Positions 1-64,000 are shown, numbered from the stretch's first letter. The stretch is 64,000 nt of DNA from Candidatus Binatia bacterium (GCA_038245295.1 JBBRSP010000002.1:320001-384000), one strand, 5' to 3'. The notes: generated by a model not told the origin, from the letters alone. A program made the numbers and translations.

Positions 1-999
1 CGACCGTGGCAGCGCGATACCCTGGTCAATGTTTTCTCGGTGGGCAAAGCGATGGCGACTGTGTCGCTTCTCATCTCGGCAGAGCAGGGCGCGATTGATC
101 TGGATGCCCCCGTAGCGCGCTACTGGCCGCAGTTCGGAGCCGCGGGGAAGGGTGGGGTCACGGTGCGTATGGTCTTGGCGCATCGCGCCGGCTTGCCGGC
201 GCTGCGCGGCCTGCTCGCCGAGGATGCGATGTACGACTGGGAGTTCATGACCAGGGCGTTGGCCGCCGAAGAACCCTGGTGGGAGCCGGGCAGCGCCCAC
301 GGCTACCACGTGAACACATTCGGGTTCCTCGTCGGCGAGCTGGTGCGCCGCGTCAGCGGCGAAAGCATCGGCGCGTTTTTCCGCCGCCACGTGGCCGAGC
401 CGTTGGGAGCGGAGTTCTACTTTGGTGTCGGGCCCGAGTCTGACGCGCGGATCGCTGATTACTATTACTCGGAGGCGATGCTTGCCGGTGAACCATTGCG
501 GCAAGGTCCCGCCGATGATGAACGGCGACTCTGGTTGCACCGGGTGTATCTCAATCCGTCGGGCCTTTCGGGATTGGGGACGGTCAACACACGCGCCTGG
601 CGCGCTGCCGAGATGCCGTCGACCAATGGTCACTCCAACGCGCGGGCGGTGGCTCGAATCTACTCGGCGCTGGCTTGCGGTGGGGCGGTCGAAGGTTGCC
701 GACTCGTGCAGCCAGAGACGATCGACGCGGCGATTACCGAGGCCTCAAACGGAACGGATCTGGTGTTGCAACGACCGTCACGCTTTGGCCTCGGCTTCCA
801 GCTTACTCAGCCGGGTAATCCCCTCGGAACCAGTGAGCGTAGCTTCGGGCACTTCGGGGCCGGTGGTGCGCTTGGCTTCGCCGACCCCGATTCTCGTCTG
901 GCCTTTGCGTACACGATGAACCAGGCCGGGCCGCGCTTTCGCAATCCCTGTACGCGGGCGTTGATCGATGCAACGTACGCCGCCCTCGGACAAACATAG
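1..999 (+). CDS. Serine hydrolase, beta-lactamase/class C esterase family (5' end outside window)
   Basis: Frame is open from base 1 (RPWQRDTLVNVFSVGK), giving the SxxK motif at 37-48; also LAHRAGL, GYH and FGHFGAGG. Confidence 0.88.
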   Translation, partial: RPWQRDTLVNVFSVGKAMATVSLLISAEQGAIDLDAPVARYWPQFGAAGKGGVTVRMVLAHRAGLPALRGLLAEDAMYDWEFMTRALAAEEPWWEPGSAHGYHVNTFGFLVGELVRRVSGESIGAFFRRHVAEPLGAEFYFGVGPESDARIADYYYSEAMLAGEPLRQGPADDERRLWLHRVYLNPSGLSGLGTVNTRAWRAAEMPSTNGHSNARAVARIYSALACGGAVEGCRLVQPETIDAAITEASNGTDLVLQRPSRFGLGFQLTQPGNPLGTSERSFGHFGAGGALGFADPDSRLAFAYTMNQAGPRFRNPCTRALIDATYAALGQT

Positions 1000-1121
1000 G
1001 GCAAAGCTTGTACTCAGTTGGACACAGCCGCCCCGACTCACACTGAGTCCAGCAGGTTGGGTTTGGCGCTGTGCCGGCGCACGATCCGAGGAAGTTGCGA
1101 TCTTTGCTTCCACCATGAGGT

Positions 1122-3593
1122 GTGTCGTCTCCCCTCGTCGTGCCCCTTCTCTCAAGATCGCGTTCGTGGCCGACGCTTGTCTGTCTCAGCGTTGCCGTGT
1201 TGCTCGGCGACGCCACGGGAAACCTCGGCCTGGCGGATGGACTCGTGCCACTGGCGGTCTGTGTCGGCGCGACGTTGGCGGCACTCGCGGCGAGCCGTTA
1301 TGCGCCACTGCGGCGCTGGAGTTTCTTCTGTGTCGCCGCCGCTTACGCGGCGAGTGCGGCGCAGCGCGTTTACGCGCCGGCCTTTGCTCCGCATCACGTC
1401 GCGCTGCTGCCGCATAACGCATTCACGATCACGGCGATCGTAGCGCGACCGGGTGGCATCGTCGGCGGCCAGGCCACCCTCCTGCTGGAAGCCCAGTCGC
1501 TGCAGCGCGGCGGCGGAACGGACGACTTGCACGGCCTGATCCGCGTATCGATCCGCCACGTCAGGAAAGGTTGGCGACGCGGCCAACTGGTGCGAGGACG
1601 GCTGCGACTGCACACACCACGCGCCTTCGGCACGCCGGGTGAATTCGATATGGCGCGGCACTTTGCCCGTCGCAACGTTTACGTCACGGCCTTCCTCGAT
1701 GACGACGATGATCTTGATCTCGTGGGCGAGCTACCGCCGGAGTCCTACATCGACTCGGGGCGGCGACGAATCGCCCAGGCCTTCCATGAACACCTCGTCG
1801 ACCCGGATGCCGCGGTTCTCGCGTCGTTGATCATCGGCGACGACCAACCCTTGCCGCCGGCATTGCGCCAGGCGTTCAATAGCGCCGGGATTGGCCACGT
1901 TCTGTCGATCTCGGGGCTGCACATGAGCCTGGTGGCCCTGACCAGCTTTCGTCTGTTGCGCTGGTTACTCGGTCGCAGCGAGCGGCTGCTCCTCTTCACC
2001 TCAGTGCCGAAGACGGCGGCGCTGCTCTCGGCGGTTCCGCTCGTCGTGTACGCCATGTTGGCCGGCGCCAACGCGGCGACGTTGCGTTCCGCCGTCATGG
2101 CGATTCTCGTCACCGGTGGCATCCTCCTCGATCGTGAGGCGCGCCTGAGCAACTCGCTCGCGGCGGCCGCGCTTGTCGTCGTCCTCCTGTCCCCTGGGGC
2201 GACTGCGGAAGTGTCGTTCCAATTGTCGTTTGCCGCGGTGCTCGGCATCGCGATCGCCATGCAGCGCTTCTGGCTGTGGTGGCCGAGCGTCGAGGAGGCG
2301 ATGTTCCTTCGCCTGCGTCGCGAATGGTGGGTTGCTTGGGCTCGGCCGGCGGCCGCCTCCCTGGCGGTGTCCGTTGGCGCCATGTCGGCAACTCTGCCGC
2401 TCGCCGCCTACCACTTCAATCAGATCTCGTTGATCGCACCGTTGGCGAATGCGGTGGTCGTGCCGGTACTCGGCGACGCCGGCGTCATCGTGGGCCTGCT
2501 GGCGGCGTTGGCGGTTGTGTTCGTGCCGGCGCTGGCGGCGCCGCTGATCACCGTCGCCGGGCTGATCATTCGCGTCGGATTGCGGTTAACCGATCTGTTC
2601 GCCGCAGTGCCGTTCGCCGCCGTTCGCATCGTCACGCCAACCTGGGGCGAGCTCGGACTGTGTTACGCTGCCTTCGGCTGCGTTGTGCTCGCGACCGGAA
2701 GAAATCGGCGGTGCCTCCTATGGTCAATCGCCGTGATCGCAACGGCTGATGTCGCCGTCGCGTACCAGCGCCGTGCTTACCCGGGCGCGCTGCGCGTTTC
2801 CTTCCTCAGTGTTGGACAGGGTGACTGCGCCGTCCTCGAGCTCCCCGACGGCGAAGTGATGGTTGTCGACGGCGGCGGCCTGGGTGACGGTACGTTCGAC
2901 GTGGGTGAACGGGTCGTCGCGCCGTTTCTCTGGCAACGCCGTATTGCTCGCGTCGACTATGTCGTCGCCACCCACCCGGATTGGGATCACTTTGGCGGAC
3001 TACGCTTCGTTGCCGAGCAGTTCCGTCCGCGCGAGGTGTGGACCAGTGGCGCTGGCAGTCCCCGCCAGGGTTATCTCGCTTTCGAGACAGCGGCGGCCGA
3101 AGCGGGCGCTCTGCACCTTATTGTTCGCCGTGGCGATCGTTGGAACCTGAGTGGTGTCGATGTTCGCGTCGTCGGACCGGCGCATCTCGACCCGGCTAAA
3201 GACAACGACGCGTCGGTGGTCCTACGTCTCGAGTGGCATGGCACATCGGTGCTGTTGACGGGTGATATCGAGGCCCCGGCGGAAGCTGAGATCGTTGGTG
3301 CATCCGAGCTCGACGTCCGCAGCACGTTGTTGAAGATTCCGCATCATGGCAGCAAGACCTCGAGCACGATGGCGTTCCTCGACACGGTGGCGCCGCCAGT
3401 GGCGGTCCTGTCGGCCGGCTTCGAGAACCGTTTTGGGTTCCCGTATCCCGAGATCGTCGGACGCTACACGGCGCGCGGGATCGATCTTTGGCGCACAGAC
3501 CTGCATGGGACGGTGACGTTGTTGGTCGACAGCGATGGCCAGGTGCACCTGGATTCCGTCTTCGCTCGCGCGCCGAGCGTAACCAGCCGTTGA
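1122..3593 (+). CDS. comEC: DNA internalization competence protein ComEC/Rec2
   Basis: Membrane competence domain (HVLSISGLH, SFQLSF) plus C-terminal metallo-beta-lactamase domain (VGQGD, THPDWDHFGG, LLTGDIE, KIPHHGS). Confidence 0.95.
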   Translation: MSSPLVVPLLSRSRSWPTLVCLSVAVLLGDATGNLGLADGLVPLAVCVGATLAALAASRYAPLRRWSFFCVAAAYAASAAQRVYAPAFAPHHVALLPHNAFTITAIVARPGGIVGGQATLLLEAQSLQRGGGTDDLHGLIRVSIRHVRKGWRRGQLVRGRLRLHTPRAFGTPGEFDMARHFARRNVYVTAFLDDDDDLDLVGELPPESYIDSGRRRIAQAFHEHLVDPDAAVLASLIIGDDQPLPPALRQAFNSAGIGHVLSISGLHMSLVALTSFRLLRWLLGRSERLLLFTSVPKTAALLSAVPLVVYAMLAGANAATLRSAVMAILVTGGILLDREARLSNSLAAAALVVVLLSPGATAEVSFQLSFAAVLGIAIAMQRFWLWWPSVEEAMFLRLRREWWVAWARPAAASLAVSVGAMSATLPLAAYHFNQISLIAPLANAVVVPVLGDAGVIVGLLAALAVVFVPALAAPLITVAGLIIRVGLRLTDLFAAVPFAAVRIVTPTWGELGLCYAAFGCVVLATGRNRRCLLWSIAVIATADVAVAYQRRAYPGALRVSFLSVGQGDCAVLELPDGEVMVVDGGGLGDGTFDVGERVVAPFLWQRRIARVDYVVATHPDWDHFGGLRFVAEQFRPREVWTSGAGSPRQGYLAFETAAAEAGALHLIVRRGDRWNLSGVDVRVVGPAHLDPAKDNDASVVLRLEWHGTSVLLTGDIEAPAEAEIVGASELDVRSTLLKIPHHGSKTSSTMAFLDTVAPPVAVLSAGFENRFGFPYPEIVGRYTARGIDLWRTDLHGTVTLLVDSDGQVHLDSVFARAPSVTSR

Positions 3594-3627
3594 CTCGCCA
3601 GAAGGGTGGCGATAAGCCGAATCGAGA

Positions 3628-4812
3628 ATGAATCCAAGCTTCAAAGAGATGATGAACGAGGTTGTCGCGTACGGAAGCTGTTGCGAGTGTGGCAGTTGCG
3701 TCCTCGTTTGCCCGCACAACGTCATCGACTACGTCGAGAACAAGCCCAAACAGGTGGCTAAGGCGACGAATCCATTCGACTATTGTGGCATCAGTGAAGG
3801 CATTGGTTGTGATTGCTGCGCCCAGGTTTGTCCGCGCCTGGGTGAGCGCGAACATCACATGACCGACCAGGTGTTTCCGGATCAGGGCGACTCTTATCAC
3901 GGCGCCTTTGGTGTGTACCGGCGCGTCGTGGCGGCGCGGACGAAGGATCCTGAAGTATTGGCGCGCTGCGAGGATGGCGGTGTCGTGACAACGATGCTGT
4001 GTTGGGGCTTGCGCAACGGTAGCTTCGACGGCGCGGTTGTTTCGGCGATTGACGCGGACAAGCCTTGTGAGCCGCAACCACGCGTTGTCACCAATGTGGA
4101 CGACGCGATTCGCAGCGCCAGCTCGTGGTACACCTACTGCCCCAACAATCTGGCGCTTGCCGACGCGCAGAAGCTGGGCCTGACGAAGGTCGCCTTCGTC
4201 GGCGTGCCGTGCCAGATCACGCCGGTGCGCAAGATGCAGCTCGTCGACCCGGGCTTCCTGACCAACGGTCGCAAGAAGGACAAAATCATCGAGAAACAAA
4301 CCGGCTTCCTCAAAGGTTTCGGCGAGCGCGTTGCGCTAGCGATAGGCCTGTTGTGCAGCGAAGTCTTCGATTTTCAGGAACTGATGCTTGATACGATTCG
4401 CGACGAGATGGCGATCCCCCTTTCGGAGATCCGCCAGTTCAACGTCAAGGGTAAGGTTCAGATCTTCAAGAAGGACGGCAACCTCGTCGAGATCCCGCTA
4501 CGCGAGGCGCAGGAATACGCGCGACCGGAATGTCACCACTGCGGTGACTTCTCGGCCGAACTGGCGGACATCTCGTGTGGTGGCGTCGGCGCGCAGGGAT
4601 GGACCATCACGGTAATCCGCACCAAACGCGGCGAGGAAGTGTTCCACGCCATGGAACAGGAAGGCCTCCTCGAAGTGCGCCCGATCGAAGAGCTTGAAAC
4701 ATCCATGAAGGTGCTGTTGCGTTTGGCGCGTAAACAAAGGGAGCGGGTGCCGTCGCCGCCAGGGCGGCCAGAATCATGGGCTCGGCCGGCAGGCTTCGGC
4801 GGCGCCCACTAG
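3628..4812 (+). CDS. Coenzyme F420 hydrogenase/dehydrogenase beta-subunit (FrhB/FpoF-like) flavo-iron-sulfur protein
   Basis: N-terminal ferredoxin motifs CCECGSCVLVCP and CDCCAQVCP; DGGVVT, VGVPCQ, IGLLC and CHHCGDFSAELADISCG. Confidence 0.85.
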   Translation: MNPSFKEMMNEVVAYGSCCECGSCVLVCPHNVIDYVENKPKQVAKATNPFDYCGISEGIGCDCCAQVCPRLGEREHHMTDQVFPDQGDSYHGAFGVYRRVVAARTKDPEVLARCEDGGVVTTMLCWGLRNGSFDGAVVSAIDADKPCEPQPRVVTNVDDAIRSASSWYTYCPNNLALADAQKLGLTKVAFVGVPCQITPVRKMQLVDPGFLTNGRKKDKIIEKQTGFLKGFGERVALAIGLLCSEVFDFQELMLDTIRDEMAIPLSEIRQFNVKGKVQIFKKDGNLVEIPLREAQEYARPECHHCGDFSAELADISCGGVGAQGWTITVIRTKRGEEVFHAMEQEGLLEVRPIEELETSMKVLLRLARKQRERVPSPPGRPESWARPAGFGGAH

Positions 4813-4838
4813 GAACTTAGGAACAAGGAACACTCATC

Positions 4839-5942
4839 ATGCAAAATGGGGGCAATTGCCCTCCGAAATTCCCGCCGCACTACCTCGAGCAGCTCATAGA
4901 AAACTCTCCCGACATCGTTGTCGCGGTCGATCGTTTTGGGACGATCGTCTACTACAACGACGGGGCGGAGAAGACGCTTGGTTACGCGGCCGGCGAGATC
5001 CTCGGTAAGAAGGTTACCGATATCTACGTGTCGGCTGCGGAAGCAAAACGCGTCATGGCGGCAATGCGAGGCGACGAGGTCGGCGGCCCGGGCAAAGTAA
5101 AGAACTTCGAAACGATCTTCGTGGATCGGTGGGGTCAGCGGATGCCGGTCGCCATCTCGGGATCGATCTTGAGCGATGACGATGGCTTCGAAATCGGCTC
5201 CATCGGCTTCGCCAAGGACTTGCGGGAGATCCGCCGCCGTGACCGCCTGGCGACTCTGGGCGAAGTGGCGGTGGCGGTTTGCCATGAAGTGAACAACCCT
5301 CTGGCTGCGATCATGAATCAGGTGGAGATCCTCGATACCCACTTGCGCGAAGCAGCCACCGAGAGTGGTGGCACACCACCGGAGGAGCAACGCCTAAAGG
5401 ATATCCGGCGCGAGCTCGAGAAGATTCAGAAAGCCGTCGGCAAGCTCGAAGCCTTCTCGCACGGCGAAGAGTACGAGACACGCGAGTACAACCGCGGCAC
5501 CAAGATGGCCGCACTCTCGGCACCTCCCGAAGCGGGGGCGCTCAGCGGCTTGCGGATTCTCGTGGTCGACGACGATATGGCCGTATCACACTCGGTGCGT
5601 GACCTGCTGATCGAGGAAGGTTGCGAGGTCGTCACCGCTCACGGCGGCCTGGAGGCATTGCGTCTATTCGATCGCCTACCGTTCGACGTCGTCATCAGTG
5701 ATGTCGTCATGCCTGATCTCGACGGATACGATCTCTACATGGAGATCAAGCGCCGCGGTTCCACGACACCGGTGTTGCTCATGACGGGCTATTACTACGA
5801 CCGCGACCACGTGATTAAACGCAGCCGCCTCGAAGGGTTGGAGCAGGTGTTGTTTAAGAAGCCGGTCAACCCGGAACGGCTCAAGGGTTTGATTCGCGGA
5901 CTCTGCCGGAAACCGGGCGCGTCGGCTCAGCCGTCGGTTTGA
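4839..5942 (+). CDS. PAS-HisKA-receiver signalling protein without an ATPase domain
   Basis: PAS (LIENSPDIVVAVD...YYNDGAEKTLGY), H-box CHEVNNPL, C-terminal REC (ILVVDDD, ISDVVMP, FKKP). Confidence 0.85.
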   Translation: MQNGGNCPPKFPPHYLEQLIENSPDIVVAVDRFGTIVYYNDGAEKTLGYAAGEILGKKVTDIYVSAAEAKRVMAAMRGDEVGGPGKVKNFETIFVDRWGQRMPVAISGSILSDDDGFEIGSIGFAKDLREIRRRDRLATLGEVAVAVCHEVNNPLAAIMNQVEILDTHLREAATESGGTPPEEQRLKDIRRELEKIQKAVGKLEAFSHGEEYETREYNRGTKMAALSAPPEAGALSGLRILVVDDDMAVSHSVRDLLIEEGCEVVTAHGGLEALRLFDRLPFDVVISDVVMPDLDGYDLYMEIKRRGSTTPVLLMTGYYYDRDHVIKRSRLEGLEQVLFKKPVNPERLKGLIRGLCRKPGASAQPSV

Positions 5943-6366
5943 GCGTCGGCGTCGCTGATGGACGCGTCGCCGTCGGTGTGCCCGTGGCGGCGGGAATCAC
6001 GAAAAGCCTGATCTCGCCACTTGCGGTCGCGATGACGACATGTTCGTCGGTGACGCGCCCCAGGCGTCCCAACCCGGGGATCTCGTCGCCTTCGCGATAC
6101 ATCGTGTGTTTGTCGTCCGGCCCCTCAATCACCGCATACGAGTAAGACGCACGGCTAGCAACGCCAGCCAGGCGGTAGCCCAGGGGCGGCGTTGGTGTAG
6201 GAGTTTCCGGCGTAGCGATCTTGGTCCGTGTTGGCGTGGGTAGGAGAGTCGCGGTCGGTGGCGCGGCTGCGCGCTCTCGAAGGCGTATGCCGAGCCAGAG
6301 GGCGCTGCCGATCACCAAGGCAAACAGCAGAACAACACTCAGCACGTTGATGAGGCGCGAATTCAT
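5881..6366 (-). CDS. Membrane-anchored protein with T2SS GspC/PilP-like HR domain
   Basis: ATG at 6366, N-terminal TM helix, T/P linker, YRLAGVASRASYSYAVIE...YREGDEIPG...RVTDEHVVI pattern; 3' end overlaps the convergent gene by 62 bp. Confidence 0.55.
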   Translation of the reverse strand: MNSRLINVLSVVLLFALVIGSALWLGIRLRERAAAPPTATLLPTPTRTKIATPETPTPTPPLGYRLAGVASRASYSYAVIEGPDDKHTMYREGDEIPGLGRLGRVTDEHVVIATASGEIRLFVIPAATGTPTATRPSATPTLKPTAEPTRPVSGRVRESNP

Positions 6367-6505
6367 ATCGTCGAAACGTAGTCTAGCATGAGTGTCGATG
6401 GAGGCACGCCGGACCGCGTTGGGGGTTGGGGGTAGGCGTCGGGCCGTGCCGAACGGTGCTTGCCCAAAATGGTGTCGATGTGCTCTGACGACAGCGGAGG
6501 TGATG

Positions 6506-7162
6506 ATGGGTTTGCGGGAGCGACGGCAAGCGGCACGATTGGGAGTGCTGCTGCGCGTCGAGCGCGGTTTATGGGGATCGGGTATCGCCCGGGTTGCCGG
6601 ATGTGACGAAGTCGGTGTGGGACCATTGGCCGGGCCGGTTGTCGCCGCGGCGGTGATCATGCCGCAAGACGGCCATCTGCGCGGCGTCGACGACTCGAAG
6701 AAACTCTCACCTCTCCTGCGTCAGCAACTCGCCGAGCAGATTCGAGCCACCGCACTTGGCATCGGGATCGGCATCGTCGATGTCGCTACGATCGATCGCC
6801 TCAACATCTACCACGCCGCCCTCGAAGCGATGCGGCGCGCGGTCCTGGCGCTACCGGAGGCACCGGATCATCTCGTCGTCGATGCGCGGACAGTTCCCGG
6901 AATCGACCTGCCGCAAACGCCGATCATCGGTGGCGATGCGCGCAGCTATTCGATTGCCGCGGCATCGATCATCGCCAAGGTGACGCGTGATGCCATGATG
7001 TGCGAACTCGACCAGCAATACCCGGAGTATGGGTTTGTCCGCCACATGGGATACGGCACGGCGGAACACCGTGCGGCATTGGCACGCTTCGGGCCGACGC
7101 CGGAGCATCGCCGCTCCTTCGCTCCGGTGCGCCAGCTGTCGCTCTTCCCGATACTTGCCTGA
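6506..7162 (+). CDS. rnhB: Ribonuclease HII
   Basis: GCDEVGVGPLAGPV, DDSKKL, IAAASIIAKVTRD, GYGT, HRRSF; GGAGG RBS at 6496-6500. Confidence 0.95.
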   Translation: MGLRERRQAARLGVLLRVERGLWGSGIARVAGCDEVGVGPLAGPVVAAAVIMPQDGHLRGVDDSKKLSPLLRQQLAEQIRATALGIGIGIVDVATIDRLNIYHAALEAMRRAVLALPEAPDHLVVDARTVPGIDLPQTPIIGGDARSYSIAAASIIAKVTRDAMMCELDQQYPEYGFVRHMGYGTAEHRAALARFGPTPEHRRSFAPVRQLSLFPILA

Positions 7163-7171
7163 AGCTGCCCG

Positions 7172-10100
7172 CTACACTTCTTCGAGCAGGAAGTTGAGAT
7201 CTTCGCGTGTCAAACTGCGGGCGAAGCTGTCTTCGCCACCCAGGACATCGCGACTCAGCGTCGCCTTGCGCTGCTGTAGCTCCCAGATCTTTTCTTCGAT
7301 CGTGCCGACACTCAGCATGCGGTAGGCGATCACACTGCGATCCTGACCGATGCGGTGCGTACGGTCGATGGCCTGGGCCTCGACGGCCGGATTCCACCAC
7401 GGGTCGAAGAGGATGACATACGTCGCCGCCGTGAGGTTCAGGCCGGTGCCACCGGCGCGCAGCGAGATGAGGAACACCCCGGCCCGCTCGTCGTTCTGGA
7501 AGGCGTCGACCACTTCCTCGCGATTCTTCGTCGCACCCGTGAGCATGTGGTACGGGATCTCTCGCGTTACGAATTCCTGCTCGATCAACTTCAGGCACTC
7601 GACGAACTGCGAGAAGAGCAAGACCTTATGGCCCTCGGCGAGAAGCGGCTCGAGCATCTCGAACAGAGTCTCGAACTTGCCGGAACTGAGCGAAGCCTTG
7701 CCGCCGGCGAGGGCCGGATGGCAGCAGATCTGTCGCAATCGCGTCAGCGCCGCCAGGATGTGAATCTTGTTCTGCGCAATGCCCCCCGGCTCGTCGGCCA
7801 ATTGGTTGACCAACGTGCGGCTACGCCGTGCCTCGGCGAGGTAGAGAAGCCGCTGCTCCTTGGTCATCTCGCAGTCGATGCGTTCCTCGATGCGCGGCGG
7901 CAACTCCGGGGCAACCTCGCGCTTGGTCCGCCGCAGCAGCACAGGCCGCAGCTTGGCGGTGAGCAGCGAGCGTGCATAGGGGGGCGCGTCGATGCGATCG
8001 AAGCGCGACTGAAACTGCGTCCGCGTTCCGAGATAGCCGGGGTTGGCGAACTGCAGAATACTCCACAGGTCGAGGGCGCGATTCTCAAGGGGCGTGCCGG
8101 TCAGGGCCAGACGATGATTTGCTTGCAGCGCCTGCGCGGCGCGGCTGACGGCCGCGTCGGGGTTCTTGATGTTCTGGGCCTCGTCGAGGATAGCGGCGAG
8201 CAGCGGCGTCTTGCGCCAGATCTCGATGTCGCGTCGCAGCAACGCGTAGTTCGTCACGATGACGTCGTACTCGCTGAGTTGATCGAACGCCGCCTTACGG
8301 GCTTCGCCGCTGGCGAGGATGATGATGCGCAAGTCCGGTGCGAAACGCTCTGCTTCGCGCGCCCAGTTGTGAACCACCGAGGCCGGACAGACGACGAGGG
8401 ATGGGCCCTCGCTGCCGCTCTCGCGCAGGTGCATCAGCCAAGCGAGAGCCTGAACCGTTTTTCCGAGACCCATGTCGTCGGCCAAGATGGCGCCGGCGCC
8501 GAGAGACGAGGTGTAGGCGAGGAAGTCGAGTCCACGCCGTTGATACGGTCGCAGGTCGGCGCGCAGCCCGTTGGGTGGTGCCACGACCGGCAGGCCTTTG
8601 AAGTCGACAACTCGCTGCCGCAGCTGCCGCACGGCTTCGAGGGTCGCCGCGTCGGCGCCGTAGTGCTCCAGCGACCCGAGGCTGTTCGGGTTGGCACTCG
8701 CAAGCTGCCACAGACTCAGCCGCTGTGGCCCGGCGCCGGCCTCAATGCCCAGATCGGCGAGGACCGCGGCGGCCTCGTCGTGCAGTTTAGCCGTCTCGCG
8801 TTGCACCCAGCCGCTGCTGAGACGGACAAAGCGTGCCGATGACGAGCGCAATTGCGCCAGATCGTCATCGTTCAAGTCGAGACCATCGGCTTGCCATTCG
8901 GTAGACACGGCGAACCAGTCAACGCCGCTCGATTCGATGTGTAGTTTCGGGCTGATCTGAAAGCCGGCTCCGAGCAGGCGACGCAGGCGCGGTGTACCGA
9001 AGTAGGCTGCCTCGGCCGGTCGTTCCTGCCAAACAGCCGACATTCGTTCGATCGTCTTCGCCGTCAAACGCAGCCAGCGTCCAACCGCCCGGTCCGGCCA
9101 CGTCAGCCCGCGATTCGCCGGCGGTGTGCCAAACGTTACGGCGCCGAAGGCTTCGACCCAGGCCTGCATGGGCTCTACCGCGGCGGCATCGGGCTGTTCC
9201 ATCCACGGCTCGTTCGGCGGCGCTGCAGCGTTGCTAGCTTCTGCCTCGACGGTTGCGGTCGGTAACGCCGCAGGCACGTCGGCCGATGGCGTCGATTCGA
9301 CCGACGCAAAATCACCCTCCGGCGAGACCGGTTGTGCGTCGCTGCTGGCTTGGCTGTCGCAACGACGCCATCGTCCGTCCGTCTCCCATTCGAAGATGAT
9401 CTCGCCCGGGCCGGCGGTATTGCCGGGCAACCACGTCGAACGCGGTGGCCGGCTGAACAGGCGAACCTGCAGCCAGTCATCCTCGCGCAGATCGAGCGCC
9501 ACGACGGCTTGCGCCGGATGAAAGTGCGTGTGTGCCGCGACGATGGGTCGCAAATGCGGAAACGTCGCCGCAAGGCCATACAAAACCGTGTTGCGCTCGA
9601 CCGGGTGCAGCGGCAGGCCACGGGCGGCGTCGAATCGTCGCAGCAACGCCAGTGGTGGCTCGTCGGAAACAGCCGAGATGGCACCGTCGACGATCACGAA
9701 GCTTGGATGAGATTGCGCCGCCCCCCAACGTGTGTCGCCAGGAAGGTAGAGCGCCTTGTCGAGTGACCGCAACTCTCCCTCCGGAGAGACGACGCCGAAT
9801 TCGAGACTCACCTCGCCATCAACTTCGGTGCATGAGGGTAAGATGCGCTGCGGCCGTGACTCGTAACACAGCGGGGCATTCGGCTTTAGACCGGCGCGCT
9901 GTGCCAGATCTGGCGTCAGCTCCGGCCCCCACGTCACCAGCGCCGAGGATGCGGCGAACAGGATGACGGCGCGCAGCTGGGTACCGGAAAGAACGAAGCT
10001 CGAGGTTCGCGATGCCGTCGTGTACTCGGAGTCGTTCCGAGTGACGCGCTCGAGTAGCCAACGCAGCAGCGTCGCTTGCTCCGGTAACAGGATACCCGGC

Positions 10101-10984
10101 TGGCTTTGGCACTCGTTCTGGAGTTGCGTGAGTTGCTGGATGTTGCGCGGCTCATCTTCGAGACGAGCTGAAGTCACCCGGCCCTCGGCGGTGACCGCGG
10201 CGGTACCGTTGATCTCGATGAGCCCGAGCACGATGCGAAACGTCCGCAGCGGAACGACCTGGCGCTGCTCGCTCCACTCGGTCAGCTCGCCAAGCAGGCC
10301 GCTGCGGGCACGCTCGAGCCATTCTTGCTCGAGGTCGGGACGCTCGACGAAGGGGCGCAGCTCGTCCGGCACCCAACCGTCGGCGAGGCGACTGACCTCT
10401 CTCGCGAGCCGCCAGAACATCAGGTTGGCGTTGCGCTCGTTCTCGAGGATGCTGTGAAATGGTTCGCGCTGGCCGGAAAGGCCGCGGACCGGTGCGCCGG
10501 CAATCAACTTGCCGAAGATCTCGATGCGCGTCCAAATGTTCCCTGGGCGGCGCAATTGCTCGACCAGGGAAACCTCGCCCGCGGCAGCGGCGCGTGCCGA
10601 GGCGGAACTGCCGGCCGGCGGTTTTCGCGGCACCACGCGCAACAGCAGATCAGCCCGCCGCCCCATGTCGCTGTCCGCCAGAAATGCCTGCATTCGTTTC
10701 AGCACGACAAGCCCGGTCGCCGCGGCGTGTTTGCATTCGATGCCGATTGGGCACGAGCAGTCGCAGTACCACTCGTCGGAGGTCCATGACCACATGGTCT
10801 CGTAGCGCTCGTTACCGCGCACACGGGCGCGGATCATACCGGGCGCGAGCTCCATGAGCTGAACCCGGTCTTCCGCCGCATAAACACCGCCCTGTTGCAG
10901 CATGCTGGCGTCGAATGATTCGAGCTCGTCGAGGAGGGCTTCGATTTGCGGACGTGGAAGATCTGGTGACTGGGGCTCGGGCAC
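7172..10984 (-). CDS. SNF2-family helicase/ATPase with N-terminal SWIM zinc finger
   Basis: CDCSCPIGIECKH; LADDMGLGKT, LDEAQNIKN, LTGTPLEN, GGTGLNL, QAIDRTHRIGQ. Confidence 0.93.
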   Translation of the reverse strand: MPEPQSPDLPRPQIEALLDELESFDASMLQQGGVYAAEDRVQLMELAPGMIRARVRGNERYETMWSWTSDEWYCDCSCPIGIECKHAAATGLVVLKRMQAFLADSDMGRRADLLLRVVPRKPPAGSSASARAAAAGEVSLVEQLRRPGNIWTRIEIFGKLIAGAPVRGLSGQREPFHSILENERNANLMFWRLAREVSRLADGWVPDELRPFVERPDLEQEWLERARSGLLGELTEWSEQRQVVPLRTFRIVLGLIEINGTAAVTAEGRVTSARLEDEPRNIQQLTQLQNECQSQPGILLPEQATLLRWLLERVTRNDSEYTTASRTSSFVLSGTQLRAVILFAASSALVTWGPELTPDLAQRAGLKPNAPLCYESRPQRILPSCTEVDGEVSLEFGVVSPEGELRSLDKALYLPGDTRWGAAQSHPSFVIVDGAISAVSDEPPLALLRRFDAARGLPLHPVERNTVLYGLAATFPHLRPIVAAHTHFHPAQAVVALDLREDDWLQVRLFSRPPRSTWLPGNTAGPGEIIFEWETDGRWRRCDSQASSDAQPVSPEGDFASVESTPSADVPAALPTATVEAEASNAAAPPNEPWMEQPDAAAVEPMQAWVEAFGAVTFGTPPANRGLTWPDRAVGRWLRLTAKTIERMSAVWQERPAEAAYFGTPRLRRLLGAGFQISPKLHIESSGVDWFAVSTEWQADGLDLNDDDLAQLRSSSARFVRLSSGWVQRETAKLHDEAAAVLADLGIEAGAGPQRLSLWQLASANPNSLGSLEHYGADAATLEAVRQLRQRVVDFKGLPVVAPPNGLRADLRPYQRRGLDFLAYTSSLGAGAILADDMGLGKTVQALAWLMHLRESGSEGPSLVVCPASVVHNWAREAERFAPDLRIIILASGEARKAAFDQLSEYDVIVTNYALLRRDIEIWRKTPLLAAILDEAQNIKNPDAAVSRAAQALQANHRLALTGTPLENRALDLWSILQFANPGYLGTRTQFQSRFDRIDAPPYARSLLTAKLRPVLLRRTKREVAPELPPRIEERIDCEMTKEQRLLYLAEARRSRTLVNQLADEPGGIAQNKIHILAALTRLRQICCHPALAGGKASLSSGKFETLFEMLEPLLAEGHKVLLFSQFVECLKLIEQEFVTREIPYHMLTGATKNREEVVDAFQNDERAGVFLISLRAGGTGLNLTAATYVILFDPWWNPAVEAQAIDRTHRIGQDRSVIAYRMLSVGTIEEKIWELQQRKATLSRDVLGGEDSFARSLTREDLNFLLEEV

Positions 10985-11236
10985 TAGGCCGCCTCCCTTA
11001 GCGAAGCCGGGCCGCCGGTGCAGGGGCAGAGAGCGAGATTTCGCCGAATCCTGGAATGGCGGTCGTCGAGGGCCCCTGTCGCCTGATGCTTCCTCCGTCC
11101 ATTGACGCCCGGCTTTGGCAGCTTGAGGCCCTCTCTAGGCCGGAGACGCAAAATCTTGGTTCTTTCGCAGGGAAAGGCTTTGAAACCCCTCACTCCACCC
11201 TATAAGGGATGAAGGGTCTGAGAAGGAGAACGCTTC

Positions 11237-13228
11237 ATGCGCAGCAAGTCCAGCAGGACAATCTTGCTGGCGTTGTTGGTACTGCCGTTGGTCGGCATTA
11301 CCAAAGTCAACGCCGCGGATTGCAGTAACGGGAATTTTGACAGTACCTTTGCGTTGATTCAAAAAGCGATTTTCGAAAATCGCGGCTGTACGAACGATCT
11401 CTGTCACGGCTCGGCCGCCACCGGCGGTCTCGATCTGCGCCCTGACGTTGCGTACGATAATCTGATCGACGTCAAGTCGCCGCTTTTGCCGGAATGGACG
11501 CGCGTTCGTCCTGGACGTCGCGATCAGAGCCTGCTGTTCATCAACGTCGCGGCGAAGACGGACCCGACTCACTACACGGCGCCCCTACGCGCCATGCCGC
11601 TCGATCCCCAACCGGCGCTGAGCGCCAACGAAGTCGAAGCGCTGCGCCGTTGGATCGAAGCCGGCGCACCCAAGGACGGCGTCATCAAGGGCACGGCCGA
11701 CCTGCTCGACGCCTGCCTGCCGCCGCCAGAACCGATCGCCATCAAGCCGCTCGAGCCGCCGGCACCCGGGACGGGCGTCCAGATTCGCATGCCGAAGACA
11801 ATCCTGCCGCCGCGTACCGAGCACGAAGTGTGCTTCGTGAGCTACTACGACCTGACCGATCAGGTCCCGGCCGAGTTCCGCGGTCCGGATGGCACGACGT
11901 TTCGTTACAAGCGCAACGAGATTCGTCAGGACCCGTTGAGCCACCATCTCATTGTCAGCCTGTATCAGGGCCAATACCCGCCGACCGCCGAAACGTGGGG
12001 CGAGTTCACCTGCGACGGTGGCGCCAAGGCCGGGCAAACCTGTCCTCCGACAGATACAACATTTTGCGGCGAGGGTCTGTGTTCGACCACACCGCAGATC
12101 AGCATTGCGTGTATTGGCTTTGGACCCTCCGATGCGGCCGTGGGACTGCGTTCCGCGGGCTTTACCGGCACGCAAGAGACGGCCGCCGAGTTCAACTTCC
12201 CGGAAGGCGTGTACCGCGAAGTCCCCCTGAAGGGCATGATCATCTGGAACTCGCACGCCTTCAACGTGTCCGACCAGGAAGGCAAGGTCGAAGCATGGTT
12301 GAACTTCCAGTTTGCTCCGCCCGAAGATCAACAGATACCAGCGCAGCAGATCTTTAACGCCAACGACCTCTTCAAGATGTCGGTGCCGGTGTTCAAGACA
12401 CAGGAGATCTGCAGTCCGAATCCGTTGCCCAAGAATACACAAGTCTACGAGCTCAGCTCGCACGCGCACCAGCGCATGAAGCGCTGGCGTACATTCATGG
12501 GTGCGTGGACGTGTGATGGTGGCCCAGCCGATGGCGCTAGCTGCTCGCCGGTTGGCTACGATTTCGTCAGCCCCGATGTCTGTCAGGGCAGCCCCTGCAA
12601 ATCGATGAAGAAGCCGAACGTCTCCGACTGTAACGGTGACGGCGAAGTGACGATCGACGAGCTGCTGCGTAGCGTCAACATTGCTCTCGAGTCGGCGTCG
12701 ATCGAGACCTGCACGGCAGCCGACAACAACTACGACGACGCCGTGACCATCGATGAGGTGACGAGCTCGGTGAACGCCGCCCTTGCCGGTGTCCCAGGCC
12801 GCGCCCCGCGCGATCCAATGCAGAGCCTGCTCTACACGAGCTTGATCTACAACGATCCGATCGTCTTGCGATTTGATCAGCCGCTGTCGTTCCGTTCGGC
12901 GCAACAGGCCGATCGCACGCTCACCTACTGTGCGCTCTATGACAACGGTTACATCGATCCTACGACGGTCAAGAAGCAGTCGACGTCGCCCAGGCCTCCG
13001 CTGGCGATTCCGGGCGTCGGTGGTCCATGTCAGAGGACAACCGGCTGCACCGCGGGTAAGGTCGGCATGACCTGCAGCAACAGCACTGTGGCGAAACAGC
13101 GTGATGCCTCGTGCGACACGACGCCCGGAGCCGGCGATGGCTTGTGTGATGGCTGCTTGCTGACCGGTGGCGTGACGACCGAAGACGAAATGTTCCTGCT
13201 GATGGGACAGTTCTTCGTCGCCCCGTAA
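11237..13228 (+). CDS. Secreted protein: cytochrome c-like domain + PHM/DbH-like copper monooxygenase domains + dockerin-like insert
   Basis: AGGAG RBS, signal peptide, CxxxxCH (C51/C56/H57) with later MP and RRWIEAGA; H236-H237, H340, H409-x-H411, DEM652. Confidence 0.7.
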   Translation: MRSKSSRTILLALLVLPLVGITKVNAADCSNGNFDSTFALIQKAIFENRGCTNDLCHGSAATGGLDLRPDVAYDNLIDVKSPLLPEWTRVRPGRRDQSLLFINVAAKTDPTHYTAPLRAMPLDPQPALSANEVEALRRWIEAGAPKDGVIKGTADLLDACLPPPEPIAIKPLEPPAPGTGVQIRMPKTILPPRTEHEVCFVSYYDLTDQVPAEFRGPDGTTFRYKRNEIRQDPLSHHLIVSLYQGQYPPTAETWGEFTCDGGAKAGQTCPPTDTTFCGEGLCSTTPQISIACIGFGPSDAAVGLRSAGFTGTQETAAEFNFPEGVYREVPLKGMIIWNSHAFNVSDQEGKVEAWLNFQFAPPEDQQIPAQQIFNANDLFKMSVPVFKTQEICSPNPLPKNTQVYELSSHAHQRMKRWRTFMGAWTCDGGPADGASCSPVGYDFVSPDVCQGSPCKSMKKPNVSDCNGDGEVTIDELLRSVNIALESASIETCTAADNNYDDAVTIDEVTSSVNAALAGVPGRAPRDPMQSLLYTSLIYNDPIVLRFDQPLSFRSAQQADRTLTYCALYDNGYIDPTTVKKQSTSPRPPLAIPGVGGPCQRTTGCTAGKVGMTCSNSTVAKQRDASCDTTPGAGDGLCDGCLLTGGVTTEDEMFLLMGQFFVAP

Positions 13229-13257
13229 GCGCCGACGATTCTAGCGAATGTGTGTGG

Positions 13258-13285
13258 AGAGGCGGTCTGGCAACAGACCGCCTCT
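13258..13285. terminator. Hairpin between convergent genes, likely terminator
   Basis: AGAGGCGGTCTG-GCAA-CAGACCGCCTCT, 12-bp perfect stem. Confidence 0.6.
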
Positions 13286-13303
13286 CTCCGTTTGGGGCCG
13301 CGC

Positions 13304-14470
13304 TCAGGATGATGGCAGGTTGTGGTGCAAGACACGTACCGCGTTGCCACCCATGATCTTGGCGATCTCGTCGGCACCGTAGCCGGCGTTCATCAGCTCG
13401 GCGGTGATTTGCGGCAGGCCGGTGGTGTCGAAGGGCGTCTCCGTGGAGCCGTCGAAGTCGGAGCCGAGGCCGACGTGATCGATGCCGGCGACGTCGACGG
13501 CATGGCGAATGGCGCGGACGATTCCCTTGGCGCTGACGTCGCAGACCGCGGCATCCCAGTAGCCGATACCGATCACTCCGCCGCTGCGGGCGACGGCGCG
13601 CAAGTGGTCGTCGGACAAGTTGCGAATGTGATCGCAGGTTGCCTTGACCCCCGTGTGCGACACGATGAGCGGGCGCGTCGCCATCGCCAGCACGTCGTCG
13701 ATGAGCTGCGGTGAGGAGTGCGCCAGATCGATCGTGATGCCGCGTTCTTCGAGTCGTTGCACGACCTGCCGCCCGAAGGCGGTGAGGCCGCCTTTTCCGA
13801 CACCGTGCGCCGAGCCGCCGAGCTCGTTGTCGAAGAAATGTGTCGGGCCCATGATGCGAAAGCCAGCATCAAAGAGGGCATCGACGTTGCTCAGCTGTCC
13901 TTCCAGGCAATGCAGCCCCTCGATGCCGAGCAGCCCACCGACGACGTTTCTGTCACTCTGCCGTCGCGCCAGGAGCTCATCGAGATCGGCCTGCGAGCGG
14001 ACGATGCGGAAGCTGTCGCCGGAGCGTTGCGCCACGTCGTTCAGCTTGGCGGCTTGATAGAGAGCCCGCTCCTTCAAGCTACCCCAGGTGCGTGGCGGCC
14101 ACATCTGCACCAGCGCCAAGGTGGTGATGATGTCGGAGTTGGAATCGTTGCCGTCGTAGTTTTGATTGGTCGGGACCTTGGTGACGGCATCGAAAACCTG
14201 AAGCGCCACACCGCCGTCACGCAGCCGTGGCACGTCGATGTGCCCGCGCGCCGCGCGCTGCAACAGATCGCGATTCCACAGCAGCGGATCGGCGTGCAAG
14301 TCGACGACCGTCAAGCTGCGGTGCAATCGTAAGGCCGCGTCGCTGACCGCGACCGGCGGCACCGGCAGAACGCGATTGAGCCGGCTCTCGATCTGGCCCG
14401 GCGCCAGCGCCAGAAGCGATACGATGATGGCGACAATCAGAAAGGCGGCATACAGCAGGGTCTTGCGCAT
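13304..14470 (-). CDS. Membrane dipeptidase (peptidase M19, renal dipeptidase family)
   Basis: VDLHAD, LGIEG, IDLAHSS, VSHTG, GLGSDFDG, IMGGNA; N-terminal TM/signal. Confidence 0.92.
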   Translation of the reverse strand: MRKTLLYAAFLIVAIIVSLLALAPGQIESRLNRVLPVPPVAVSDAALRLHRSLTVVDLHADPLLWNRDLLQRAARGHIDVPRLRDGGVALQVFDAVTKVPTNQNYDGNDSNSDIITTLALVQMWPPRTWGSLKERALYQAAKLNDVAQRSGDSFRIVRSQADLDELLARRQSDRNVVGGLLGIEGLHCLEGQLSNVDALFDAGFRIMGPTHFFDNELGGSAHGVGKGGLTAFGRQVVQRLEERGITIDLAHSSPQLIDDVLAMATRPLIVSHTGVKATCDHIRNLSDDHLRAVARSGGVIGIGYWDAAVCDVSAKGIVRAIRHAVDVAGIDHVGLGSDFDGSTETPFDTTGLPQITAELMNAGYGADEIAKIMGGNAVRVLHHNLPSS

Positions 14471-14660
14471 GCTGCCGTGTGACGCAGCCCGGCGGTGGTG
14501 TCAAATCCGCGCCTCTACCGGCGCACGAGAGCAATGGACAACCGACCCACCCCTTCGCGTGGCTTCGGCCGGCGGGCAGGCCTTGAACCGACCGCCGACC
14601 ACGGGCAATGGAATGGGCAAGGTGTAATCCATGGGTAGTGGGCTCATTTCCTCGAAAATA

Positions 14661-14878
14661 GTGGCATCCCAAACTCCCCTCTCCCACCGTCAACGAGATC
14701 CCAGACCGTGGGAGAGGGTTAGGGTGAGGGTCACCGGCGGGTGCCAGCGAGCCGCGAGCCCTCACCCCGACCCTCTCCCACCGATCGACAAATCCATTCG
14801 AATTGGGAGAGGGAGAGCTTGGTTTCCAACAACGCGGAGACACTGGGCTCATGGGCACTCGGTTCAGATGACCCCACC
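14661..14878. repeat. ~220-bp dispersed structured repeat, copy 1
   Basis: Four CCCTCTCCCA/TGGGAGAGGG arms plus tail; aligns by eye to the reverse complement of 54022-54243. Confidence 0.85.
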
Positions 14879-14988
14879 ACCAATCCATGCCTTGCTGTTG
14901 CGTCGATTGATCGGTCGTGGCTAGTCGGAGAGTCGAGGGTCGGCGCAGGCGAAAGGCGGCGGTGCGAGCGGAGGCGAAGGGAGAAACC

Positions 14989-15402
14989 ATGAGTGGAATC
15001 CACCATGTATTCATCTCGGTGAACAACATCACCCGTTCGAAAGCGTTCTACGCCAGCCTAATGCCGCGCTTGGGGTACGGTGCCTGCTGGGAGTATCCCG
15101 ACGGCGATCGCCCGAGTGTCGGGTGGCTTGGCTCCGGTGGCAGCTTCTGGATCAAGCAGGCGGATCCGCAGTACGCGAGCGAAACATTTTCCAAAGACCG
15201 GGTCGGCCTGTGCGAAATCGCCTTCCATGCCGACAGCCGCGACATGGTCGACGCCTTGGCGCGCGACCTGCCGAGCTGGGGTGGCGACATCCTCGACGCG
15301 CCGCGCGAGTATCCCGAGTATGTGCCCGGTTATTACGCCGTGTTCTTCGCCGACCCGGACGGGATCAAGCTCGAGGCGGTTCACTTTCCGGGAATGTCAT
15401 GA
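14989..15402 (+). CDS. VOC/glyoxalase-family protein
   Basis: IHHVFISV...SKAFY, IAFHADSR..VD, YYAVFFADPDGIKLE; GGGAG RBS. Confidence 0.9.
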   Translation: MSGIHHVFISVNNITRSKAFYASLMPRLGYGACWEYPDGDRPSVGWLGSGGSFWIKQADPQYASETFSKDRVGLCEIAFHADSRDMVDALARDLPSWGGDILDAPREYPEYVPGYYAVFFADPDGIKLEAVHFPGMS

Positions 15403-15453
15403 GTACTGTTGTAATCGACGCGGCGTTTCGAGCTACGAGCGGCGGCGGATTTT

Positions 15454-15605
15454 TCCGCAGATGGACGGCGATGAACGCGGATGGAACCCGGAGCGTAGAT
15501 TTGCAGGTACCCGGTTTCGGCTCGCGTATGCATGGTGCGGCTTGGCTTCGCACAAAGGATCCAGGGTTCTCGTCCCATCCGCGTTCATCTGCGTCCACCT
15601 GCGGA
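15454..15605. repeat. REP-like inverted pair (CGCAGATGxACG family)
   Basis: 15454-15484 TCCGCAGATGGACGGCGATGAACGCGGATGG versus reverse complement of 15575-15605 (28/31 match); partial copy near 16101-16123. Confidence 0.75.
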
Positions 15606-15708
15606 TTGAATCCCGACGTTTCGCTTGCTCGCGTCGTCTGCGCATGAGCGTCGCCGTCGACACCTCTCCGTGCCCGAGTTGCCGAGCGCCGCTCGAGGCG
15701 CAGCGCTG

Positions 15709-16044
15709 ATGCCGGACCAACCAACCTCGACCACGACAAGGCCGAAGGCGCTTTGGACCACCGGCGTTGGCACCGTCATCGGTGTCGTGGTCGCCGGTGT
15801 CATGGTGTCCGGCAGCGGGACTGATCTTACCTTGCACTTCCTGATCGGCGCGATGTTTGGCTGGCTTGTGGCAATCCCAGCCTATCGACGCGCAGCCAGG
15901 GGCGCGCAGGACAGACTCGCCACGGTCGCCCTGGTCAGTTGCATTGTCGCCGGTGGTCTCATGGGCCTGCTTCTCGCCGCACCCCTTTCGTTGATTTTCT
16001 ATTTGGTGATCCGCCGCAAACAAAGAGTGAAGAGTGAAGAGTGA
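15709..16044 (+). CDS. Small hypothetical membrane protein
   Basis: Three to four hydrophobic segments and a basic C-terminus. Confidence 0.55.
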   Translation: MPDQPTSTTTRPKALWTTGVGTVIGVVVAGVMVSGSGTDLTLHFLIGAMFGWLVAIPAYRRAARGAQDRLATVALVSCIVAGGLMGLLLAAPLSLIFYLVIRRKQRVKSEE

Positions 16045-16209
16045 AATATTATGGTGGGGGCGACGCCATTGTCGAGATCGGACGGCGTTGGCTCTTTCGC
16101 TTCATCCCCGTTCATCTGCGGATAACCCACCCTGTGTTTCCGGCCCCTTGACGTATCCGCGGTCTGCGAGTCGCAACACGGGTCGAAACAGTGTTCGTGC
16201 CCGTGCGGC

Positions 16210-16317
16210 TCAGTTCACGGCGAGTAGGTCGATGATCGCGCGATGCAGCGAGGTCACCACTAGCGCCATGCGTTGGTAGTCGAGCGTGTCGAAATCCGCG
16301 TGGTTGCCGTCCGGCAT
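16210..16317 (-). pseudogene. Possible C-terminal remnant of an M28-type peptidase
   Basis: 35-aa reading MPDGNHADFDTLDYQRMALVVTSLHRAIIDLLAVN resembles the 'DTLDY.RMA.VV' ends of M28 peptidases. Confidence 0.3.
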
Positions 16318-16453
16318 TTCGCGGCATCGATGAAGCAACCTGGTGCGTCACCGATGCGTGATCCGGGGAACAAATTCAAGTCTGAGGAATACGCCCACCA
16401 CGCCCTACCCCCTCCCGAGCGCCGATGACGAGAGCGCTTTGAGTCTCCCGCCG

Positions 16454-17140
16454 ATGTTGTTAGAAAGAAGCGCCTTGACCTTCCCCGACGATCTATTGGC
16501 CAACAACCGCCGTTGGGCCGAACGCATGAAAACCGGCGATCCGGGTTTCTTCGAACGCTTGGCCCACCTCCAATCTCCGAAGCATCTGTGGATTGGCTGC
16601 GCCGATAGTCGCGTGCCGGCCAGTGAAATCGTCGGCCTGGCGCCGGGTGAGCTGTTCGTGCACCGCAACGTTGGCAACATCGTCGTCCATACCGACCTGA
16701 ACTGCTTGTCGGTGCTGCAGTATGCGATCGATGTGCTGCACATCGAACACATCATGGTCACCGGCCACTATGGCTGTGGCGGCGTGGTCGCCGCCATGGG
16801 TAATCAGGAGCTCGGCCTGATCGACAACTGGTTGCGCGTCATCAAGGACGTCTACCACCAGAACCGCCACATCGTCGACGCGATCGCCGACGAGAGCGAT
16901 CGTATGAACCGCATGTGTGAGCTCAACGTGGCGCAACAGGTCGCCAACGTCTGCCACACCACCATCGTGCAAAACGCCTGGCACCGCGGCGCGCAATTGT
17001 CGGTGCACGGGTTGATCTACGATATTCAAGACGGCCTGCTGCAGGATCTCGGCTTTCGCGTCACCGGCATCGACCAGATCCCGCATATCTACCGAATCGA
17101 GAACCCGACGGATCTGCCGCACCGCCCGGCGCGGCGTTGA
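16454..17140 (+). CDS. can: Beta-class carbonic anhydrase (start uncertain, 16454 or 16475)
   Basis: WIGCADSRV, FVHRNVGN, GHYGCGG. Confidence 0.95.
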   Translation: MLLERSALTFPDDLLANNRRWAERMKTGDPGFFERLAHLQSPKHLWIGCADSRVPASEIVGLAPGELFVHRNVGNIVVHTDLNCLSVLQYAIDVLHIEHIMVTGHYGCGGVVAAMGNQELGLIDNWLRVIKDVYHQNRHIVDAIADESDRMNRMCELNVAQQVANVCHTTIVQNAWHRGAQLSVHGLIYDIQDGLLQDLGFRVTGIDQIPHIYRIENPTDLPHRPARR

Positions 17141-17167
17141 TCGGATCGACGCTTTCTTTGCGCCGGC

Positions 17168-17191
17168 CGCAGGCTAAAGCCTGCGCCTACC
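17168..17191 (-). repeat. GTAG-type REP (GGTAGGCGCAGGCTTtAGCCTGCG family)
   Basis: CGCAGGCTAAAGCCTGCGCCTACC; same family at 34235, 49953, 60979, 61032, 61684 and 61720. Confidence 0.85.
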
Positions 17192-17242
17192 AGCGCCGCT
17201 CCCGGTGGACTCGATCGGGTAGCCTGCGACGCGCGACTCAGA

Positions 17243-18769
17243 TCATCGAACCACGCCGCCGCCGAGCGCGTTGCTCACCGCACCGATGATCTCATAGATG
17301 CTGATCGCCCCATCGCAATTGGTGTCGGCGATGGCACAAGCCGTGACAGGCTTGATGCCGAGGCTGATGTTCACCAGTGTCAGGAGCTCGTCGACAGTAA
17401 CCTGGCCATTGTCGTCGCAGTCACCAACGTTGTCGCTGGAGCTGGTCGGCGACGCCGAGACGATACGCAGGATACGATCGTCCTCCTCCGCCGGCCGACC
17501 GCGCCCATCACGATTGCTGGTGCTGACGTAAAGGGCGCCGTCCGGTCCTTCGATCACGTCGCGTAGGCGGCCGTAGACTCCATTGAATAAGCGCTCGATG
17601 GCCGTCACCTCGCCGTGTCCGTTGAAGACGACGCGTTGAAGGTGCTGCGCTCCGAGACTGGTGAAGAAGAGGTTTCCGGTCCACGACGCGATCTGCTCCG
17701 ACGAGTAGAAGGTCGCACCGCTCGGTGGAACAGCGCTCGACGGATATGTTAGCAGCGGATCGCGATACAACGGATTGCCGGGCGCGCCGACAACGATAGG
17801 CCACCCGTAGTTGCCTCCGGCGATTATGATGTTCACCTCGTCATAAGCGCCCAGGCCCACCTCACCGGAAGGTCCATGCTCGGTGGCGAACAACGCACCG
17901 CTGCGTGGTTCGAAGGCCAGCCCCTGCGGGTTGCGATTCCCATAGGTGTAGATCAGAGAGTTTGGCCCGAACGGATTGTCGCTCGGCACGCTGCCGTCAG
18001 GGTTCAAGCGCAGGATCTTTCCGGAGAGGGACGTGAGATCCTGGGCGCGGGCGCGTTGAAATCCCTCGCCGGTCGTTGCGTACAGTTTGCCATCGGGGCC
18101 GAATTTGAGTCGGCAACCATCATGGTTGTCGCCGCCCGCAATGTGATCGACGAGAATCTGCTCTTCTCCGCCGTGGCCGTCGATCTCGCGCCAGCGACTG
18201 ATTCGATTCACCGCCTCGTCATTCTCAGAAACCGTGTAACAGACATACGCCCAGCGATCGCTGTCGAAGTTCGGCGACAACGCCAACCCCATCAGCCCGC
18301 CCTCGCCAATCGCCCGCACCGCGATGGTTGCCCACGGTTGCGGGTCAAGCGTTCCATTGCGCACGACGCGGATACGCCCGCGCCGCTCGGTGACGAACAA
18401 TCGCTGGTCGGGCGCAAAGGCCAGCGACCAGGGGACCTCGAGCCCTTTCACCAGCGTGTCGACTCGCACTTCGCTTGGTGTTGCCACGCTGAATTGTGCC
18501 GGCATGTGTGGTGCGCCGCCGACGATGAGGCCGTTGGGCAGAGTTCGGATGACTCCCACAGGCTCCGATGCGTCGACAACTTTCTGGCCGCGCGGGGCAC
18601 AAGGATTTACTTGTGCCGTTGCCGGCAGGCTTGTCGAGGAGAGGAGAAGCCACAGGCAAGCCGACGCGAGTCGGAACCGTCGGGATAGGTCGCGAACCGC
18701 CCCTACAATTCGCGGCGACAAGACGTTGAAGGTTCGCAACGCGAACGATGTGCCAACCACGCGCAACAC
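17243..18769 (-). CDS. PQQ-dependent glucose/sorbosone dehydrogenase family protein with C-terminal dockerin-like domain (start uncertain)
   Basis: LEVPWSLAF, GEGGLMG, HDGCRLKFGPDG, GKILR, YGNRNPQG, EHG, NYGWP, GRLRDV; C-terminal GDCDDNGQVTVDEL. Confidence 0.9.
   Translation of the reverse strand: MLRVVGTSFALRTFNVLSPRIVGAVRDLSRRFRLASACLWLLLSSTSLPATAQVNPCAPRGQKVVDASEPVGVIRTLPNGLIVGGAPHMPAQFSVATPSEVRVDTLVKGLEVPWSLAFAPDQRLFVTERRGRIRVVRNGTLDPQPWATIAVRAIGEGGLMGLALSPNFDSDRWAYVCYTVSENDEAVNRISRWREIDGHGGEEQILVDHIAGGDNHDGCRLKFGPDGKLYATTGEGFQRARAQDLTSLSGKILRLNPDGSVPSDNPFGPNSLIYTYGNRNPQGLAFEPRSGALFATEHGPSGEVGLGAYDEVNIIIAGGNYGWPIVVGAPGNPLYRDPLLTYPSSAVPPSGATFYSSEQIASWTGNLFFTSLGAQHLQRVVFNGHGEVTAIERLFNGVYGRLRDVIEGPDGALYVSTSNRDGRGRPAEEDDRILRIVSASPTSSSDNVGDCDDNGQVTVDELLTLVNISLGIKPVTACAIADTNCDGAISIYEIIGAVSNALGGGVVR
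18688..18706 (-). repeat. Degenerate GTAGGGGCGGTTC-type REP
   Basis: GGTCGCGAACCGCCCCTAC, matching 33043-33066. Confidence 0.55.
18740..18755 (-). promoter_or_regulatory. Possible sigma54 promoter for the dehydrogenase gene
   Basis: TGGCAC-ATCGT-TCGCG (GG-N10-GC). Confidence 0.35.
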
Positions 18770-18832
18770 ACTTCTCTTTACAGCCGGCCACCGGCTGACG
18801 CCACAGCCTGAATCGCGGGGGACCAGTCGGGA

Positions 18833-21178
18833 CTACTTCACTGTGAGGTGCACCAGGCGCGACGTACCCGGTGACAAGGCGGCCTTGAGCTGGAATGTGT
18901 GCTCGCCGACGCTGAGGGGCCAGCGCGCCGTATAGGGATAGGCGACCGTCGCGAACGGAGCGCCATCTACCCACCATACCGCCTGCTCGATCGGCGGGTC
19001 GACTACGGCACGCAGGGCGATTGTCGAGAACTGTGCCGGGCTGTCGGGATCGCGCATGACATCGGCTCCATGCACGGGCGTGACTATCGTCAGCTTCGGT
19101 GTCTCCGATTCCTGCGGCCCGGTTCGACTCATTAGGGCCGCCGGGCCGTCGTAGCCGGCACTGACGGACCAGGCGGCATAACGCGACGGCAACGTTGTGA
19201 CGGTTCGCACCTGCACGAAGTTGACGGGTGTATCTGCCCCGGCGACCCGGCCGTCTCGTCGATCAACGGCGACGCGCTGGTGCGCCTGGCAATCCTGCAT
19301 CGGCTCATCACCGGGGCGGAACCATTCGACGAACACTTGGCCGCAGGCCGGTGTCGCCCGCATGCCGGTGAGGGCGCAGATGCGTTCGGAGTGATACTGC
19401 GGCGGCGGTTCAAACGGCAGATCATCGAGACCGCCGCGCTGATCATTGTGCAGCGCGAGGAGAATGGATTGTGCCAGGCTCGCCGCCGAGTGAAACGCCG
19501 TGAGCTTGCTCATCGGCCGATGTTTCGGATGCCCCAACCAGACGCCGACGACGTAACGCGTCGAATAGGCCACCGTCAGGGCATCGCGGTACTTCGACGA
19601 TGTGCCCGTCTTCAGCGCCACTGGGAACGGATACTCACTCGGCCCCATGCGCGGAAAGGTTGGCAGGCGGGCCATCGGGTCGGCGAGAAACAAGGTGATC
19701 TGCCGCGCCGTGGCCTGCGACAGAACACGACGCGGGACATCGAGAGGTTGGCTGCGCAACCAGACGAGATCAGACAGCACACCATCACGCGCCAACGCGG
19801 TGTAGGCGTGGACCAGATGTTCGAGCGTCACTGGCAGCGCGCCGATCGCCAGGCCGAGGCCAAGCTCGTGTGGATCCTCAGCGCCGTTGTGCAAGCCGAG
19901 TTGCTGCAAGAAAGCGTAGCCGTCGCTCAAACCGATACGTGCCAGCAACGCGGCCGCCGGCACATTGCGCGAGTTGGCCAGCGCGACACGCGGCAACAAC
20001 GGACCGAGGAACGTTTCGTCGGCGTTGATGATGTCACCACGCGGCCGTTGGATGTCGTCGAGAATCGTCGCCGGGGAGATGGTCCCGCGCTCCAACCCAA
20101 GCGCAAACAGGAACGGCTTCAACGTGCTACCTGGGGAACGATCGATGCGACTGTAGTCGAACGCGCCCGCATGCGCCTTATCGAAGTATCCCGTCGAGCC
20201 GACCGCGGCGCGAACTTCATTGGTGGCGCGGTCGACAACCAGCACCGCGGCGTTGCCAACCCCACGCGATTCCAGCTCCCGCACGGTCTGCTGCGCCAAC
20301 CCCGCGACCATGTTCTGGGTCGGCAGGTCGACGGTCATGTCGGTCGTACCGTTGAGGTCGATGCGCCGCTGCGCGTCGCGAAGCCATCCTTCGACACGCG
20401 CAATCAGGTGCAGGGCGTTGGTCGGGCGCGGTGGTAGCGGCGGAATTTGCAGCCGCGTCAGTTGCACTCTGGCCAACTCGAACGCGTCCTGATCCATCTT
20501 GCCGGCATCGAACAAGGCGCGCAGGATCCGTTGCCCGCGCTCTCTGGCGCGCTGGAGGCCCGTGGTCGTGTAAGGGTCACTGCGAGCCGGAGCCTGCGGT
20601 AGTGCTGTTAGAAAAGCGGTCTCGGCCCAACTCAAGTCGTCGACCGGTTTGTTGAGATAACGCCGCGCCGCATAGGCGATGCCGTGGATTCGATGACCAT
20701 ACGGCGCCAGGCGCAGGTACTGAGCCAGGACAGCCTCGCGTCCATAGGTGATGGTCAGCAACAGCGCCGTCGTCGCTTCACTGAGCTTGCGAAGATACGT
20801 CCGCGAACCTGGGCGTTGCATGCGGGCGACCTGCATGGCAATCGTCGAGGCCCCCGAAAGGCGGCGCCCGCTGCGCCAGTTTTCCGTCAGGGCTCGCCCC
20901 ACGGCGACCGGATCAATGCCGGGATGCCGGAGGAAGCGCCGGTCCTCGACCAACAACGTCGCCGCGACGACGCGTGGAGGCAGCTGACGCATGGCCCAGT
21001 AGCCCAGCTCGAGCTCGGGTCGAGCCGCGACCTCGCCGAGAAAGGCTCCCTGACGATCGCGCAGGTAGACCGAGGCCGGTGGCGACACGAGACGATCGTG
21101 TGTGGCAACGAACCAAACGCCGCATGCGACAAGCACAGGCACCACCACGGCGCCCCATCTCGACCGTTGCATCAGCAC
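18833..21178 (-). CDS. pbpC: Penicillin-binding protein 1C (transglycosylase/transpeptidase)
   Basis: EDRRF, GASTIAMQ, SPGSTLKPF (SxxK), SRN, KTGT; lies directly after the alpha-2-macroglobulin gene. Confidence 0.92.
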   Translation of the reverse strand: MLMQRSRWGAVVVPVLVACGVWFVATHDRLVSPPASVYLRDRQGAFLGEVAARPELELGYWAMRQLPPRVVAATLLVEDRRFLRHPGIDPVAVGRALTENWRSGRRLSGASTIAMQVARMQRPGSRTYLRKLSEATTALLLTITYGREAVLAQYLRLAPYGHRIHGIAYAARRYLNKPVDDLSWAETAFLTALPQAPARSDPYTTTGLQRARERGQRILRALFDAGKMDQDAFELARVQLTRLQIPPLPPRPTNALHLIARVEGWLRDAQRRIDLNGTTDMTVDLPTQNMVAGLAQQTVRELESRGVGNAAVLVVDRATNEVRAAVGSTGYFDKAHAGAFDYSRIDRSPGSTLKPFLFALGLERGTISPATILDDIQRPRGDIINADETFLGPLLPRVALANSRNVPAAALLARIGLSDGYAFLQQLGLHNGAEDPHELGLGLAIGALPVTLEHLVHAYTALARDGVLSDLVWLRSQPLDVPRRVLSQATARQITLFLADPMARLPTFPRMGPSEYPFPVALKTGTSSKYRDALTVAYSTRYVVGVWLGHPKHRPMSKLTAFHSAASLAQSILLALHNDQRGGLDDLPFEPPPQYHSERICALTGMRATPACGQVFVEWFRPGDEPMQDCQAHQRVAVDRRDGRVAGADTPVNFVQVRTVTTLPSRYAAWSVSAGYDGPAALMSRTGPQESETPKLTIVTPVHGADVMRDPDSPAQFSTIALRAVVDPPIEQAVWWVDGAPFATVAYPYTARWPLSVGEHTFQLKAALSPGTSRLVHLTVK

Positions 21179-21185
21179 GCCGGGC

Positions 21186-24100
21186 TCACTGTCGTTCGAT
21201 CTCGATGCGGGCGCCGGCCGAGTTGCCGCGCACGCTGCCGTCGTACATCAACTCGGCGAAGGCAGCGGGCTGAATGAACTTGCCGGCTGTCGTCGCCCGC
21301 GTGCGCACGTAGAAGTCGTACGTTCCCTTGGGCAATTCGTCGTAATAGAAGGCTGCCCGGTCATCGAGAAACATCACATACGTTGGGGTCAACGTCGTCT
21401 GCCCGCTCGGCTTGGCCGCCGCCGGGGCGGTGGCGAGATTCGGATTGAGCGGTTCGACGCCGGCGGCGAACGGCAGAACGACCGCCACGGAGTGATGGTC
21501 CAGCGGATTGACGAGTTGCAGGTGCTCCTCAACGACATCGCCGATCACCAGCTTGGCCGTCATCCCAGCGCTGCTCAGCGCGATGCGTTCGGGTGGGATT
21601 GTCTCATCGACAGCCACGCGCTGCAGTTCACGGCTGACGACGAAGCCGCCTGCCACTGGGCTGACCTGACTTCCATCCGCCGCTGGGATGTATGAGATCT
21701 CGGCTCGGGCGATGACCGGCGGCGAGGTCGCATCTCCCGTCGATGTGATTGTGCCGTTGCCGCTCGACGTGCCCAGCCATTGCGTCAATGGCGCCTGCGG
21801 TCCGATTGCCAACGTGCTGTCTCCGTCGTCGTCCAGGTGCAGCGCGATTGTGTGCGGACTGCTGCCCGCAAACGGCGGCTCCAGAACCGCGGCCAGGGCG
21901 CTGAGCGCCGCCGCGTTGGCATTGGTCGAGCCCCAGCCATCGCCACGTCCGAGTGCGACCAGGGCGTTGACCAACAATGGCAGGCGTTTCGCGCCGCCCT
22001 CGGTGCGGGCAATCGCGCGCGTTACTTCGGCCAAGGTCCGCGTTTCACTCGGCAAGACCTTTGGATTGATATCGTCCAGATTGTGCTGCAGCCCACCGTA
22101 GACCTCGTGGCCCTGATACAAACGGATCGTTAGTCCGTCCCACAGCTTCTGAATCAGTCCGTCGAGAGTCGATGACTTGTCACCCGTTGCGGCAAGGGCC
22201 TGGGCGATTTGTGCTGTGGCCTCCAGGTTGAGGAATTGCGACCGCCGCGCCAGTTCCGCCGTGTAGGCCGTGTCGGCACGGCCGGCCGCCGTCAACGCAC
22301 TCAGAGCCCAGGCGCGTTCCAGAAAGGCCTCGCCACGGACGAAGTGACTGTAGTCGGAACGCAGCGCCGCATTGAGCGAGCCGATCAAGCGCTCGTACAG
22401 GGGCGCCTCGATCGTGTAGCCGGCCGCCTTCGCTTCGGTAAGGAACTGCACCGACCAGGCGGTGAGGCTGACGCTTCCCTGCGTTCCCGGCCAGAAGGCA
22501 CACAAGCCGTTGTCGTCGACCACCTGCGGCAGCCAGGCGACGAAGTCGTTCACTGGTTTGTCGGCGTGCTCCGGCGAGTCCTGCTCCTTCAGCAAACGGC
22601 GAAACTGTTTGAGGGCCACGTGCACCCGCGCCTGGCTCAAGCGCTGTTCGGTGCAGCTGTGTGGATAGTGGCGCATGAAGTCGAGTCCCGCCGCCATGCG
22701 CACCAGGGCCGGCTGATCGGAGACGATGAGACTGCGACGTACGGTGCCGGGACGGGCTTCCTCGGTGAGTGCCGGCAACGTTGCGGCGATGCCTGGTTGA
22801 AGATCAAGCAGCACCCGCAAGGCGACACGGTCTCGATCGTCGCGGATCGGCAGCTCGACTTCGACGGCGTCGCCGGCCTTGTCGGCGATACGTTGGGTCG
22901 CCACTTTCACGGTCATGGTATCGCGACTCAGCTTGCAGTCGGCTGTGTAGGGCGGCGTTGCGACCTCGATCGGAAACTCGACGCGCGATGGTTCGGTGAG
23001 TGACAAGGTGATCTGCGGTTCGACCCCGGGCACCGCAGTGCCATCGATCCACGCGCCGACACGCGCGGCACCGGCATCACCTTCGACGACTCGACTAATC
23101 ACGGCGGCGGTAAAGCTGTCGCCAGGACGAACGAAACGCGGCATCGCTGCCTGCGAAACAACCGGCTTGCGCACGGCGATGTTGCCGGTGGCGAAGCCGA
23201 AGCGATCTCCGCCGCTCACGGCTTTCGCGCGAATCTTGAAATTGGTCAGATTGTCCGGCAGCTCGACCGTAACTGTGGCAACACCATCGTTACCGACGAG
23301 GATCGACGGGTTCCAATAGGGCACCGGCTTGAAGCTACGCCGCACCGTCATCTTGTCGAACGGCGCTGCCTCTTCGCCTTCGCCTCCGGAGCCGCCGGGG
23401 CTGTCGGCAAACGGAATCCAGCCGAAGACCATGTTGCGCGTATCGTGCATGCTGAAGAAGGACTGCGGATTGGTGATGAAGTCCGGCAGCGGGTCGAGGC
23501 GTTGCTCTTTGCCCAGCGCCAGCACGGCTTGATCGACGAGCCACAGAGTTACTTCGCCGCCCAGCGGTTTGGCGTGCGCATCACGAAGACGAATCGTGAT
23601 CGGTACCTTGTCGCGCGGCAGGGCTTTCTCGGCATACTCGAGTCCGATCTGCAGGCGATGCTCGGTTGGCTCGACCGACACCCATGACGTCGCCGCCATC
23701 GTCGTCGGCCGGCCCAGATCAATCTGATCGGTGGGAGCGTTGGCTTCCGCCAGCCGGCCACGCATCAACACGAAGTGCACCGGAACGCGCGGTACGAAGT
23801 TCTTGCTGATCTTGAGCGGGTAGGTGGCGCTGCCGCCTTTGACGTCGAGCCATTCGTAGTGATTGCCGTCGGGCGCTTCGACGACGACCAGGGCGTGTGC
23901 TTCCTGGAATGGACTCTTCAGCACCATCTGCGCCGTCTCGCCGGGATTATAGGTGGGCTTGTCGGTCGCCACGTCGAACACACGTGTCGCCGGTTTGTTC
24001 CAGCTCACCGGTTCGTCACCAGCGGCATAGAGATCGACGGAAACGATCTGCGAGCGATTGAGTTTGTCGCGCGCTTCGAGCTGCACGATGTAAACCCCCG

Positions 24101-27029
24101 GATGGTCGATCGGCAGGCTCAAGCCCTTGGCCGCCGCTTCACTGGTGAATGTGGTTTCGCTCACCTTCTCGTCGACGATCTCGGTGACGTAGCGCGCCGT
24201 GCCGTCGGTGAAGTCACTGGCGCGCAGGTGCGAGTGCCACTGGCGTGACAACAGGCGAACCGTGACCTCGACTCCCGTGACGAGCTCGCCGTTCGGCCCG
24301 ACGACGATCGCCTCGGGTTCGATGGCGTGCACCTTTTCGATGTAACGCGGCGCCTTGATGCCGAGCACGAACGGCGGCAGGGCCAGGACGTGTTTGGTGT
24401 TGGTGACGGTTTGATCATCGGCGCCGGTGACGGTTGCTTCTACGATGTAGCGTCGTGGCTGCGCCGACGGTTCGATCGCCGGGTTGAGCGTCAGCTCCGA
24501 GGCGCCGCTGTCATCCGTGACGTCGTCGCGCTCTAGCTTTGGCGTCGAGTCGAACTTGCCGTTGCCGCTGAAGCGGGAGTCCGACGAGTAGACGAAGCCT
24601 GGTTTGGCCGATGGGCTCCAGACATAGGGGAACTGGGTGACCCGCCAGCTGATCGGCCGACGGCTGACGCTGCCTCCCGCATAATACTGCGCTAGCAGTT
24701 TGACGTTGAACTCCTGATCGAGCGGCACCTTCTCCGGCGCGTTCAACTGCACCTCGAAGGTTGGAATGCGATACGCCTCGACACGGAAGCGCACCTCACC
24801 GAAGCTCTCTTCCTTCTTGTTCTCCAGGTGCGCCTTGTATTCGCCCGTCGGTAGGTTGGCTTGCTGGAAGACGGTATCGAAGCTTCCGTACGCGGACAGC
24901 GTGACAGGCAGGCGCCAGACATTGTCCTCGCCCGGTCCGTTCACCACCAGGGTCGGCGTATCGACGCTCTTGACTCGGAGCTCGCCGGCGGCGCGCTCGC
25001 GTAGATATCCCTTCAGGTAGATCTCTTCCTGGGGCCGATACACCGGTCGCTCGCTGAACAGATGACAGAGGAGCTCGGGTTTTGGTCCGCGATCCGTCAA
25101 CGGTTCGAAGGCCCACTGCAACCACGTCGCGGCACTCGGCGCCCAGTGATTGTCGGCGTACTGATCGGGCGCATGTTCGGGATCGAGGACGAGCACGTCG
25201 CGATCCTTGCGCACGACAATGCGGCGCATGCGCGGTGAGAGGTTGCCGACCTCGCCGGGCGCGCGCCACGACCAGGCGCCGCTATCGTCCGTGGTACCGC
25301 TGGCCAGCGACTTCCATTCCTTGTCGTAGATCCCCTGCAGATCAACTGTGGCGCCGCGCACCGGCATGGCGCTGGCCAGCGATGTGACGACGACGCGCAC
25401 GGCGTGTGGCTCTTCGAGTGTGCTCAGGCTGAGGTCGGTTGTTTGCAAACGCATCCACGAGCGCTGGTTGGAGCGGTCGAGTTGGCGCGCGCCGACCAGA
25501 TAGTGCCCCGGCGCATGGGCACCGCTGAGATGCGTCAGTGGCGCTGCCACATCGAGGCCGAATGTCGCGGCACTGCCGCCGCGGCGCAGCGGCAAAGGGA
25601 CGATCTGCGAAAACGGTGGCGCCCCGAGCATTTGGATGAAGCCGGGCAAGGCGGTCGTCGACACATTCTGGAGGCTGGTGTGTGGCGTTGGTTCTTCACC
25701 GGGCCCGGGCGGACGTTGTGATTCGTCGACGAAGACCGGCGACGCCGGGAAAGGCCACAGCGAGCGATCGAGTGGATCGATCGAGTAGACTCGCAGATCA
25801 ACGCGGTCCTCGCCTCGGCCACTCAGCGGCAGGCTCTGTGGACCGAAGCGTTCGATGATTCCCGACGCGACGCCCCAACGTAGAAACTCCTCACGATGTG
25901 GAAAGAAAAAGTGCAACGAGCTCTCGCCGCGGAGATCGAGTGGACGACCGGCCTCGTCGCTGATCGTCGTCGGCTGCAGGCTCAGCTTGTAGATCTGATC
26001 GGCCGAGAAGGTGCCGCGTACGAGCAGTGTATTGCCACTGAGCTCGAAGGTCAGATTGTCGACCGGGGGCGTGATGTGCACGAGGTTGCGCGCGACGACC
26101 GGCCCGAGCTCTAGCGGCTTCGACGAGAAGTCGATCATCAACTCACGCGACCCGCCGCCGCAATCGAGGGCCTGCGCTGCATCGTATACCGATCCGTCTT
26201 GTGAAATCGGGTAGCTGTGTTTCCCGAACTGCTGGCGGCGCTGGTACTGATTCTGCGTGTCGCCGTTCACCGACCGGCAACCGGTTTCGACAATGCGGAA
26301 TGGCTCCGCCGTGGAGAAGCTCAGGCGCGCGAACGAGTCGCTGGCGCGATCGTCGAGCGAAAGCCGCAGGTGAGCCGTTGCCTGTGTACCCAGCGGAATC
26401 TCGCGGTGCAGATGCACGACATACGTGGCCGGGTCGTTCGGCGAGTGCCGCTCCATCGTCTTGATCTCAAAGTCGTCGCGCGTCAGCCAGCGCGAATTGC
26501 GCGCATCGACGCCGGGGACCGGACGCAGCTCGAGGGTCAGCATGCGCACGAGCGATTCAACCTCGAGTGGTTCGGCAAAGGTGAGCGAGATGGTGTCGAG
26601 CCGCATTAGCCCGATGGCATTGTCCGGCGGCACGGTGGTCGTCGGCGCCGACATCAGTGTGATCAACGTGAACGCCTGGCCGTTTACCGTCCAGGAAACT
26701 CGCGCCAGGGGCGGCCACGGAATGGCCGGCTTGAACTGCAGCGTCTGCGCATCGAGCCAGGTGAAGGCACCGGGGTGCCGCGGCTGAATCTTGAGCAGAC
26801 GCTCGGGGTGATCCTCGGGCCCCGGCTTCTTGGGGCCAACCGACTTGTCGAAGAAGATCGTGACCGGATCCCAACGACGCAGGAAGTGATCGGGGATGAT
26901 CGTCGTGCCTGTGGCGGCGGCGGGGCGCTGGGAGACCGCCGTGGAATCCGTGGCGCGCGCTGTTCCGGTGGCGCATGCCAGGAGGCAGAGCAGGGCGGCG
27001 AGAGTCGAGCGGCGCGGACGCGAGTCCAT
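21186..27029 (-). CDS. Bacterial alpha-2-macroglobulin
   Basis: GAGGA RBS and ATG at 27029, signal peptide; ERPVYRP, VDQAVL, LPDNLT, PRFVRPGD, thioester motif YPHSCTEQ, AELMY. Confidence 0.93.
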   Translation of the reverse strand: MDSRPRRSTLAALLCLLACATGTARATDSTAVSQRPAAATGTTIIPDHFLRRWDPVTIFFDKSVGPKKPGPEDHPERLLKIQPRHPGAFTWLDAQTLQFKPAIPWPPLARVSWTVNGQAFTLITLMSAPTTTVPPDNAIGLMRLDTISLTFAEPLEVESLVRMLTLELRPVPGVDARNSRWLTRDDFEIKTMERHSPNDPATYVVHLHREIPLGTQATAHLRLSLDDRASDSFARLSFSTAEPFRIVETGCRSVNGDTQNQYQRRQQFGKHSYPISQDGSVYDAAQALDCGGGSRELMIDFSSKPLELGPVVARNLVHITPPVDNLTFELSGNTLLVRGTFSADQIYKLSLQPTTISDEAGRPLDLRGESSLHFFFPHREEFLRWGVASGIIERFGPQSLPLSGRGEDRVDLRVYSIDPLDRSLWPFPASPVFVDESQRPPGPGEEPTPHTSLQNVSTTALPGFIQMLGAPPFSQIVPLPLRRGGSAATFGLDVAAPLTHLSGAHAPGHYLVGARQLDRSNQRSWMRLQTTDLSLSTLEEPHAVRVVVTSLASAMPVRGATVDLQGIYDKEWKSLASGTTDDSGAWSWRAPGEVGNLSPRMRRIVVRKDRDVLVLDPEHAPDQYADNHWAPSAATWLQWAFEPLTDRGPKPELLCHLFSERPVYRPQEEIYLKGYLRERAAGELRVKSVDTPTLVVNGPGEDNVWRLPVTLSAYGSFDTVFQQANLPTGEYKAHLENKKEESFGEVRFRVEAYRIPTFEVQLNAPEKVPLDQEFNVKLLAQYYAGGSVSRRPISWRVTQFPYVWSPSAKPGFVYSSDSRFSGNGKFDSTPKLERDDVTDDSGASELTLNPAIEPSAQPRRYIVEATVTGADDQTVTNTKHVLALPPFVLGIKAPRYIEKVHAIEPEAIVVGPNGELVTGVEVTVRLLSRQWHSHLRASDFTDGTARYVTEIVDEKVSETTFTSEAAAKGLSLPIDHPGVYIVQLEARDKLNRSQIVSVDLYAAGDEPVSWNKPATRVFDVATDKPTYNPGETAQMVLKSPFQEAHALVVVEAPDGNHYEWLDVKGGSATYPLKISKNFVPRVPVHFVLMRGRLAEANAPTDQIDLGRPTTMAATSWVSVEPTEHRLQIGLEYAEKALPRDKVPITIRLRDAHAKPLGGEVTLWLVDQAVLALGKEQRLDPLPDFITNPQSFFSMHDTRNMVFGWIPFADSPGGSGGEGEEAAPFDKMTVRRSFKPVPYWNPSILVGNDGVATVTVELPDNLTNFKIRAKAVSGGDRFGFATGNIAVRKPVVSQAAMPRFVRPGDSFTAAVISRVVEGDAGAARVGAWIDGTAVPGVEPQITLSLTEPSRVEFPIEVATPPYTADCKLSRDTMTVKVATQRIADKAGDAVEVELPIRDDRDRVALRVLLDLQPGIAATLPALTEEARPGTVRRSLIVSDQPALVRMAAGLDFMRHYPHSCTEQRLSQARVHVALKQFRRLLKEQDSPEHADKPVNDFVAWLPQVVDDNGLCAFWPGTQGSVSLTAWSVQFLTEAKAAGYTIEAPLYERLIGSLNAALRSDYSHFVRGEAFLERAWALSALTAAGRADTAYTAELARRSQFLNLEATAQIAQALAATGDKSSTLDGLIQKLWDGLTIRLYQGHEVYGGLQHNLDDINPKVLPSETRTLAEVTRAIARTEGGAKRLPLLVNALVALGRGDGWGSTNANAAALSALAAVLEPPFAGSSPHTIALHLDDDGDSTLAIGPQAPLTQWLGTSSGNGTITSTGDATSPPVIARAEISYIPAADGSQVSPVAGGFVVSRELQRVAVDETIPPERIALSSAGMTAKLVIGDVVEEHLQLVNPLDHHSVAVVLPFAAGVEPLNPNLATAPAAAKPSGQTTLTPTYVMFLDDRAAFYYDELPKGTYDFYVRTRATTAGKFIQPAAFAELMYDGSVRGNSAGARIEIERQ

Positions 27030-27030
27030 T

Positions 27031-30000
27031 TCAATCCTCATCTTCTGATGCAACCGGTGTGGGCGGCGCGACGGCGCCGTCGATGTACGTGCGGATGACG
27101 TCGTTCGGCGGTCCTGTGCTCGGGGCGGTGACGCCGGCAAGGGCCGGCCGCACCAGCACCGGCCCACCATCACCCGGTGCGTGAACCGCCAACAGGTAGG
27201 TGCCTGGAGCGAGATCGGGCATCTGCACGGTTCCGGTGGAAAGCTGCTTGCCGTCGGCGGTGTAGAGGACCACGTCGACGCGATCCGGGGCGGCCCTGAC
27301 GCCGACACCCACGGCGCCCTGTTGGGCGACCTTGAACGAGAAGAAACGCGTTGTACCCGCGGCCAGCAAGACCTGTGCACCGAGGCCTTCGCCGATGGGC
27401 GATACCGGCGAGGTTGTGAGCTCGGCCGTACCGCTGAGCGCGCGCCCACCGAGGGCACGAAGGCCGATGAGAACGTCGGGACGCTCGACGTAGGTGTCGA
27501 GCACGACGCGCTTCGAGTGAACCGCGACCTCGGGTTCGTCACTACCACGCAAGACGGCGCTGATCGCTGGTACCGCGGCACGTATGTGGACGACAATCGG
27601 CGGCTCCGCATCGAGCCGCAATCGTTGTGAAGCACCGGCCAGAGGGATGACGGCGGGTGGCCGGACAGTCGTCTCCGGGGTGGTTGTGTCGGTCGTCCAC
27701 AATCCCAGCGTACCCGTGCCGCGATTCAGCCAAGCCAGGATGGTCCCAGCCGAATGGGGTACGATGAGGTTACCGCCTGTGCCGGTAACCGTCAGGTCGC
27801 TCCCTTGCGTGATGCGGCCATCCTCGTTCAGCAAGAGTGCGTCGCCACTGGCACCGCGTACGTGCAACGTCAGAGTATCCCCATTGCCGGTGTTCGTGTC
27901 TTCGACGCGTAGGCGCAGGATGCCGCCGGCGGCGGCGCTCCATTCGAACGGGTGATCGCCGTCGATGGCGCGCGCCAGGGTTGGCTCGGTCAGTGCCACC
28001 GTCTCGACGCGTAGCTGACGGTTGTTGCCTTGTACTTGAAACACGGTGAGGCGATCGGCGTCGCTGTCGAGTGTCTCATCGGCCGCTTCATCTCCCGACC
28101 AGTGTACGGTCTTGATGTGTTCGCCATTCGACAGCACGGCCACGAGGCCCGGCTGCAAAGCGAGATGAACTCGCTTCCAACCGGTTGGCAGATCGAAGCG
28201 CCGCGCCGCCTCTTTGGCGAGAGTAATGTCGAGGCCACCGAGAGAAGCCGTCTCCACCTTGGGTTGGGCGAAGGTGAACTGCTGCAGACGCGCCAGGATC
28301 GGTGCTTCCTGCCGATCTGCCGACCAGACGACCGCGGCACGTGATTGAGTTGCCAAGCTTGCTGCCACGGCGGCGTGTGCCCGTGCCGTGTAGGCGGCGG
28401 GTTCGTCGAGACGGACTCCGGGTTGGCCAACGGTCGTCGTAGCCAGAGCGATGACCGCCGAGCCGGTCGGCGCATCGAGGTCAACTGTCGTGGAGCGGCG
28501 CACTTCAGGCTGCACGGCGCGCTGATCACCCGGCCCGAGGACCACGCGCTGCAACGTTGCATGTTGGCCGGCTGGGCCAAGCAGATGGAAAAAGGTCCCA
28601 CGGGCGGCCGCGAGGCCATTCACCGGCGTGTCGCAGCCGCCGGTTGCGTCGGAACAATCCATTGCATCATGGCCGGCGACGCGAAAGAGCCCGTCGTGCG
28701 CCAGACGGATCGTGACACTGCCGAGCGGCGGCGTCAGGCCCGCGATCGGTTGGAAGACGACAGCACCGTTCTTGATCGCCGATTCGGCGATACCCGCGGC
28801 GCTGTGTGCGACCACACTCAGCTCAGCTTCGGCTGGGCGGCCGTCCAGCGACCAAAGGCGCAGGCGATGAGGCGCCTGGTTGAGCGGGGCCGCGACGTGG
28901 AACGCCGAACCACGGTTGGTGACCAATACACGCCAGCCGTTGTCATCGTGGCGTTCGATGGCGCAGACGACACTCTCGGCCGACTTGACACCGGCGATCA
29001 GAAGGTCGCCGGTGCTGTTGATGTCGTAGACCTGCGAGTCGCGTGAAACCGCGACCTTGAATTGAGCCGGAAGTGCCAACGCGCCGTGAGCAATCTCCTG
29101 CGGAGCCCTCATCGATACACGTACGCCAGCCACGGTTGTGTCGTTGCCGTCCCTTGCCGCGTCGTTGAAGGGCACCGACTCATCGTCATGTGCTTCCGCG
29201 TTGGGCTCGTCGCCGGTTGCCGGTCCGGCTGATCCTTGGAGGCTATGGACCTCCACCGCTCGCACCGGGTCGACCTGTAGGCGATAGGTTCCCGCCTGCA
29301 GGGGCTGCTGAAGTTGGAAATTCCAATCGTCCGGACCGTCGTCGTTGCTCGCGACGCGGTTGCCATTCTGATCGAAGAGTGCGGCGCGCACGTCGGTCGA
29401 GCCGAAGGACGCAAGCTGCACGAGACCGTCCCTGCCAACCGCAACATCGAGACTCGCAGGGGGAGTCAGGTCGCGATCTTGCCCAGCCAGCAACTGACGC
29501 GAGCTCAGTCGCAGTGTGTAGGTCGCCTGATCGTCGATGCGCGCGTCGTGTAGCCGCAGAACATAGTTGCCGGCGGTAAGGGAACCATTCCAACCGTGCC
29601 CCGGTTTCAAAGTCGCGACCGCCGGGTCATGCCCTTCGGCGTAGAGCGAACCTTCCATCTCGCCGTTGATCGCGACGGTAATGTCCGCGGCGGCAGGTAG
29701 CGAGAACGTCCAGGCGTCGTCGAGACGCTCCTGGCCGGCCACCGGCTCACGCCAGACGTGCTCGACTCCCTGATCGAACGGCAGGGGATGCGGCCCGTGG
29801 CCGAGGAGCTCTGTTGGCTGCGGCACGCGTTCGAGCAGAGTCAGTCGCCGACCCTCGATGGCCTCAGGTAGCAGGATGATCTGATAGTGGCCCTTGTCGA
29901 AGAAGCGGCTGAGATCGGCGCCGATGTTGGGTGTCTCGATAGGCCAACCCTCGCCATCTTCGAGGCGGCAACGCACGCTACCGCTGAGCGCCAACGAGCG

Positions 30001-32388
30001 CACTCGGTACTCTCCCGGTTCGTCGATGTCGAAGGTGTATCGAATCGCCTGGCCGGCGCCGAGCGTGGTGCGGGCTGGAAAGCCCTCGTTTAGGCGGCCG
30101 CCGTCGCTGAGCTCGGTCCGTTCCAGCGTCAGACCGAGATGTCCGCGCGACTGTCCTTCGGCCTTGAGCGTTAGCTGGTAGTCGCCTTCGCGCAGGTACT
30201 GGTCGATGTAGAAGTTGCGCCCGGCGCCATTGTCCCGAGCTCGCACGAAGGATGGGTTCATCCGTGTACGCAGGTTGCCCGAGACGGCCAGCAGGCCGGT
30301 GCTTTGCAGGCGATACAACGCCGGCTTGGTGGCGTTGACGAGGAACGTCCGACTCTCCTGCCGGTCCAGATCGAAGAAGGTTGGTGCGTCGGGAGCGACG
30401 ACCGGCAACTTTGGTGGTGTGGCGCGACTCGGATCGGGGAGCGGTGGCAAGGGTGCCCTTGGCTGCATCTTGGATTGCTCCACCGACAGGCTGAGGTTCC
30501 GCGGGGTATCGGTGGCGGCAATCTTGACCGTATGAACCCCGGCTTTGATGGAGGCAGCGACGCTGGCTGCCTGGTCGTCGACGCTGAGAAGGACTGTCGC
30601 ACCAGCATCCGTTTCGCCGCGCAGGATGCCGTCGCTGGCGCTGCGTACGGAGACGGTGACGGGATCGTCGGGACGCTGGCTGATCGGCAAGCCGTTTTCG
30701 AGATCGACGGGAAGCGGGCGCAGCACGAGGCCGACTGGCACGCCCGGCTGTTGGTTCAGGTACAGCTCGGCGACGTGACCTTTGTCCGGCTGGAAGAGGC
30801 TGACGTTGCGCAGTTCAACATTGGGCTGCAGTCGCTGCAGCTCCTTGGTGCGATCGGCGGGGAGCAGACGTTCGAGGACGGCGGCGGGCGACTCGTCGCT
30901 CGGCGCCACGATGGCAACATCGAGGACACCGCGCGACTCAGGCTCCAAGGACAGGACGTAGATGCCCGCGTCGAGCTCCCACTTCGCATCGACGCTGGTC
31001 CAGGCGGGCGGCTCGTATTCTGTCGGGTGGTAGCGCAGGAACGGCTCGAAGCGGAACTTGACGTTGGCGCCGCGTGTCACGACCCGGTAGCTGCCGGCGG
31101 CCGCGACCCGAAAGAAGATTGTCGTGTGATCGAGTACATTGGCGCGGCGCGCCCACGGGTGACTCGAGTCGATTTCGATCAGCTGTGTCGCCAACGGTTC
31201 CGTGTGGATGGAATTGGAGGTCGCATCGTCGATGAGGATACCGGTGGCATCGACGGAGTCGGACGCATCGCCGGCGTGGATGGTCGACACCCAATGGGGC
31301 CCCTGGCTCAGGACCCTCCAACTCCGACCGGTCCATCCCGTGAACGTTCCGGAGTCGAAGTGCTGCAGGATATACGGCTGCCCGGCGGCCCCGCTGACGC
31401 TGACAATGTGCTCGGATTCGCGGTCCGTCTCGAGTTCGGCGACCGGCACGAGAGATGTCTTGTTGATGGTTGCCGTTTCGGCGGTCGACAGCGGGTTCGA
31501 CTCACGGAACGGTCCTTCGCTGAGGGTCAGGTCCCTTGCCGCCGGGATCTCGGCGCGCACGTAGTTGGCTAGGGCTGGCAGAATCCAGCGGTCGGTGCCG
31601 AACGGACCGATGGTGTGACGACTGCGCGCCGCTTCTTGTCGGCGCGGGATGCCGAAGCGCAGATGGAAGGGGCGCGTCGAATCATCGTTGGCCCAGGGCT
31701 GCGATGTGCCGCCGTAGGCGGTGACCAGGTAGAGTCCCGGTTCGAGGTCGGCGACGAGAGTGCAATCGCGCAGAGGATGTCCGCTGTCGGGCTCGATCGT
31801 GTCAATTTTTGGCGCGGCGTCGACGAGCCAGTCGCCATTCTGCCAGAGGCGCAAGTCGGCGAGATGTCGTCCGGCCGCCTCGATGAACACCCAGCGGCGT
31901 TTCGGCACGTCGAGCCAGTACGAGCGTTGCTCGAAGTCGGCGAGGGTGTCGGAGTTGAGCTTCGTTTCGACGAGCAGCCGCGGCGGTGTGTTGCGTTCGT
32001 GGAAGGCGTGGACGGCGAGAGCAGCTTCGCCGCTGGCCTTCTTGTCGCCCTGCGTGATCAGCTTGTAGCTGCCGCGTTCAAAGAAACCGTCAACCCGTCC
32101 ATCCGCTATCCCTGCCGCACCGCTCACGGGGCCGGGGCCTGCCAGGCGGTCGATCACCTGGAGAGCCGAGCCCTGTTTGCTCGTCACGGTCAGCGCGTAG
32201 CGGCCGAACGACGGCAGCGTCGCGATGCACTCCTGACGCCCACTCGCCGGTACAGAGGTGCGGCTGAGTTGCGGCAGATTGGCAGCGACGGCAGTTGTCG
32301 GGCAGCGCACGCTGGCGATTTCGAGCGCCAGGGCAAGCAAGGAAGTGGGCCATATGTGCCGGCAGAGGAGCCGGCGACCCTTGTTCAT
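27031..32388 (-). CDS. Large secreted hypothetical protein (1785 aa) with repeated PPC-like beta modules
   Basis: Signal peptide; modules such as DNGAGRNFYIDQYLREGDYQL and SNDDGPDDWNFQLQQPLQAGTYRL; stop codon 1 bp from the A2M start. Confidence 0.8.
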   Translation of the reverse strand: MNKGRRLLCRHIWPTSLLALALEIASVRCPTTAVAANLPQLSRTSVPASGRQECIATLPSFGRYALTVTSKQGSALQVIDRLAGPGPVSGAAGIADGRVDGFFERGSYKLITQGDKKASGEAALAVHAFHERNTPPRLLVETKLNSDTLADFEQRSYWLDVPKRRWVFIEAAGRHLADLRLWQNGDWLVDAAPKIDTIEPDSGHPLRDCTLVADLEPGLYLVTAYGGTSQPWANDDSTRPFHLRFGIPRRQEAARSRHTIGPFGTDRWILPALANYVRAEIPAARDLTLSEGPFRESNPLSTAETATINKTSLVPVAELETDRESEHIVSVSGAAGQPYILQHFDSGTFTGWTGRSWRVLSQGPHWVSTIHAGDASDSVDATGILIDDATSNSIHTEPLATQLIEIDSSHPWARRANVLDHTTIFFRVAAAGSYRVVTRGANVKFRFEPFLRYHPTEYEPPAWTSVDAKWELDAGIYVLSLEPESRGVLDVAIVAPSDESPAAVLERLLPADRTKELQRLQPNVELRNVSLFQPDKGHVAELYLNQQPGVPVGLVLRPLPVDLENGLPISQRPDDPVTVSVRSASDGILRGETDAGATVLLSVDDQAASVAASIKAGVHTVKIAATDTPRNLSLSVEQSKMQPRAPLPPLPDPSRATPPKLPVVAPDAPTFFDLDRQESRTFLVNATKPALYRLQSTGLLAVSGNLRTRMNPSFVRARDNGAGRNFYIDQYLREGDYQLTLKAEGQSRGHLGLTLERTELSDGGRLNEGFPARTTLGAGQAIRYTFDIDEPGEYRVRSLALSGSVRCRLEDGEGWPIETPNIGADLSRFFDKGHYQIILLPEAIEGRRLTLLERVPQPTELLGHGPHPLPFDQGVEHVWREPVAGQERLDDAWTFSLPAAADITVAINGEMEGSLYAEGHDPAVATLKPGHGWNGSLTAGNYVLRLHDARIDDQATYTLRLSSRQLLAGQDRDLTPPASLDVAVGRDGLVQLASFGSTDVRAALFDQNGNRVASNDDGPDDWNFQLQQPLQAGTYRLQVDPVRAVEVHSLQGSAGPATGDEPNAEAHDDESVPFNDAARDGNDTTVAGVRVSMRAPQEIAHGALALPAQFKVAVSRDSQVYDINSTGDLLIAGVKSAESVVCAIERHDDNGWRVLVTNRGSAFHVAAPLNQAPHRLRLWSLDGRPAEAELSVVAHSAAGIAESAIKNGAVVFQPIAGLTPPLGSVTIRLAHDGLFRVAGHDAMDCSDATGGCDTPVNGLAAARGTFFHLLGPAGQHATLQRVVLGPGDQRAVQPEVRRSTTVDLDAPTGSAVIALATTTVGQPGVRLDEPAAYTARAHAAVAASLATQSRAAVVWSADRQEAPILARLQQFTFAQPKVETASLGGLDITLAKEAARRFDLPTGWKRVHLALQPGLVAVLSNGEHIKTVHWSGDEAADETLDSDADRLTVFQVQGNNRQLRVETVALTEPTLARAIDGDHPFEWSAAAGGILRLRVEDTNTGNGDTLTLHVRGASGDALLLNEDGRITQGSDLTVTGTGGNLIVPHSAGTILAWLNRGTGTLGLWTTDTTTPETTVRPPAVIPLAGASQRLRLDAEPPIVVHIRAAVPAISAVLRGSDEPEVAVHSKRVVLDTYVERPDVLIGLRALGGRALSGTAELTTSPVSPIGEGLGAQVLLAAGTTRFFSFKVAQQGAVGVGVRAAPDRVDVVLYTADGKQLSTGTVQMPDLAPGTYLLAVHAPGDGGPVLVRPALAGVTAPSTGPPNDVIRTYIDGAVAPPTPVASEDED

Positions 32389-32630
32389 GATGGGAGCGGC
32401 TCATACTCCCGTGTTCCGTGACATGGAAGTGGTCGCGCGGTGGTTTGGAAAATAAATACCCCTGAATGAGTGGAGGGTTCGGGGTGCAGGGTTTGGGGTG
32501 CGGTGGATGGGCCCTATGCGTGCACGCCTCGACTGGCGTAGAAGGCCAACGCACTAAGGAGACACTCGATGAACAGCCTCACAACCGCCCACACCGATGG
32601 GCGCCACGGATCCTCGTCGGAGCTATCCCG

Positions 32631-33014
32631 ATGAAGACGGTTGCCGCTGTTCTCGTCAGCGTCGTCGCCGCGTTGCATGTCTACTTCCTGGTGCTCGAGA
32701 TGTTCCTTTGGCAGACCGCGTTCGGCATGAAGGTCCTCGGCCATACTTCAGAGGCCGCCGCGGCGTCGGCTGTGCTCGCTGCCAATCAGGGGCTCTACAA
32801 TGGCTTTCTGGCGGCGGGCCTGCTGTGGGGACTGCTCGCCTACGGCGTCATCCGCGGCCGTGCCATTTTGACGTTCTTTCTTTCCTGTGTTGTGGTCGCC
32901 GGCATCTTCGGCGCGGCGACCGCCAAGCTGGGAATCTTGTTCGTGCAGGGTGTGCCGGCGCTGCTCGCGCTGGTTGCGGTGAGGATGGTGCGCGACGCTG
33001 GTGAGTCGCGGTAG
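32631..33014 (+). CDS. DUF1304-family membrane protein
   Basis: HVYFLVLEMFLW, LAANQGLYNGFLAAGL, ILFVQGVPA. Confidence 0.9.
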   Translation: MKTVAAVLVSVVAALHVYFLVLEMFLWQTAFGMKVLGHTSEAAAASAVLAANQGLYNGFLAAGLLWGLLAYGVIRGRAILTFFLSCVVVAGIFGAATAKLGILFVQGVPALLALVAVRMVRDAGESR

Positions 33015-33042
33015 CTAGCGGCGGTTCGAGGCGGACAGAACC

Positions 33043-33066
33043 GGGCGGTTCCCGAACCGCCCCTAC
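33043..33066 (-). repeat. GTAG-type REP, second family
   Basis: GGGCGGTTCCCGAACCGCCCCTAC palindrome with CTAC foot, just after the stop codon. Confidence 0.75.
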
Positions 33067-33276
33067 AAGATGCCCAGGGATCCACGCCTGCCGATGGTCG
33101 GAGCGCGCCACTCCATGGCGCCCGGAGACGGAACCTTACCCGTACTGAGACACTACCCGAATGGGTGGCTGAATTTTACGCAAGGAATTGCCGCGAATAA
33201 CTGTTCCCAAACCTACGGGAGGCGCGTAGGCGTCATGACATCGAGTCAAAGCGGGCAGTAAGGAGCTACACAATCG

Positions 33277-34218
33277 ATGACGTCCTCCACACGAAATCAT
33301 AATGCCATGCGCCGCACGATCTTCGTGCTCGGCGCATCCTTGGTCGGGTGTCTGGGATGGTCCCAGGCGCAAGCACAAACACCAACACCGACGCCTTCGT
33401 TCCATGTCCACATCACGACTTCGCGCGGCTGTCTGGAAACCGGCGATCACCCGGTTTACCTGATCGGCGAAGCGATCAGCGTCAGTTTCCGCATCGACAG
33501 CACGGCCGTATCTAGTGCCGGCGCAACTCTGGTGGACCGGCTTCCCAACGGCGGTGCCGGGGTTGCGTCGCTCGGACAGGTCGCGACCAACGCCACCTAC
33601 TCCTTCGGCGCGCGCATCGCGCCACCGACGGGCGTCGAAACGCTGGAGCTCAAGGCGACGTCGGCCTCTGTCCCAAGCGCCAAGGGTTACTGCAGCTTCA
33701 TCGTTGCCGGCAGCACGACTCCAGCGCCGACATCCACACCACGCGCCACACGTACGCCGACTCCGACGTATGCCGCCACCGCCACACCGGTCGCCAGCTT
33801 TACGCCGGCGCCGAATGCCTTGAGCCCGATGATCCGCACCAACCGCGGCTGCATCGAGGCCGGCGATGATGCGGTGTTCGCCATCGGTGAGACGATTCTG
33901 ATTTCGTTCAACATCAGCAGCCATCTGCCCGAGCTCGCCGTGGTGTCGATCTGGGACACCTTGCCGAACGGCCAAGTGAACGACTTCCCCTTCGGTCTCC
34001 TATCGACCAATGCGAACTACCGCTTCCGCGGCCGCATCGCGCCGCCAACGGGTGTCGAGCGTCTGCAATTGCGGGCGCGGCGTTATCCGTTCGGTAGTGG
34101 GACGGCAACCAACGACTGCAGTTTCCGCGTCGTGTCATCGCTGCCGGCGACACCAACCCGTACGACGACGGCAACCCCCACGGCCACCGCTACCGCGACG
34201 GCAACTGCAACACCCTGA
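33277..34218 (+). CDS. Secreted protein with two tandem homologous ~100-aa domains and T/P linkers
   Basis: AAGGAG RBS, signal peptide; RGC.E.GD..V..IGE.I..SF.I...LPNG...TNA.Y.F..RIAPPTGVE.L.L.A...CSF.V occurs twice. Confidence 0.75.
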   Translation: MTSSTRNHNAMRRTIFVLGASLVGCLGWSQAQAQTPTPTPSFHVHITTSRGCLETGDHPVYLIGEAISVSFRIDSTAVSSAGATLVDRLPNGGAGVASLGQVATNATYSFGARIAPPTGVETLELKATSASVPSAKGYCSFIVAGSTTPAPTSTPRATRTPTPTYAATATPVASFTPAPNALSPMIRTNRGCIEAGDDAVFAIGETILISFNISSHLPELAVVSIWDTLPNGQVNDFPFGLLSTNANYRFRGRIAPPTGVERLQLRARRYPFGSGTATNDCSFRVVSSLPATPTRTTTATPTATATATATATP

Positions 34219-34234
34219 TCGGGCGCGATGGGCC

Positions 34235-34258
34235 GGTAGGCGCAGGCTTTAGCCTGCG
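34235..34258 (+). repeat. GTAG-type REP supplying the stop codon of the convergent gene
   Basis: GGTAGGCGCAGGCTTTAGCCTGCG; the TTA at 34249-34251 is the stop of 34249-34830(-). Confidence 0.85.
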
Positions 34259-34830
34259 GGATGCTGGCCCGCGATTGGAACCAGGCCACGGACCGCGGCA
34301 GGGGCCTCGACGGCGGCGACAGCGCCGCCGTCGAACGCCGGAACCTGAAGGGCGGCGTAGACACCGAGACCAATGTCCGCGATCAGACACCCAATCGCGT
34401 ACCAGTTCGGGATGAACGCCGTGTGGTCGAAGTGCGACAGATCCCACAGCAGTCCGTGCGCCAGGATGCCGCCGGCCAGATACCACGCGGAACGGCGCAT
34501 GCCGAGCACGGCCGGGACAACGTACAGGACAATCCCGAACAGCTCGATCGGCAACCACCCAGGCTGCGGCGCGCGCAGGTAACTCAGCACGTAGACAAAC
34601 GGCATGGCGCCAAGGAACAGCGCCAGCAGCAGGCGTTCACTCCAGGATCCGCGCCGGCCACTCAGGCGAATCAGCGTAATCCCAACCACCGTCACCACCA
34701 CGGCCGCCGAAGCTTGGTATACTGGCTCCACCAGGTGCGCCAGCGACCAATCCGGAACGAGCCACTGCGCGGCGAAAAGCTGTGCGTACAGGAATGTGAA
34801 GGCCATCACATCGCGAGTGGTTGTTGTCAT
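34249..34830 (-). CDS. Hypothetical polytopic membrane protein (DUF6010-like)
   Basis: Multiple TM segments; LAHGLLWDLSH...IPNWYAIGCLIAD. Confidence 0.65.
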   Translation of the reverse strand: MTTTTRDVMAFTFLYAQLFAAQWLVPDWSLAHLVEPVYQASAAVVVTVVGITLIRLSGRRGSWSERLLLALFLGAMPFVYVLSYLRAPQPGWLPIELFGIVLYVVPAVLGMRRSAWYLAGGILAHGLLWDLSHFDHTAFIPNWYAIGCLIADIGLGVYAALQVPAFDGGAVAAVEAPAAVRGLVPIAGQHPAG

Positions 34831-34918
34831 CAGCCAACGTTACCTCATGGGGCGCCGTGTCATGAAGGACGAACACCCGGCAATTCCGGCCACCATGGAC
34901 GACCCGCGGGTGGTTACG

Positions 34919-36295
34919 TCACGAGAACCCGTAACGTGTCATCTTGTTCAGCAGCCCCTGGCGCGACAAGCCAAGCTCTTCCGCGGCATGGGTGCGATTG
35001 CCGTGATGTTTGGCGAGGGCACGCTCGATCTCCTGGCGTTCGAGGGCTTCGACGCGCTCGGTTAAGGACCGTGGCGCGGCGTCGATGACGGTCGCTGTTG
35101 TGCTCGACGTTTTGAAGGACAGGTCGTTGGCCTCGATACACTCACGGCTGCCACACAGCACGGAGGCGCGCTGCATCTCGTGTCGCAGCTCGCGCAGATT
35201 GCCTGGCCAGGGATGCTCCAACAAGGCGGCTTCCGCTTGCGGGCTCAGCGTCTTGGGGCGGGTGTTCAGTGTCAGCGCCGCGGCCTGGTTCAAGAAGAAC
35301 GCCGCCAGGAGCGGAATGTCACTGCGCCGCTCGCGCAAAGCCGGCAAGGTGATCTCAGCACCGCGGATACGCCAGTAGAGGTCCTCGCGGAACTGCCCCG
35401 ATCGCTGCAGCGCCGCCAGATCCTGATTGGTCGCCGAGATGATTCGTACGTCAACCTTGCGCGGCCGGTCGGCACCGACCGGCATGATCTCGCCCGATTC
35501 GAGGGCGCGCAGCAGTTTGACCTGCAACGGTGCGGGCATATCGCCGATCTCGTCCAGGAACAGGCTGCCACCGTCGGCCTCCACCATCATGCCGGCGTGA
35601 TCCTTGATGGCGCCCGTGAACGAGCCGCGGCGATGCCCGAACAACGTCGACTCGAACAGGTTCTCCGGGATGGCGCCGCAATTGACCGTCATCAGCGGTG
35701 CGGCGTGGCGGGTGCTGCGCTCATGGATGAAGCGCGCCACCAGCTCCTTGCCGGTGCCATTCTCGCCGCGAATCAGAATCGGCAGCATCGTCGGCGCAAA
35801 GCGCCCGGCCATCTCGAGGGCGGCGCGAAACGGTGCACTATCGCCGATCAGGCTGTCGCGCGGTCGCGCTTGGGCCAACGACTGGCGCAAGTCAACGAGC
35901 TCGCGTTCGAGCTCGAAGCGTTGCATGGCGCGCCGCACCACCGTCAGCAACACATCCGGATCGGCCGGCTTGGTGATGAAGTCGTAGGCGCCGTCGCGCA
36001 CCGCCTGCAGCATCGTCGGCATGTCGCCTGCTCCGGAGACGATGATTACTTTCGCTTCGGGACGCACCGAAAGGACCGCCTTCAGCTGATCCAAGCCGGC
36101 CTGTGCGGTCCCGTCGGGAGGCAGCATCAGATCGAGCAGCACCACAGCATAGGCTTGCTTCGCGATGGCGGCTCGGCAGCTATCTCGGTCGTCGGCCTGA
36201 TCAACGATGTAGCCCTGCGTGCGCAGCAAGCCGCGATAGACGTCGCGGAAGGCGTCATCGTCATCGACCAGTAGAACCGAAGCGGGCGCGCTCAT
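34919..36295 (-). CDS. Sigma54-dependent response regulator (NtrC family)
   Basis: REC domain; GENGTGKEL, ESTLFGHRRGSFTGA, FLDEIG, FREDLYWR, WPGNLREL; Fis-type HTH. Confidence 0.95.
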   Translation of the reverse strand: MSAPASVLLVDDDDAFRDVYRGLLRTQGYIVDQADDRDSCRAAIAKQAYAVVLLDLMLPPDGTAQAGLDQLKAVLSVRPEAKVIIVSGAGDMPTMLQAVRDGAYDFITKPADPDVLLTVVRRAMQRFELERELVDLRQSLAQARPRDSLIGDSAPFRAALEMAGRFAPTMLPILIRGENGTGKELVARFIHERSTRHAAPLMTVNCGAIPENLFESTLFGHRRGSFTGAIKDHAGMMVEADGGSLFLDEIGDMPAPLQVKLLRALESGEIMPVGADRPRKVDVRIISATNQDLAALQRSGQFREDLYWRIRGAEITLPALRERRSDIPLLAAFFLNQAAALTLNTRPKTLSPQAEAALLEHPWPGNLRELRHEMQRASVLCGSRECIEANDLSFKTSSTTATVIDAAPRSLTERVEALERQEIERALAKHHGNRTHAAEELGLSRQGLLNKMTRYGFS

Positions 36296-36313
36296 CCCTG
36301 TGCCTTCTCAAAT

Positions 36314-37912
36314 TCACGCCGCCGGCACAATGCGCTGAACCATCGGCAGGTGTACCTCGAACGACGCGCCGCCGAGCTCGGATCCGGGGGCGACGCGGAG
36401 AGAGCCCTGATGGCGTTCGACGATTCCCTTGGCGATCGCCAGACCAAGACCGGTGCCGGTGTGTTTGCCCTGGCGTTTGCGACCGCTGACGAACGGTTCG
36501 AAGAGTCGCCCCCGCAGAGCCTCGGGAATCCCCGTGCCGTTATCGTCAACGCCAATGCAAATCTCGCCGTCCTGCTTTGCTGCGCGAACGCGACAAACGC
36601 GCCGCGGCTGTGCCTCGAGCGTATGCACGGCGTTGGCGAGTAGAATGATCATCACTTGCATGATCTGTCCCTGGTCGGCCTCGATTATCAAATTCGGCAA
36701 ACGATCGAGGCCATCCCAAGTGATGCTCGCGGCGTCAGGCTCTCCCTGTATGACCGTCGAATGCGCCAAGCGAATGGTGTTGGCGACGTCGATGAGGCGT
36801 AGCTCGAGCGGCCGCGGCCGTCCGTATTGCAGCAGGTCATCGACGAACGTGCTGGCGCGCTCGACCTGGTTGCGCACGGCATTCAGAACCTCGGCCTGCG
36901 GGGCGCCCGATTCGAGCAGCCGCAGGTTGGCGGCAATGACGCCGAGCGGATTACGGATCTCGTGCGCCACGGCCGAGACGAACGTACCGATCTCGGCGAG
37001 GCGCTCGGCCTGGTCGGCGCGTTGTTCTTGTTGCGCCAGTTGCTCGGCGAGCTCGTGTGAACCGACGTGGCGTCGCAGCAGGCGGCGACCAATCAACTGC
37101 TGCACGTGCTGGCGCGCCGGCTCGAAGGCCAGTGCCGCCATGCACAGGAGAAAGAACGCACCGAAGCGATACTGCCGCAGGAGCGGCTCGGCGGACTGAT
37201 TCATCAGTGTCATGGCACCGAACAGGAAGCCGGCCCACAGAAATGCGGTCATCGCCGCGTAGAGGAGGCTGCGGTCGAGCAGCTGACGGCCCGCTGCCTG
37301 CTGTGCCTGCCGCAAGAGGCTGGTGAGCAGCAACAACGACGCGAGCACCAGCAGCATCGGATAGGGGACAATCATGCCGTGTGTCAGCGTGAACGAATTC
37401 AACATGGCACCGAACGACCCGAGGGCTCCGGAGAACGCCAAGGTACGCAGCTGGCGGCGTGTCGGCGCATCGGCAGACGGGTAGGCGCGGGCGATCTGCA
37501 ACAACGGGATAGCCGCTGCCGCGACGGAGAGCAGGTTGACCGGCCAGTAGGCTGGGCCCGGCTCGAGTGTGGTCGGCGCGTAGAGCAGCCCCGGCCAAAA
37601 GACGCCGAGCAACGTGATGGCCGCGGCGACGGCGTAGACGAACCAGACGAAGGCGTAGTTACGCTGGCGCGTGAAATCGTACGCCGTATGAATGAAGGCG
37701 GCGGCGACAAAGGCGCCGACCTGCGCCAGGCGGCGACCGATCTCCGGACCATTGGGGAACGCCAGCGACACCAGCACCGCGGTCCAGAGGGCGACGGCGC
37801 CGCAGTAACACGTCAGACCGCGTAGCGAACGCCCATACAGCAACAGCGACAGGAAGAGCAGCAGGGAGACCGACAGGACCGGGATCAGGCTGTAGACGTA
37901 GAGAGGGGTCAT
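36314..37912 (-). CDS. Sensor histidine kinase with multi-TM N-terminus
   Basis: Many TM helices; VAHEIRNPL, DDNGTGI, LFEPF, GTGLGL; start placed at MTPLYV (37912). Confidence 0.92.
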   Translation of the reverse strand: MTPLYVYSLIPVLSVSLLLFLSLLLYGRSLRGLTCYCGAVALWTAVLVSLAFPNGPEIGRRLAQVGAFVAAAFIHTAYDFTRQRNYAFVWFVYAVAAAITLLGVFWPGLLYAPTTLEPGPAYWPVNLLSVAAAAIPLLQIARAYPSADAPTRRQLRTLAFSGALGSFGAMLNSFTLTHGMIVPYPMLLVLASLLLLTSLLRQAQQAAGRQLLDRSLLYAAMTAFLWAGFLFGAMTLMNQSAEPLLRQYRFGAFFLLCMAALAFEPARQHVQQLIGRRLLRRHVGSHELAEQLAQQEQRADQAERLAEIGTFVSAVAHEIRNPLGVIAANLRLLESGAPQAEVLNAVRNQVERASTFVDDLLQYGRPRPLELRLIDVANTIRLAHSTVIQGEPDAASITWDGLDRLPNLIIEADQGQIMQVMIILLANAVHTLEAQPRRVCRVRAAKQDGEICIGVDDNGTGIPEALRGRLFEPFVSGRKRQGKHTGTGLGLAIAKGIVERHQGSLRVAPGSELGGASFEVHLPMVQRIVPAA

Positions 37913-38143
37913 CCGAAACCCTTCAAACCACGGATCCTCGGACGAAGCACGACCGGAACTCCGCCGACGCCAATTCACTCACTCTCCTGGATCTCCAATA
38001 CGGCCCGCGTGAGGTCCTCGATTTTCATCTTCGGCCTCGCACCGGCGCAGGGCGAGCTCCTCGGGCCGTCGTATGGCCAGCCCCACTCCATCCTCCAAAA
38101 CGCTGAGAGTGCATTGCAGTGCGAAGTCCCCTCACCCCGGACC

Positions 38144-38405
38144 CAATGTCATCAAGTTAGCGAGAGGAGTCCGTCGTCCCGGCCTCCGAGTCTGTCGACT
38201 TTCTCTGGTTCATCGTTTGAAACAGCGCAAACACCCCGTCATACCGGCGAAAGCCGGTATCTCCCCAGCATTCTCGGCCTTCCACTCGAGGAGATCCCGG
38301 CTTTCGCCGGGATGACGTTGCCTCATTTCAGTTTACCGACAGTCTCCTCCTCCGGTATGATGAGGCTCCGCATTGGCCCTTACCCTCGCTAACTTAACGA
38401 CATTG
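38144..38405. mobile_element. 262-bp non-autonomous MITE with IS4-like TIRs
   Basis: TIRs CAATGTCATCAAGTTAGCGAG (38144-38164) and reverse complement at 38385-38405 (19/21); flanks ACCCCGGACC and ACACCGGACC (10-bp TSD, one mismatch). Confidence 0.75.
38237..38317. repeat. CGTC-type REP doublet nested in the MITE
   Basis: CGTCATACCGGCGAAAGCCGGTATCTCC ... GGAGATCCCGGCTTTCGCCGGGATGACG. Confidence 0.8.
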
Positions 38406-38500
38406 ACACCGGACCCACCCGGACCCTCTCCCGCCCTTGGCGCTTCCGGTTGACTCGGTAGAGGGAGCTTTGGGCTTTCCGTCACTGCTCGTGAATAGAA

Positions 38501-38516
38501 TGCAGACGGCGTGCCA
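38501..38516 (-). promoter_or_regulatory. Putative sigma54 promoter facing the kinase/regulator operon
   Basis: TGGCAC-GCCGT-CTGCA. Confidence 0.55.
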
Positions 38517-38660
38517 CCGTTCGAACAGTACACGGCGGTATCCCGGAGAGGGCCACGCGACGGGCGCGCCGTACACGCTGTGGACAGTCGCCGTGCGCTC
38601 AGTGGGCAGCCCGACCATGACCACCGACCCTAAGCGCCGTTCCCCGCCTCCGGCCGAAGG

Positions 38661-38676
38661 TGGCACATGGCGTGCA
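38661..38676 (+). promoter_or_regulatory. Putative sigma54 promoter of the PspA-like gene
   Basis: TGGCAC-ATGGC-GTGCA, then GGAGGA RBS and ATG at 38704. Confidence 0.7.
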
Positions 38677-38703
38677 CTGCTGAGGGCGCAGGAGGAATGA
38701 ACA

Positions 38704-39402
38704 ATGGCACGATCGACAAGCATAACTCGCCTGGGGGCACTGTTGCGTGGTGTCGCTTTTGGAAGGGTGCGTTCGTTGGAGGAGCACAACCCGGCTGCTG
38801 TCTACGAGGTGTCGATTCAGCGCAGTCTAGAACAGCACGGTCGACTGCGCGACGCGGTGGCGCGTCTGTTGTACCTGCAGCGCCGGCTCGACAGTCGGCT
38901 CGCCGATCACCGCCTCGACTTGAATATTGTCGACGGTACTCTGAACCAAGCGGTCGAGCTCAACAATGACGAGACCGCGCTGACGCTGATCGACCAGAAG
39001 CAAACGCTGCTCGAAGCCATCGCAGCGGCCGAGGCTCGGCGCGGCACGTTGGGAGCGCAGATCGACGCGGCGAAGGAAAGTCTCGACAAGCTGACCCAGG
39101 CAGTTACGGACCTGCGCCGGGAGCGCACCGAGATGTTGTCGCAGCGCGCCCATGCGCAGGCACGCGTCGATACCGTCGAGAGCTTGCGCGGCTCGTTAGC
39201 CGGTTCTGCGGATGTCCATGAGGCGTTGGAAAATGTGCACGAGAAGATTTCGCAGGCCGAGGCGCTGGCCGATTTGAACGAACACAGCGGCGGGCGTGAC
39301 AAGGGCAACATCCTGGATGAGCGGCGCGCTGGCGCTCGTCGTGAAGCGAATCTCGAGGCGCTTGCCGCACTGCACGCGGCGCGCGCCAGGTCCGCGGCGT
39401 AG
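38704..39402 (+). CDS. PspA/IM30-family coiled-coil protein
   Basis: 232 aa, amphipathic N-terminus, EEHNPAAVYEVSI, long heptad helices, A/E/L/R-rich. Confidence 0.75.
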   Translation: MARSTSITRLGALLRGVAFGRVRSLEEHNPAAVYEVSIQRSLEQHGRLRDAVARLLYLQRRLDSRLADHRLDLNIVDGTLNQAVELNNDETALTLIDQKQTLLEAIAAAEARRGTLGAQIDAAKESLDKLTQAVTDLRRERTEMLSQRAHAQARVDTVESLRGSLAGSADVHEALENVHEKISQAEALADLNEHSGGRDKGNILDERRAGARREANLEALAALHAARARSAA

Positions 39403-39577
39403 GGTGACGCGAAGAAGAGCGACAAAGGACTGATGGAATCCTTACCGGGTTGCGCTTCGCCTTCGGCTCGTTGCGGGTCTCGACCGGTTCGTCAAACCCT
39501 TGTTTCTCATCAAGACACGCGCGCGTTTTGCCTCGTGACCTTGCAACTGGCTTCCGGCTGATATTTGAACGGAGGCG

Positions 39578-40585
39578 TTGGGCGCATCACTCGCATCGTT
39601 CCGGCCGGCCTGGTGGTTACCGAGCCGGCATCTGCAATCCCTGTGGGGGCCGATGCGTCGCCCGCGTCGCCTGGTGGGTTTTGAACGCGAGGTGATTGCG
39701 ACACCCGACGGCGACGAGGTGGTCTTGGACCATGTGGGCGGTCAAGCCAATGGGCCGTGCCTACTCGTCCTGCACGGTCTCGAAGGGTCGTCCTTCTCGC
39801 CCTACGTGCAAGGCTTTGCGGAGCGCGCTCTGGCCCGCGGCTGGCACGTCGCCGCGATGAACTATCGCGGCTGTGCCCGCGATCTCGATGACACGGTAAC
39901 GTTTCTGCCGAATCGCACGGCGCGTCTGTATCACTCGGGTGCCACCGACGACGTCGATTTGGTGATTCGACATCTGCAGCGCGCCAATCCGGGTGTGCCG
40001 CTGTTGGCGGCGGGAGTGTCGCTCGGCGCCAACCTGATCCTCAAATGGCTCGGCGAAAATCCTCGGCAGACGCTGGTTGGCGCGGCGGCGGCGGTGTGTG
40101 CGCCGTACGATTTGCTTGCCGGGGCACGCCACCTCGAATCACCGATCGGTCGGCTGTACGTCAGCCACTTCCTCGAAACGCTGACCAAGAAGGTTGCGAC
40201 GATCAGCCAGCGCCATCCAGAGGTGCGTAACCTCGTCGACGTCGAGCGCGCCCTGAAGGCACGCGACTTCTACACGTTCGATGATGCGGCGACGGCGCCG
40301 CTCCACGGCTTCGCAGACGCTACCGACTACTACGTGCGCAGCAGTTCGTTGCGAGTCATCGATCGCATCACGACGCCGACTCTGGCGCTCAGCGCCGTCG
40401 ATGACCCAGTGGTCCCCGGCTCACAACTCGCCGAGGTACGGCGTCGCGCCTCGGAGTCGGTTGAGACTGTCTTCACACCACACGGTGGCCACGTCGGTTT
40501 CATCGGCGGGCGTCGCCCGGGGCGTCCCGAGTATTGGGGGGAAGACTTCGTCATCGCCTGGCTGGCGCGACAGCTCGGCGTTTGA
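39578..40585 (+). CDS. YheT-family alpha/beta hydrolase
   Basis: FRPAWWL..RHLQS, HGLEGS, LYHSG, GVSLGAN, DDPVV, GGHVGF. Confidence 0.92.
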   Translation: MGASLASFRPAWWLPSRHLQSLWGPMRRPRRLVGFEREVIATPDGDEVVLDHVGGQANGPCLLVLHGLEGSSFSPYVQGFAERALARGWHVAAMNYRGCARDLDDTVTFLPNRTARLYHSGATDDVDLVIRHLQRANPGVPLLAAGVSLGANLILKWLGENPRQTLVGAAAAVCAPYDLLAGARHLESPIGRLYVSHFLETLTKKVATISQRHPEVRNLVDVERALKARDFYTFDDAATAPLHGFADATDYYVRSSSLRVIDRITTPTLALSAVDDPVVPGSQLAEVRRRASESVETVFTPHGGHVGFIGGRRPGRPEYWGEDFVIAWLARQLGV

Positions 40586-40732
40586 ACCGGAGAGTGGAGA
40601 GTTTCTCAGCAGCTTAGATATGGACGTCTATATGTAAAAGAAATCTGCACGGTTGAGAGACCATCTTGGGTGATCGGATCCAGATGGCATGTTCGCGAGA
40701 TTGAGTTCGTGCCGACGCCGTCTCCCGGCTCG

Positions 40733-41737
40733 TCAGAACAGCCGCAGCTCACCCGCATCAATCCGTTTCAGAAGATCCTCGAGCCGATCGGCCATTGCCT
40801 TGATTTCGGCGGTGGTGAGGCCGAATTGGATGTGACCGGGTGCGAGACGCGTGCCGATTTCCGGATTGAGATTGGTGTCGAGCGGTATGTTGTGAAGGAT
40901 GCCGGCCTCATCGGCCTGCAGCTCCCCCAGAACGCCGAATTCGTTGAGCGACTCCGTGGTGACGCTTCTCAGGCGATCGATCGACTGCTTCGGCACCCCG
41001 TCGACGCGCAGTTTGTCGAAGTGCCAGGTGAAGAAGTTGTACAAGGTTCCGCCGAAGGCGATGCTGTTGTCGATCGAGAACACACGCGGCTCCGTTTCGT
41101 CCTTCGGCATCAGGAAGTTACTGCCGCGGGCGTCGCGGTGGGCAATCAAATACGCGAGCAGGTTGAGGTTGGCGAAGTGGAACGCGTAACGACTATCTTC
41201 GGCGAAGCGTTTCGGGTCGAAGGCGGCGCGCGGCTGGTCGACGTTCTCGAGCCAGGCGGCGATGGCTCCGAATACACATTGCGTTCCTTCGATGTTCGGA
41301 ACAGCCGTTGGGTCGACGATACTATAAGAGTCGAGGCAAATACCGCGTGCCGCGACCGGTGGGACGGGAAAGTCGGCGGCATCCAAGAACAATTTCTGTA
41401 CGGCGTACGCGCCGATTTCACGACGTGGTGAATTGTTCCAGCCATCACCGCCGGCCGGCGCCGCTTTCCACTTCGCCTCGAGCTTGAATTGATCATCCTG
41501 AAAGACCAGCGTCAGCTTCTTTGCCCCCATCACGCCGCCACCCGCTCCCTCGGCGGCGGTGATGGCGAACTCGTCATTCCGCAGGCGGTGCAAAAGCGGG
41601 ATGGGAGGTATCGGTAGAGGGGCCGTCGGATCGGGCTCGGTCATGCGATCACAACAAACCACGTCCTGGGGCGCAACGCACGGTCTCAAAACAAGTCGCC
41701 GCTCAACAGACTTCCGAGCGCCGGGATCGTCAGCCAT
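40733..41737 (-). CDS. Atypical protein-kinase-like fold protein (PI3/4K, Fam20 or HipA-like); start may be 41644
   Basis: GAGGG loop, AKWK, RREIGAY, VPP, HRDARGSNFL, IDNSIAF. Confidence 0.6.
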   Translation of the reverse strand: MADDPGARKSVERRLVLRPCVAPQDVVCCDRMTEPDPTAPLPIPPIPLLHRLRNDEFAITAAEGAGGGVMGAKKLTLVFQDDQFKLEAKWKAAPAGGDGWNNSPRREIGAYAVQKLFLDAADFPVPPVAARGICLDSYSIVDPTAVPNIEGTQCVFGAIAAWLENVDQPRAAFDPKRFAEDSRYAFHFANLNLLAYLIAHRDARGSNFLMPKDETEPRVFSIDNSIAFGGTLYNFFTWHFDKLRVDGVPKQSIDRLRSVTTESLNEFGVLGELQADEAGILHNIPLDTNLNPEIGTRLAPGHIQFGLTTAEIKAMADRLEDLLKRIDAGELRLF

Positions 41738-41769
41738 CGCTGGTGTGTTTTCATGATTGCCTCGCTTAG

Positions 41770-41785
41770 CGCACCGGTTGTGCCA
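41770..41785 (-). promoter_or_regulatory. Putative sigma54 promoter
   Basis: TGGCAC-AACCG-GTGCG upstream of the kinase-like gene. Confidence 0.55.
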
Positions 41786-41911
41786 AGCACACCGCAGGCC
41801 GCCGCGGCATCGAACGAAATCACTTTCTGGCCGCTGCGATATGCAATTTCTACAAAATCCTTATCGTGAGTCGACGACGCGCGTTGGCCAGACCAATACG
41901 TTCACCCTGGT

Positions 41912-42370
41912 ATGGAAGCTGCACAACCGATCGATGTGCACTCAAACCGTATTCGAAATACTCTCATCATCTTAATCGGTGTGCTCTTGCTATTTACTGT
42001 GCCGACACAGGCCGCGAGCAAACATCGTGCGCCGACGAAGAAGAGCAGCAAGATAACCCGCGAGAACCTCGAGGGATCGTTCCGGAAATTCTGCGACGAG
42101 TGGATGCAAAAGGTCTGGGCTCGTGCCGAATCCAAGGACTGGGTGCAACAGGGGGACGACGTCACGCGCACGTACGTCGAGTACAGTCGCGACTATACAT
42201 GCGAGCTCATGAACGAGAAGCCACCGGTGGGGAAAATCAACTATCGGGAAAATTGGTACGAGCAACACGGAAAGACACGCGACGAAGCGGAAGCGAGCGA
42301 GCGCACGCCGGTTAAGATTCTTGAGACTGGCGAGTTGTTCAGCTGGAATCGCGGCAAGTGGGACTTCTGA
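41912..42370 (+). CDS. Secreted hypothetical protein
   Basis: Signal peptide (LIILIGVLLLFTVPTQA), one Cys pair, aromatic C-terminus. Confidence 0.7.
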   Translation: MEAAQPIDVHSNRIRNTLIILIGVLLLFTVPTQAASKHRAPTKKSSKITRENLEGSFRKFCDEWMQKVWARAESKDWVQQGDDVTRTYVEYSRDYTCELMNEKPPVGKINYRENWYEQHGKTRDEAEASERTPVKILETGELFSWNRGKWDF

Positions 42371-42492
42371 GCCCGCACAAAAACCGCCAAAGATCCTTCT
42401 AGCCATGTAAGACTTACCCACGGCGGCTGTAAGCAAAGCCCTCGGCTCTCTCGATCTCCCCTCTCGCTCTCTCGAATGACCCGGAACTGTCC

Positions 42493-42508
42493 TGGCACCC
42501 CTGTTGCT
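42493..42508 (+). promoter_or_regulatory. Sigma54 promoter, near consensus
   Basis: TGGCAC-CCCTG-TTGCT, then AAGGAG RBS. Confidence 0.8.
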
Positions 42509-42536
42509 CTTGTGGACGGGAGAAAGGAGCAGCCTG

Positions 42537-42707
42537 ATGTTGCACTACGCCGTCGTATTTTTCGTAATCGCCCTGGTTGCCGCTGTGCTTGGCTTCCGTG
42601 GAGTTGCCGGCATGTCGGCCGAGATCGGTTGGGTATTCGCTGTTCTCTCGATCGTCATCCTCGTGGTTGCGCTCGTGAGTAACCGCGGGACAACGGTTCT
42701 TCCCTAG
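42537..42707 (+). CDS. DUF1328 (UPF0391/YtjA-like) small membrane protein
   Basis: MLHYAVVFFVIALVAAVLGFRGVAG signature; precedes a BON gene as ytjA is linked to osmY. Confidence 0.92.
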   Translation: MLHYAVVFFVIALVAAVLGFRGVAGMSAEIGWVFAVLSIVILVVALVSNRGTTVLP

Positions 42708-42781
42708 GCCGCTTGCTGCTGCGGTTGAAGCGTCAGCGAGCTGTGACCCATGCGAGTAAACTTTGGACAAGGAGAAGAACA

Positions 42782-43843
42782 ATGAATCGTCAAACTACCG
42801 GTCGCAGGACCCGATGGATCGAAAGCGGCATGATGGCCGCCGCACTGGCGTGTCTGAGTGTTGCGCCATCAATCGCTTCGGCGTCGACCCACGACGCTTG
42901 GATTACGACCAAGACCAAGATGGCGTTGCTCACCACCGAAGGCGTGAGCGGCACTTCGGTCAACGTTGATACGGTGAACAGTACGGTCACACTGCACGGC
43001 AAGGTGGAGTCGGCCGACGAAAAGGCCAAGGCCGAGGCGGTTGCCCGCAAGATCGACGGCGTCACGGATGTTCGCAACGTATTGCAGGTCGTGAGCACTC
43101 CTCACGCCGCTGTGGTGCAGCGCACCGACGATCAGATCAAGACCCAGTTGACCAAGTCGCTCAGCGCAGCCCCCGCCCTGGAAGGGATTTCGGTCCAATC
43201 CGTGAACAACGGTGTGGTTCTTCTGGGTGGAACCGCCAAGACGCTGACGGCGCATCTCAGCGCTGTTGAGGCAGCGCACCGGGTGCCGGGCGTGAAGCGT
43301 GTGGTCAGCGAAGTTAAAAGTCCCGAAGCACTCGCCGATAGCGAGATCTGGCGCGACTGGAAGAAGGATTCCTCGGACGCCGCTTCGAGTGTCGGAAATT
43401 CAGCGCGCGATGCCTACGTGACCTCGGCCACCAAGATGCGCTTGCTGGCGGATAAAGAGACCCCGGCGCTGGCGATCAATGTCGATACACAGGACGGCGT
43501 TGTGACCCTGTTCGGGATCGTCCCGACCAAGAAGGCCAAGATGGCTGCCGAAGCGGATGCGCGCAAAGTCAGTGGCGTTACCAAGGTACAGAACGAGCTC
43601 CAGATCGTTCCGGCTGCCATGCAGGCGATGGTGAAAACGCACGACGCCGATCTCGAGCGCGACGTCAAGAAATCGCTGCAGGATCGTGCCGAGTTCAAGG
43701 ACATCAATGTCGAAGTGAAGAACTGCGTGGCGCGTCTCACCGGCACCGTTCCGGATGGAATGCAGCGTCTCGAAGCCGCCGTGGTTGCTCGTTCAACCCA
43801 GGGCGTCTGTTCGGTCAACGACGAGTTGCGTATCTCCAACTAG
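42782..43843 (+). CDS. Periplasmic OsmY-like protein with four BON domains
   Basis: DAWITTKTKMALL...VNVDT...VTLHG...GVTDVRNVL pattern repeated four times; signal peptide. Confidence 0.92.
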   Translation: MNRQTTGRRTRWIESGMMAAALACLSVAPSIASASTHDAWITTKTKMALLTTEGVSGTSVNVDTVNSTVTLHGKVESADEKAKAEAVARKIDGVTDVRNVLQVVSTPHAAVVQRTDDQIKTQLTKSLSAAPALEGISVQSVNNGVVLLGGTAKTLTAHLSAVEAAHRVPGVKRVVSEVKSPEALADSEIWRDWKKDSSDAASSVGNSARDAYVTSATKMRLLADKETPALAINVDTQDGVVTLFGIVPTKKAKMAAEADARKVSGVTKVQNELQIVPAAMQAMVKTHDADLERDVKKSLQDRAEFKDINVEVKNCVARLTGTVPDGMQRLEAAVVARSTQGVCSVNDELRISN

Positions 43844-43874
43844 ACTCACGTCCCTCCACATCTCTTTCGACCAG

Positions 43875-43917
43875 AAACACCTCGTCGAGCCACGGCTCGA
43901 TGAGGTGTTTTCAATTT
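43875..43917 (+). terminator. Rho-independent terminator
   Basis: AAACACCTCGTCGAGCC...GGCTCGATGAGGTGTTT followed by a T-rich tail. Confidence 0.7.
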
Positions 43918-44027
43918 TACGCGTAACCTCGACGCCGTCTGAAATTGTTACACGCCACCTCGCCAACACCTCCGGATTCTTCCCTTGAGTCTTAGGTGCT
44001 TCCGTTGCGCCGCGTCCATTCGGCTGT

Positions 44028-44043
44028 TGGCATTTGTGTTGCT
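44028..44043 (+). promoter_or_regulatory. Sigma54 promoter, near consensus
   Basis: TGGCAT-TTGTG-TTGCT; supports a start at ATG 44096. Confidence 0.8.
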
Positions 44044-44095
44044 GAACCAATCCGCGTTCCAGTCAGCGACGACGAAAAAAAAGAGGGGGTTGCCG

Positions 44096-46771
44096 ATGGC
44101 ACGACGGTGGCAGCGAAAGAGGGAATCCGGGCTTTCGATATTCGGGTGCGGGGTTCTAGGGGCTTTACTGTTCGGTGTTGTGCTTGCGGCCCGGCCGAGT
44201 GCGGCACTCGACTGCATGAGCTTGCCCTTCGGACCGATCACAGTGACGCCGGGTGATAACAGCACCGGCATCGTCACCAGTTACGATATCAGTACCACCG
44301 TCCCTTTGTTGGACGGCTGCGACGTCACCACACTGACCGAGATCACGGTGCTCCTCCCCGAAGATTCGCTGGTGAGCGCCACCGCTAGCGGCACAATCAA
44401 CGGTACGCCGATCGCCGCGTTTACGACCAGGAGCGGGGCACAGGCGTCATTTCGGTCGCCCGTCCCAATCGCCGCAAACGGAGCGCTGGCGATTCACTTG
44501 AACCTGATCACCAGTGCCAGCGCCCAGGGTGCCAAGACCTTGACCGTGTCGGCACTCGACACGCGGGATGGCGGGCCGATTGGCGCGACCACGTCCCTGC
44601 CATTTCTACTGCTGACTCCGACGGCGGGTCCAACGGCCACGGTGACACCAACACGCACCTTGACGGCGACTCGAACCAATACTCTACCGGCGGCGTCAAC
44701 GCCGACCGATACGGTGCCGCCGACGGCAACCGGAACGCCGACCAGTACGGACACGCCGCTGCCGACCGCGACCATGGTGCCGACGTCGACGTTCACTCCG
44801 ACCCCGGGCCTGTGCACGGCCAACGCCAACAACCCCTGTGTTCCGGGCAAGGGGGCGCAGGCGCTCGACTGCGGCATGGAGTGGCTGCCGTCCCCGGTTC
44901 CCGTGCGTGATCGCCACGGCGTCCCGAAGACACGACTCATCTGTTACGAAGGTGACCCCACCTGTGACGCTGATCCAAATCTAAACGACGGTGTCTGCGA
45001 GCTGCGCACTCAGCTGTGCATCAACAACCACGATCCGCGCCTGCCCAGATGCCAAGCAACCGACGTGACGAGCTTCGAGGTAAAGAGCCCGCGCCCGTCG
45101 CACCCGCGTGACAACGCTGACCTGGCCGATATCAACGCAATGGAAATGGCCATGGGGGCCGGCGGGTTGGGCGTTACGATCAATCGCGGCGGCATGTCGA
45201 TCTTCACCGGCGCGACGAACAACACGCCAAATGCGTGTACGGGAGAGATCAGCTTGCCGATCGCCATGAAGCATTCGGCGACCGGAGTCCTGCGGCGACG
45301 TTCGGTGCGCCTGCGGACGCAGGCCATTTCGAGCTCCGGCTTGAAGGATACCGACGTGCTGAGCCTACAATGCCGCCCGAGCACTTGCGGTGACGGCATC
45401 GTGCAGGGTGATCACGAGCAATGCGACGACCACAACCGCATCAATGGCGACGGCTGTGACCAGGGCTGTCACATCGAGCTGGCTCCGACACGGACCCCGA
45501 CCCTTGCCGGTCCGTCGATGACCCCAACCGTGACCCTGACGCCGACCATCACGCCCACGGCGACGATTACGTTTACGCCAGGACCAGCCACCGCGACCCC
45601 TAGCGTCACGGCGACAGCGACGATCACCAGCACCCCGGGAGCGGCGCGTTGTGGCAATGGTGCCATCGATAGTGGCGAGGATTGTGACGACGGCGGTATC
45701 TGTATTGGCGGAAGCAATGCCGGCACGCATTGCACCGACGAGTCCCAGTGTGTTGGCAACGGAATCTGTATTGACGGGACGAGCATCGGCACGGCGTGCG
45801 CTAGCGATACTGATTGTCCGGGCAGCACCTGTGTGCACTGTCGCGCCTTCGGTGGCGACGGATGCGCTTCCAACTGCACGCAAGAGACGGACGTTCCGTA
45901 CAACCTCGTGGCCGGGAACGCCAATTCTCCTGCGACGACCAGCACGGCGCGGGCGCACGGTTCGAGCCTCGATCTGACACTGCCGCTGCGTGGCTCAGAG
46001 GTGCTCACCATCGGCAAAGCGCGGGACGGCATGATCCCGATCGTCGTAAAAGCATCGTCGATCACCTTGCCGGCCATCAAGATCAGCACGCTGGCGTGTG
46101 CCTGTGTGCGCGGTGCTGCGGTCCAAACATGCGGCGGCACCCTGTTCGAGATCGATGGTAGCCCGGCGCGCGATTGCACTCTGAATGACGATTGTGCCGC
46201 GATGTCCAAACCGCCCTGTACCTACCTGCACGGCGAGGGCAACGCGGCCGCTGGAGTGATCGGTTGCAATGGTTTGTCGCCGATCGACTTCACCTACTCC
46301 CAGGATGCGGGTGGTACGCCCCCACCACCTGCACCCACCCCGCCCGCCGGCTCCGGTGGACCCATGATTGTGTTCACCGGAACCGGTGGGCCGGGGGCCG
46401 CCCTGATCCTGAATACGCTGAAGGTTGGTACGGCGCAGCCACCGGCTCCCTCCACGAACCCCTGTCGAGCCAACTCGCCGGCCTATGGGCCGGATCAGAA
46501 CTTCTGTACCGACGACGATCCGGAATCGTCACGCGGGACGGCGACCACACTGCCGGCTGTTACCGGCACCGCCACAGGCGTTGTGACCGACCGCAATGGC
46601 AGCCCGCAGACGCTGGGTCCGGACTCTCGCACCGGCACGCCTTTCAACTGCGCCGCCCTTACCAGCGCGTCCCCGTCTGCATCGGGAACGCAGCTGGTTG
46701 GAGCCTTCACTTCACTGAACCAACCCACTCTTGGCGACCTCGTTGTCACCGACGGTCTGGTTGCTCAGTGA
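44096..46771 (+). CDS. Large secreted Cys-rich protein with T/P linkers and myxococcal-type Cys-rich (DUF4215-like) repeats
   Basis: Signal peptide; CGDGIVQGDHEQCDDHNRINGDGCDQGC and CGNGAIDSGEDCDDG; long TPT runs. Confidence 0.8.
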   Translation: MARRWQRKRESGLSIFGCGVLGALLFGVVLAARPSAALDCMSLPFGPITVTPGDNSTGIVTSYDISTTVPLLDGCDVTTLTEITVLLPEDSLVSATASGTINGTPIAAFTTRSGAQASFRSPVPIAANGALAIHLNLITSASAQGAKTLTVSALDTRDGGPIGATTSLPFLLLTPTAGPTATVTPTRTLTATRTNTLPAASTPTDTVPPTATGTPTSTDTPLPTATMVPTSTFTPTPGLCTANANNPCVPGKGAQALDCGMEWLPSPVPVRDRHGVPKTRLICYEGDPTCDADPNLNDGVCELRTQLCINNHDPRLPRCQATDVTSFEVKSPRPSHPRDNADLADINAMEMAMGAGGLGVTINRGGMSIFTGATNNTPNACTGEISLPIAMKHSATGVLRRRSVRLRTQAISSSGLKDTDVLSLQCRPSTCGDGIVQGDHEQCDDHNRINGDGCDQGCHIELAPTRTPTLAGPSMTPTVTLTPTITPTATITFTPGPATATPSVTATATITSTPGAARCGNGAIDSGEDCDDGGICIGGSNAGTHCTDESQCVGNGICIDGTSIGTACASDTDCPGSTCVHCRAFGGDGCASNCTQETDVPYNLVAGNANSPATTSTARAHGSSLDLTLPLRGSEVLTIGKARDGMIPIVVKASSITLPAIKISTLACACVRGAAVQTCGGTLFEIDGSPARDCTLNDDCAAMSKPPCTYLHGEGNAAAGVIGCNGLSPIDFTYSQDAGGTPPPPAPTPPAGSGGPMIVFTGTGGPGAALILNTLKVGTAQPPAPSTNPCRANSPAYGPDQNFCTDDDPESSRGTATTLPAVTGTATGVVTDRNGSPQTLGPDSRTGTPFNCAALTSASPSASGTQLVGAFTSLNQPTLGDLVVTDGLVAQ

Positions 46772-46781
46772 AGTTGTCCGA

Positions 46782-46821
46782 AGAGCCGGCGGACCTGCGT
46801 TGGTCCGCCGGCTCATTTGTT
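46782..46821 (+). terminator. Terminator hairpin
   Basis: GAGCCGGCGGACC-TGCGTT-GGTCCGCCGGCTC followed by ATTTGTT. Confidence 0.7.
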
Positions 46822-46965
46822 GCCCACGCTCGTCAACGCGCTCAGGCGTTGGGGTTCGACGACTCCATGGTCAAACTGATTGGCCGACGAACCGTGGTAG
46901 GAGAGTCCGGAAAGCCAGACGGCCGACCATACTGATGTCCAGGTTCCGGGACAGCCGCGGAGCGA

Positions 46966-47490
46966 TCGGCAACGGTCACGTTCGAGTACGATTCCCTCGG
47001 GCGGCGAACCAAAGTGATCGACGATGACTCCGGCAACTGGATTTATGCCTATGATCTCAACGGCAACCTGGTGTACCAGGACGATCCGCAGACGGGTCAA
47101 CATCTGGAGCTTTGTTACGACCAACTGAACCGCATCACACGCAAGTGGTATGCGGGCAGCGACGCCCAAGTGATGCCTGTTGGATCGAAGTGCAGCGGTA
47201 CGATCAGCGAACCCCATTTCGACTACGCTTACGACTGCGGCAGCAATCGCATCGGCCGGCTGTGCAGTGTCCAGGACGCTCTGCCGCTGGCGGTTCGCTT
47301 CACCGGCTACACGTACGACGTGCGCGGGCGGGTGGCGAGCGAAACCATCACGCAGGACGTCACCGTCAGCTCCATGGCGCGCTCAACGAGCTTCGCGCGT
47401 AGTTTCACCTACGACCTCGCCGATCGGGTGGCCACCGTCGGCTATCCTATCGACGTTGGTGGCCAGAGCGAGTTAGTGTCTTACACCTAG
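46966..47490 (+). pseudogene. Internal Rhs/YD-repeat fragment
   Basis: FEYDSLGRR, YAYDLNGNL, YDQLNR, YTYDVRGRV, FTYDLADRV; no N-terminus, no Rhs core end or toxin domain. Confidence 0.8.
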
Positions 47491-48153
47491 CTTGCCAGTA
47501 TGTACGATCTTTCAAGCGCCCTGAATCAACCGATCATCGTCGGCGCTCTCGACACGAGCAGCGGCGGCGCTTCGACGAATGCACTCTATGTCCTGACGCC
47601 CGGCCGCTCGATCGCCGGCACCTACAGCAAGCAGCACCTACTGCCCTTCGGCGAATATGCCCCCGGGCTCGGCAACCTCTGGCACACAACGGCGAAACTT
47701 GTCCCGGGAGCCAAGCCGGAGCTGCTGACCATATCCCTCAGCGACAACCATAACCTCTCGCTCGGGCCGTCGATTTGTTACGAAGCCGTGCTGCCAGGAT
47801 TGTTCACCGACATGGTACGCTCCGGCGCGGAGCTACTGATCAATGCGACCGACGACTCGTGGCTCGGCGCCGGCAACGCGCCGCTTCAACATCTGCAAGG
47901 CACCGTGTTCCGCGCCATCGAGACACGTCGCACGCTAGTGCGCGCGTCGAACTCGGGAGTCTCCGCGGTGATCGACGCCAGCGGGCGGATCGCGCAGCGC
48001 ACGAGGCTGTCGGAAGCCACGACCCTGACCGCCGGTATATTGCCACGTAGCGGCATCACGACCTACGTCTTGATGGGAGACTGGTTCGCCTACCTGTGCG
48101 TGATGATGGCAAGCTTCGGTGGGCTCGAGCAGAGACGCAAAGGCGCGATGTGA
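47491..48153 (+). pseudogene. lnt: C-terminal fragment of apolipoprotein N-acyltransferase
   Basis: YSKQHLLPFGEY, ICYE, NATDDSW, RAIETRR, RASNSGVSA; N-terminal TM region and WPE catalytic Glu are absent. Confidence 0.8.
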
Positions 48154-48210
48154 AAGGACGTTGAAGGTCCGAACCCGCAGCTCTCTGCGGCTTTGCGCCT
48201 CTGCGGTGAG
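48130..48210. repeat. Degenerate REP-like inverted pair (CGCAGAGGCGCAAAG type)
   Basis: CAGAGACGCAAAGGCGC ... GCGGCTTTGCGCCTCTGCGG. Confidence 0.5.
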
Positions 48211-48260
48211 CCACCACAACGGAATCTCAGCCGCGCACCGCGGCCGCCGTTACCGAGATC

Positions 48261-48719
48261 TCAAACGTAGGCAGGGTTCAGGTCGACGCCGTTGGCTGCC
48301 TTCCAGGTTGCAAACTCGGCTTCGGCGCTTGGCTCATAGGCGTCGCAGAGGTAGCTGATCTTGGCATCGTCGGTGTAGCGAACGGTCGAGCGCCCGAGCA
48401 GGACGAACGGTGGCAGTGTCGGATGTTCGTACGTCACCTTCCAGCCCATCCGTATCTCGGTGGCAGAGATCTCGGGACCGCTGGTGATTTCCAGGAGTCG
48501 TTTGGTGAACTTGCGATCGAAGCCGTCGAGGGACTTCTTCATGCCCGCCAAGATGGCGTCCGGTCCCGCTAGATGGCAGCCGAACGACTTGGCCTCGACG
48601 TCGTAGATCGCATCGTGGCCGAAGTACTGGTGAAGGCGTGCCCAGTCGTCATCCTTCAGCGTCTTCTCGAAGTCGCGCGCGTAGGTGAGGAAGGTTGGCA
48701 TGATGTCCATGGCGGACAC
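48261..48719 (-). CDS. SnoaL/NTF2-like protein
   Basis: DDWARLHQYFGHDAIY...GPDAI...KISYLCD pattern. Confidence 0.65.
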   Translation of the reverse strand: MSAMDIMPTFLTYARDFEKTLKDDDWARLHQYFGHDAIYDVEAKSFGCHLAGPDAILAGMKKSLDGFDRKFTKRLLEITSGPEISATEIRMGWKVTYEHPTLPPFVLLGRSTVRYTDDAKISYLCDAYEPSAEAEFATWKAANGVDLNPAYV

Positions 48720-48855
48720 CTACTCTTGTGCCGCGGTTGAGGCGAGTCGGGGGAGACAACATTGATCTCTTCCGCGCTCCCTTTGCACCCGCGCCGGGTA
48801 CTGGAGCGGGGCGCCTACCGATTGCCGGGCGACGAAAAGGCGCTAGGGTCACCTC

Positions 48856-49662
48856 ATGAGCAACGACGCCCATTCCCGCCCCAGTGGTGAAAGCGAAGAG
48901 CTTCTCTACGATCCGAACGTCGCGACGCCGACACACGGCGATCGCGCCCGTACGTTGGTCGCAGCAATCCGTACGGCGACTCTGTGCACAATCGCCAAGG
49001 AGCCGGCGGGATATCCGTATGGTTCGTTCGTGACGTTTGCGATGGACGGCGCGGCGCCGGTGTTTTTCATCAGCGGGCTCGCCGAGCATACGAAGAACCT
49101 GCGTCTCGATGGACGCGCGTCGCTGCTCATCGCCGAAGGCGGCGAAGACGATCCGTTGGCCAATGGCCGCGTCACGCTTCTCGGAGTCTGTCGACGCCTC
49201 GACGACGGCAACGAGCGCGACTCCGCCAAGGCGGCCTATCTGCAAGCTCATCCGAATGCGGCCTACTATATGGATTACTCCGACTTCGGATTCTGGCGGC
49301 TCGATGTCGAGTCGGTGCGTTACATCGGCGGCTATGGGCGCATGTCGTGGGTGTCGCTCGACGAGTGGCAGCGCGGCGAACCCGACCCGATCGCGCCGGT
49401 CGCGAGCGGCATCATCTCGCACATGAATGCCGATCACGCCGAGGCGATGATGAGCTACTGTCGAGTCTTCTCGAAAGCGACCGACACCACGGCGGCGACG
49501 ATGACCAGTGTCGATCGCTACGGCTTCGAGATGTCGGCCGAAACCGCCAAGGGACGTCGGCCGATCCGTCTGGCGTTCTCGGCACCGATCGCGACGGCCG
49601 AAGACGCGCGGCGCGAACTGGTGGATCTGTTGCGGCGAGCGCGAGCGGCTGAACCCGGGTAA
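48856..49662 (+). CDS. HugZ-like PNPOx split-barrel protein with DUF2470 domain
   Basis: GYPYGS, ISGLAEHTKNL, RVTLLG, RYIGGYG, IISHMNADH, VDRYG. Confidence 0.88.
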   Translation: MSNDAHSRPSGESEELLYDPNVATPTHGDRARTLVAAIRTATLCTIAKEPAGYPYGSFVTFAMDGAAPVFFISGLAEHTKNLRLDGRASLLIAEGGEDDPLANGRVTLLGVCRRLDDGNERDSAKAAYLQAHPNAAYYMDYSDFGFWRLDVESVRYIGGYGRMSWVSLDEWQRGEPDPIAPVASGIISHMNADHAEAMMSYCRVFSKATDTTAATMTSVDRYGFEMSAETAKGRRPIRLAFSAPIATAEDARRELVDLLRRARAAEPG

Positions 49663-49952
49663 GCCTGACGAACAACGCCTCGACGCGTTCCGCGGACCAC
49701 TCGTCGCACCCTGCACCCCGCTTCCGGGGGGAGTTATCAGCCGTTTTGGGATTTCTCAGATAGATTCCCCCGCGCCAGACGCACCAGGAAGCCCCAGGAT
49801 CGCTTCCCGGGCCTCCGGATGGCCTCACCTACGTACACAAACTCAACGTTTTTTGGGTTTTTGACCGGTCGATGTCGGTCGTGGTGTTGATTTCATTGAA
49901 GAATTAGCAATCTGCCGGGTGGGTGCCGAAGCGTTTGGCCTGCAACATACGT

Positions 49953-49976
49953 CGCAGGCTAAAGCCTGCGCCTACC
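49953..49976 (-). repeat. GTAG-type REP
   Basis: CGCAGGCTAAAGCCTGCGCCTACC, identical to 17168-17191. Confidence 0.85.
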
Positions 49977-50087
49977 GACTGGGTTTCACATTGTCGCAGA
50001 ACGGACTTCGTACACTTCTCGCAGCGAGCCGCGTACGCATTTGTGCGCTTCTTGACGCTTCACCTGCGCGCCGAGCTAATCCGAAGC

Positions 50088-50103
50088 TGGCACACGGCTT
50101 GCC
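50088..50103 (+). promoter_or_regulatory. Sigma54 promoter, near consensus
   Basis: TGGCAC-ACGGC-TTGCC. Confidence 0.75.
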
Positions 50104-50138
50104 TTAGTACTCCCTCGTAATCGCTGGGGAGGATGAGG

Positions 50139-50306
50139 ATGAAGTTGTTTGCAACGGGGAAGTGGCTGAAGGAAGAGAAGCGGTGGCGGATGGTGGTGGC
50201 GATGGATCGTCACAGTGAGGCGGCGGCACCGCCGCAGCGCAAGCCGCTCAAGCGGGCGGAAGTAATTGCACTATCGGTGCTGCGCAAGCGTTACGACGTC
50301 AATTGA
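50139..50306 (+). CDS. Small basic hypothetical protein (55 aa, not in ORF track)
   Basis: GGGGAGG RBS 6 nt before ATG; MKLFATGKWLKEEKRWRMVVAMDRHSEAAAPPQRKPLKRAEVIALSVLRKRYDVN. Confidence 0.6.
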   Translation: MKLFATGKWLKEEKRWRMVVAMDRHSEAAAPPQRKPLKRAEVIALSVLRKRYDVN

Positions 50307-50416
50307 TGAAACGATTTACCCCTCGAAGAAGCGGTGCCGGCGATCCCTTTGGAGCATACGCCGCACCGGAGGCGCCGTTGCACCGCTTCGACGAAACCTA
50401 CGCTGATCCGCCGCCC

Positions 50417-50935
50417 CTACTTGGGGCGCTTCATCAGATCGTCGAGAACCGAACGCCACTGCAACGTGGTCTCGGTCTCCTCGCAAGTCGGGACGCGTTG
50501 CAGGGACACGATATAGTCCGCCGGCAGGCCGTGCTCGCCGGCGCCTTCGACTACCAGGTCCATGTAACGTCGAGTCGGCACATTGTCGCAGCGCCGCGCC
50601 GAGCTCAGTGAGAAAGCCATGATCAGCTCGGCATCGGGATCGAGCGGTTGCACGGCGACCACGACGCGATCGTAGTTGCCGATCACCACACCTTCTGTGA
50701 GCTCGATGTGCGCCAGCTCATCTTCGTTCACTTCGAACGCCACGCCGAACGCGATGGCGCCCGCTTCTTCAATCATATTTCCAAACGCCCCGTGATTGCC
50801 GAAGATCGGCGGCTTGTCGAAGACGACGCGCCAGTCCGCCACGCGGCCGGCATACACGCGCGAGTACTCGATCCCGCGTCGCCCGCGCAGCGTTGCGCTT
50901 TGCATGTTCGAACCGTAGGCGAAGTACCAGGGCAT
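50417..50935 (-). CDS. Gamma-glutamylcyclotransferase family protein
   Basis: WYFAYGSNM, EG...YDR, PTRRY...GAGEHGLPADY. Confidence 0.9.
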   Translation of the reverse strand: MPWYFAYGSNMQSATLRGRRGIEYSRVYAGRVADWRVVFDKPPIFGNHGAFGNMIEEAGAIAFGVAFEVNEDELAHIELTEGVVIGNYDRVVVAVQPLDPDAELIMAFSLSSARRCDNVPTRRYMDLVVEGAGEHGLPADYIVSLQRVPTCEETETTLQWRSVLDDLMKRPK

Positions 50936-51007
50936 GGAATCACTACCAGGGTGTTGCGGGGGTAGGGCGTCAGGCTTCGCTACCTGAACACCCTAAAACC
51001 CTGCCGC

Positions 51008-51910
51008 TTACATGTATTCCGGTTGCCGCGACTTGTCGCCGAAGAGCTCGTCCTTGCGGCCGGCCAACTCCTTGGCGGTGAAAGCTGAGTCGTTCTTGCT
51101 GATCTGGCCGGCGAAGTGCCAGCCCTTAACGAGGGCGATCTGTCCGCCCCAGACGACGAAGCCTTGTCCGTTGATGTCAGCGGCTTCCGGGCTGGCGAGA
51201 AAGGTCACCAGTTGCGCCGGCCACGCCGGGTGGAACATGTCGAAGCCGTCTTCCGGCTTGGCGAACATGGCGTTGTTGGGCATCGTATCGGTCATACGCG
51301 TGCGGGCCCGCGGCGCGATGAAGTTCGAGGTCACGCCGTACTTGCCCATCTCGCGCGCGATGCTGATCGTCAACGAGGCGATGGCGGCTTTGGCCATTGC
51401 ATAGTTGCTGTTGCCGGCGGTGCCCATGAGGCCGGCTTCCGAGGCGGTGTTGACGACGCGGCCGTAGGTGCTGCCGGTCTGCTTGGCGGCTTCACGCCAG
51501 CGCACACAAGCGTGGCGGGTCATCGCGAAGTGGCCTTTGCAGTGCACCTTCAAGACGAGATCGAATTCGTCCTCGTTCATGTTGAAGTTCATACGGTCGC
51601 GCAGCACGCCGGCGTTGTTGACGACAATGTCGAGTTTGCCGAACTTGTCGTAGGCCAGATCGATCAGGCCTTTGGCGGCGTTCCAGTCGGAAATGTCGGC
51701 GAAGTTGGTGATCGCCTCGCCACCACCCTTGCGGATCTCACCAACCACCTCGTCGGCCGGTGTCTGGTCGGCGCCGTCACCGCCGACCGAGGTGCCGATG
51801 TCATTGACAATGACCTTGGCCCCCTCCGCCGCTAGCGCCAGCGCTTCCTCGCGTCCCAGGCCACGTCCGGCGCCGGTGACGATCGCCACCTTCCCATCAA
51901 GCAAACCCAT
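51008..51910 (-). CDS. Short-chain dehydrogenase/reductase
   Basis: TGAGRGLG, VNNAG, NYAMAK (YxxxK). Confidence 0.93.
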   Translation of the reverse strand: MGLLDGKVAIVTGAGRGLGREEALALAAEGAKVIVNDIGTSVGGDGADQTPADEVVGEIRKGGGEAITNFADISDWNAAKGLIDLAYDKFGKLDIVVNNAGVLRDRMNFNMNEDEFDLVLKVHCKGHFAMTRHACVRWREAAKQTGSTYGRVVNTASEAGLMGTAGNSNYAMAKAAIASLTISIAREMGKYGVTSNFIAPRARTRMTDTMPNNAMFAKPEDGFDMFHPAWPAQLVTFLASPEAADINGQGFVVWGGQIALVKGWHFAGQISKNDSAFTAKELAGRKDELFGDKSRQPEYM

Positions 51911-51966
51911 CGTATTCTCCTCGGATCGCTCGTCTCTCGAGTCGATGTTCGATTGTATTGAGCTCT

Positions 51967-52050
51967 CCTGAGCCTGAGCCTCGCCTATGCCTGAGCCTTC
52001 AGCCTCAGCCGTAACAAGGCTCGGGCGAGGGCAAAGGCTGAGGCCGAGGG
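51967..52050. repeat. 6-bp-period inverted intergenic repeat
   Basis: (GCCTGA)n-like run followed by a complementary (GGCTGA/GGCCGA)n-like run. Confidence 0.55.
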
Positions 52051-52052
52051 GG

Positions 52053-53939
52053 CTAGAAATACCCCGGCGGGGTTTCCGTATCCTTCGGCGTGTTGTCGCG
52101 GCTCGGGATCCATTTGCCGGTGATCATGTCTTTGTAACCCATGCCGGGGCCGATCATCGGATAGACGTGAGCATTCTGGTCGACCATGACTTCGATAAAC
52201 GCCGGGCCGTCGAACTTGACGAAGGCTTCGAGTGCGGCGTGCACGTCGGCGAGCTTCTCGACACGCCGGGCGAAACCGAAACCGTCGGCTTCGGCGGCTT
52301 TGACGAAGTCCTTGCGATGCAGGCTCTTGTCGGAGCCGGAATAGCGGTTGGCGTAGAACAGATCTTGCCACTGCCGCACCATGCCGTCGCCGAGGTTGTT
52401 GAGCAGCAGAACCTTTACCGGAATATCGTAGTTGGTGAGGGTCTCGAGATCGCCCCAGTTCATACGGATGCTGCCGTCGCCGTCGACATCGATGACCAGC
52501 TTGCCCGGATTCGCGAGCTGCGCGCCGATGGCGGCGGGCAGACCGAAGCCCATCGTGCCCATGCTGCCGGAGGTCAGCCATTGCCGCGGCTCGGTGAAAT
52601 CGAGGTACTGCGCCGCCCACATCTGGTGCTGGCCGACGCCGGTGCTGACGATCGCTTTGCCCTTGGTGATCTGATTCAGCGTGTGCAGGACGAACTCGGG
52701 CTGGATGATCGGCGACTCGCGGTTCCAGCTCAGCGGGTGGCGGCGCTTGAGCTCATGTGTATGCGCCAACCACTTCGAGTAATCCTTCTTGAAGCCGCGT
52801 CCGTACTCGCGCAACTGCGACAGACCGCGCTTCGCATCGGCGACATGTGACCAGTCGAAGTTTTTAACCTTGCCGATCTCCGAGGCGTCGATGTCGAGAT
52901 GCGCGATCTTGGCATTTGGAGCGAACTCCTTGACCTTGCCGGCGACGCGATCGTCGAAGCGCGCGCCGACGGCAAACAGGAAATCACAGTCTTCCACCGA
53001 GTAGTTGGCGTAGGCGGTGCCGTGCATGCCGAGCATTTGCAACGACAGTTCGGTTGTCGTGTCGACGGAGCCGATGCCGAGCAGCGTGGTGACAACCGGA
53101 ATTCCGAAACGCTCGGCGAAGCGGCGCAGCTCCGGCGCGGCGTTGCTGTTGATGACACCGCCGCCGGCATAGATGAGCGGCCGGTCGGCGCGTTCGAGCA
53201 TGGCGAAGAAGGCCGCCGCGCCTTCGGGCGACAAGGTGGAATCGTTGAGTGCCGCCAGGCGCTCTTCCCAGCCGCGCAAGCGCAGCAGGCCGCTGCCCTG
53301 GTAGACGTGTTGGGCCAGTTGCACATCGCGCGGGATGTCGACGACGACCGGTCCGGGGCGGCCGCTGCGAGCGATTTCGAAGGCGGTGCGCATCGTCGCT
53401 TCGACCTTGGTTTCATCGGTGACGAGGAAGACGTGTTTGGCGCACGAGGCCATGATGTTGAACACGGGCGCTTCCTGGAAAGCGTCCGTGCCCATGGCGA
53501 TGCGCGGCACCTGGCCGGTGACGAGGATCATCGGAACCGAGTCGGCCTGGCAATCACGGATTGGCGTCACCGCGTTGGTCGCTCCCGGGCCCGAGGTGAC
53601 GACGGCGACGCCGACGCGTCCGGAGGACCGTGAATACCCAGCCGCCATGAAGCCGGCACCCTGTTCGGTAGCCGGGATCACCAGGCGGATCTCTTTCGAT
53701 TTTGGCTGGTTGCCGTTGAAGCGGTAGATGGCGTCGTAGGTCGGCAGAATGGCTCCGCCGCTGTAGCCGAAGATCGTATCGACGCCTTCGTCAGCCAGCA
53801 CATGCACCAACGCGTCGGCGTTGGTCATGAGTGTCCCGGCAGCGGGATGTGGCTTGGCCGGGGCTACCCGGACCAGGGAGGGGCGGCTCGGGGTTGGAGA
53901 AGGTTTTGTGGCTCGACGCGGCGACTTCGACGGGGGCAT
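52053..53939 (-). CDS. ilvB: Acetolactate synthase large subunit
   Basis: FGYSGGAILP, EQGAGF, TSGPGATN, GMHG, RFDDRV, GVGQHQMW, GTMGFGLP, DGDGS, GMVRQWQ. Confidence 0.95.
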   Translation of the reverse strand: MPPSKSPRRATKPSPTPSRPSLVRVAPAKPHPAAGTLMTNADALVHVLADEGVDTIFGYSGGAILPTYDAIYRFNGNQPKSKEIRLVIPATEQGAGFMAAGYSRSSGRVGVAVVTSGPGATNAVTPIRDCQADSVPMILVTGQVPRIAMGTDAFQEAPVFNIMASCAKHVFLVTDETKVEATMRTAFEIARSGRPGPVVVDIPRDVQLAQHVYQGSGLLRLRGWEERLAALNDSTLSPEGAAAFFAMLERADRPLIYAGGGVINSNAAPELRRFAERFGIPVVTTLLGIGSVDTTTELSLQMLGMHGTAYANYSVEDCDFLFAVGARFDDRVAGKVKEFAPNAKIAHLDIDASEIGKVKNFDWSHVADAKRGLSQLREYGRGFKKDYSKWLAHTHELKRRHPLSWNRESPIIQPEFVLHTLNQITKGKAIVSTGVGQHQMWAAQYLDFTEPRQWLTSGSMGTMGFGLPAAIGAQLANPGKLVIDVDGDGSIRMNWGDLETLTNYDIPVKVLLLNNLGDGMVRQWQDLFYANRYSGSDKSLHRKDFVKAAEADGFGFARRVEKLADVHAALEAFVKFDGPAFIEVMVDQNAHVYPMIGPGMGYKDMITGKWIPSRDNTPKDTETPPGYF

Positions 53940-54021
53940 GTTCGCTCGACTCCTCTGCAGGCAAAAGTAAGCGGACTGTAGCGCAGAGTCGAGGCCGTTG
54001 CGAAGGGCTGCGCAAGGTCGG

Positions 54022-54243
54022 GGTGGGGTCAGTTCAACCGAGTGCCAATGAGCCCGGTGCCCCCGTGTTGTTGGAGACCAAGCTCCCCCTCTCCCACTTC
54101 GAATGGATTTGTCGATCGGTGGGAGAGGGTCGGGGGGAGGGCGCGCGGCTGGGCTGGCTGGATCCGCCGCTGACCCTCACCCTAACCCTCTCCCATTGTC
54201 TGGTTTCTCATTCACGGTGGGAGAGGGGAGTTTGGGATTCCAC
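54022..54243. repeat. ~220-bp dispersed structured repeat, copy 2 (inverted relative to copy 1)
   Basis: Reverse complement aligns with 14661-14878, e.g. shared CCGACCCTCTCCCACCGATCGACAAATCCATTCGAA. Confidence 0.85.
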
Positions 54244-54336
54244 AACTCCTTGCAGGAAACACCACTATCGGGAGGTCGGGGTGGGACGCGCTCGGAGGTC
54301 GCACCCCACCCGAAGCTTTCGAATTCGTAACGGCGA

Positions 54337-55344
54337 TCAGGCGAGGCCGATGGCGCGATCCTGGGCTTCGGAGTCGAAATCTTCGAACTGAATGATCTCC
54401 ATCTCCTCGAAGGCCCGGCGGACATGCGGCGTCAGCAAGCCGAGACGTTTGATGTTGGGCACGACGCGCGCGAACAGGGCCTGACGGAACATCTTCATGA
54501 CCGGCGAGGCCAAGACGATCTCGCGGACTTCGGCGACGTTGAAGCCGAAGTAACGCGACACATCCTCGGCCAGCAGGCGATCACGCATCAGGCGGCAGGC
54601 TTCGATGACGAAGTCTTCGCGCACCTTGCGCTCCGCCTCGGGCATATCGACGTAGTAGTCCTTGAGCGAGATCACGCCGAAGGCGACGTGGCGCGATTCG
54701 TCTTTCATCACGTAGTGGACGAGCTCCTTGACCAGCGGCTCCTGCGCCATCGTGTACATCTGCGAGAAAGCGGCCATGGCGAGGCCTTCGACGAGGATCT
54801 GCATGCCGAGGTATTTCATGTCCCAGCGCTGATCGCAGATGATCAGATCGAGCAACGCCTTGAGGTTCGGATTGATCGGCCATTCCCACTCGAGCTTGTC
54901 GCGCAGGTAGCGCGAGAAGACTTCGACGTGGCGCGCCTCGTCCATGGTCTGCGAGGCGGCGTAATACTTGGCGTCCATCCACGGCACAGCGCCGGTGAGT
55001 TGCGACGCGACAATCAGCGCGCCCTGCTCGCCGTGCATGAACTGCGACAGCTGCCAGGCCATGCCGGCGTGGCGGAATTTCTTGTGCTCTTTCTCGTTGA
55101 ACGCCTTGAACGGGGCGTAGTCCTGCAGCGGATTGTACCCGAGGGGGATGATCTCACTCTCCGGATCGACCGGCGTGTTCCAGGCGAGTTGGGTTGTGCC
55201 GTTCCACTGCTCGCGCTTGGCCTTTTCGTAGAGCTCGCGCAGCCCTTCTTTGACGCTGCCGTAGTTCCAAGCGTAGTTGGTGTCGAACGACGTCAGAATC
55301 GTTTCAATCTCGGTATCGATCTGGCCCTTATTGATCATCTCCAC
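54337..55344 (-). CDS. Ferritin-like diiron protein (AurF-like oxygenase family)
   Basis: HGEQGAL, DEARH, VEGLA, DESRH (two ExxH motifs). Confidence 0.85.
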   Translation of the reverse strand: MEMINKGQIDTEIETILTSFDTNYAWNYGSVKEGLRELYEKAKREQWNGTTQLAWNTPVDPESEIIPLGYNPLQDYAPFKAFNEKEHKKFRHAGMAWQLSQFMHGEQGALIVASQLTGAVPWMDAKYYAASQTMDEARHVEVFSRYLRDKLEWEWPINPNLKALLDLIICDQRWDMKYLGMQILVEGLAMAAFSQMYTMAQEPLVKELVHYVMKDESRHVAFGVISLKDYYVDMPEAERKVREDFVIEACRLMRDRLLAEDVSRYFGFNVAEVREIVLASPVMKMFRQALFARVVPNIKRLGLLTPHVRRAFEEMEIIQFEDFDSEAQDRAIGLA

Positions 55345-55371
55345 GCGGTTGGATCCTTTCGTTAGGCGGCG

Positions 55372-55421
55372 AACCTATGTGGCTACTTGTTTGGTGTCAA
55401 TAGGAACCTGACGTCGAGTTC
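55372..55421 (-). promoter_or_regulatory. Sigma70 promoter of the diiron gene with adjacent palindromic operator candidate
   Basis: Minus strand TTGACA-17nt-TAGGTT (55400-55372); near-palindrome GAACCTGACGTCGAGTTC at 55404-55421. Confidence 0.6.
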
Positions 55422-55462
55422 ATCTTTTTGTATCGGCCAACTCTTTTGGTAAGAGGGGGCGG

Positions 55463-56113
55463 GTGCCCCGTAGATCGAGTTTGAAAACACGCCCCGCCCT
55501 GCGGACACCGCAGCAAGCACGTAGCCGCCGTACGCGCGAGGACATCCTCAGCGCGGCGATCGCCTGCTTCGAAGTCAAAGGGTATGACGAAACCACCACC
55601 GCGGCGATTGCTCGCAAGGCGGGTATCGCCGTCGGCACGTTGTACGGCTACTTCCTCGACAAGCGGGCGATTCTGCTCGAGCTGCTTGATGGAACGACGA
55701 ACGCCATCGCCGACTACGTCATCCAGAACCTCAATCCTGACTTATGGCGCCACGCCGAGCCCAAGTCGTCGATTCGCCAACTGATCGATGCGATCTTCCA
55801 CACGCGCACGATCAACCCCGGCATGCAGCGCATCCTGTGGGAGCGCTACTTCAAGGACGAGCAATTTCGCGCCGCCGTGCAGGGTATCGAGTCGCGCGTG
55901 CGTGCCTCGATGGAAGCTCTCTTCGCAGCCCTGCGCGAGGGCGGGCAGCTGCGCGTCACCGATACCCATACCGCGGCGTTCATCATTTACGCGTCGATCG
56001 AGTGGACCGCGTCGCGTCTGGTGCTGGGCGCCAGCGACACGCAGATTGACGCGGCGGTCGATTCTGCTTCCGATATGGTCGTACGGTTTTTGTTCCATGA
56101 TGCAGCCCACTGA
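55463..56113 (+). CDS. TetR/AcrR family regulator
   Basis: PQQARS...ILSAA...GYDETTTAAIARKAGIAVGTLYGYF. Confidence 0.93.
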   Translation: MPRRSSLKTRPALRTPQQARSRRTREDILSAAIACFEVKGYDETTTAAIARKAGIAVGTLYGYFLDKRAILLELLDGTTNAIADYVIQNLNPDLWRHAEPKSSIRQLIDAIFHTRTINPGMQRILWERYFKDEQFRAAVQGIESRVRASMEALFAALREGGQLRVTDTHTAAFIIYASIEWTASRLVLGASDTQIDAAVDSASDMVVRFLFHDAAH

Positions 56114-57155
56114 CCCACCACGTCTGCCGCCCCTGCGGCTCGGCTCGTTCGAGCTTGACACGCCGGTGTTGGCAGCGCCGATCGCCGGTTTTACCGACGC
56201 CGTGTTTCGCCAGATCGTCCGCCACTACGGTGGTTGCGGCCTCATCTATACCGAGATGATCTGGGCCGGTGGCTGGATCAGCGGCCAGATCGAGCCGCCG
56301 CGCCTCGCTGGAGTGCGCGACGAAGTGCGACCGCTCGGTGTGCAGCTGTGGGATCGCGAGCCCGGCCATCTCGAAGATGCGGCCGGTCGTCTGGTTGATC
56401 TGGGCGTCTCCGTCATCGATCTGAATTTCGGCTGTCCCAAGAAACGCATCATGGGCAAACACGCCGCCGGGGCGACGCTGCTGCGTGATCCGCAAACCGT
56501 CGGCAACCTTGTCGCCGCAACCGTGCGCGGCGCTCGTGGCACACCGGTTACGGCCAAGATGCGCTTGGGCCCGGCGATTGATCGACGCACCGCGCCGGCG
56601 GTGGCGCGCGCCGCTCAGGACAATGGTGCCGTCGCCATCACTGTCCATGGCCGCACCGCCGACCAACGTTACGACGAAGCCTCACGCCCCGATCTGATTG
56701 CCGAAGTGTCGCAAGCCGTATCGATCCCGGTGATCGCCAACGGTGACATTCGCGACGCGGCCTCGGCGCTTGCCGTGCTGCGAACCAGCGGCGCTTCCGG
56801 AGTGATGGTGGCGCGTGAAGCCATCACACGCCCCTGGGTGTTTCGCGAGATCAGTGCCGCCCTTCAGGGGTTGCCCATCCCACCGCGCCCCAGCATCGAA
56901 GATCAGAAACAGCAGCTCCTGGCGCACCATGGCGCGATGATCGAACGTTTCGGCGATCCCCACGGCACCGTTCTCATGCGCAAGTTCGCCTGCCGTTATC
57001 TGGTGGGTGTCCAGGGGAATGCTCGGTTCCGCAACGCCATCTCGCGGGCCGAAAACGCCGCTCACTTTCGCGACATCGTCGAAACCTTCCTGCCTGGGGA
57101 CGAGGCCACGATGGTGTCGGCGGGGCTGCCAGCCGGACTCGACGCTTTGACGTGA
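56097..57155 (+). CDS. dusB: tRNA-dihydrouridine synthase
   Basis: APIAGFTD, YTEM, IDLNFGCP, TAKMRLG, TVHGRT, IANGDI. Confidence 0.88.
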   Translation: MMQPTDPPRLPPLRLGSFELDTPVLAAPIAGFTDAVFRQIVRHYGGCGLIYTEMIWAGGWISGQIEPPRLAGVRDEVRPLGVQLWDREPGHLEDAAGRLVDLGVSVIDLNFGCPKKRIMGKHAAGATLLRDPQTVGNLVAATVRGARGTPVTAKMRLGPAIDRRTAPAVARAAQDNGAVAITVHGRTADQRYDEASRPDLIAEVSQAVSIPVIANGDIRDAASALAVLRTSGASGVMVAREAITRPWVFREISAALQGLPIPPRPSIEDQKQQLLAHHGAMIERFGDPHGTVLMRKFACRYLVGVQGNARFRNAISRAENAAHFRDIVETFLPGDEATMVSAGLPAGLDALT

Positions 57156-57186
57156 CATTCGCCAGCGCCGCGGATAAGAGGGCGGC

Positions 57187-58446
57187 GTGCTCGAATCATT
57201 GCTCGGGACAGTTGCGGTGCCGGCCGATCTGGCATCTGTCGAATCCGTGCGCCCCGGCGCCGAGATGGATCCGCGCCAGCTTGATCTGCCAGCCGACGCT
57301 GCGGACCGCATCTGGCAGGCGGCCCGCGCCGTCTACGGCACCGGTATCCATCCTGCCATTCAACTCAGCGTGCGCCGCAGCGGTCAGGTCCTGGTCGACC
57401 GCGCCATCGGCCATGCCGCCGGCAACGAGCCCGGAGCCGACCCCGACGCCCCGAAAGTTCTGGTAACCCCCGACACGCCGTTCAACCTGTTCTCTGCCTC
57501 GAAGGCGGTGACCGCCATGGTCATCCATCTTCTCGACCAGCGCCACCTGCTGCGTGTCGCCGATCCGGTATGTGAGTACATCCCCGAGTTTGCCCGCCAC
57601 AACAAGCAATGGATCACGATCCGGCACCTGCTGGCGCACCGGGCCGGCATTCCCAATCTGCCGCCCCAGGGAATGCGGGTCGAGAACCTGCGCGACCCTA
57701 AGGCCATTGTTGAAATCATGTGTGACCTCAAGCCGTCGCATCGCGCCGGACGTAACCTGGCGTACCACGCGATCACCGGCGGCTTCATTCTGGGTGAAAT
57801 TGTCGAGCGTGTGACCGGGATGTCGTTGCGCGCCTTCATGACCCGCGAGTTTCGTAAACCCTTCGGATTCCGTTGGATGAACTATGGCGTGGGCAAGCGC
57901 GACGTCGGGCGGATCGCGCGCAACGTGCAGACGGGCCCGGCGCCCTTCCCACCGTTTTCGACACTCCTACAGGGGGCGATCGGCGTACCCTTCGGCGAGG
58001 TTGTGGATGTTTCCAACGATCCCGGGTTTCTGACCTCGGTGGTACCGTCGGGCAACCTGATCGCCACGGCCGACGAAATCGCCCGCTTCTATCAGATGCT
58101 TCTGGACGGCGGCGAATGGAAAGGCTTGCAGATCTACGACCCCCGGACCGTGCGCCGGGCGCGCATGGAAGAAGCCTACATGGAGATCGATCGGGTCCTT
58201 GGATTGCCGCTGCGTTACTCGATGGGCTTCATGCTGGGGCACGACTGGTTCAGCGTCTACGGGCCGGACACCAGGCACGCCTTTGGCCATGTTGGCTTTA
58301 CGAACATCGTCACCTGGGCCGACCCGTCGCGCGATCTCGTCGTGGCGTTTCTCACCAACGGCAAGCCCCTCGTCTACCCGCAGCTCTACTATTTATGGAG
58401 CCTGTTCCGCGAAATCGGCAGCGTGTGCGGCAAGACGGGACGCTAG
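57187..58446 (+). CDS. Serine hydrolase, beta-lactamase family (LipE-like)
   Basis: FSASK, LLAHRAG, AYH, FGHVG. Confidence 0.88.
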   Translation: MLESLLGTVAVPADLASVESVRPGAEMDPRQLDLPADAADRIWQAARAVYGTGIHPAIQLSVRRSGQVLVDRAIGHAAGNEPGADPDAPKVLVTPDTPFNLFSASKAVTAMVIHLLDQRHLLRVADPVCEYIPEFARHNKQWITIRHLLAHRAGIPNLPPQGMRVENLRDPKAIVEIMCDLKPSHRAGRNLAYHAITGGFILGEIVERVTGMSLRAFMTREFRKPFGFRWMNYGVGKRDVGRIARNVQTGPAPFPPFSTLLQGAIGVPFGEVVDVSNDPGFLTSVVPSGNLIATADEIARFYQMLLDGGEWKGLQIYDPRTVRRARMEEAYMEIDRVLGLPLRYSMGFMLGHDWFSVYGPDTRHAFGHVGFTNIVTWADPSRDLVVAFLTNGKPLVYPQLYYLWSLFREIGSVCGKTGR

Positions 58447-58544
58447 AAATCGACACTTCTCGACGCGCGGTGACACAGATCGGGGCTTGCCCCGTTGCGG
58501 TGCGCATCCGGCAGTTGTAAGTAGACGCTCCAGTTTCTTGGCAT

Positions 58545-58634
58545 GGAGAGGTGGCCGAGTGGTCGAAGGCGCACGCCTGCTAAGTGTGTGTAGGGCTTAA
58601 CACTCTACCGAGGGTTCGAATCCCTCCCTCTCCG
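58545..58634 (+). tRNA. tRNA-Ser(GCT); CCA not encoded
   Basis: GGAGAGG/CCTCTCC acceptor stem, anticodon arm CACGC-CT-GCT-AA-GTGTG, long variable arm, GGTTCGAATCC, discriminator G. Confidence 0.96.
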
Positions 58635-58651
58635 TCACTTTTCGACCAGAT

Positions 58652-59032
58652 TCACGCGCCACACTTGGCTTCACACAAGCTGTTGGCGCCGGTGGCAACG
58701 TGGCCTCCTTTGCTCACACATTTCTCCGCCGTGGTCAGCTTCTTACGGTTGCTCTTGGTGCAGCAGACGACTTCGTTGGCCTTGCCGCAGACCGAGCTGT
58801 TGGCGCATTTGGCCAGCTTGCGCAGGTCCTTCGGAGCGCAGCCCTGCGCCTTCAGGCCGCGTAACTGCGTGCTGACACATTTCATAAACTGACCGTGTTT
58901 ACTCGACTGGCCGCAGGGGCATGCTTGGGAAACCGCTGCCTGCGGGTCGGCAGGGCAGGTCGCCGCGGCCGGTTGCACGGTTGCAAGCCCGAAAAGAACC
59001 AAACCAAGCGTCAACATCAGGGTGCGCATCAT
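58652..59032 (-). CDS. Small secreted Cys-rich protein (12 Cys)
   Basis: GGAGGA RBS, signal peptide ending PAAA; mature region about 100 aa and Lys-rich. Confidence 0.8.
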   Translation of the reverse strand: MMRTLMLTLGLVLFGLATVQPAAATCPADPQAAVSQACPCGQSSKHGQFMKCVSTQLRGLKAQGCAPKDLRKLAKCANSSVCGKANEVVCCTKSNRKKLTTAEKCVSKGGHVATGANSLCEAKCGA

Positions 59033-59080
59033 GGGAATCTCTCCTCCTGGGTCTAGTTTCTCCGCTATGCCACCGCGTTG

Positions 59081-59096
59081 CGCAAGCACCTGGCCG
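59081..59096 (-). promoter_or_regulatory. Putative sigma54 promoter
   Basis: CGGCCA-GGTGC-TTGCG about 50 bp upstream of the ATG. Confidence 0.45.
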
Positions 59097-59277
59097 CCAC
59101 CAGACGGAGATTTCCAGCGGCGGGGCGGTCACAGAATGACGCAAAAGTTGTAAATTATCGCAATCCGAGATATGAGCCACGCACGTCTGCGACAAACCTG
59201 GACCGTCGTGGTTTTTGGCTGATCGGACCGCGGTTCGGGCCTAGTATGGGTGTCGGCGGGGAGGTCTATCAGGAGGC

Positions 59278-59772
59278 ATGCCCAACCGGGCGTTCATTGG
59301 GATCGGATCGAACCTGGGAGATCGAAAAGCCAATTTTTTTGAGGCGATAGATCGAATCCAGAAGATTCCTAAATCCCGGCTGACCAAGCAATCGTCGTTG
59401 TACGAGAGCGAGCCGCATGGCGACGCCAAGACGTGGTTCGTCAACGGTGTCGTCGAGATCGAGATCGAAAGCAGTCCGGACGATCTGTTGAAACAGCTGA
59501 AGGCGATCGAGGAATCGATGGGCCGCAAGCGCGTCAGCGGCAAACGTTGGGGCTCCCGGATCATCGATCTCGACATCATTATGTACAACAACGACGTCGT
59601 CGAGAAACGCACCTTGAAGGTTCCACACGCCGAGATGGCCAATCGACGCTTCGTCCTGTCGCCGCTGGCCGAATTGGCGCCGCACATGGTTCACCCGAAG
59701 CTGGGTATCACGATTTCGGAGATGGTGGCCGGCACCAAGGATAGGAAAAAGATCCATCTCTTTCGCGACTGA
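59278..59772 (+). CDS. folK: 2-amino-4-hydroxy-6-hydroxymethyldihydropteridine diphosphokinase
   Basis: IGIGSNLGD, SSLYESEP, FVNGV, RWGSRIIDLDI, VPH...RRFVL. Confidence 0.96.
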   Translation: MPNRAFIGIGSNLGDRKANFFEAIDRIQKIPKSRLTKQSSLYESEPHGDAKTWFVNGVVEIEIESSPDDLLKQLKAIEESMGRKRVSGKRWGSRIIDLDIIMYNNDVVEKRTLKVPHAEMANRRFVLSPLAELAPHMVHPKLGITISEMVAGTKDRKKIHLFRD

Positions 59773-59905
59773 GCTCGCTGATGATTGGCACGGCGGTGCC
59801 TCATCATCGTCTGCGTGACAGGTTTAGGAGGGCAGATCGAGGCAGGGATTTTCCAGGCTCGGAGTAGTTGAGCCGGGCACAACGTCTGCACCGTTTTCTG
59901 CACAT

Positions 59906-60058
59906 ATGCTCCGACGTTCGGTGAAGAAACATCCCGAAGAGCATCGGGAGCCCGGGGCGCAAGGGCCTCCGGCAAACGGCTTCGTCGTGCCGATGTGGGT
60001 CATCGCCCTTCTAGTCTGCGCGTTCTGCGTTCTCGTTTCGATCCCAGCGTTTTTCTGA
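59906..60058 (+). CDS. Putative 50-aa tail-anchored membrane protein (not in ORF track)
   Basis: MLRRSVKKHPEEHREPGAQGPPANGFVVPMWVIALLVCAFCVLVSIPAFF; GGGCAC-AACGT-CTGCA at 59875-59890. Confidence 0.45.
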   Translation: MLRRSVKKHPEEHREPGAQGPPANGFVVPMWVIALLVCAFCVLVSIPAFF

Positions 60059-60133
60059 ATTTCCTTCCCGGGTCCTGTCCTACGTTCGGGGAACAAGAAG
60101 TGGTGCGAAAGACCGTCCGAGCGACTTGCGGCG

Positions 60134-60162
60134 TTGACGCCCCGCTGCGAGGGTCGTAGGAT
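60134..60162 (+). promoter_or_regulatory. Sigma70 promoter
   Basis: TTGACG-17nt-TAGGAT, 12 nt before the ATG at 60175 (near-leaderless). Confidence 0.6.
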
Positions 60163-60174
60163 CGTCGAACTGCT

Positions 60175-60717
60175 ATGAAACATTGGTTTGCACTTTCCGC
60201 CATTGGGCCTGATCGCCCTGGAATTGTCGCCGATCTCGCCGAGCTGATCTTCGAGTGTGACTGCAATCTCGAAGACTCGAGCATGACGATCCTCGGCAAC
60301 GAATTTGCCGTCTTATTGTTGCTGACCGGCGAAGGACCAGAAATCGAGCGTCGCTTGTCTTCGGCGTGTAAACGCCTCGAGTGGGAGAAGCGCATCACCG
60401 TCTTCTTTCGGCCCTTGGATCGTGAGCCCCTTTCCTATGCTGCCGCCGAACATGCTCGGCCGTATCAAGTGCAGGCGGTTGGTGTCGACAAGGCGGGCCT
60501 CGTCGCCAAAGTCGCACGTTGTCTTGCCGACCACCGCGCCAGCATCACGCACATGTCGACTCAATCGCGCCCGGAGCCGCTCAGCGGCACACCGATGTAC
60601 AACATGAACATTCGCCTGGCCGTTCCGGAGACCGCCGACCTGGCGGTTCTACAGAGCGACCTCGACGCAGTGGCGGCGTCCCTGCACATCGAGTTGACTC
60701 TTTCCGAAGCGGAGTAA
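60175..60717 (+). CDS. GcvR-like tandem ACT domain protein
   Basis: AIGPDRPGIV...CNLEDSSM...FA; second ACT GVDKAGLV. Confidence 0.88.
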   Translation: MKHWFALSAIGPDRPGIVADLAELIFECDCNLEDSSMTILGNEFAVLLLLTGEGPEIERRLSSACKRLEWEKRITVFFRPLDREPLSYAAAEHARPYQVQAVGVDKAGLVAKVARCLADHRASITHMSTQSRPEPLSGTPMYNMNIRLAVPETADLAVLQSDLDAVAASLHIELTLSEAE

Positions 60718-60732
60718 GACAGGAGGATTGCA

Positions 60733-60927
60733 ATGTTTGGTCTTGGTATTCCGGAGCTCGTCGTCATCTTGGTCATTGCGCTAGTCATCTTTGGTCCGGG
60801 CAAACTGCCGGAGATCGGCGGCGCCCTCGGCAAAGGCATCCGCGACTTCAAGAAGGGCTTCGAGGGCGGCGAAGAGGATCCCAAAAAGGTTGAAGAGGGC
60901 GCCAGCTCGAAGCCCGACAAGGAATGA
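60733..60927 (+). CDS. tatA: Twin-arginine translocase TatA/E subunit
   Basis: [34 protein letters not shown]. Confidence 0.95.
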
Positions 60928-60970
60928 ACCGGCGGCCGCATGAGCGGGCTTTGCACGCGAATTCGTATCG

Positions 60971-61063
60971 CAGCACGCCGCAAGCTGAAGCCTGCGCCTA
61001 CCGCTCTGAATTCGCAGGCGGAATCGAAACTGGTAGGCGCAGGCTTCAGCTTGCGGCGTGCTG
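60971..61063. repeat. REPIN: two GTAG REPs as 32-bp perfect inverted repeats
   Basis: CAGCACGCCGCAAGCTGAAGCCTGCGCCTACC (60971-61002) and its reverse complement (61032-61063). Confidence 0.9.
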
Positions 61064-61127
61064 AGCGCAGCCTGACCGTTGATTTTATGTGCAAAGGCGC
61101 ATGACGTCGACCGCCTCTAGTCGATAA

Positions 61128-61640
61128 ATGCCGCCGTCCGTGCTTCCTACGCCCCTTGCCGCGCTCTGTCTCCCACTCAACGCGCGCAGCTATCGCGCCT
61201 CTTCCTGGGATCGCAGCGGTGGCAACCGCGACTTGATCGTCGTCGGTCCTGGTGAAACGAAAGTATTGCTCGACGTCGCCGGACCCGGCTGCGTCACCCA
61301 ATTCTACTGTGCCCTGGCCTTCCCGGCTTTGAACGATTACCGCGACGCCATCCTACGCTGCTTCTGGGATGACGAACCGGCGCCGTCGGTCGAAGTGCCG
61401 CTCGGCGATTTCTTCTGCCTGTCGCATGCACGAACGCGTCCGCTTTCGAGTGCCATCGTCAATGTCCATCCCGGCGTCGGCGCGTCGTATGGACTCAGCG
61501 CCTACTTCGCGATGCCGTTCGCGTCGCGCGCGCTGATCACCCTGGAGCACCACGGCACGAGCCTGCTGGCTTTCTACGCCGGTCGCTTTGAAGAGTTTCT
61601 TCGGCAGGCCAGTGAGCTGGCCGGCACGAAGCAGACTTAG
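61128..61640 (+). pseudogene. Truncated DUF2961 (GH172-like) gene
   Basis: SSWDRSGGN.D, GPGCVT, LRCFWDDE..PSVEVPLGDFF, YFAMPF; similarity stops near 61556 and the C-terminal half is missing. Confidence 0.7.
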
Positions 61641-61683
61641 TACTGTTCGGCACAGGTACCGTGACGTATCCGCAACCGCCCTC

Positions 61684-61753
61684 CGCAGGCTTCAGCCTGC
61701 GGTCCGATCAGCTCAGCCGGGTAGGCGCAGGCTTCAGCCTGCGGTCCGGTCAG
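61684..61753 (+). repeat. Tandem direct GTAG-type REPs
   Basis: CGCAGGCTTCAGCCTGCGGTCCG(A/G)TCAG at 61684 and 61726. Confidence 0.85.
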
Positions 61754-61806
61754 GCAATGCTTCCGAACCGCTGCGAAATACGTCGCCGAACTTATGAATG
61801 GAGTAC

Positions 61807-62991
61807 TCAGCCGCGCGGCAAACCGAGCAGTCGCTGCGCGATGATGTTGCGCTGCACTTCCGACGTCCCCGACGCGATGGTCATCGCACGCGCCATCAAC
61901 CAGCTGTACTGCCAGATCCCTTCGTCGACGACGTGTGGCGTGCCGCGCCAGAGTTGCGCAAACGGTCCCTGCGCATTGAGGCCGACATCGTCCAGCCGCT
62001 GCACCATTTCACTGCCATAGAGTTTTAGGATGGAGACATCGCTGCCGGGGCGTCCTTGCTCCAGGTCGCTCATCACCTTGGCACAGTGGAAACCCATGAT
62101 CTCCACCTCGGCGTGAAACTGAGCGTACTGCTGGCGCGCGATCGGATTGGACAGGCGGCCCGACTCGGCGAGTTGATGTCGCAGCCGCTTCAAGTCGGCC
62201 TGTCGTCGCACGTGATCGACGAGGAGAAGCGTGCCGCGCTCGTGACCTAGCGCCGTCATGATCACTTCCCAGCCGCGGTCAACTTCACCGACGACGCTAT
62301 CGAGGGGCACGCGAGCGTTATCCAGGAACACTTCGTTGAAATCGGTTTCACCGGTGATCTCGCGCAACGGCCGCACGGTGATTCCCGGCGTGCGCAACGG
62401 CACAATCATGCAACTGATGCCCTTGTGCGGCGCGACTTTTGAGTTCGTGCGCACCAAGAACATGCAGTAGTTGGCCTGGTTGGCGTAGGTCGTCCAGACC
62501 TTCTGTCCGTTCAACACCCAGTGATCGCCGTCGCGCTCGGCACGCGTCCGCAACGAGGCTAGATCAGAGCCGGCGTTGGGCTCCGAGAAGCCGAGACACC
62601 ACACCTCGTCGGCGCTCAGTAACTTGGGAAGATAGCGCTGCTTCAGTTCGGCATTGCCGTAGACCAGCAGCGTAGGGCCGAAGATGCTGAGCGACGGTCC
62701 ATTGATCAGCGGCGGCGCTTCGGCGCGCACGAGCTCCTCGCTGACCGCCAGATGTTCGAGCAGCGACGCGTCACGTCCACCATACTCGCTGGGGTAGTGC
62801 ACGGCGACCCAGCGCGCCTCGTAGAGGCGTCGTTGCCAGGCTTTCAGGAAGTCGATGCGCTCCGGTGTTGGGCCGTCGGGACCGTGTTCCTGCAGGCGCT
62901 TCCAGTGCGCGCGATCGGGGAGATTATCCTTCAGCCACAACGCGAATTCGCGTCGCAGACTCTCGAGAGATGCCGAGGGAGTGAAGTCCAT
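61807..62991 (-). CDS. Acyl-CoA dehydrogenase family protein
   Basis: WCLGFSEPNAGSDLASL, NGQKVWT, FNEVF, IASGTSEVQRNII. Confidence 0.94.
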   Translation of the reverse strand: MDFTPSASLESLRREFALWLKDNLPDRAHWKRLQEHGPDGPTPERIDFLKAWQRRLYEARWVAVHYPSEYGGRDASLLEHLAVSEELVRAEAPPLINGPSLSIFGPTLLVYGNAELKQRYLPKLLSADEVWCLGFSEPNAGSDLASLRTRAERDGDHWVLNGQKVWTTYANQANYCMFLVRTNSKVAPHKGISCMIVPLRTPGITVRPLREITGETDFNEVFLDNARVPLDSVVGEVDRGWEVIMTALGHERGTLLLVDHVRRQADLKRLRHQLAESGRLSNPIARQQYAQFHAEVEIMGFHCAKVMSDLEQGRPGSDVSILKLYGSEMVQRLDDVGLNAQGPFAQLWRGTPHVVDEGIWQYSWLMARAMTIASGTSEVQRNIIAQRLLGLPRG

Positions 62992-63089
62992 GATGAGATG
63001 CGGGACGAATTCAATCGATCGATTGACGCGACTTAGGGGAAGTGTTAGCCGAAGTCAAACTCTCATTTCACTCTCGGAGGACACGAACG

Positions 63090-63992
63090 ATGCTGCTGCA
63101 AGGAAAGGTAGCCGTGGTCACCGGCTCGGGCCGCGGTGTGGGTCGAGGCATTGCTCTCGCGCTCGCCAAAGAAGGCGCCAAGGTCGTGATCAACGACGTC
63201 GGTTGCGGGATTGATGGGCAAGGCACGGCCGAAGATCCGGCGCATCAAGTCGTGGAAGACATCAAGAAGCTCGGCGGCGAAGCGGTCGCCAACTATGACT
63301 CGGTGTCCGATTTCAAGGCCGCCGGGAACATCATCCAGACCGCCGTGAAGAGCTTCGGACGCCTCGACATCCTCGTCAACAACGCCGGGATCCTGCGCGA
63401 CAAGACCATCGTCAAGATGGAGGAGTCGGATTTCGATGCCGTGATCGGCGTCCATCTCAAGGGCACGTGGAACTGCGGCCGGCACGCCATTCCTCTGATG
63501 CGCGAGCAAGGCTTCGGACGCGTCATCAACATCACCTCGAGCGCCGGCCTGCGCGGCAACTTTGGTCAGAGCAACTACGGCGCCGCCAAGGCCGGCATCT
63601 TCGGCCTGACGCTGTGCTGGGCCCTGGAGTGCGCCAAATACAACATCACGGTCAACGCCATGTCGCCGGCGGGTCTAACCCGGATGGTCGGTACAATGCC
63701 TGGGTACGACATCAAGGAACCGCCACCGGAGATGCATCCCGATTTGAACGGTCCAATGGTTGCCTACCTCGCGTCAGAAAATGCTGCCAAGGTGAACGGC
63801 CAGGTCTTCGGCCGCCGCGGGTTTGGTTACACGATCTTCCAGCAGCTTCGTCCCGTGGCGATGATGTACCAACCCGGTGGCCTGTCGCCGGCCGACATCG
63901 CCAAGAACTTCGATGGCGTCTTCGCCGAACATCTGCAGCCGATCGGCATCCCGCAGATGCGTCGCGAGGAGAAGAAGGAAGAGAAGAAGTAG
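63090..63992 (+). CDS. Short-chain dehydrogenase/reductase
   Basis: GGAGG RBS; TGSGRGVG, VNNAG, NYGAAK. Confidence 0.93.
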   Translation: MLLQGKVAVVTGSGRGVGRGIALALAKEGAKVVINDVGCGIDGQGTAEDPAHQVVEDIKKLGGEAVANYDSVSDFKAAGNIIQTAVKSFGRLDILVNNAGILRDKTIVKMEESDFDAVIGVHLKGTWNCGRHAIPLMREQGFGRVINITSSAGLRGNFGQSNYGAAKAGIFGLTLCWALECAKYNITVNAMSPAGLTRMVGTMPGYDIKEPPPEMHPDLNGPMVAYLASENAAKVNGQVFGRRGFGYTIFQQLRPVAMMYQPGGLSPADIAKNFDGVFAEHLQPIGIPQMRREEKKEEKK

Positions 63993-64000
63993 GCTCGTCG

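Follow-up and report, generated by a model that had tools for sequence, protein, structure and literature searches.

How a bacterium might run a copper enzyme of the PHM/DBH type is the question raised by one gene in a 64,000-nucleotide stretch of DNA from a Candidatus Binatia bacterium (GCA_038245295.1 JBBRSP010000002.1:320001-384000), called the window hereafter. In animals, two non-coupled binuclear copper monooxygenases, dopamine beta-hydroxylase (DBH) and peptidylglycine alpha-hydroxylating monooxygenase (PHM), serve to produce noradrenaline and amidated peptide hormones, respectively. To our knowledge, all characterised PHM/DBH-type enzymes are eukaryotic and ascorbate-fed. The original prediction had seen in this gene a secreted PHM/DBH-like dicopper protein fused to a c-type cytochrome domain of its own. 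The reading that we favour, with a probability of about 0.62, is that the product, P0001, is an exported, self-wired dicopper monooxygenase in which a heme c feeds a PHM-type copper pair and a small organic substrate is hydroxylated.

Translation of the window confirmed the open reading frame, which runs on the plus strand and encodes 663 amino acids (Table 1). All motif positions given for it turned out to be exact: CTNDLCH at residues 51-57, M120 within AMP, RRWIEAGA at 137-144, H236/H237, H340, H409/H411 and M652 within TEDEM. The ordered ten-ligand pattern (CXnCH, Met, HH, H, HxH, EM) did not arise in any of 10,000 shuffles of P0001. It occurred in seven of the 42,933 six-frame open reading frames of the genome, all seven being members of the P0001 family. 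The gene, first seen as a single one, is thus real but not alone: it is one of seven full paralogues in its own genome (G000), which also carries one more distant sister gene, and belongs to a large family. It is flanked by an SNF2 helicase gene in divergent orientation and by a dipeptidase gene that converges on it, so that it forms a one-gene unit. A promoter and terminator scan found no sigma-70-like promoter for the gene, and the terminator-like matches fall inside it. The sole hydrophobic 19-residue stretch of P0001 in the hydropathy profile is the N-terminus. An N-terminal hydrophobic stretch is common to 114 of 120 aligned sequences, which bears out the proposed signal peptide, and a Tat motif was present in none of the 120. 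Judged by eye, the signal peptide is probably cleaved after VNA. Export of P0001 is likely.

Table 1. Features of the P0001 gene and its product (positions in the window).
Feature	Position	Strand	Basis
Shine-Dalgarno-like AGGAG	11224..11228	+	8 nt before ATG, from sequence
Gene, 663-aa cytochrome c/PHM-like dicopper protein (P0001)	11237..13228	+	translation; homologues
Predicted Sec signal peptide, residues 1-26	11237..11314	+	hydropathy; helix 6-19 at low pLDDT
Predicted monoheme c-type cytochrome domain, residues 27-160	11315..11716	+	model pLDDT 95; FoxE Z 7.9; hydrazine synthase alpha Z 6.8
CX4CH heme-attachment motif (C51, C56, H57)	11387..11407	+	118/120; 223-domain count
M120, predicted distal heme ligand	11594..11596	+	120/120
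PHM-like N-terminal beta-sandwich (CuH domain), residues 170-362	11744..12322	+	model, VIA
H236/H237, matching PHM H107/H108 (CuH)	11942..11947	+	120/120; mapped via sister profile
Cys-rich CxGGxxxGxxC insert 1 (259-282)	12011..12082	+	motif in 40 genome ORFs
Loop 293-312, variable among seven paralogues	12113..12172	+	paralogue comparison
H340, matching PHM H172 (CuH)	12254..12256	+	120/120; mapped via sister profile
PHM-like C-terminal beta-sandwich (CuM domain), residues 367-663, broken by inserts	12335..13225	+	model, VIA
H409/H411, matching PHM H242/H244 (CuM); S407 at PHM R240 place	12461..12469	+	120/120; sister profile
Cys-rich insert 2 (426-454)	12512..12598	+	sequence motif
Dockerin/EF-hand-like repeat pair (462-518)	12620..12790	+	profile matches 118 genome ORFs
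Cys-rich insert 3 (598-640)	13028..13156	+	alignment, model
M652 in GGVTTEDEM, putatively matching PHM M314 (CuM)	13190..13192	+	120/120; motif likeness, structural alignment to residue 663

The copper core is the best supported part of this reading. With the AlphaFold model of P0001 (mean pLDDT 92.2, pTM 0.87), the top Foldseek match was human DBH (4zel, E 1.3e-8), followed by rat PHM. When superposed on PHM as had been proposed, residues 168-663 of the model aligned in VIA with 5wja at Z 17.1 (264 aligned residues, rmsd 3.2) and displayed the two beta-sandwiches; human DBH 4zel reached Z 16.6. In total, 26 PHM/DBH entries lay at Z 12.9-17.1, whereas the next fold scored Z 8.0, which supports the predicted PHM/DBH-like dicopper fold. 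Direct sequence searches of Pfam, NCBIfam and the PDB with P0001 or its alignment yielded only weak EF-hand/dockerin matches. The anticipated Pfam families (Cu2_monooxygen, Cu2_monoox_C) were not recovered for P0001, neither PF01082 nor PF03712 being matched, probably owing to the inserts. The P0001 family becomes visible only via structure or via the profile of its sister family. That profile, built from 59 of 121 available sister sequences, detects DBH and PHM at the sequence level, at E 2e-5 to 5e-5, and brings their HH, H, HxH and EM/EH motifs into register; it aligns with the P0001 family at a probability of 99.8% through residue 442. As it registers with both sides, the three CuH histidines can be equated with H107/H108/H172 and the two CuM histidines with H242/H244 of PHM (ligand numbering from the accessible text of PMC9064607; PDB titles were also used). 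M652 would correspond to PHM M314, as motif likeness and the span of the structural alignment suggest. The predicted ligand order, CuH before CuM, is thus supported by structure together with the profile chain to PHM, and P0001, as modelled, very probably contains a PHM-type dicopper core.

Conservation of the six copper ligands and the heme motif in homologues had been proposed as a check and was found to be nearly complete. The homologue search scored 7994 candidates and returned 716 homologues at E<=0.001, the best 120 of which (the query and 119 others, 53-67% identical) form our close alignment. All 120 sequences retain the six copper ligands and M120, and 118 retain C51, C56 and H57, the remaining two having gaps there. 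P0001 has 24 cysteines, and the 22 outside the heme motif are kept in 118-120 of the 120 sequences. A profile search against representatives at 50% identity gave 270 matches at E<=1e-30. Among the 149 new matches listed from it, 73 distant representatives span the protein; 69 of these retain all ten ligands and four, as aligned, are without one or more.

The heme domain was confidently modelled as a helical unit also when residues 27-165 were folded alone (pLDDT 95). M120, W139, G143 and A144 are identical in 120 of 120 sequences, and the model places a helix at residues 130-141. Foldseek gave only weak matches for the lone domain, led by hydrazine synthase alpha (E 0.048), with mostly c-type cytochromes below. 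In a wide VIA search FoxE came first (Z 7.9, rmsd 2.7, 95 aligned residues, 24% identity), followed by YhjA and PccH; these top three are all c-type heme proteins, matched with middling scores. The C-terminal heme domain of hydrazine synthase alpha aligned at Z 6.8 (rmsd 5.1, 105 aligned residues). Compared with these nearest solved relatives (FoxE, 5mab; hydrazine synthase alpha, 5c2v), the P0001 domain has CX4CH for CXXCH and a single heme motif, and is fused to a copper core. The accessible text of PMC10654088 models a FoxE relative with His/Met-ligated hemes. C29 and C160 possibly form a disulfide.

The two domains occur together almost without exception. Among 291 proteins that contain the start of the CuH domain, collected from the homologue search, the profile search and the related loci, the cytochrome lies directly upstream in 276 with a median spacing of 20 amino acids, a count in which fusions are favoured, since the cytochrome was part of the queries. 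The rest comprise 12 fragments, P0224 and P0240, which look misjoined or frameshifted, and P0144. This last protein (1458 amino acids) is the single clear cytochrome-less case, and its PHM-like core has also lost all six copper ligands, one case of co-loss; it is likely a pseudo-enzyme, as its sequence suggests. A search for short cytochrome-less forms, itself weak evidence, scored only 81 candidates and gave 14 matches, each spanning at most 65% of residues 170-422. A complex prediction that treated the cytochrome domain and the copper core as two chains and included heme scored 0.22 against a mark of 0.32 and is evidence in neither direction. The near-obligate fusion suggests electron flow from heme to copper. 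The cytochrome is also a mobile module, which speaks against a dedicated role: seven open reading frames of the genome carry it but lack a PHM core, and P0243 joins two copies of this CX4CH module to lysyl-oxidase-like domains. Such proteins may equally constitute the donor pool. One relative, P0158, is fused to a PQQ-type propeller; another fusion, that of P0208 to an RnfC-like tail, probably stems from misassembly and was disregarded. On G000 C71, L086:2044-3063 (-) encodes a lipoprotein-like protein in which two cytochrome domains of the CX4CH/Met type stand in tandem. The gene lies close to one for a multiheme cytochrome, and its product is, from the sequence, a candidate periplasmic electron carrier. 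It has no sequence match with FoxE.

Our proposal for the mechanism is as follows. After export, attachment of heme at C51, C56 and H57, with M120 on the other side, would give a His/Met six-coordinate heme that acts as a one-electron relay and replaces ascorbate. Single electrons may enter this heme from periplasmic donors, for example quinoprotein dehydrogenases or respiratory-chain cytochromes. The heme would then load CuH (H236/H237/H340) and CuM (H409/H411/M652), with entry presumably through CuH. With O2 bound at CuM, an activated C-H bond of a small substrate would be hydroxylated, as PHM and DBH do with ascorbate. The substrate is likely other than a glycine-extended peptide, and the substrate range may be spread over the paralogues. 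According to the accessible text of PMC8981238, a c-type cytochrome reduces bacterial copper LPMOs: CjX183 of Cellvibrio Cbp2D likewise passes cytochrome electrons to exported bacterial copper monooxygenases, the AA10 LPMOs. In contrast to P0001, however, these are separate proteins with a mononuclear histidine-brace copper and an unrelated fold.

Beyond the dicopper core and the covalent heme, the rest of the doubt is about direction and reaction type. The same cofactors could serve another chemistry, in which electrons run from copper to heme for respiratory export, the heme primes a peroxygenase, or O2 or nitrite is reduced without hydroxylation. The architecture alone leaves the electron direction unset, and heme c-fused copper nitrite reductases exist. 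PHM has been crystallised with nitrite (3mib, 3mlk), and it runs a peroxide shunt (PMC9064607, accessible text). We nevertheless regard such chemistry as unlikely in P0001. The full PHM ligand set is invariant, including the CuM methionine that PHM needs for monooxygenation (PMC9064607, accessible text), and VIA matched no type-1 copper fold to the P0001 model.

The sister family departs from P0001 at precisely this methionine. The sister gene of the same genome (L007:7134-8543 (-), at about 119.1-120.5 kb of G000 C11) encodes a CX4CH cytochrome followed by a PHM core and passes the PF03712 cut-off. Among 120 homologues, 119 have His in the place of the CuM Met, and 74 carry a lipoprotein-like signal by a loose pattern; the PHM C-domain Cys positions are kept. 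Rat PHM M314H is inactive according to the accessible text of PMC9064607, so the His-type sister family may do different chemistry; it is a natural counterpart of this inactivating exchange. Bacterial relatives known by annotation only are homologous (BLAST E 4e-12), and the sister family shares the arrangement of cytochrome plus core. The P0001 family differs from both in that it escapes PF03712, PF01082 and NCBIfam and keeps the CuM Met. A literature search found no study of the annotated relatives or the sister family.

In a rival reading, C51 and C56 form just another disulfide, and the copper core is fed by a small reductant as in animals. The 24 richly conserved cysteines, the atypical CX4CH spacing and the middling cytochrome matches would fit such a heme-less protein. 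It is made quite improbable by the heme site itself, which among 223 homologous domains reads CX4CH in 212, CXXCH in 9, such as P0142 and P0201, and CX6CH in 1, with none in 1, so that the canonical motif takes the place of CX4CH nine times. Moreover, H57, M120 and W139 are invariant in both the P0001 and the sister family. The heme domain of P0001 has no Pfam match, and none in the genome exceeds the cut-off; however, the homologous domains of P0126 and P0201 reach PSCyt1 or CBB3 Pfam matches, and homologous heme domains weakly match TIGR03806. CX4CH hemes are carried by Desulfovibrio cytochrome c3. The genome contains ccmA, B, C, E, F and H at about 191-201 kb of G000 C3; at 96.6% completeness, it gave no match to ResB. 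Its CcmE is of the Cys type, which marks System I* of Desulfovibrio (PMC3601427, accessible text). The c-type heme domain of the original prediction is therefore supported by the CXXCH/CX4CH interchange, the invariant Met, the cytochrome-type structural matches and the Ccm system, and a covalent heme is predicted for P0001 with good confidence. One study described in the accessible text of PMC3601427 obtained an aberrant product with System I when the Cys spacing was changed, which calls for caution in expressing P0001 in E. coli. The ccm cluster (L087:1283-10614) combines a System I*-like Cys-type CcmE with a CcmH-like gene, and its ccmC is separated from ccmE by a transposase-like and an LpxA-like gene.

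Is P0001 then simply a bacterial PHM, hydroxylating the C-terminal glycine of secreted peptides in the first step of amidation? PHM is its closest solved fold, and the predicted export would be in line with this function. With rat PHM (1phm, 1opm, 1sdw, 5wja) P0001 shares the two beta-sandwiches, the order and register of the copper ligands and secretion. It differs in an identity of about 11%, the fused cytochrome c-type domain, three Cys-rich inserts and one dockerin-like insert, and its bacterial origin. Arg240 of PHM, which binds the peptide carboxylate (PMC9064607, accessible text), is absent: the position is occupied by S (99), T (13), G (5) or N (3) in the 120 close sequences, never by Arg, which makes peptide amidation unlikely for P0001. 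Arg does occur there in the distant paralogue C16, one of the seven. Furthermore, the residues after the Met are CNLY in PHM and FLLM in P0001, so that the Cys following the Met is missing as well. A PAL partner was not seen either, neither as a fusion in P0001 nor as a PAL-like family in the 25 largest neighbour clusters of the 74 related loci and the loci of its own genome. The recurring clusters of the 74 loci contained no lyase-like or peptide neighbour. A true PHM is accordingly very doubtful.

DBH (human, 4zel), tyramine beta-hydroxylase and MOXD1 share the copper core with P0001, and each has an extra N-terminal domain. The DOMON domain at the N-terminus of DBH and MOXD1 is absent from P0001, which has a helical CX4CH/Met cytochrome-type domain instead. 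It also lacks the dimerisation domain of DBH, and its reductant is likely other than ascorbate. The P0001 family therefore has the predicted fold and the ligands of PHM/DBH enzymes and neither the Arg240 of the PHM nor the DOMON of the DBH subfamily.

Non-catalytic copper binding, storage or sensing at the cell surface is highly improbable, since the many paralogues, surface-type repeats and missing operon that would suit it are outweighed by two sites in PHM arrangement, a retained Met ligand and a redox domain, all of which fit catalysis, and by the ligand-less relative P0144, which is also without the cytochrome.

The disulfide-rich and dockerin-like inserts named in the original prediction are present, but they proved to be generic modules of the secreted proteins of this genome and unspecific to the enzyme. 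As generic envelope modules they suggest a periplasmic or surface location and stand outside the chemistry. The dockerin-like pair matches PDB 5lxv_B weakly (E 0.31). It is found in 120 of 120 close and in 11 of 149 distant sequences and is missing from three of the seven paralogues. In its place, distant relatives have other add-ons, among them DUF4215 repeats and PEP-CTERM-like tails. In the genome, the pair tags 118 open reading frames, including one at 17243-18769 (-) of the window, and is a possible surface-sorting or scaffold module.

The 74 related loci come from a species-genome collection; 32 of them bear the title Candidatus Binatia, and the majority of the others that of Deltaproteobacteria or simply of bacteria. 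Within the window's class, 56 of the 121 genomes sampled contain the family, some with at least 10 copies. At E<=1e-30 it was found in none of 146 genomes sampled from other classes in the same phylum. The variable loop at residues 293-312 is, judging from the paralogue sequences, a candidate specificity loop. At about 6500-7900 (-) of L006 (G000 C16:46523-47887), a paralogue-like open reading frame has an N-terminal extension and a cytochrome domain and ends before the copper core.

The surroundings of the gene gave no partner. No conserved donor or substrate gene was found nearby in the 74 related loci, the largest recurring neighbour cluster being a generic short-chain dehydrogenase at eight of them. 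Six neighbours in the window were rejected as partners: the glyoxalase-like and carbonic anhydrase genes matched one of the 74 loci each, and no locus matched the genes for the dipeptidase, SNF2, RNase HII or the PQQ sugar dehydrogenase-like protein. Elsewhere in the window, we noted by eye an ordinary pair in which an alpha-2-macroglobulin-like gene precedes one for a penicillin-binding protein 1C-like product (18833-27635, -), and a gene for an FrhB-like Fe-S protein with a PAS/response-regulator hybrid after it (3628-5942, +).

In the literature, mostly open-access and searched in the main texts, we found no characterised bacterial enzyme of the PHM/DBH type and no description of a bacterial heme c-fused PHM-type enzyme. 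The words 'bacteri' and 'prokaryot' never occur in a review of PAM phylogeny (PMC6529398), and the accessible text of a 2025 PHM review mentions bacteria once, in an unrelated context (PMC12164859). In its accessible part, a survey of Binatota genomes (PMC8262859) names copper only for membrane monooxygenases (CuMMOs). The accessible parts of PMC12665527, PMC13489965 and PMC9084895 add nothing further on a bacterial heme-fused form.

If the monooxygenase reading holds, the family might represent a large undescribed bacterial branch of PHM/DBH enzymes with its own heme c wire into periplasmic electron transport, whose many paralogues hydroxylate extracytoplasmic organics; we offer this wider view tentatively, at slightly less than even odds. 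Together with its His-for-Met sister family, such a branch would show how the copper core worked before it was coupled to ascorbate in animals. It would also supply a natural optical probe of electron entry. How the two coppers of PHM cooperate is still argued, with long-range transfer over 11 A set against an open-to-closed motion (accessible texts of PMC9064607 and PMC12164859), and the built-in coloured one-electron donor of a bacterial enzyme would let electron entry be timed directly. A P0001-type enzyme is a possible ascorbate-free biocatalyst. For the organisms themselves, the presence of the family in almost half of the sampled genomes of the class points to an unrecognised extracytoplasmic oxidative capacity.
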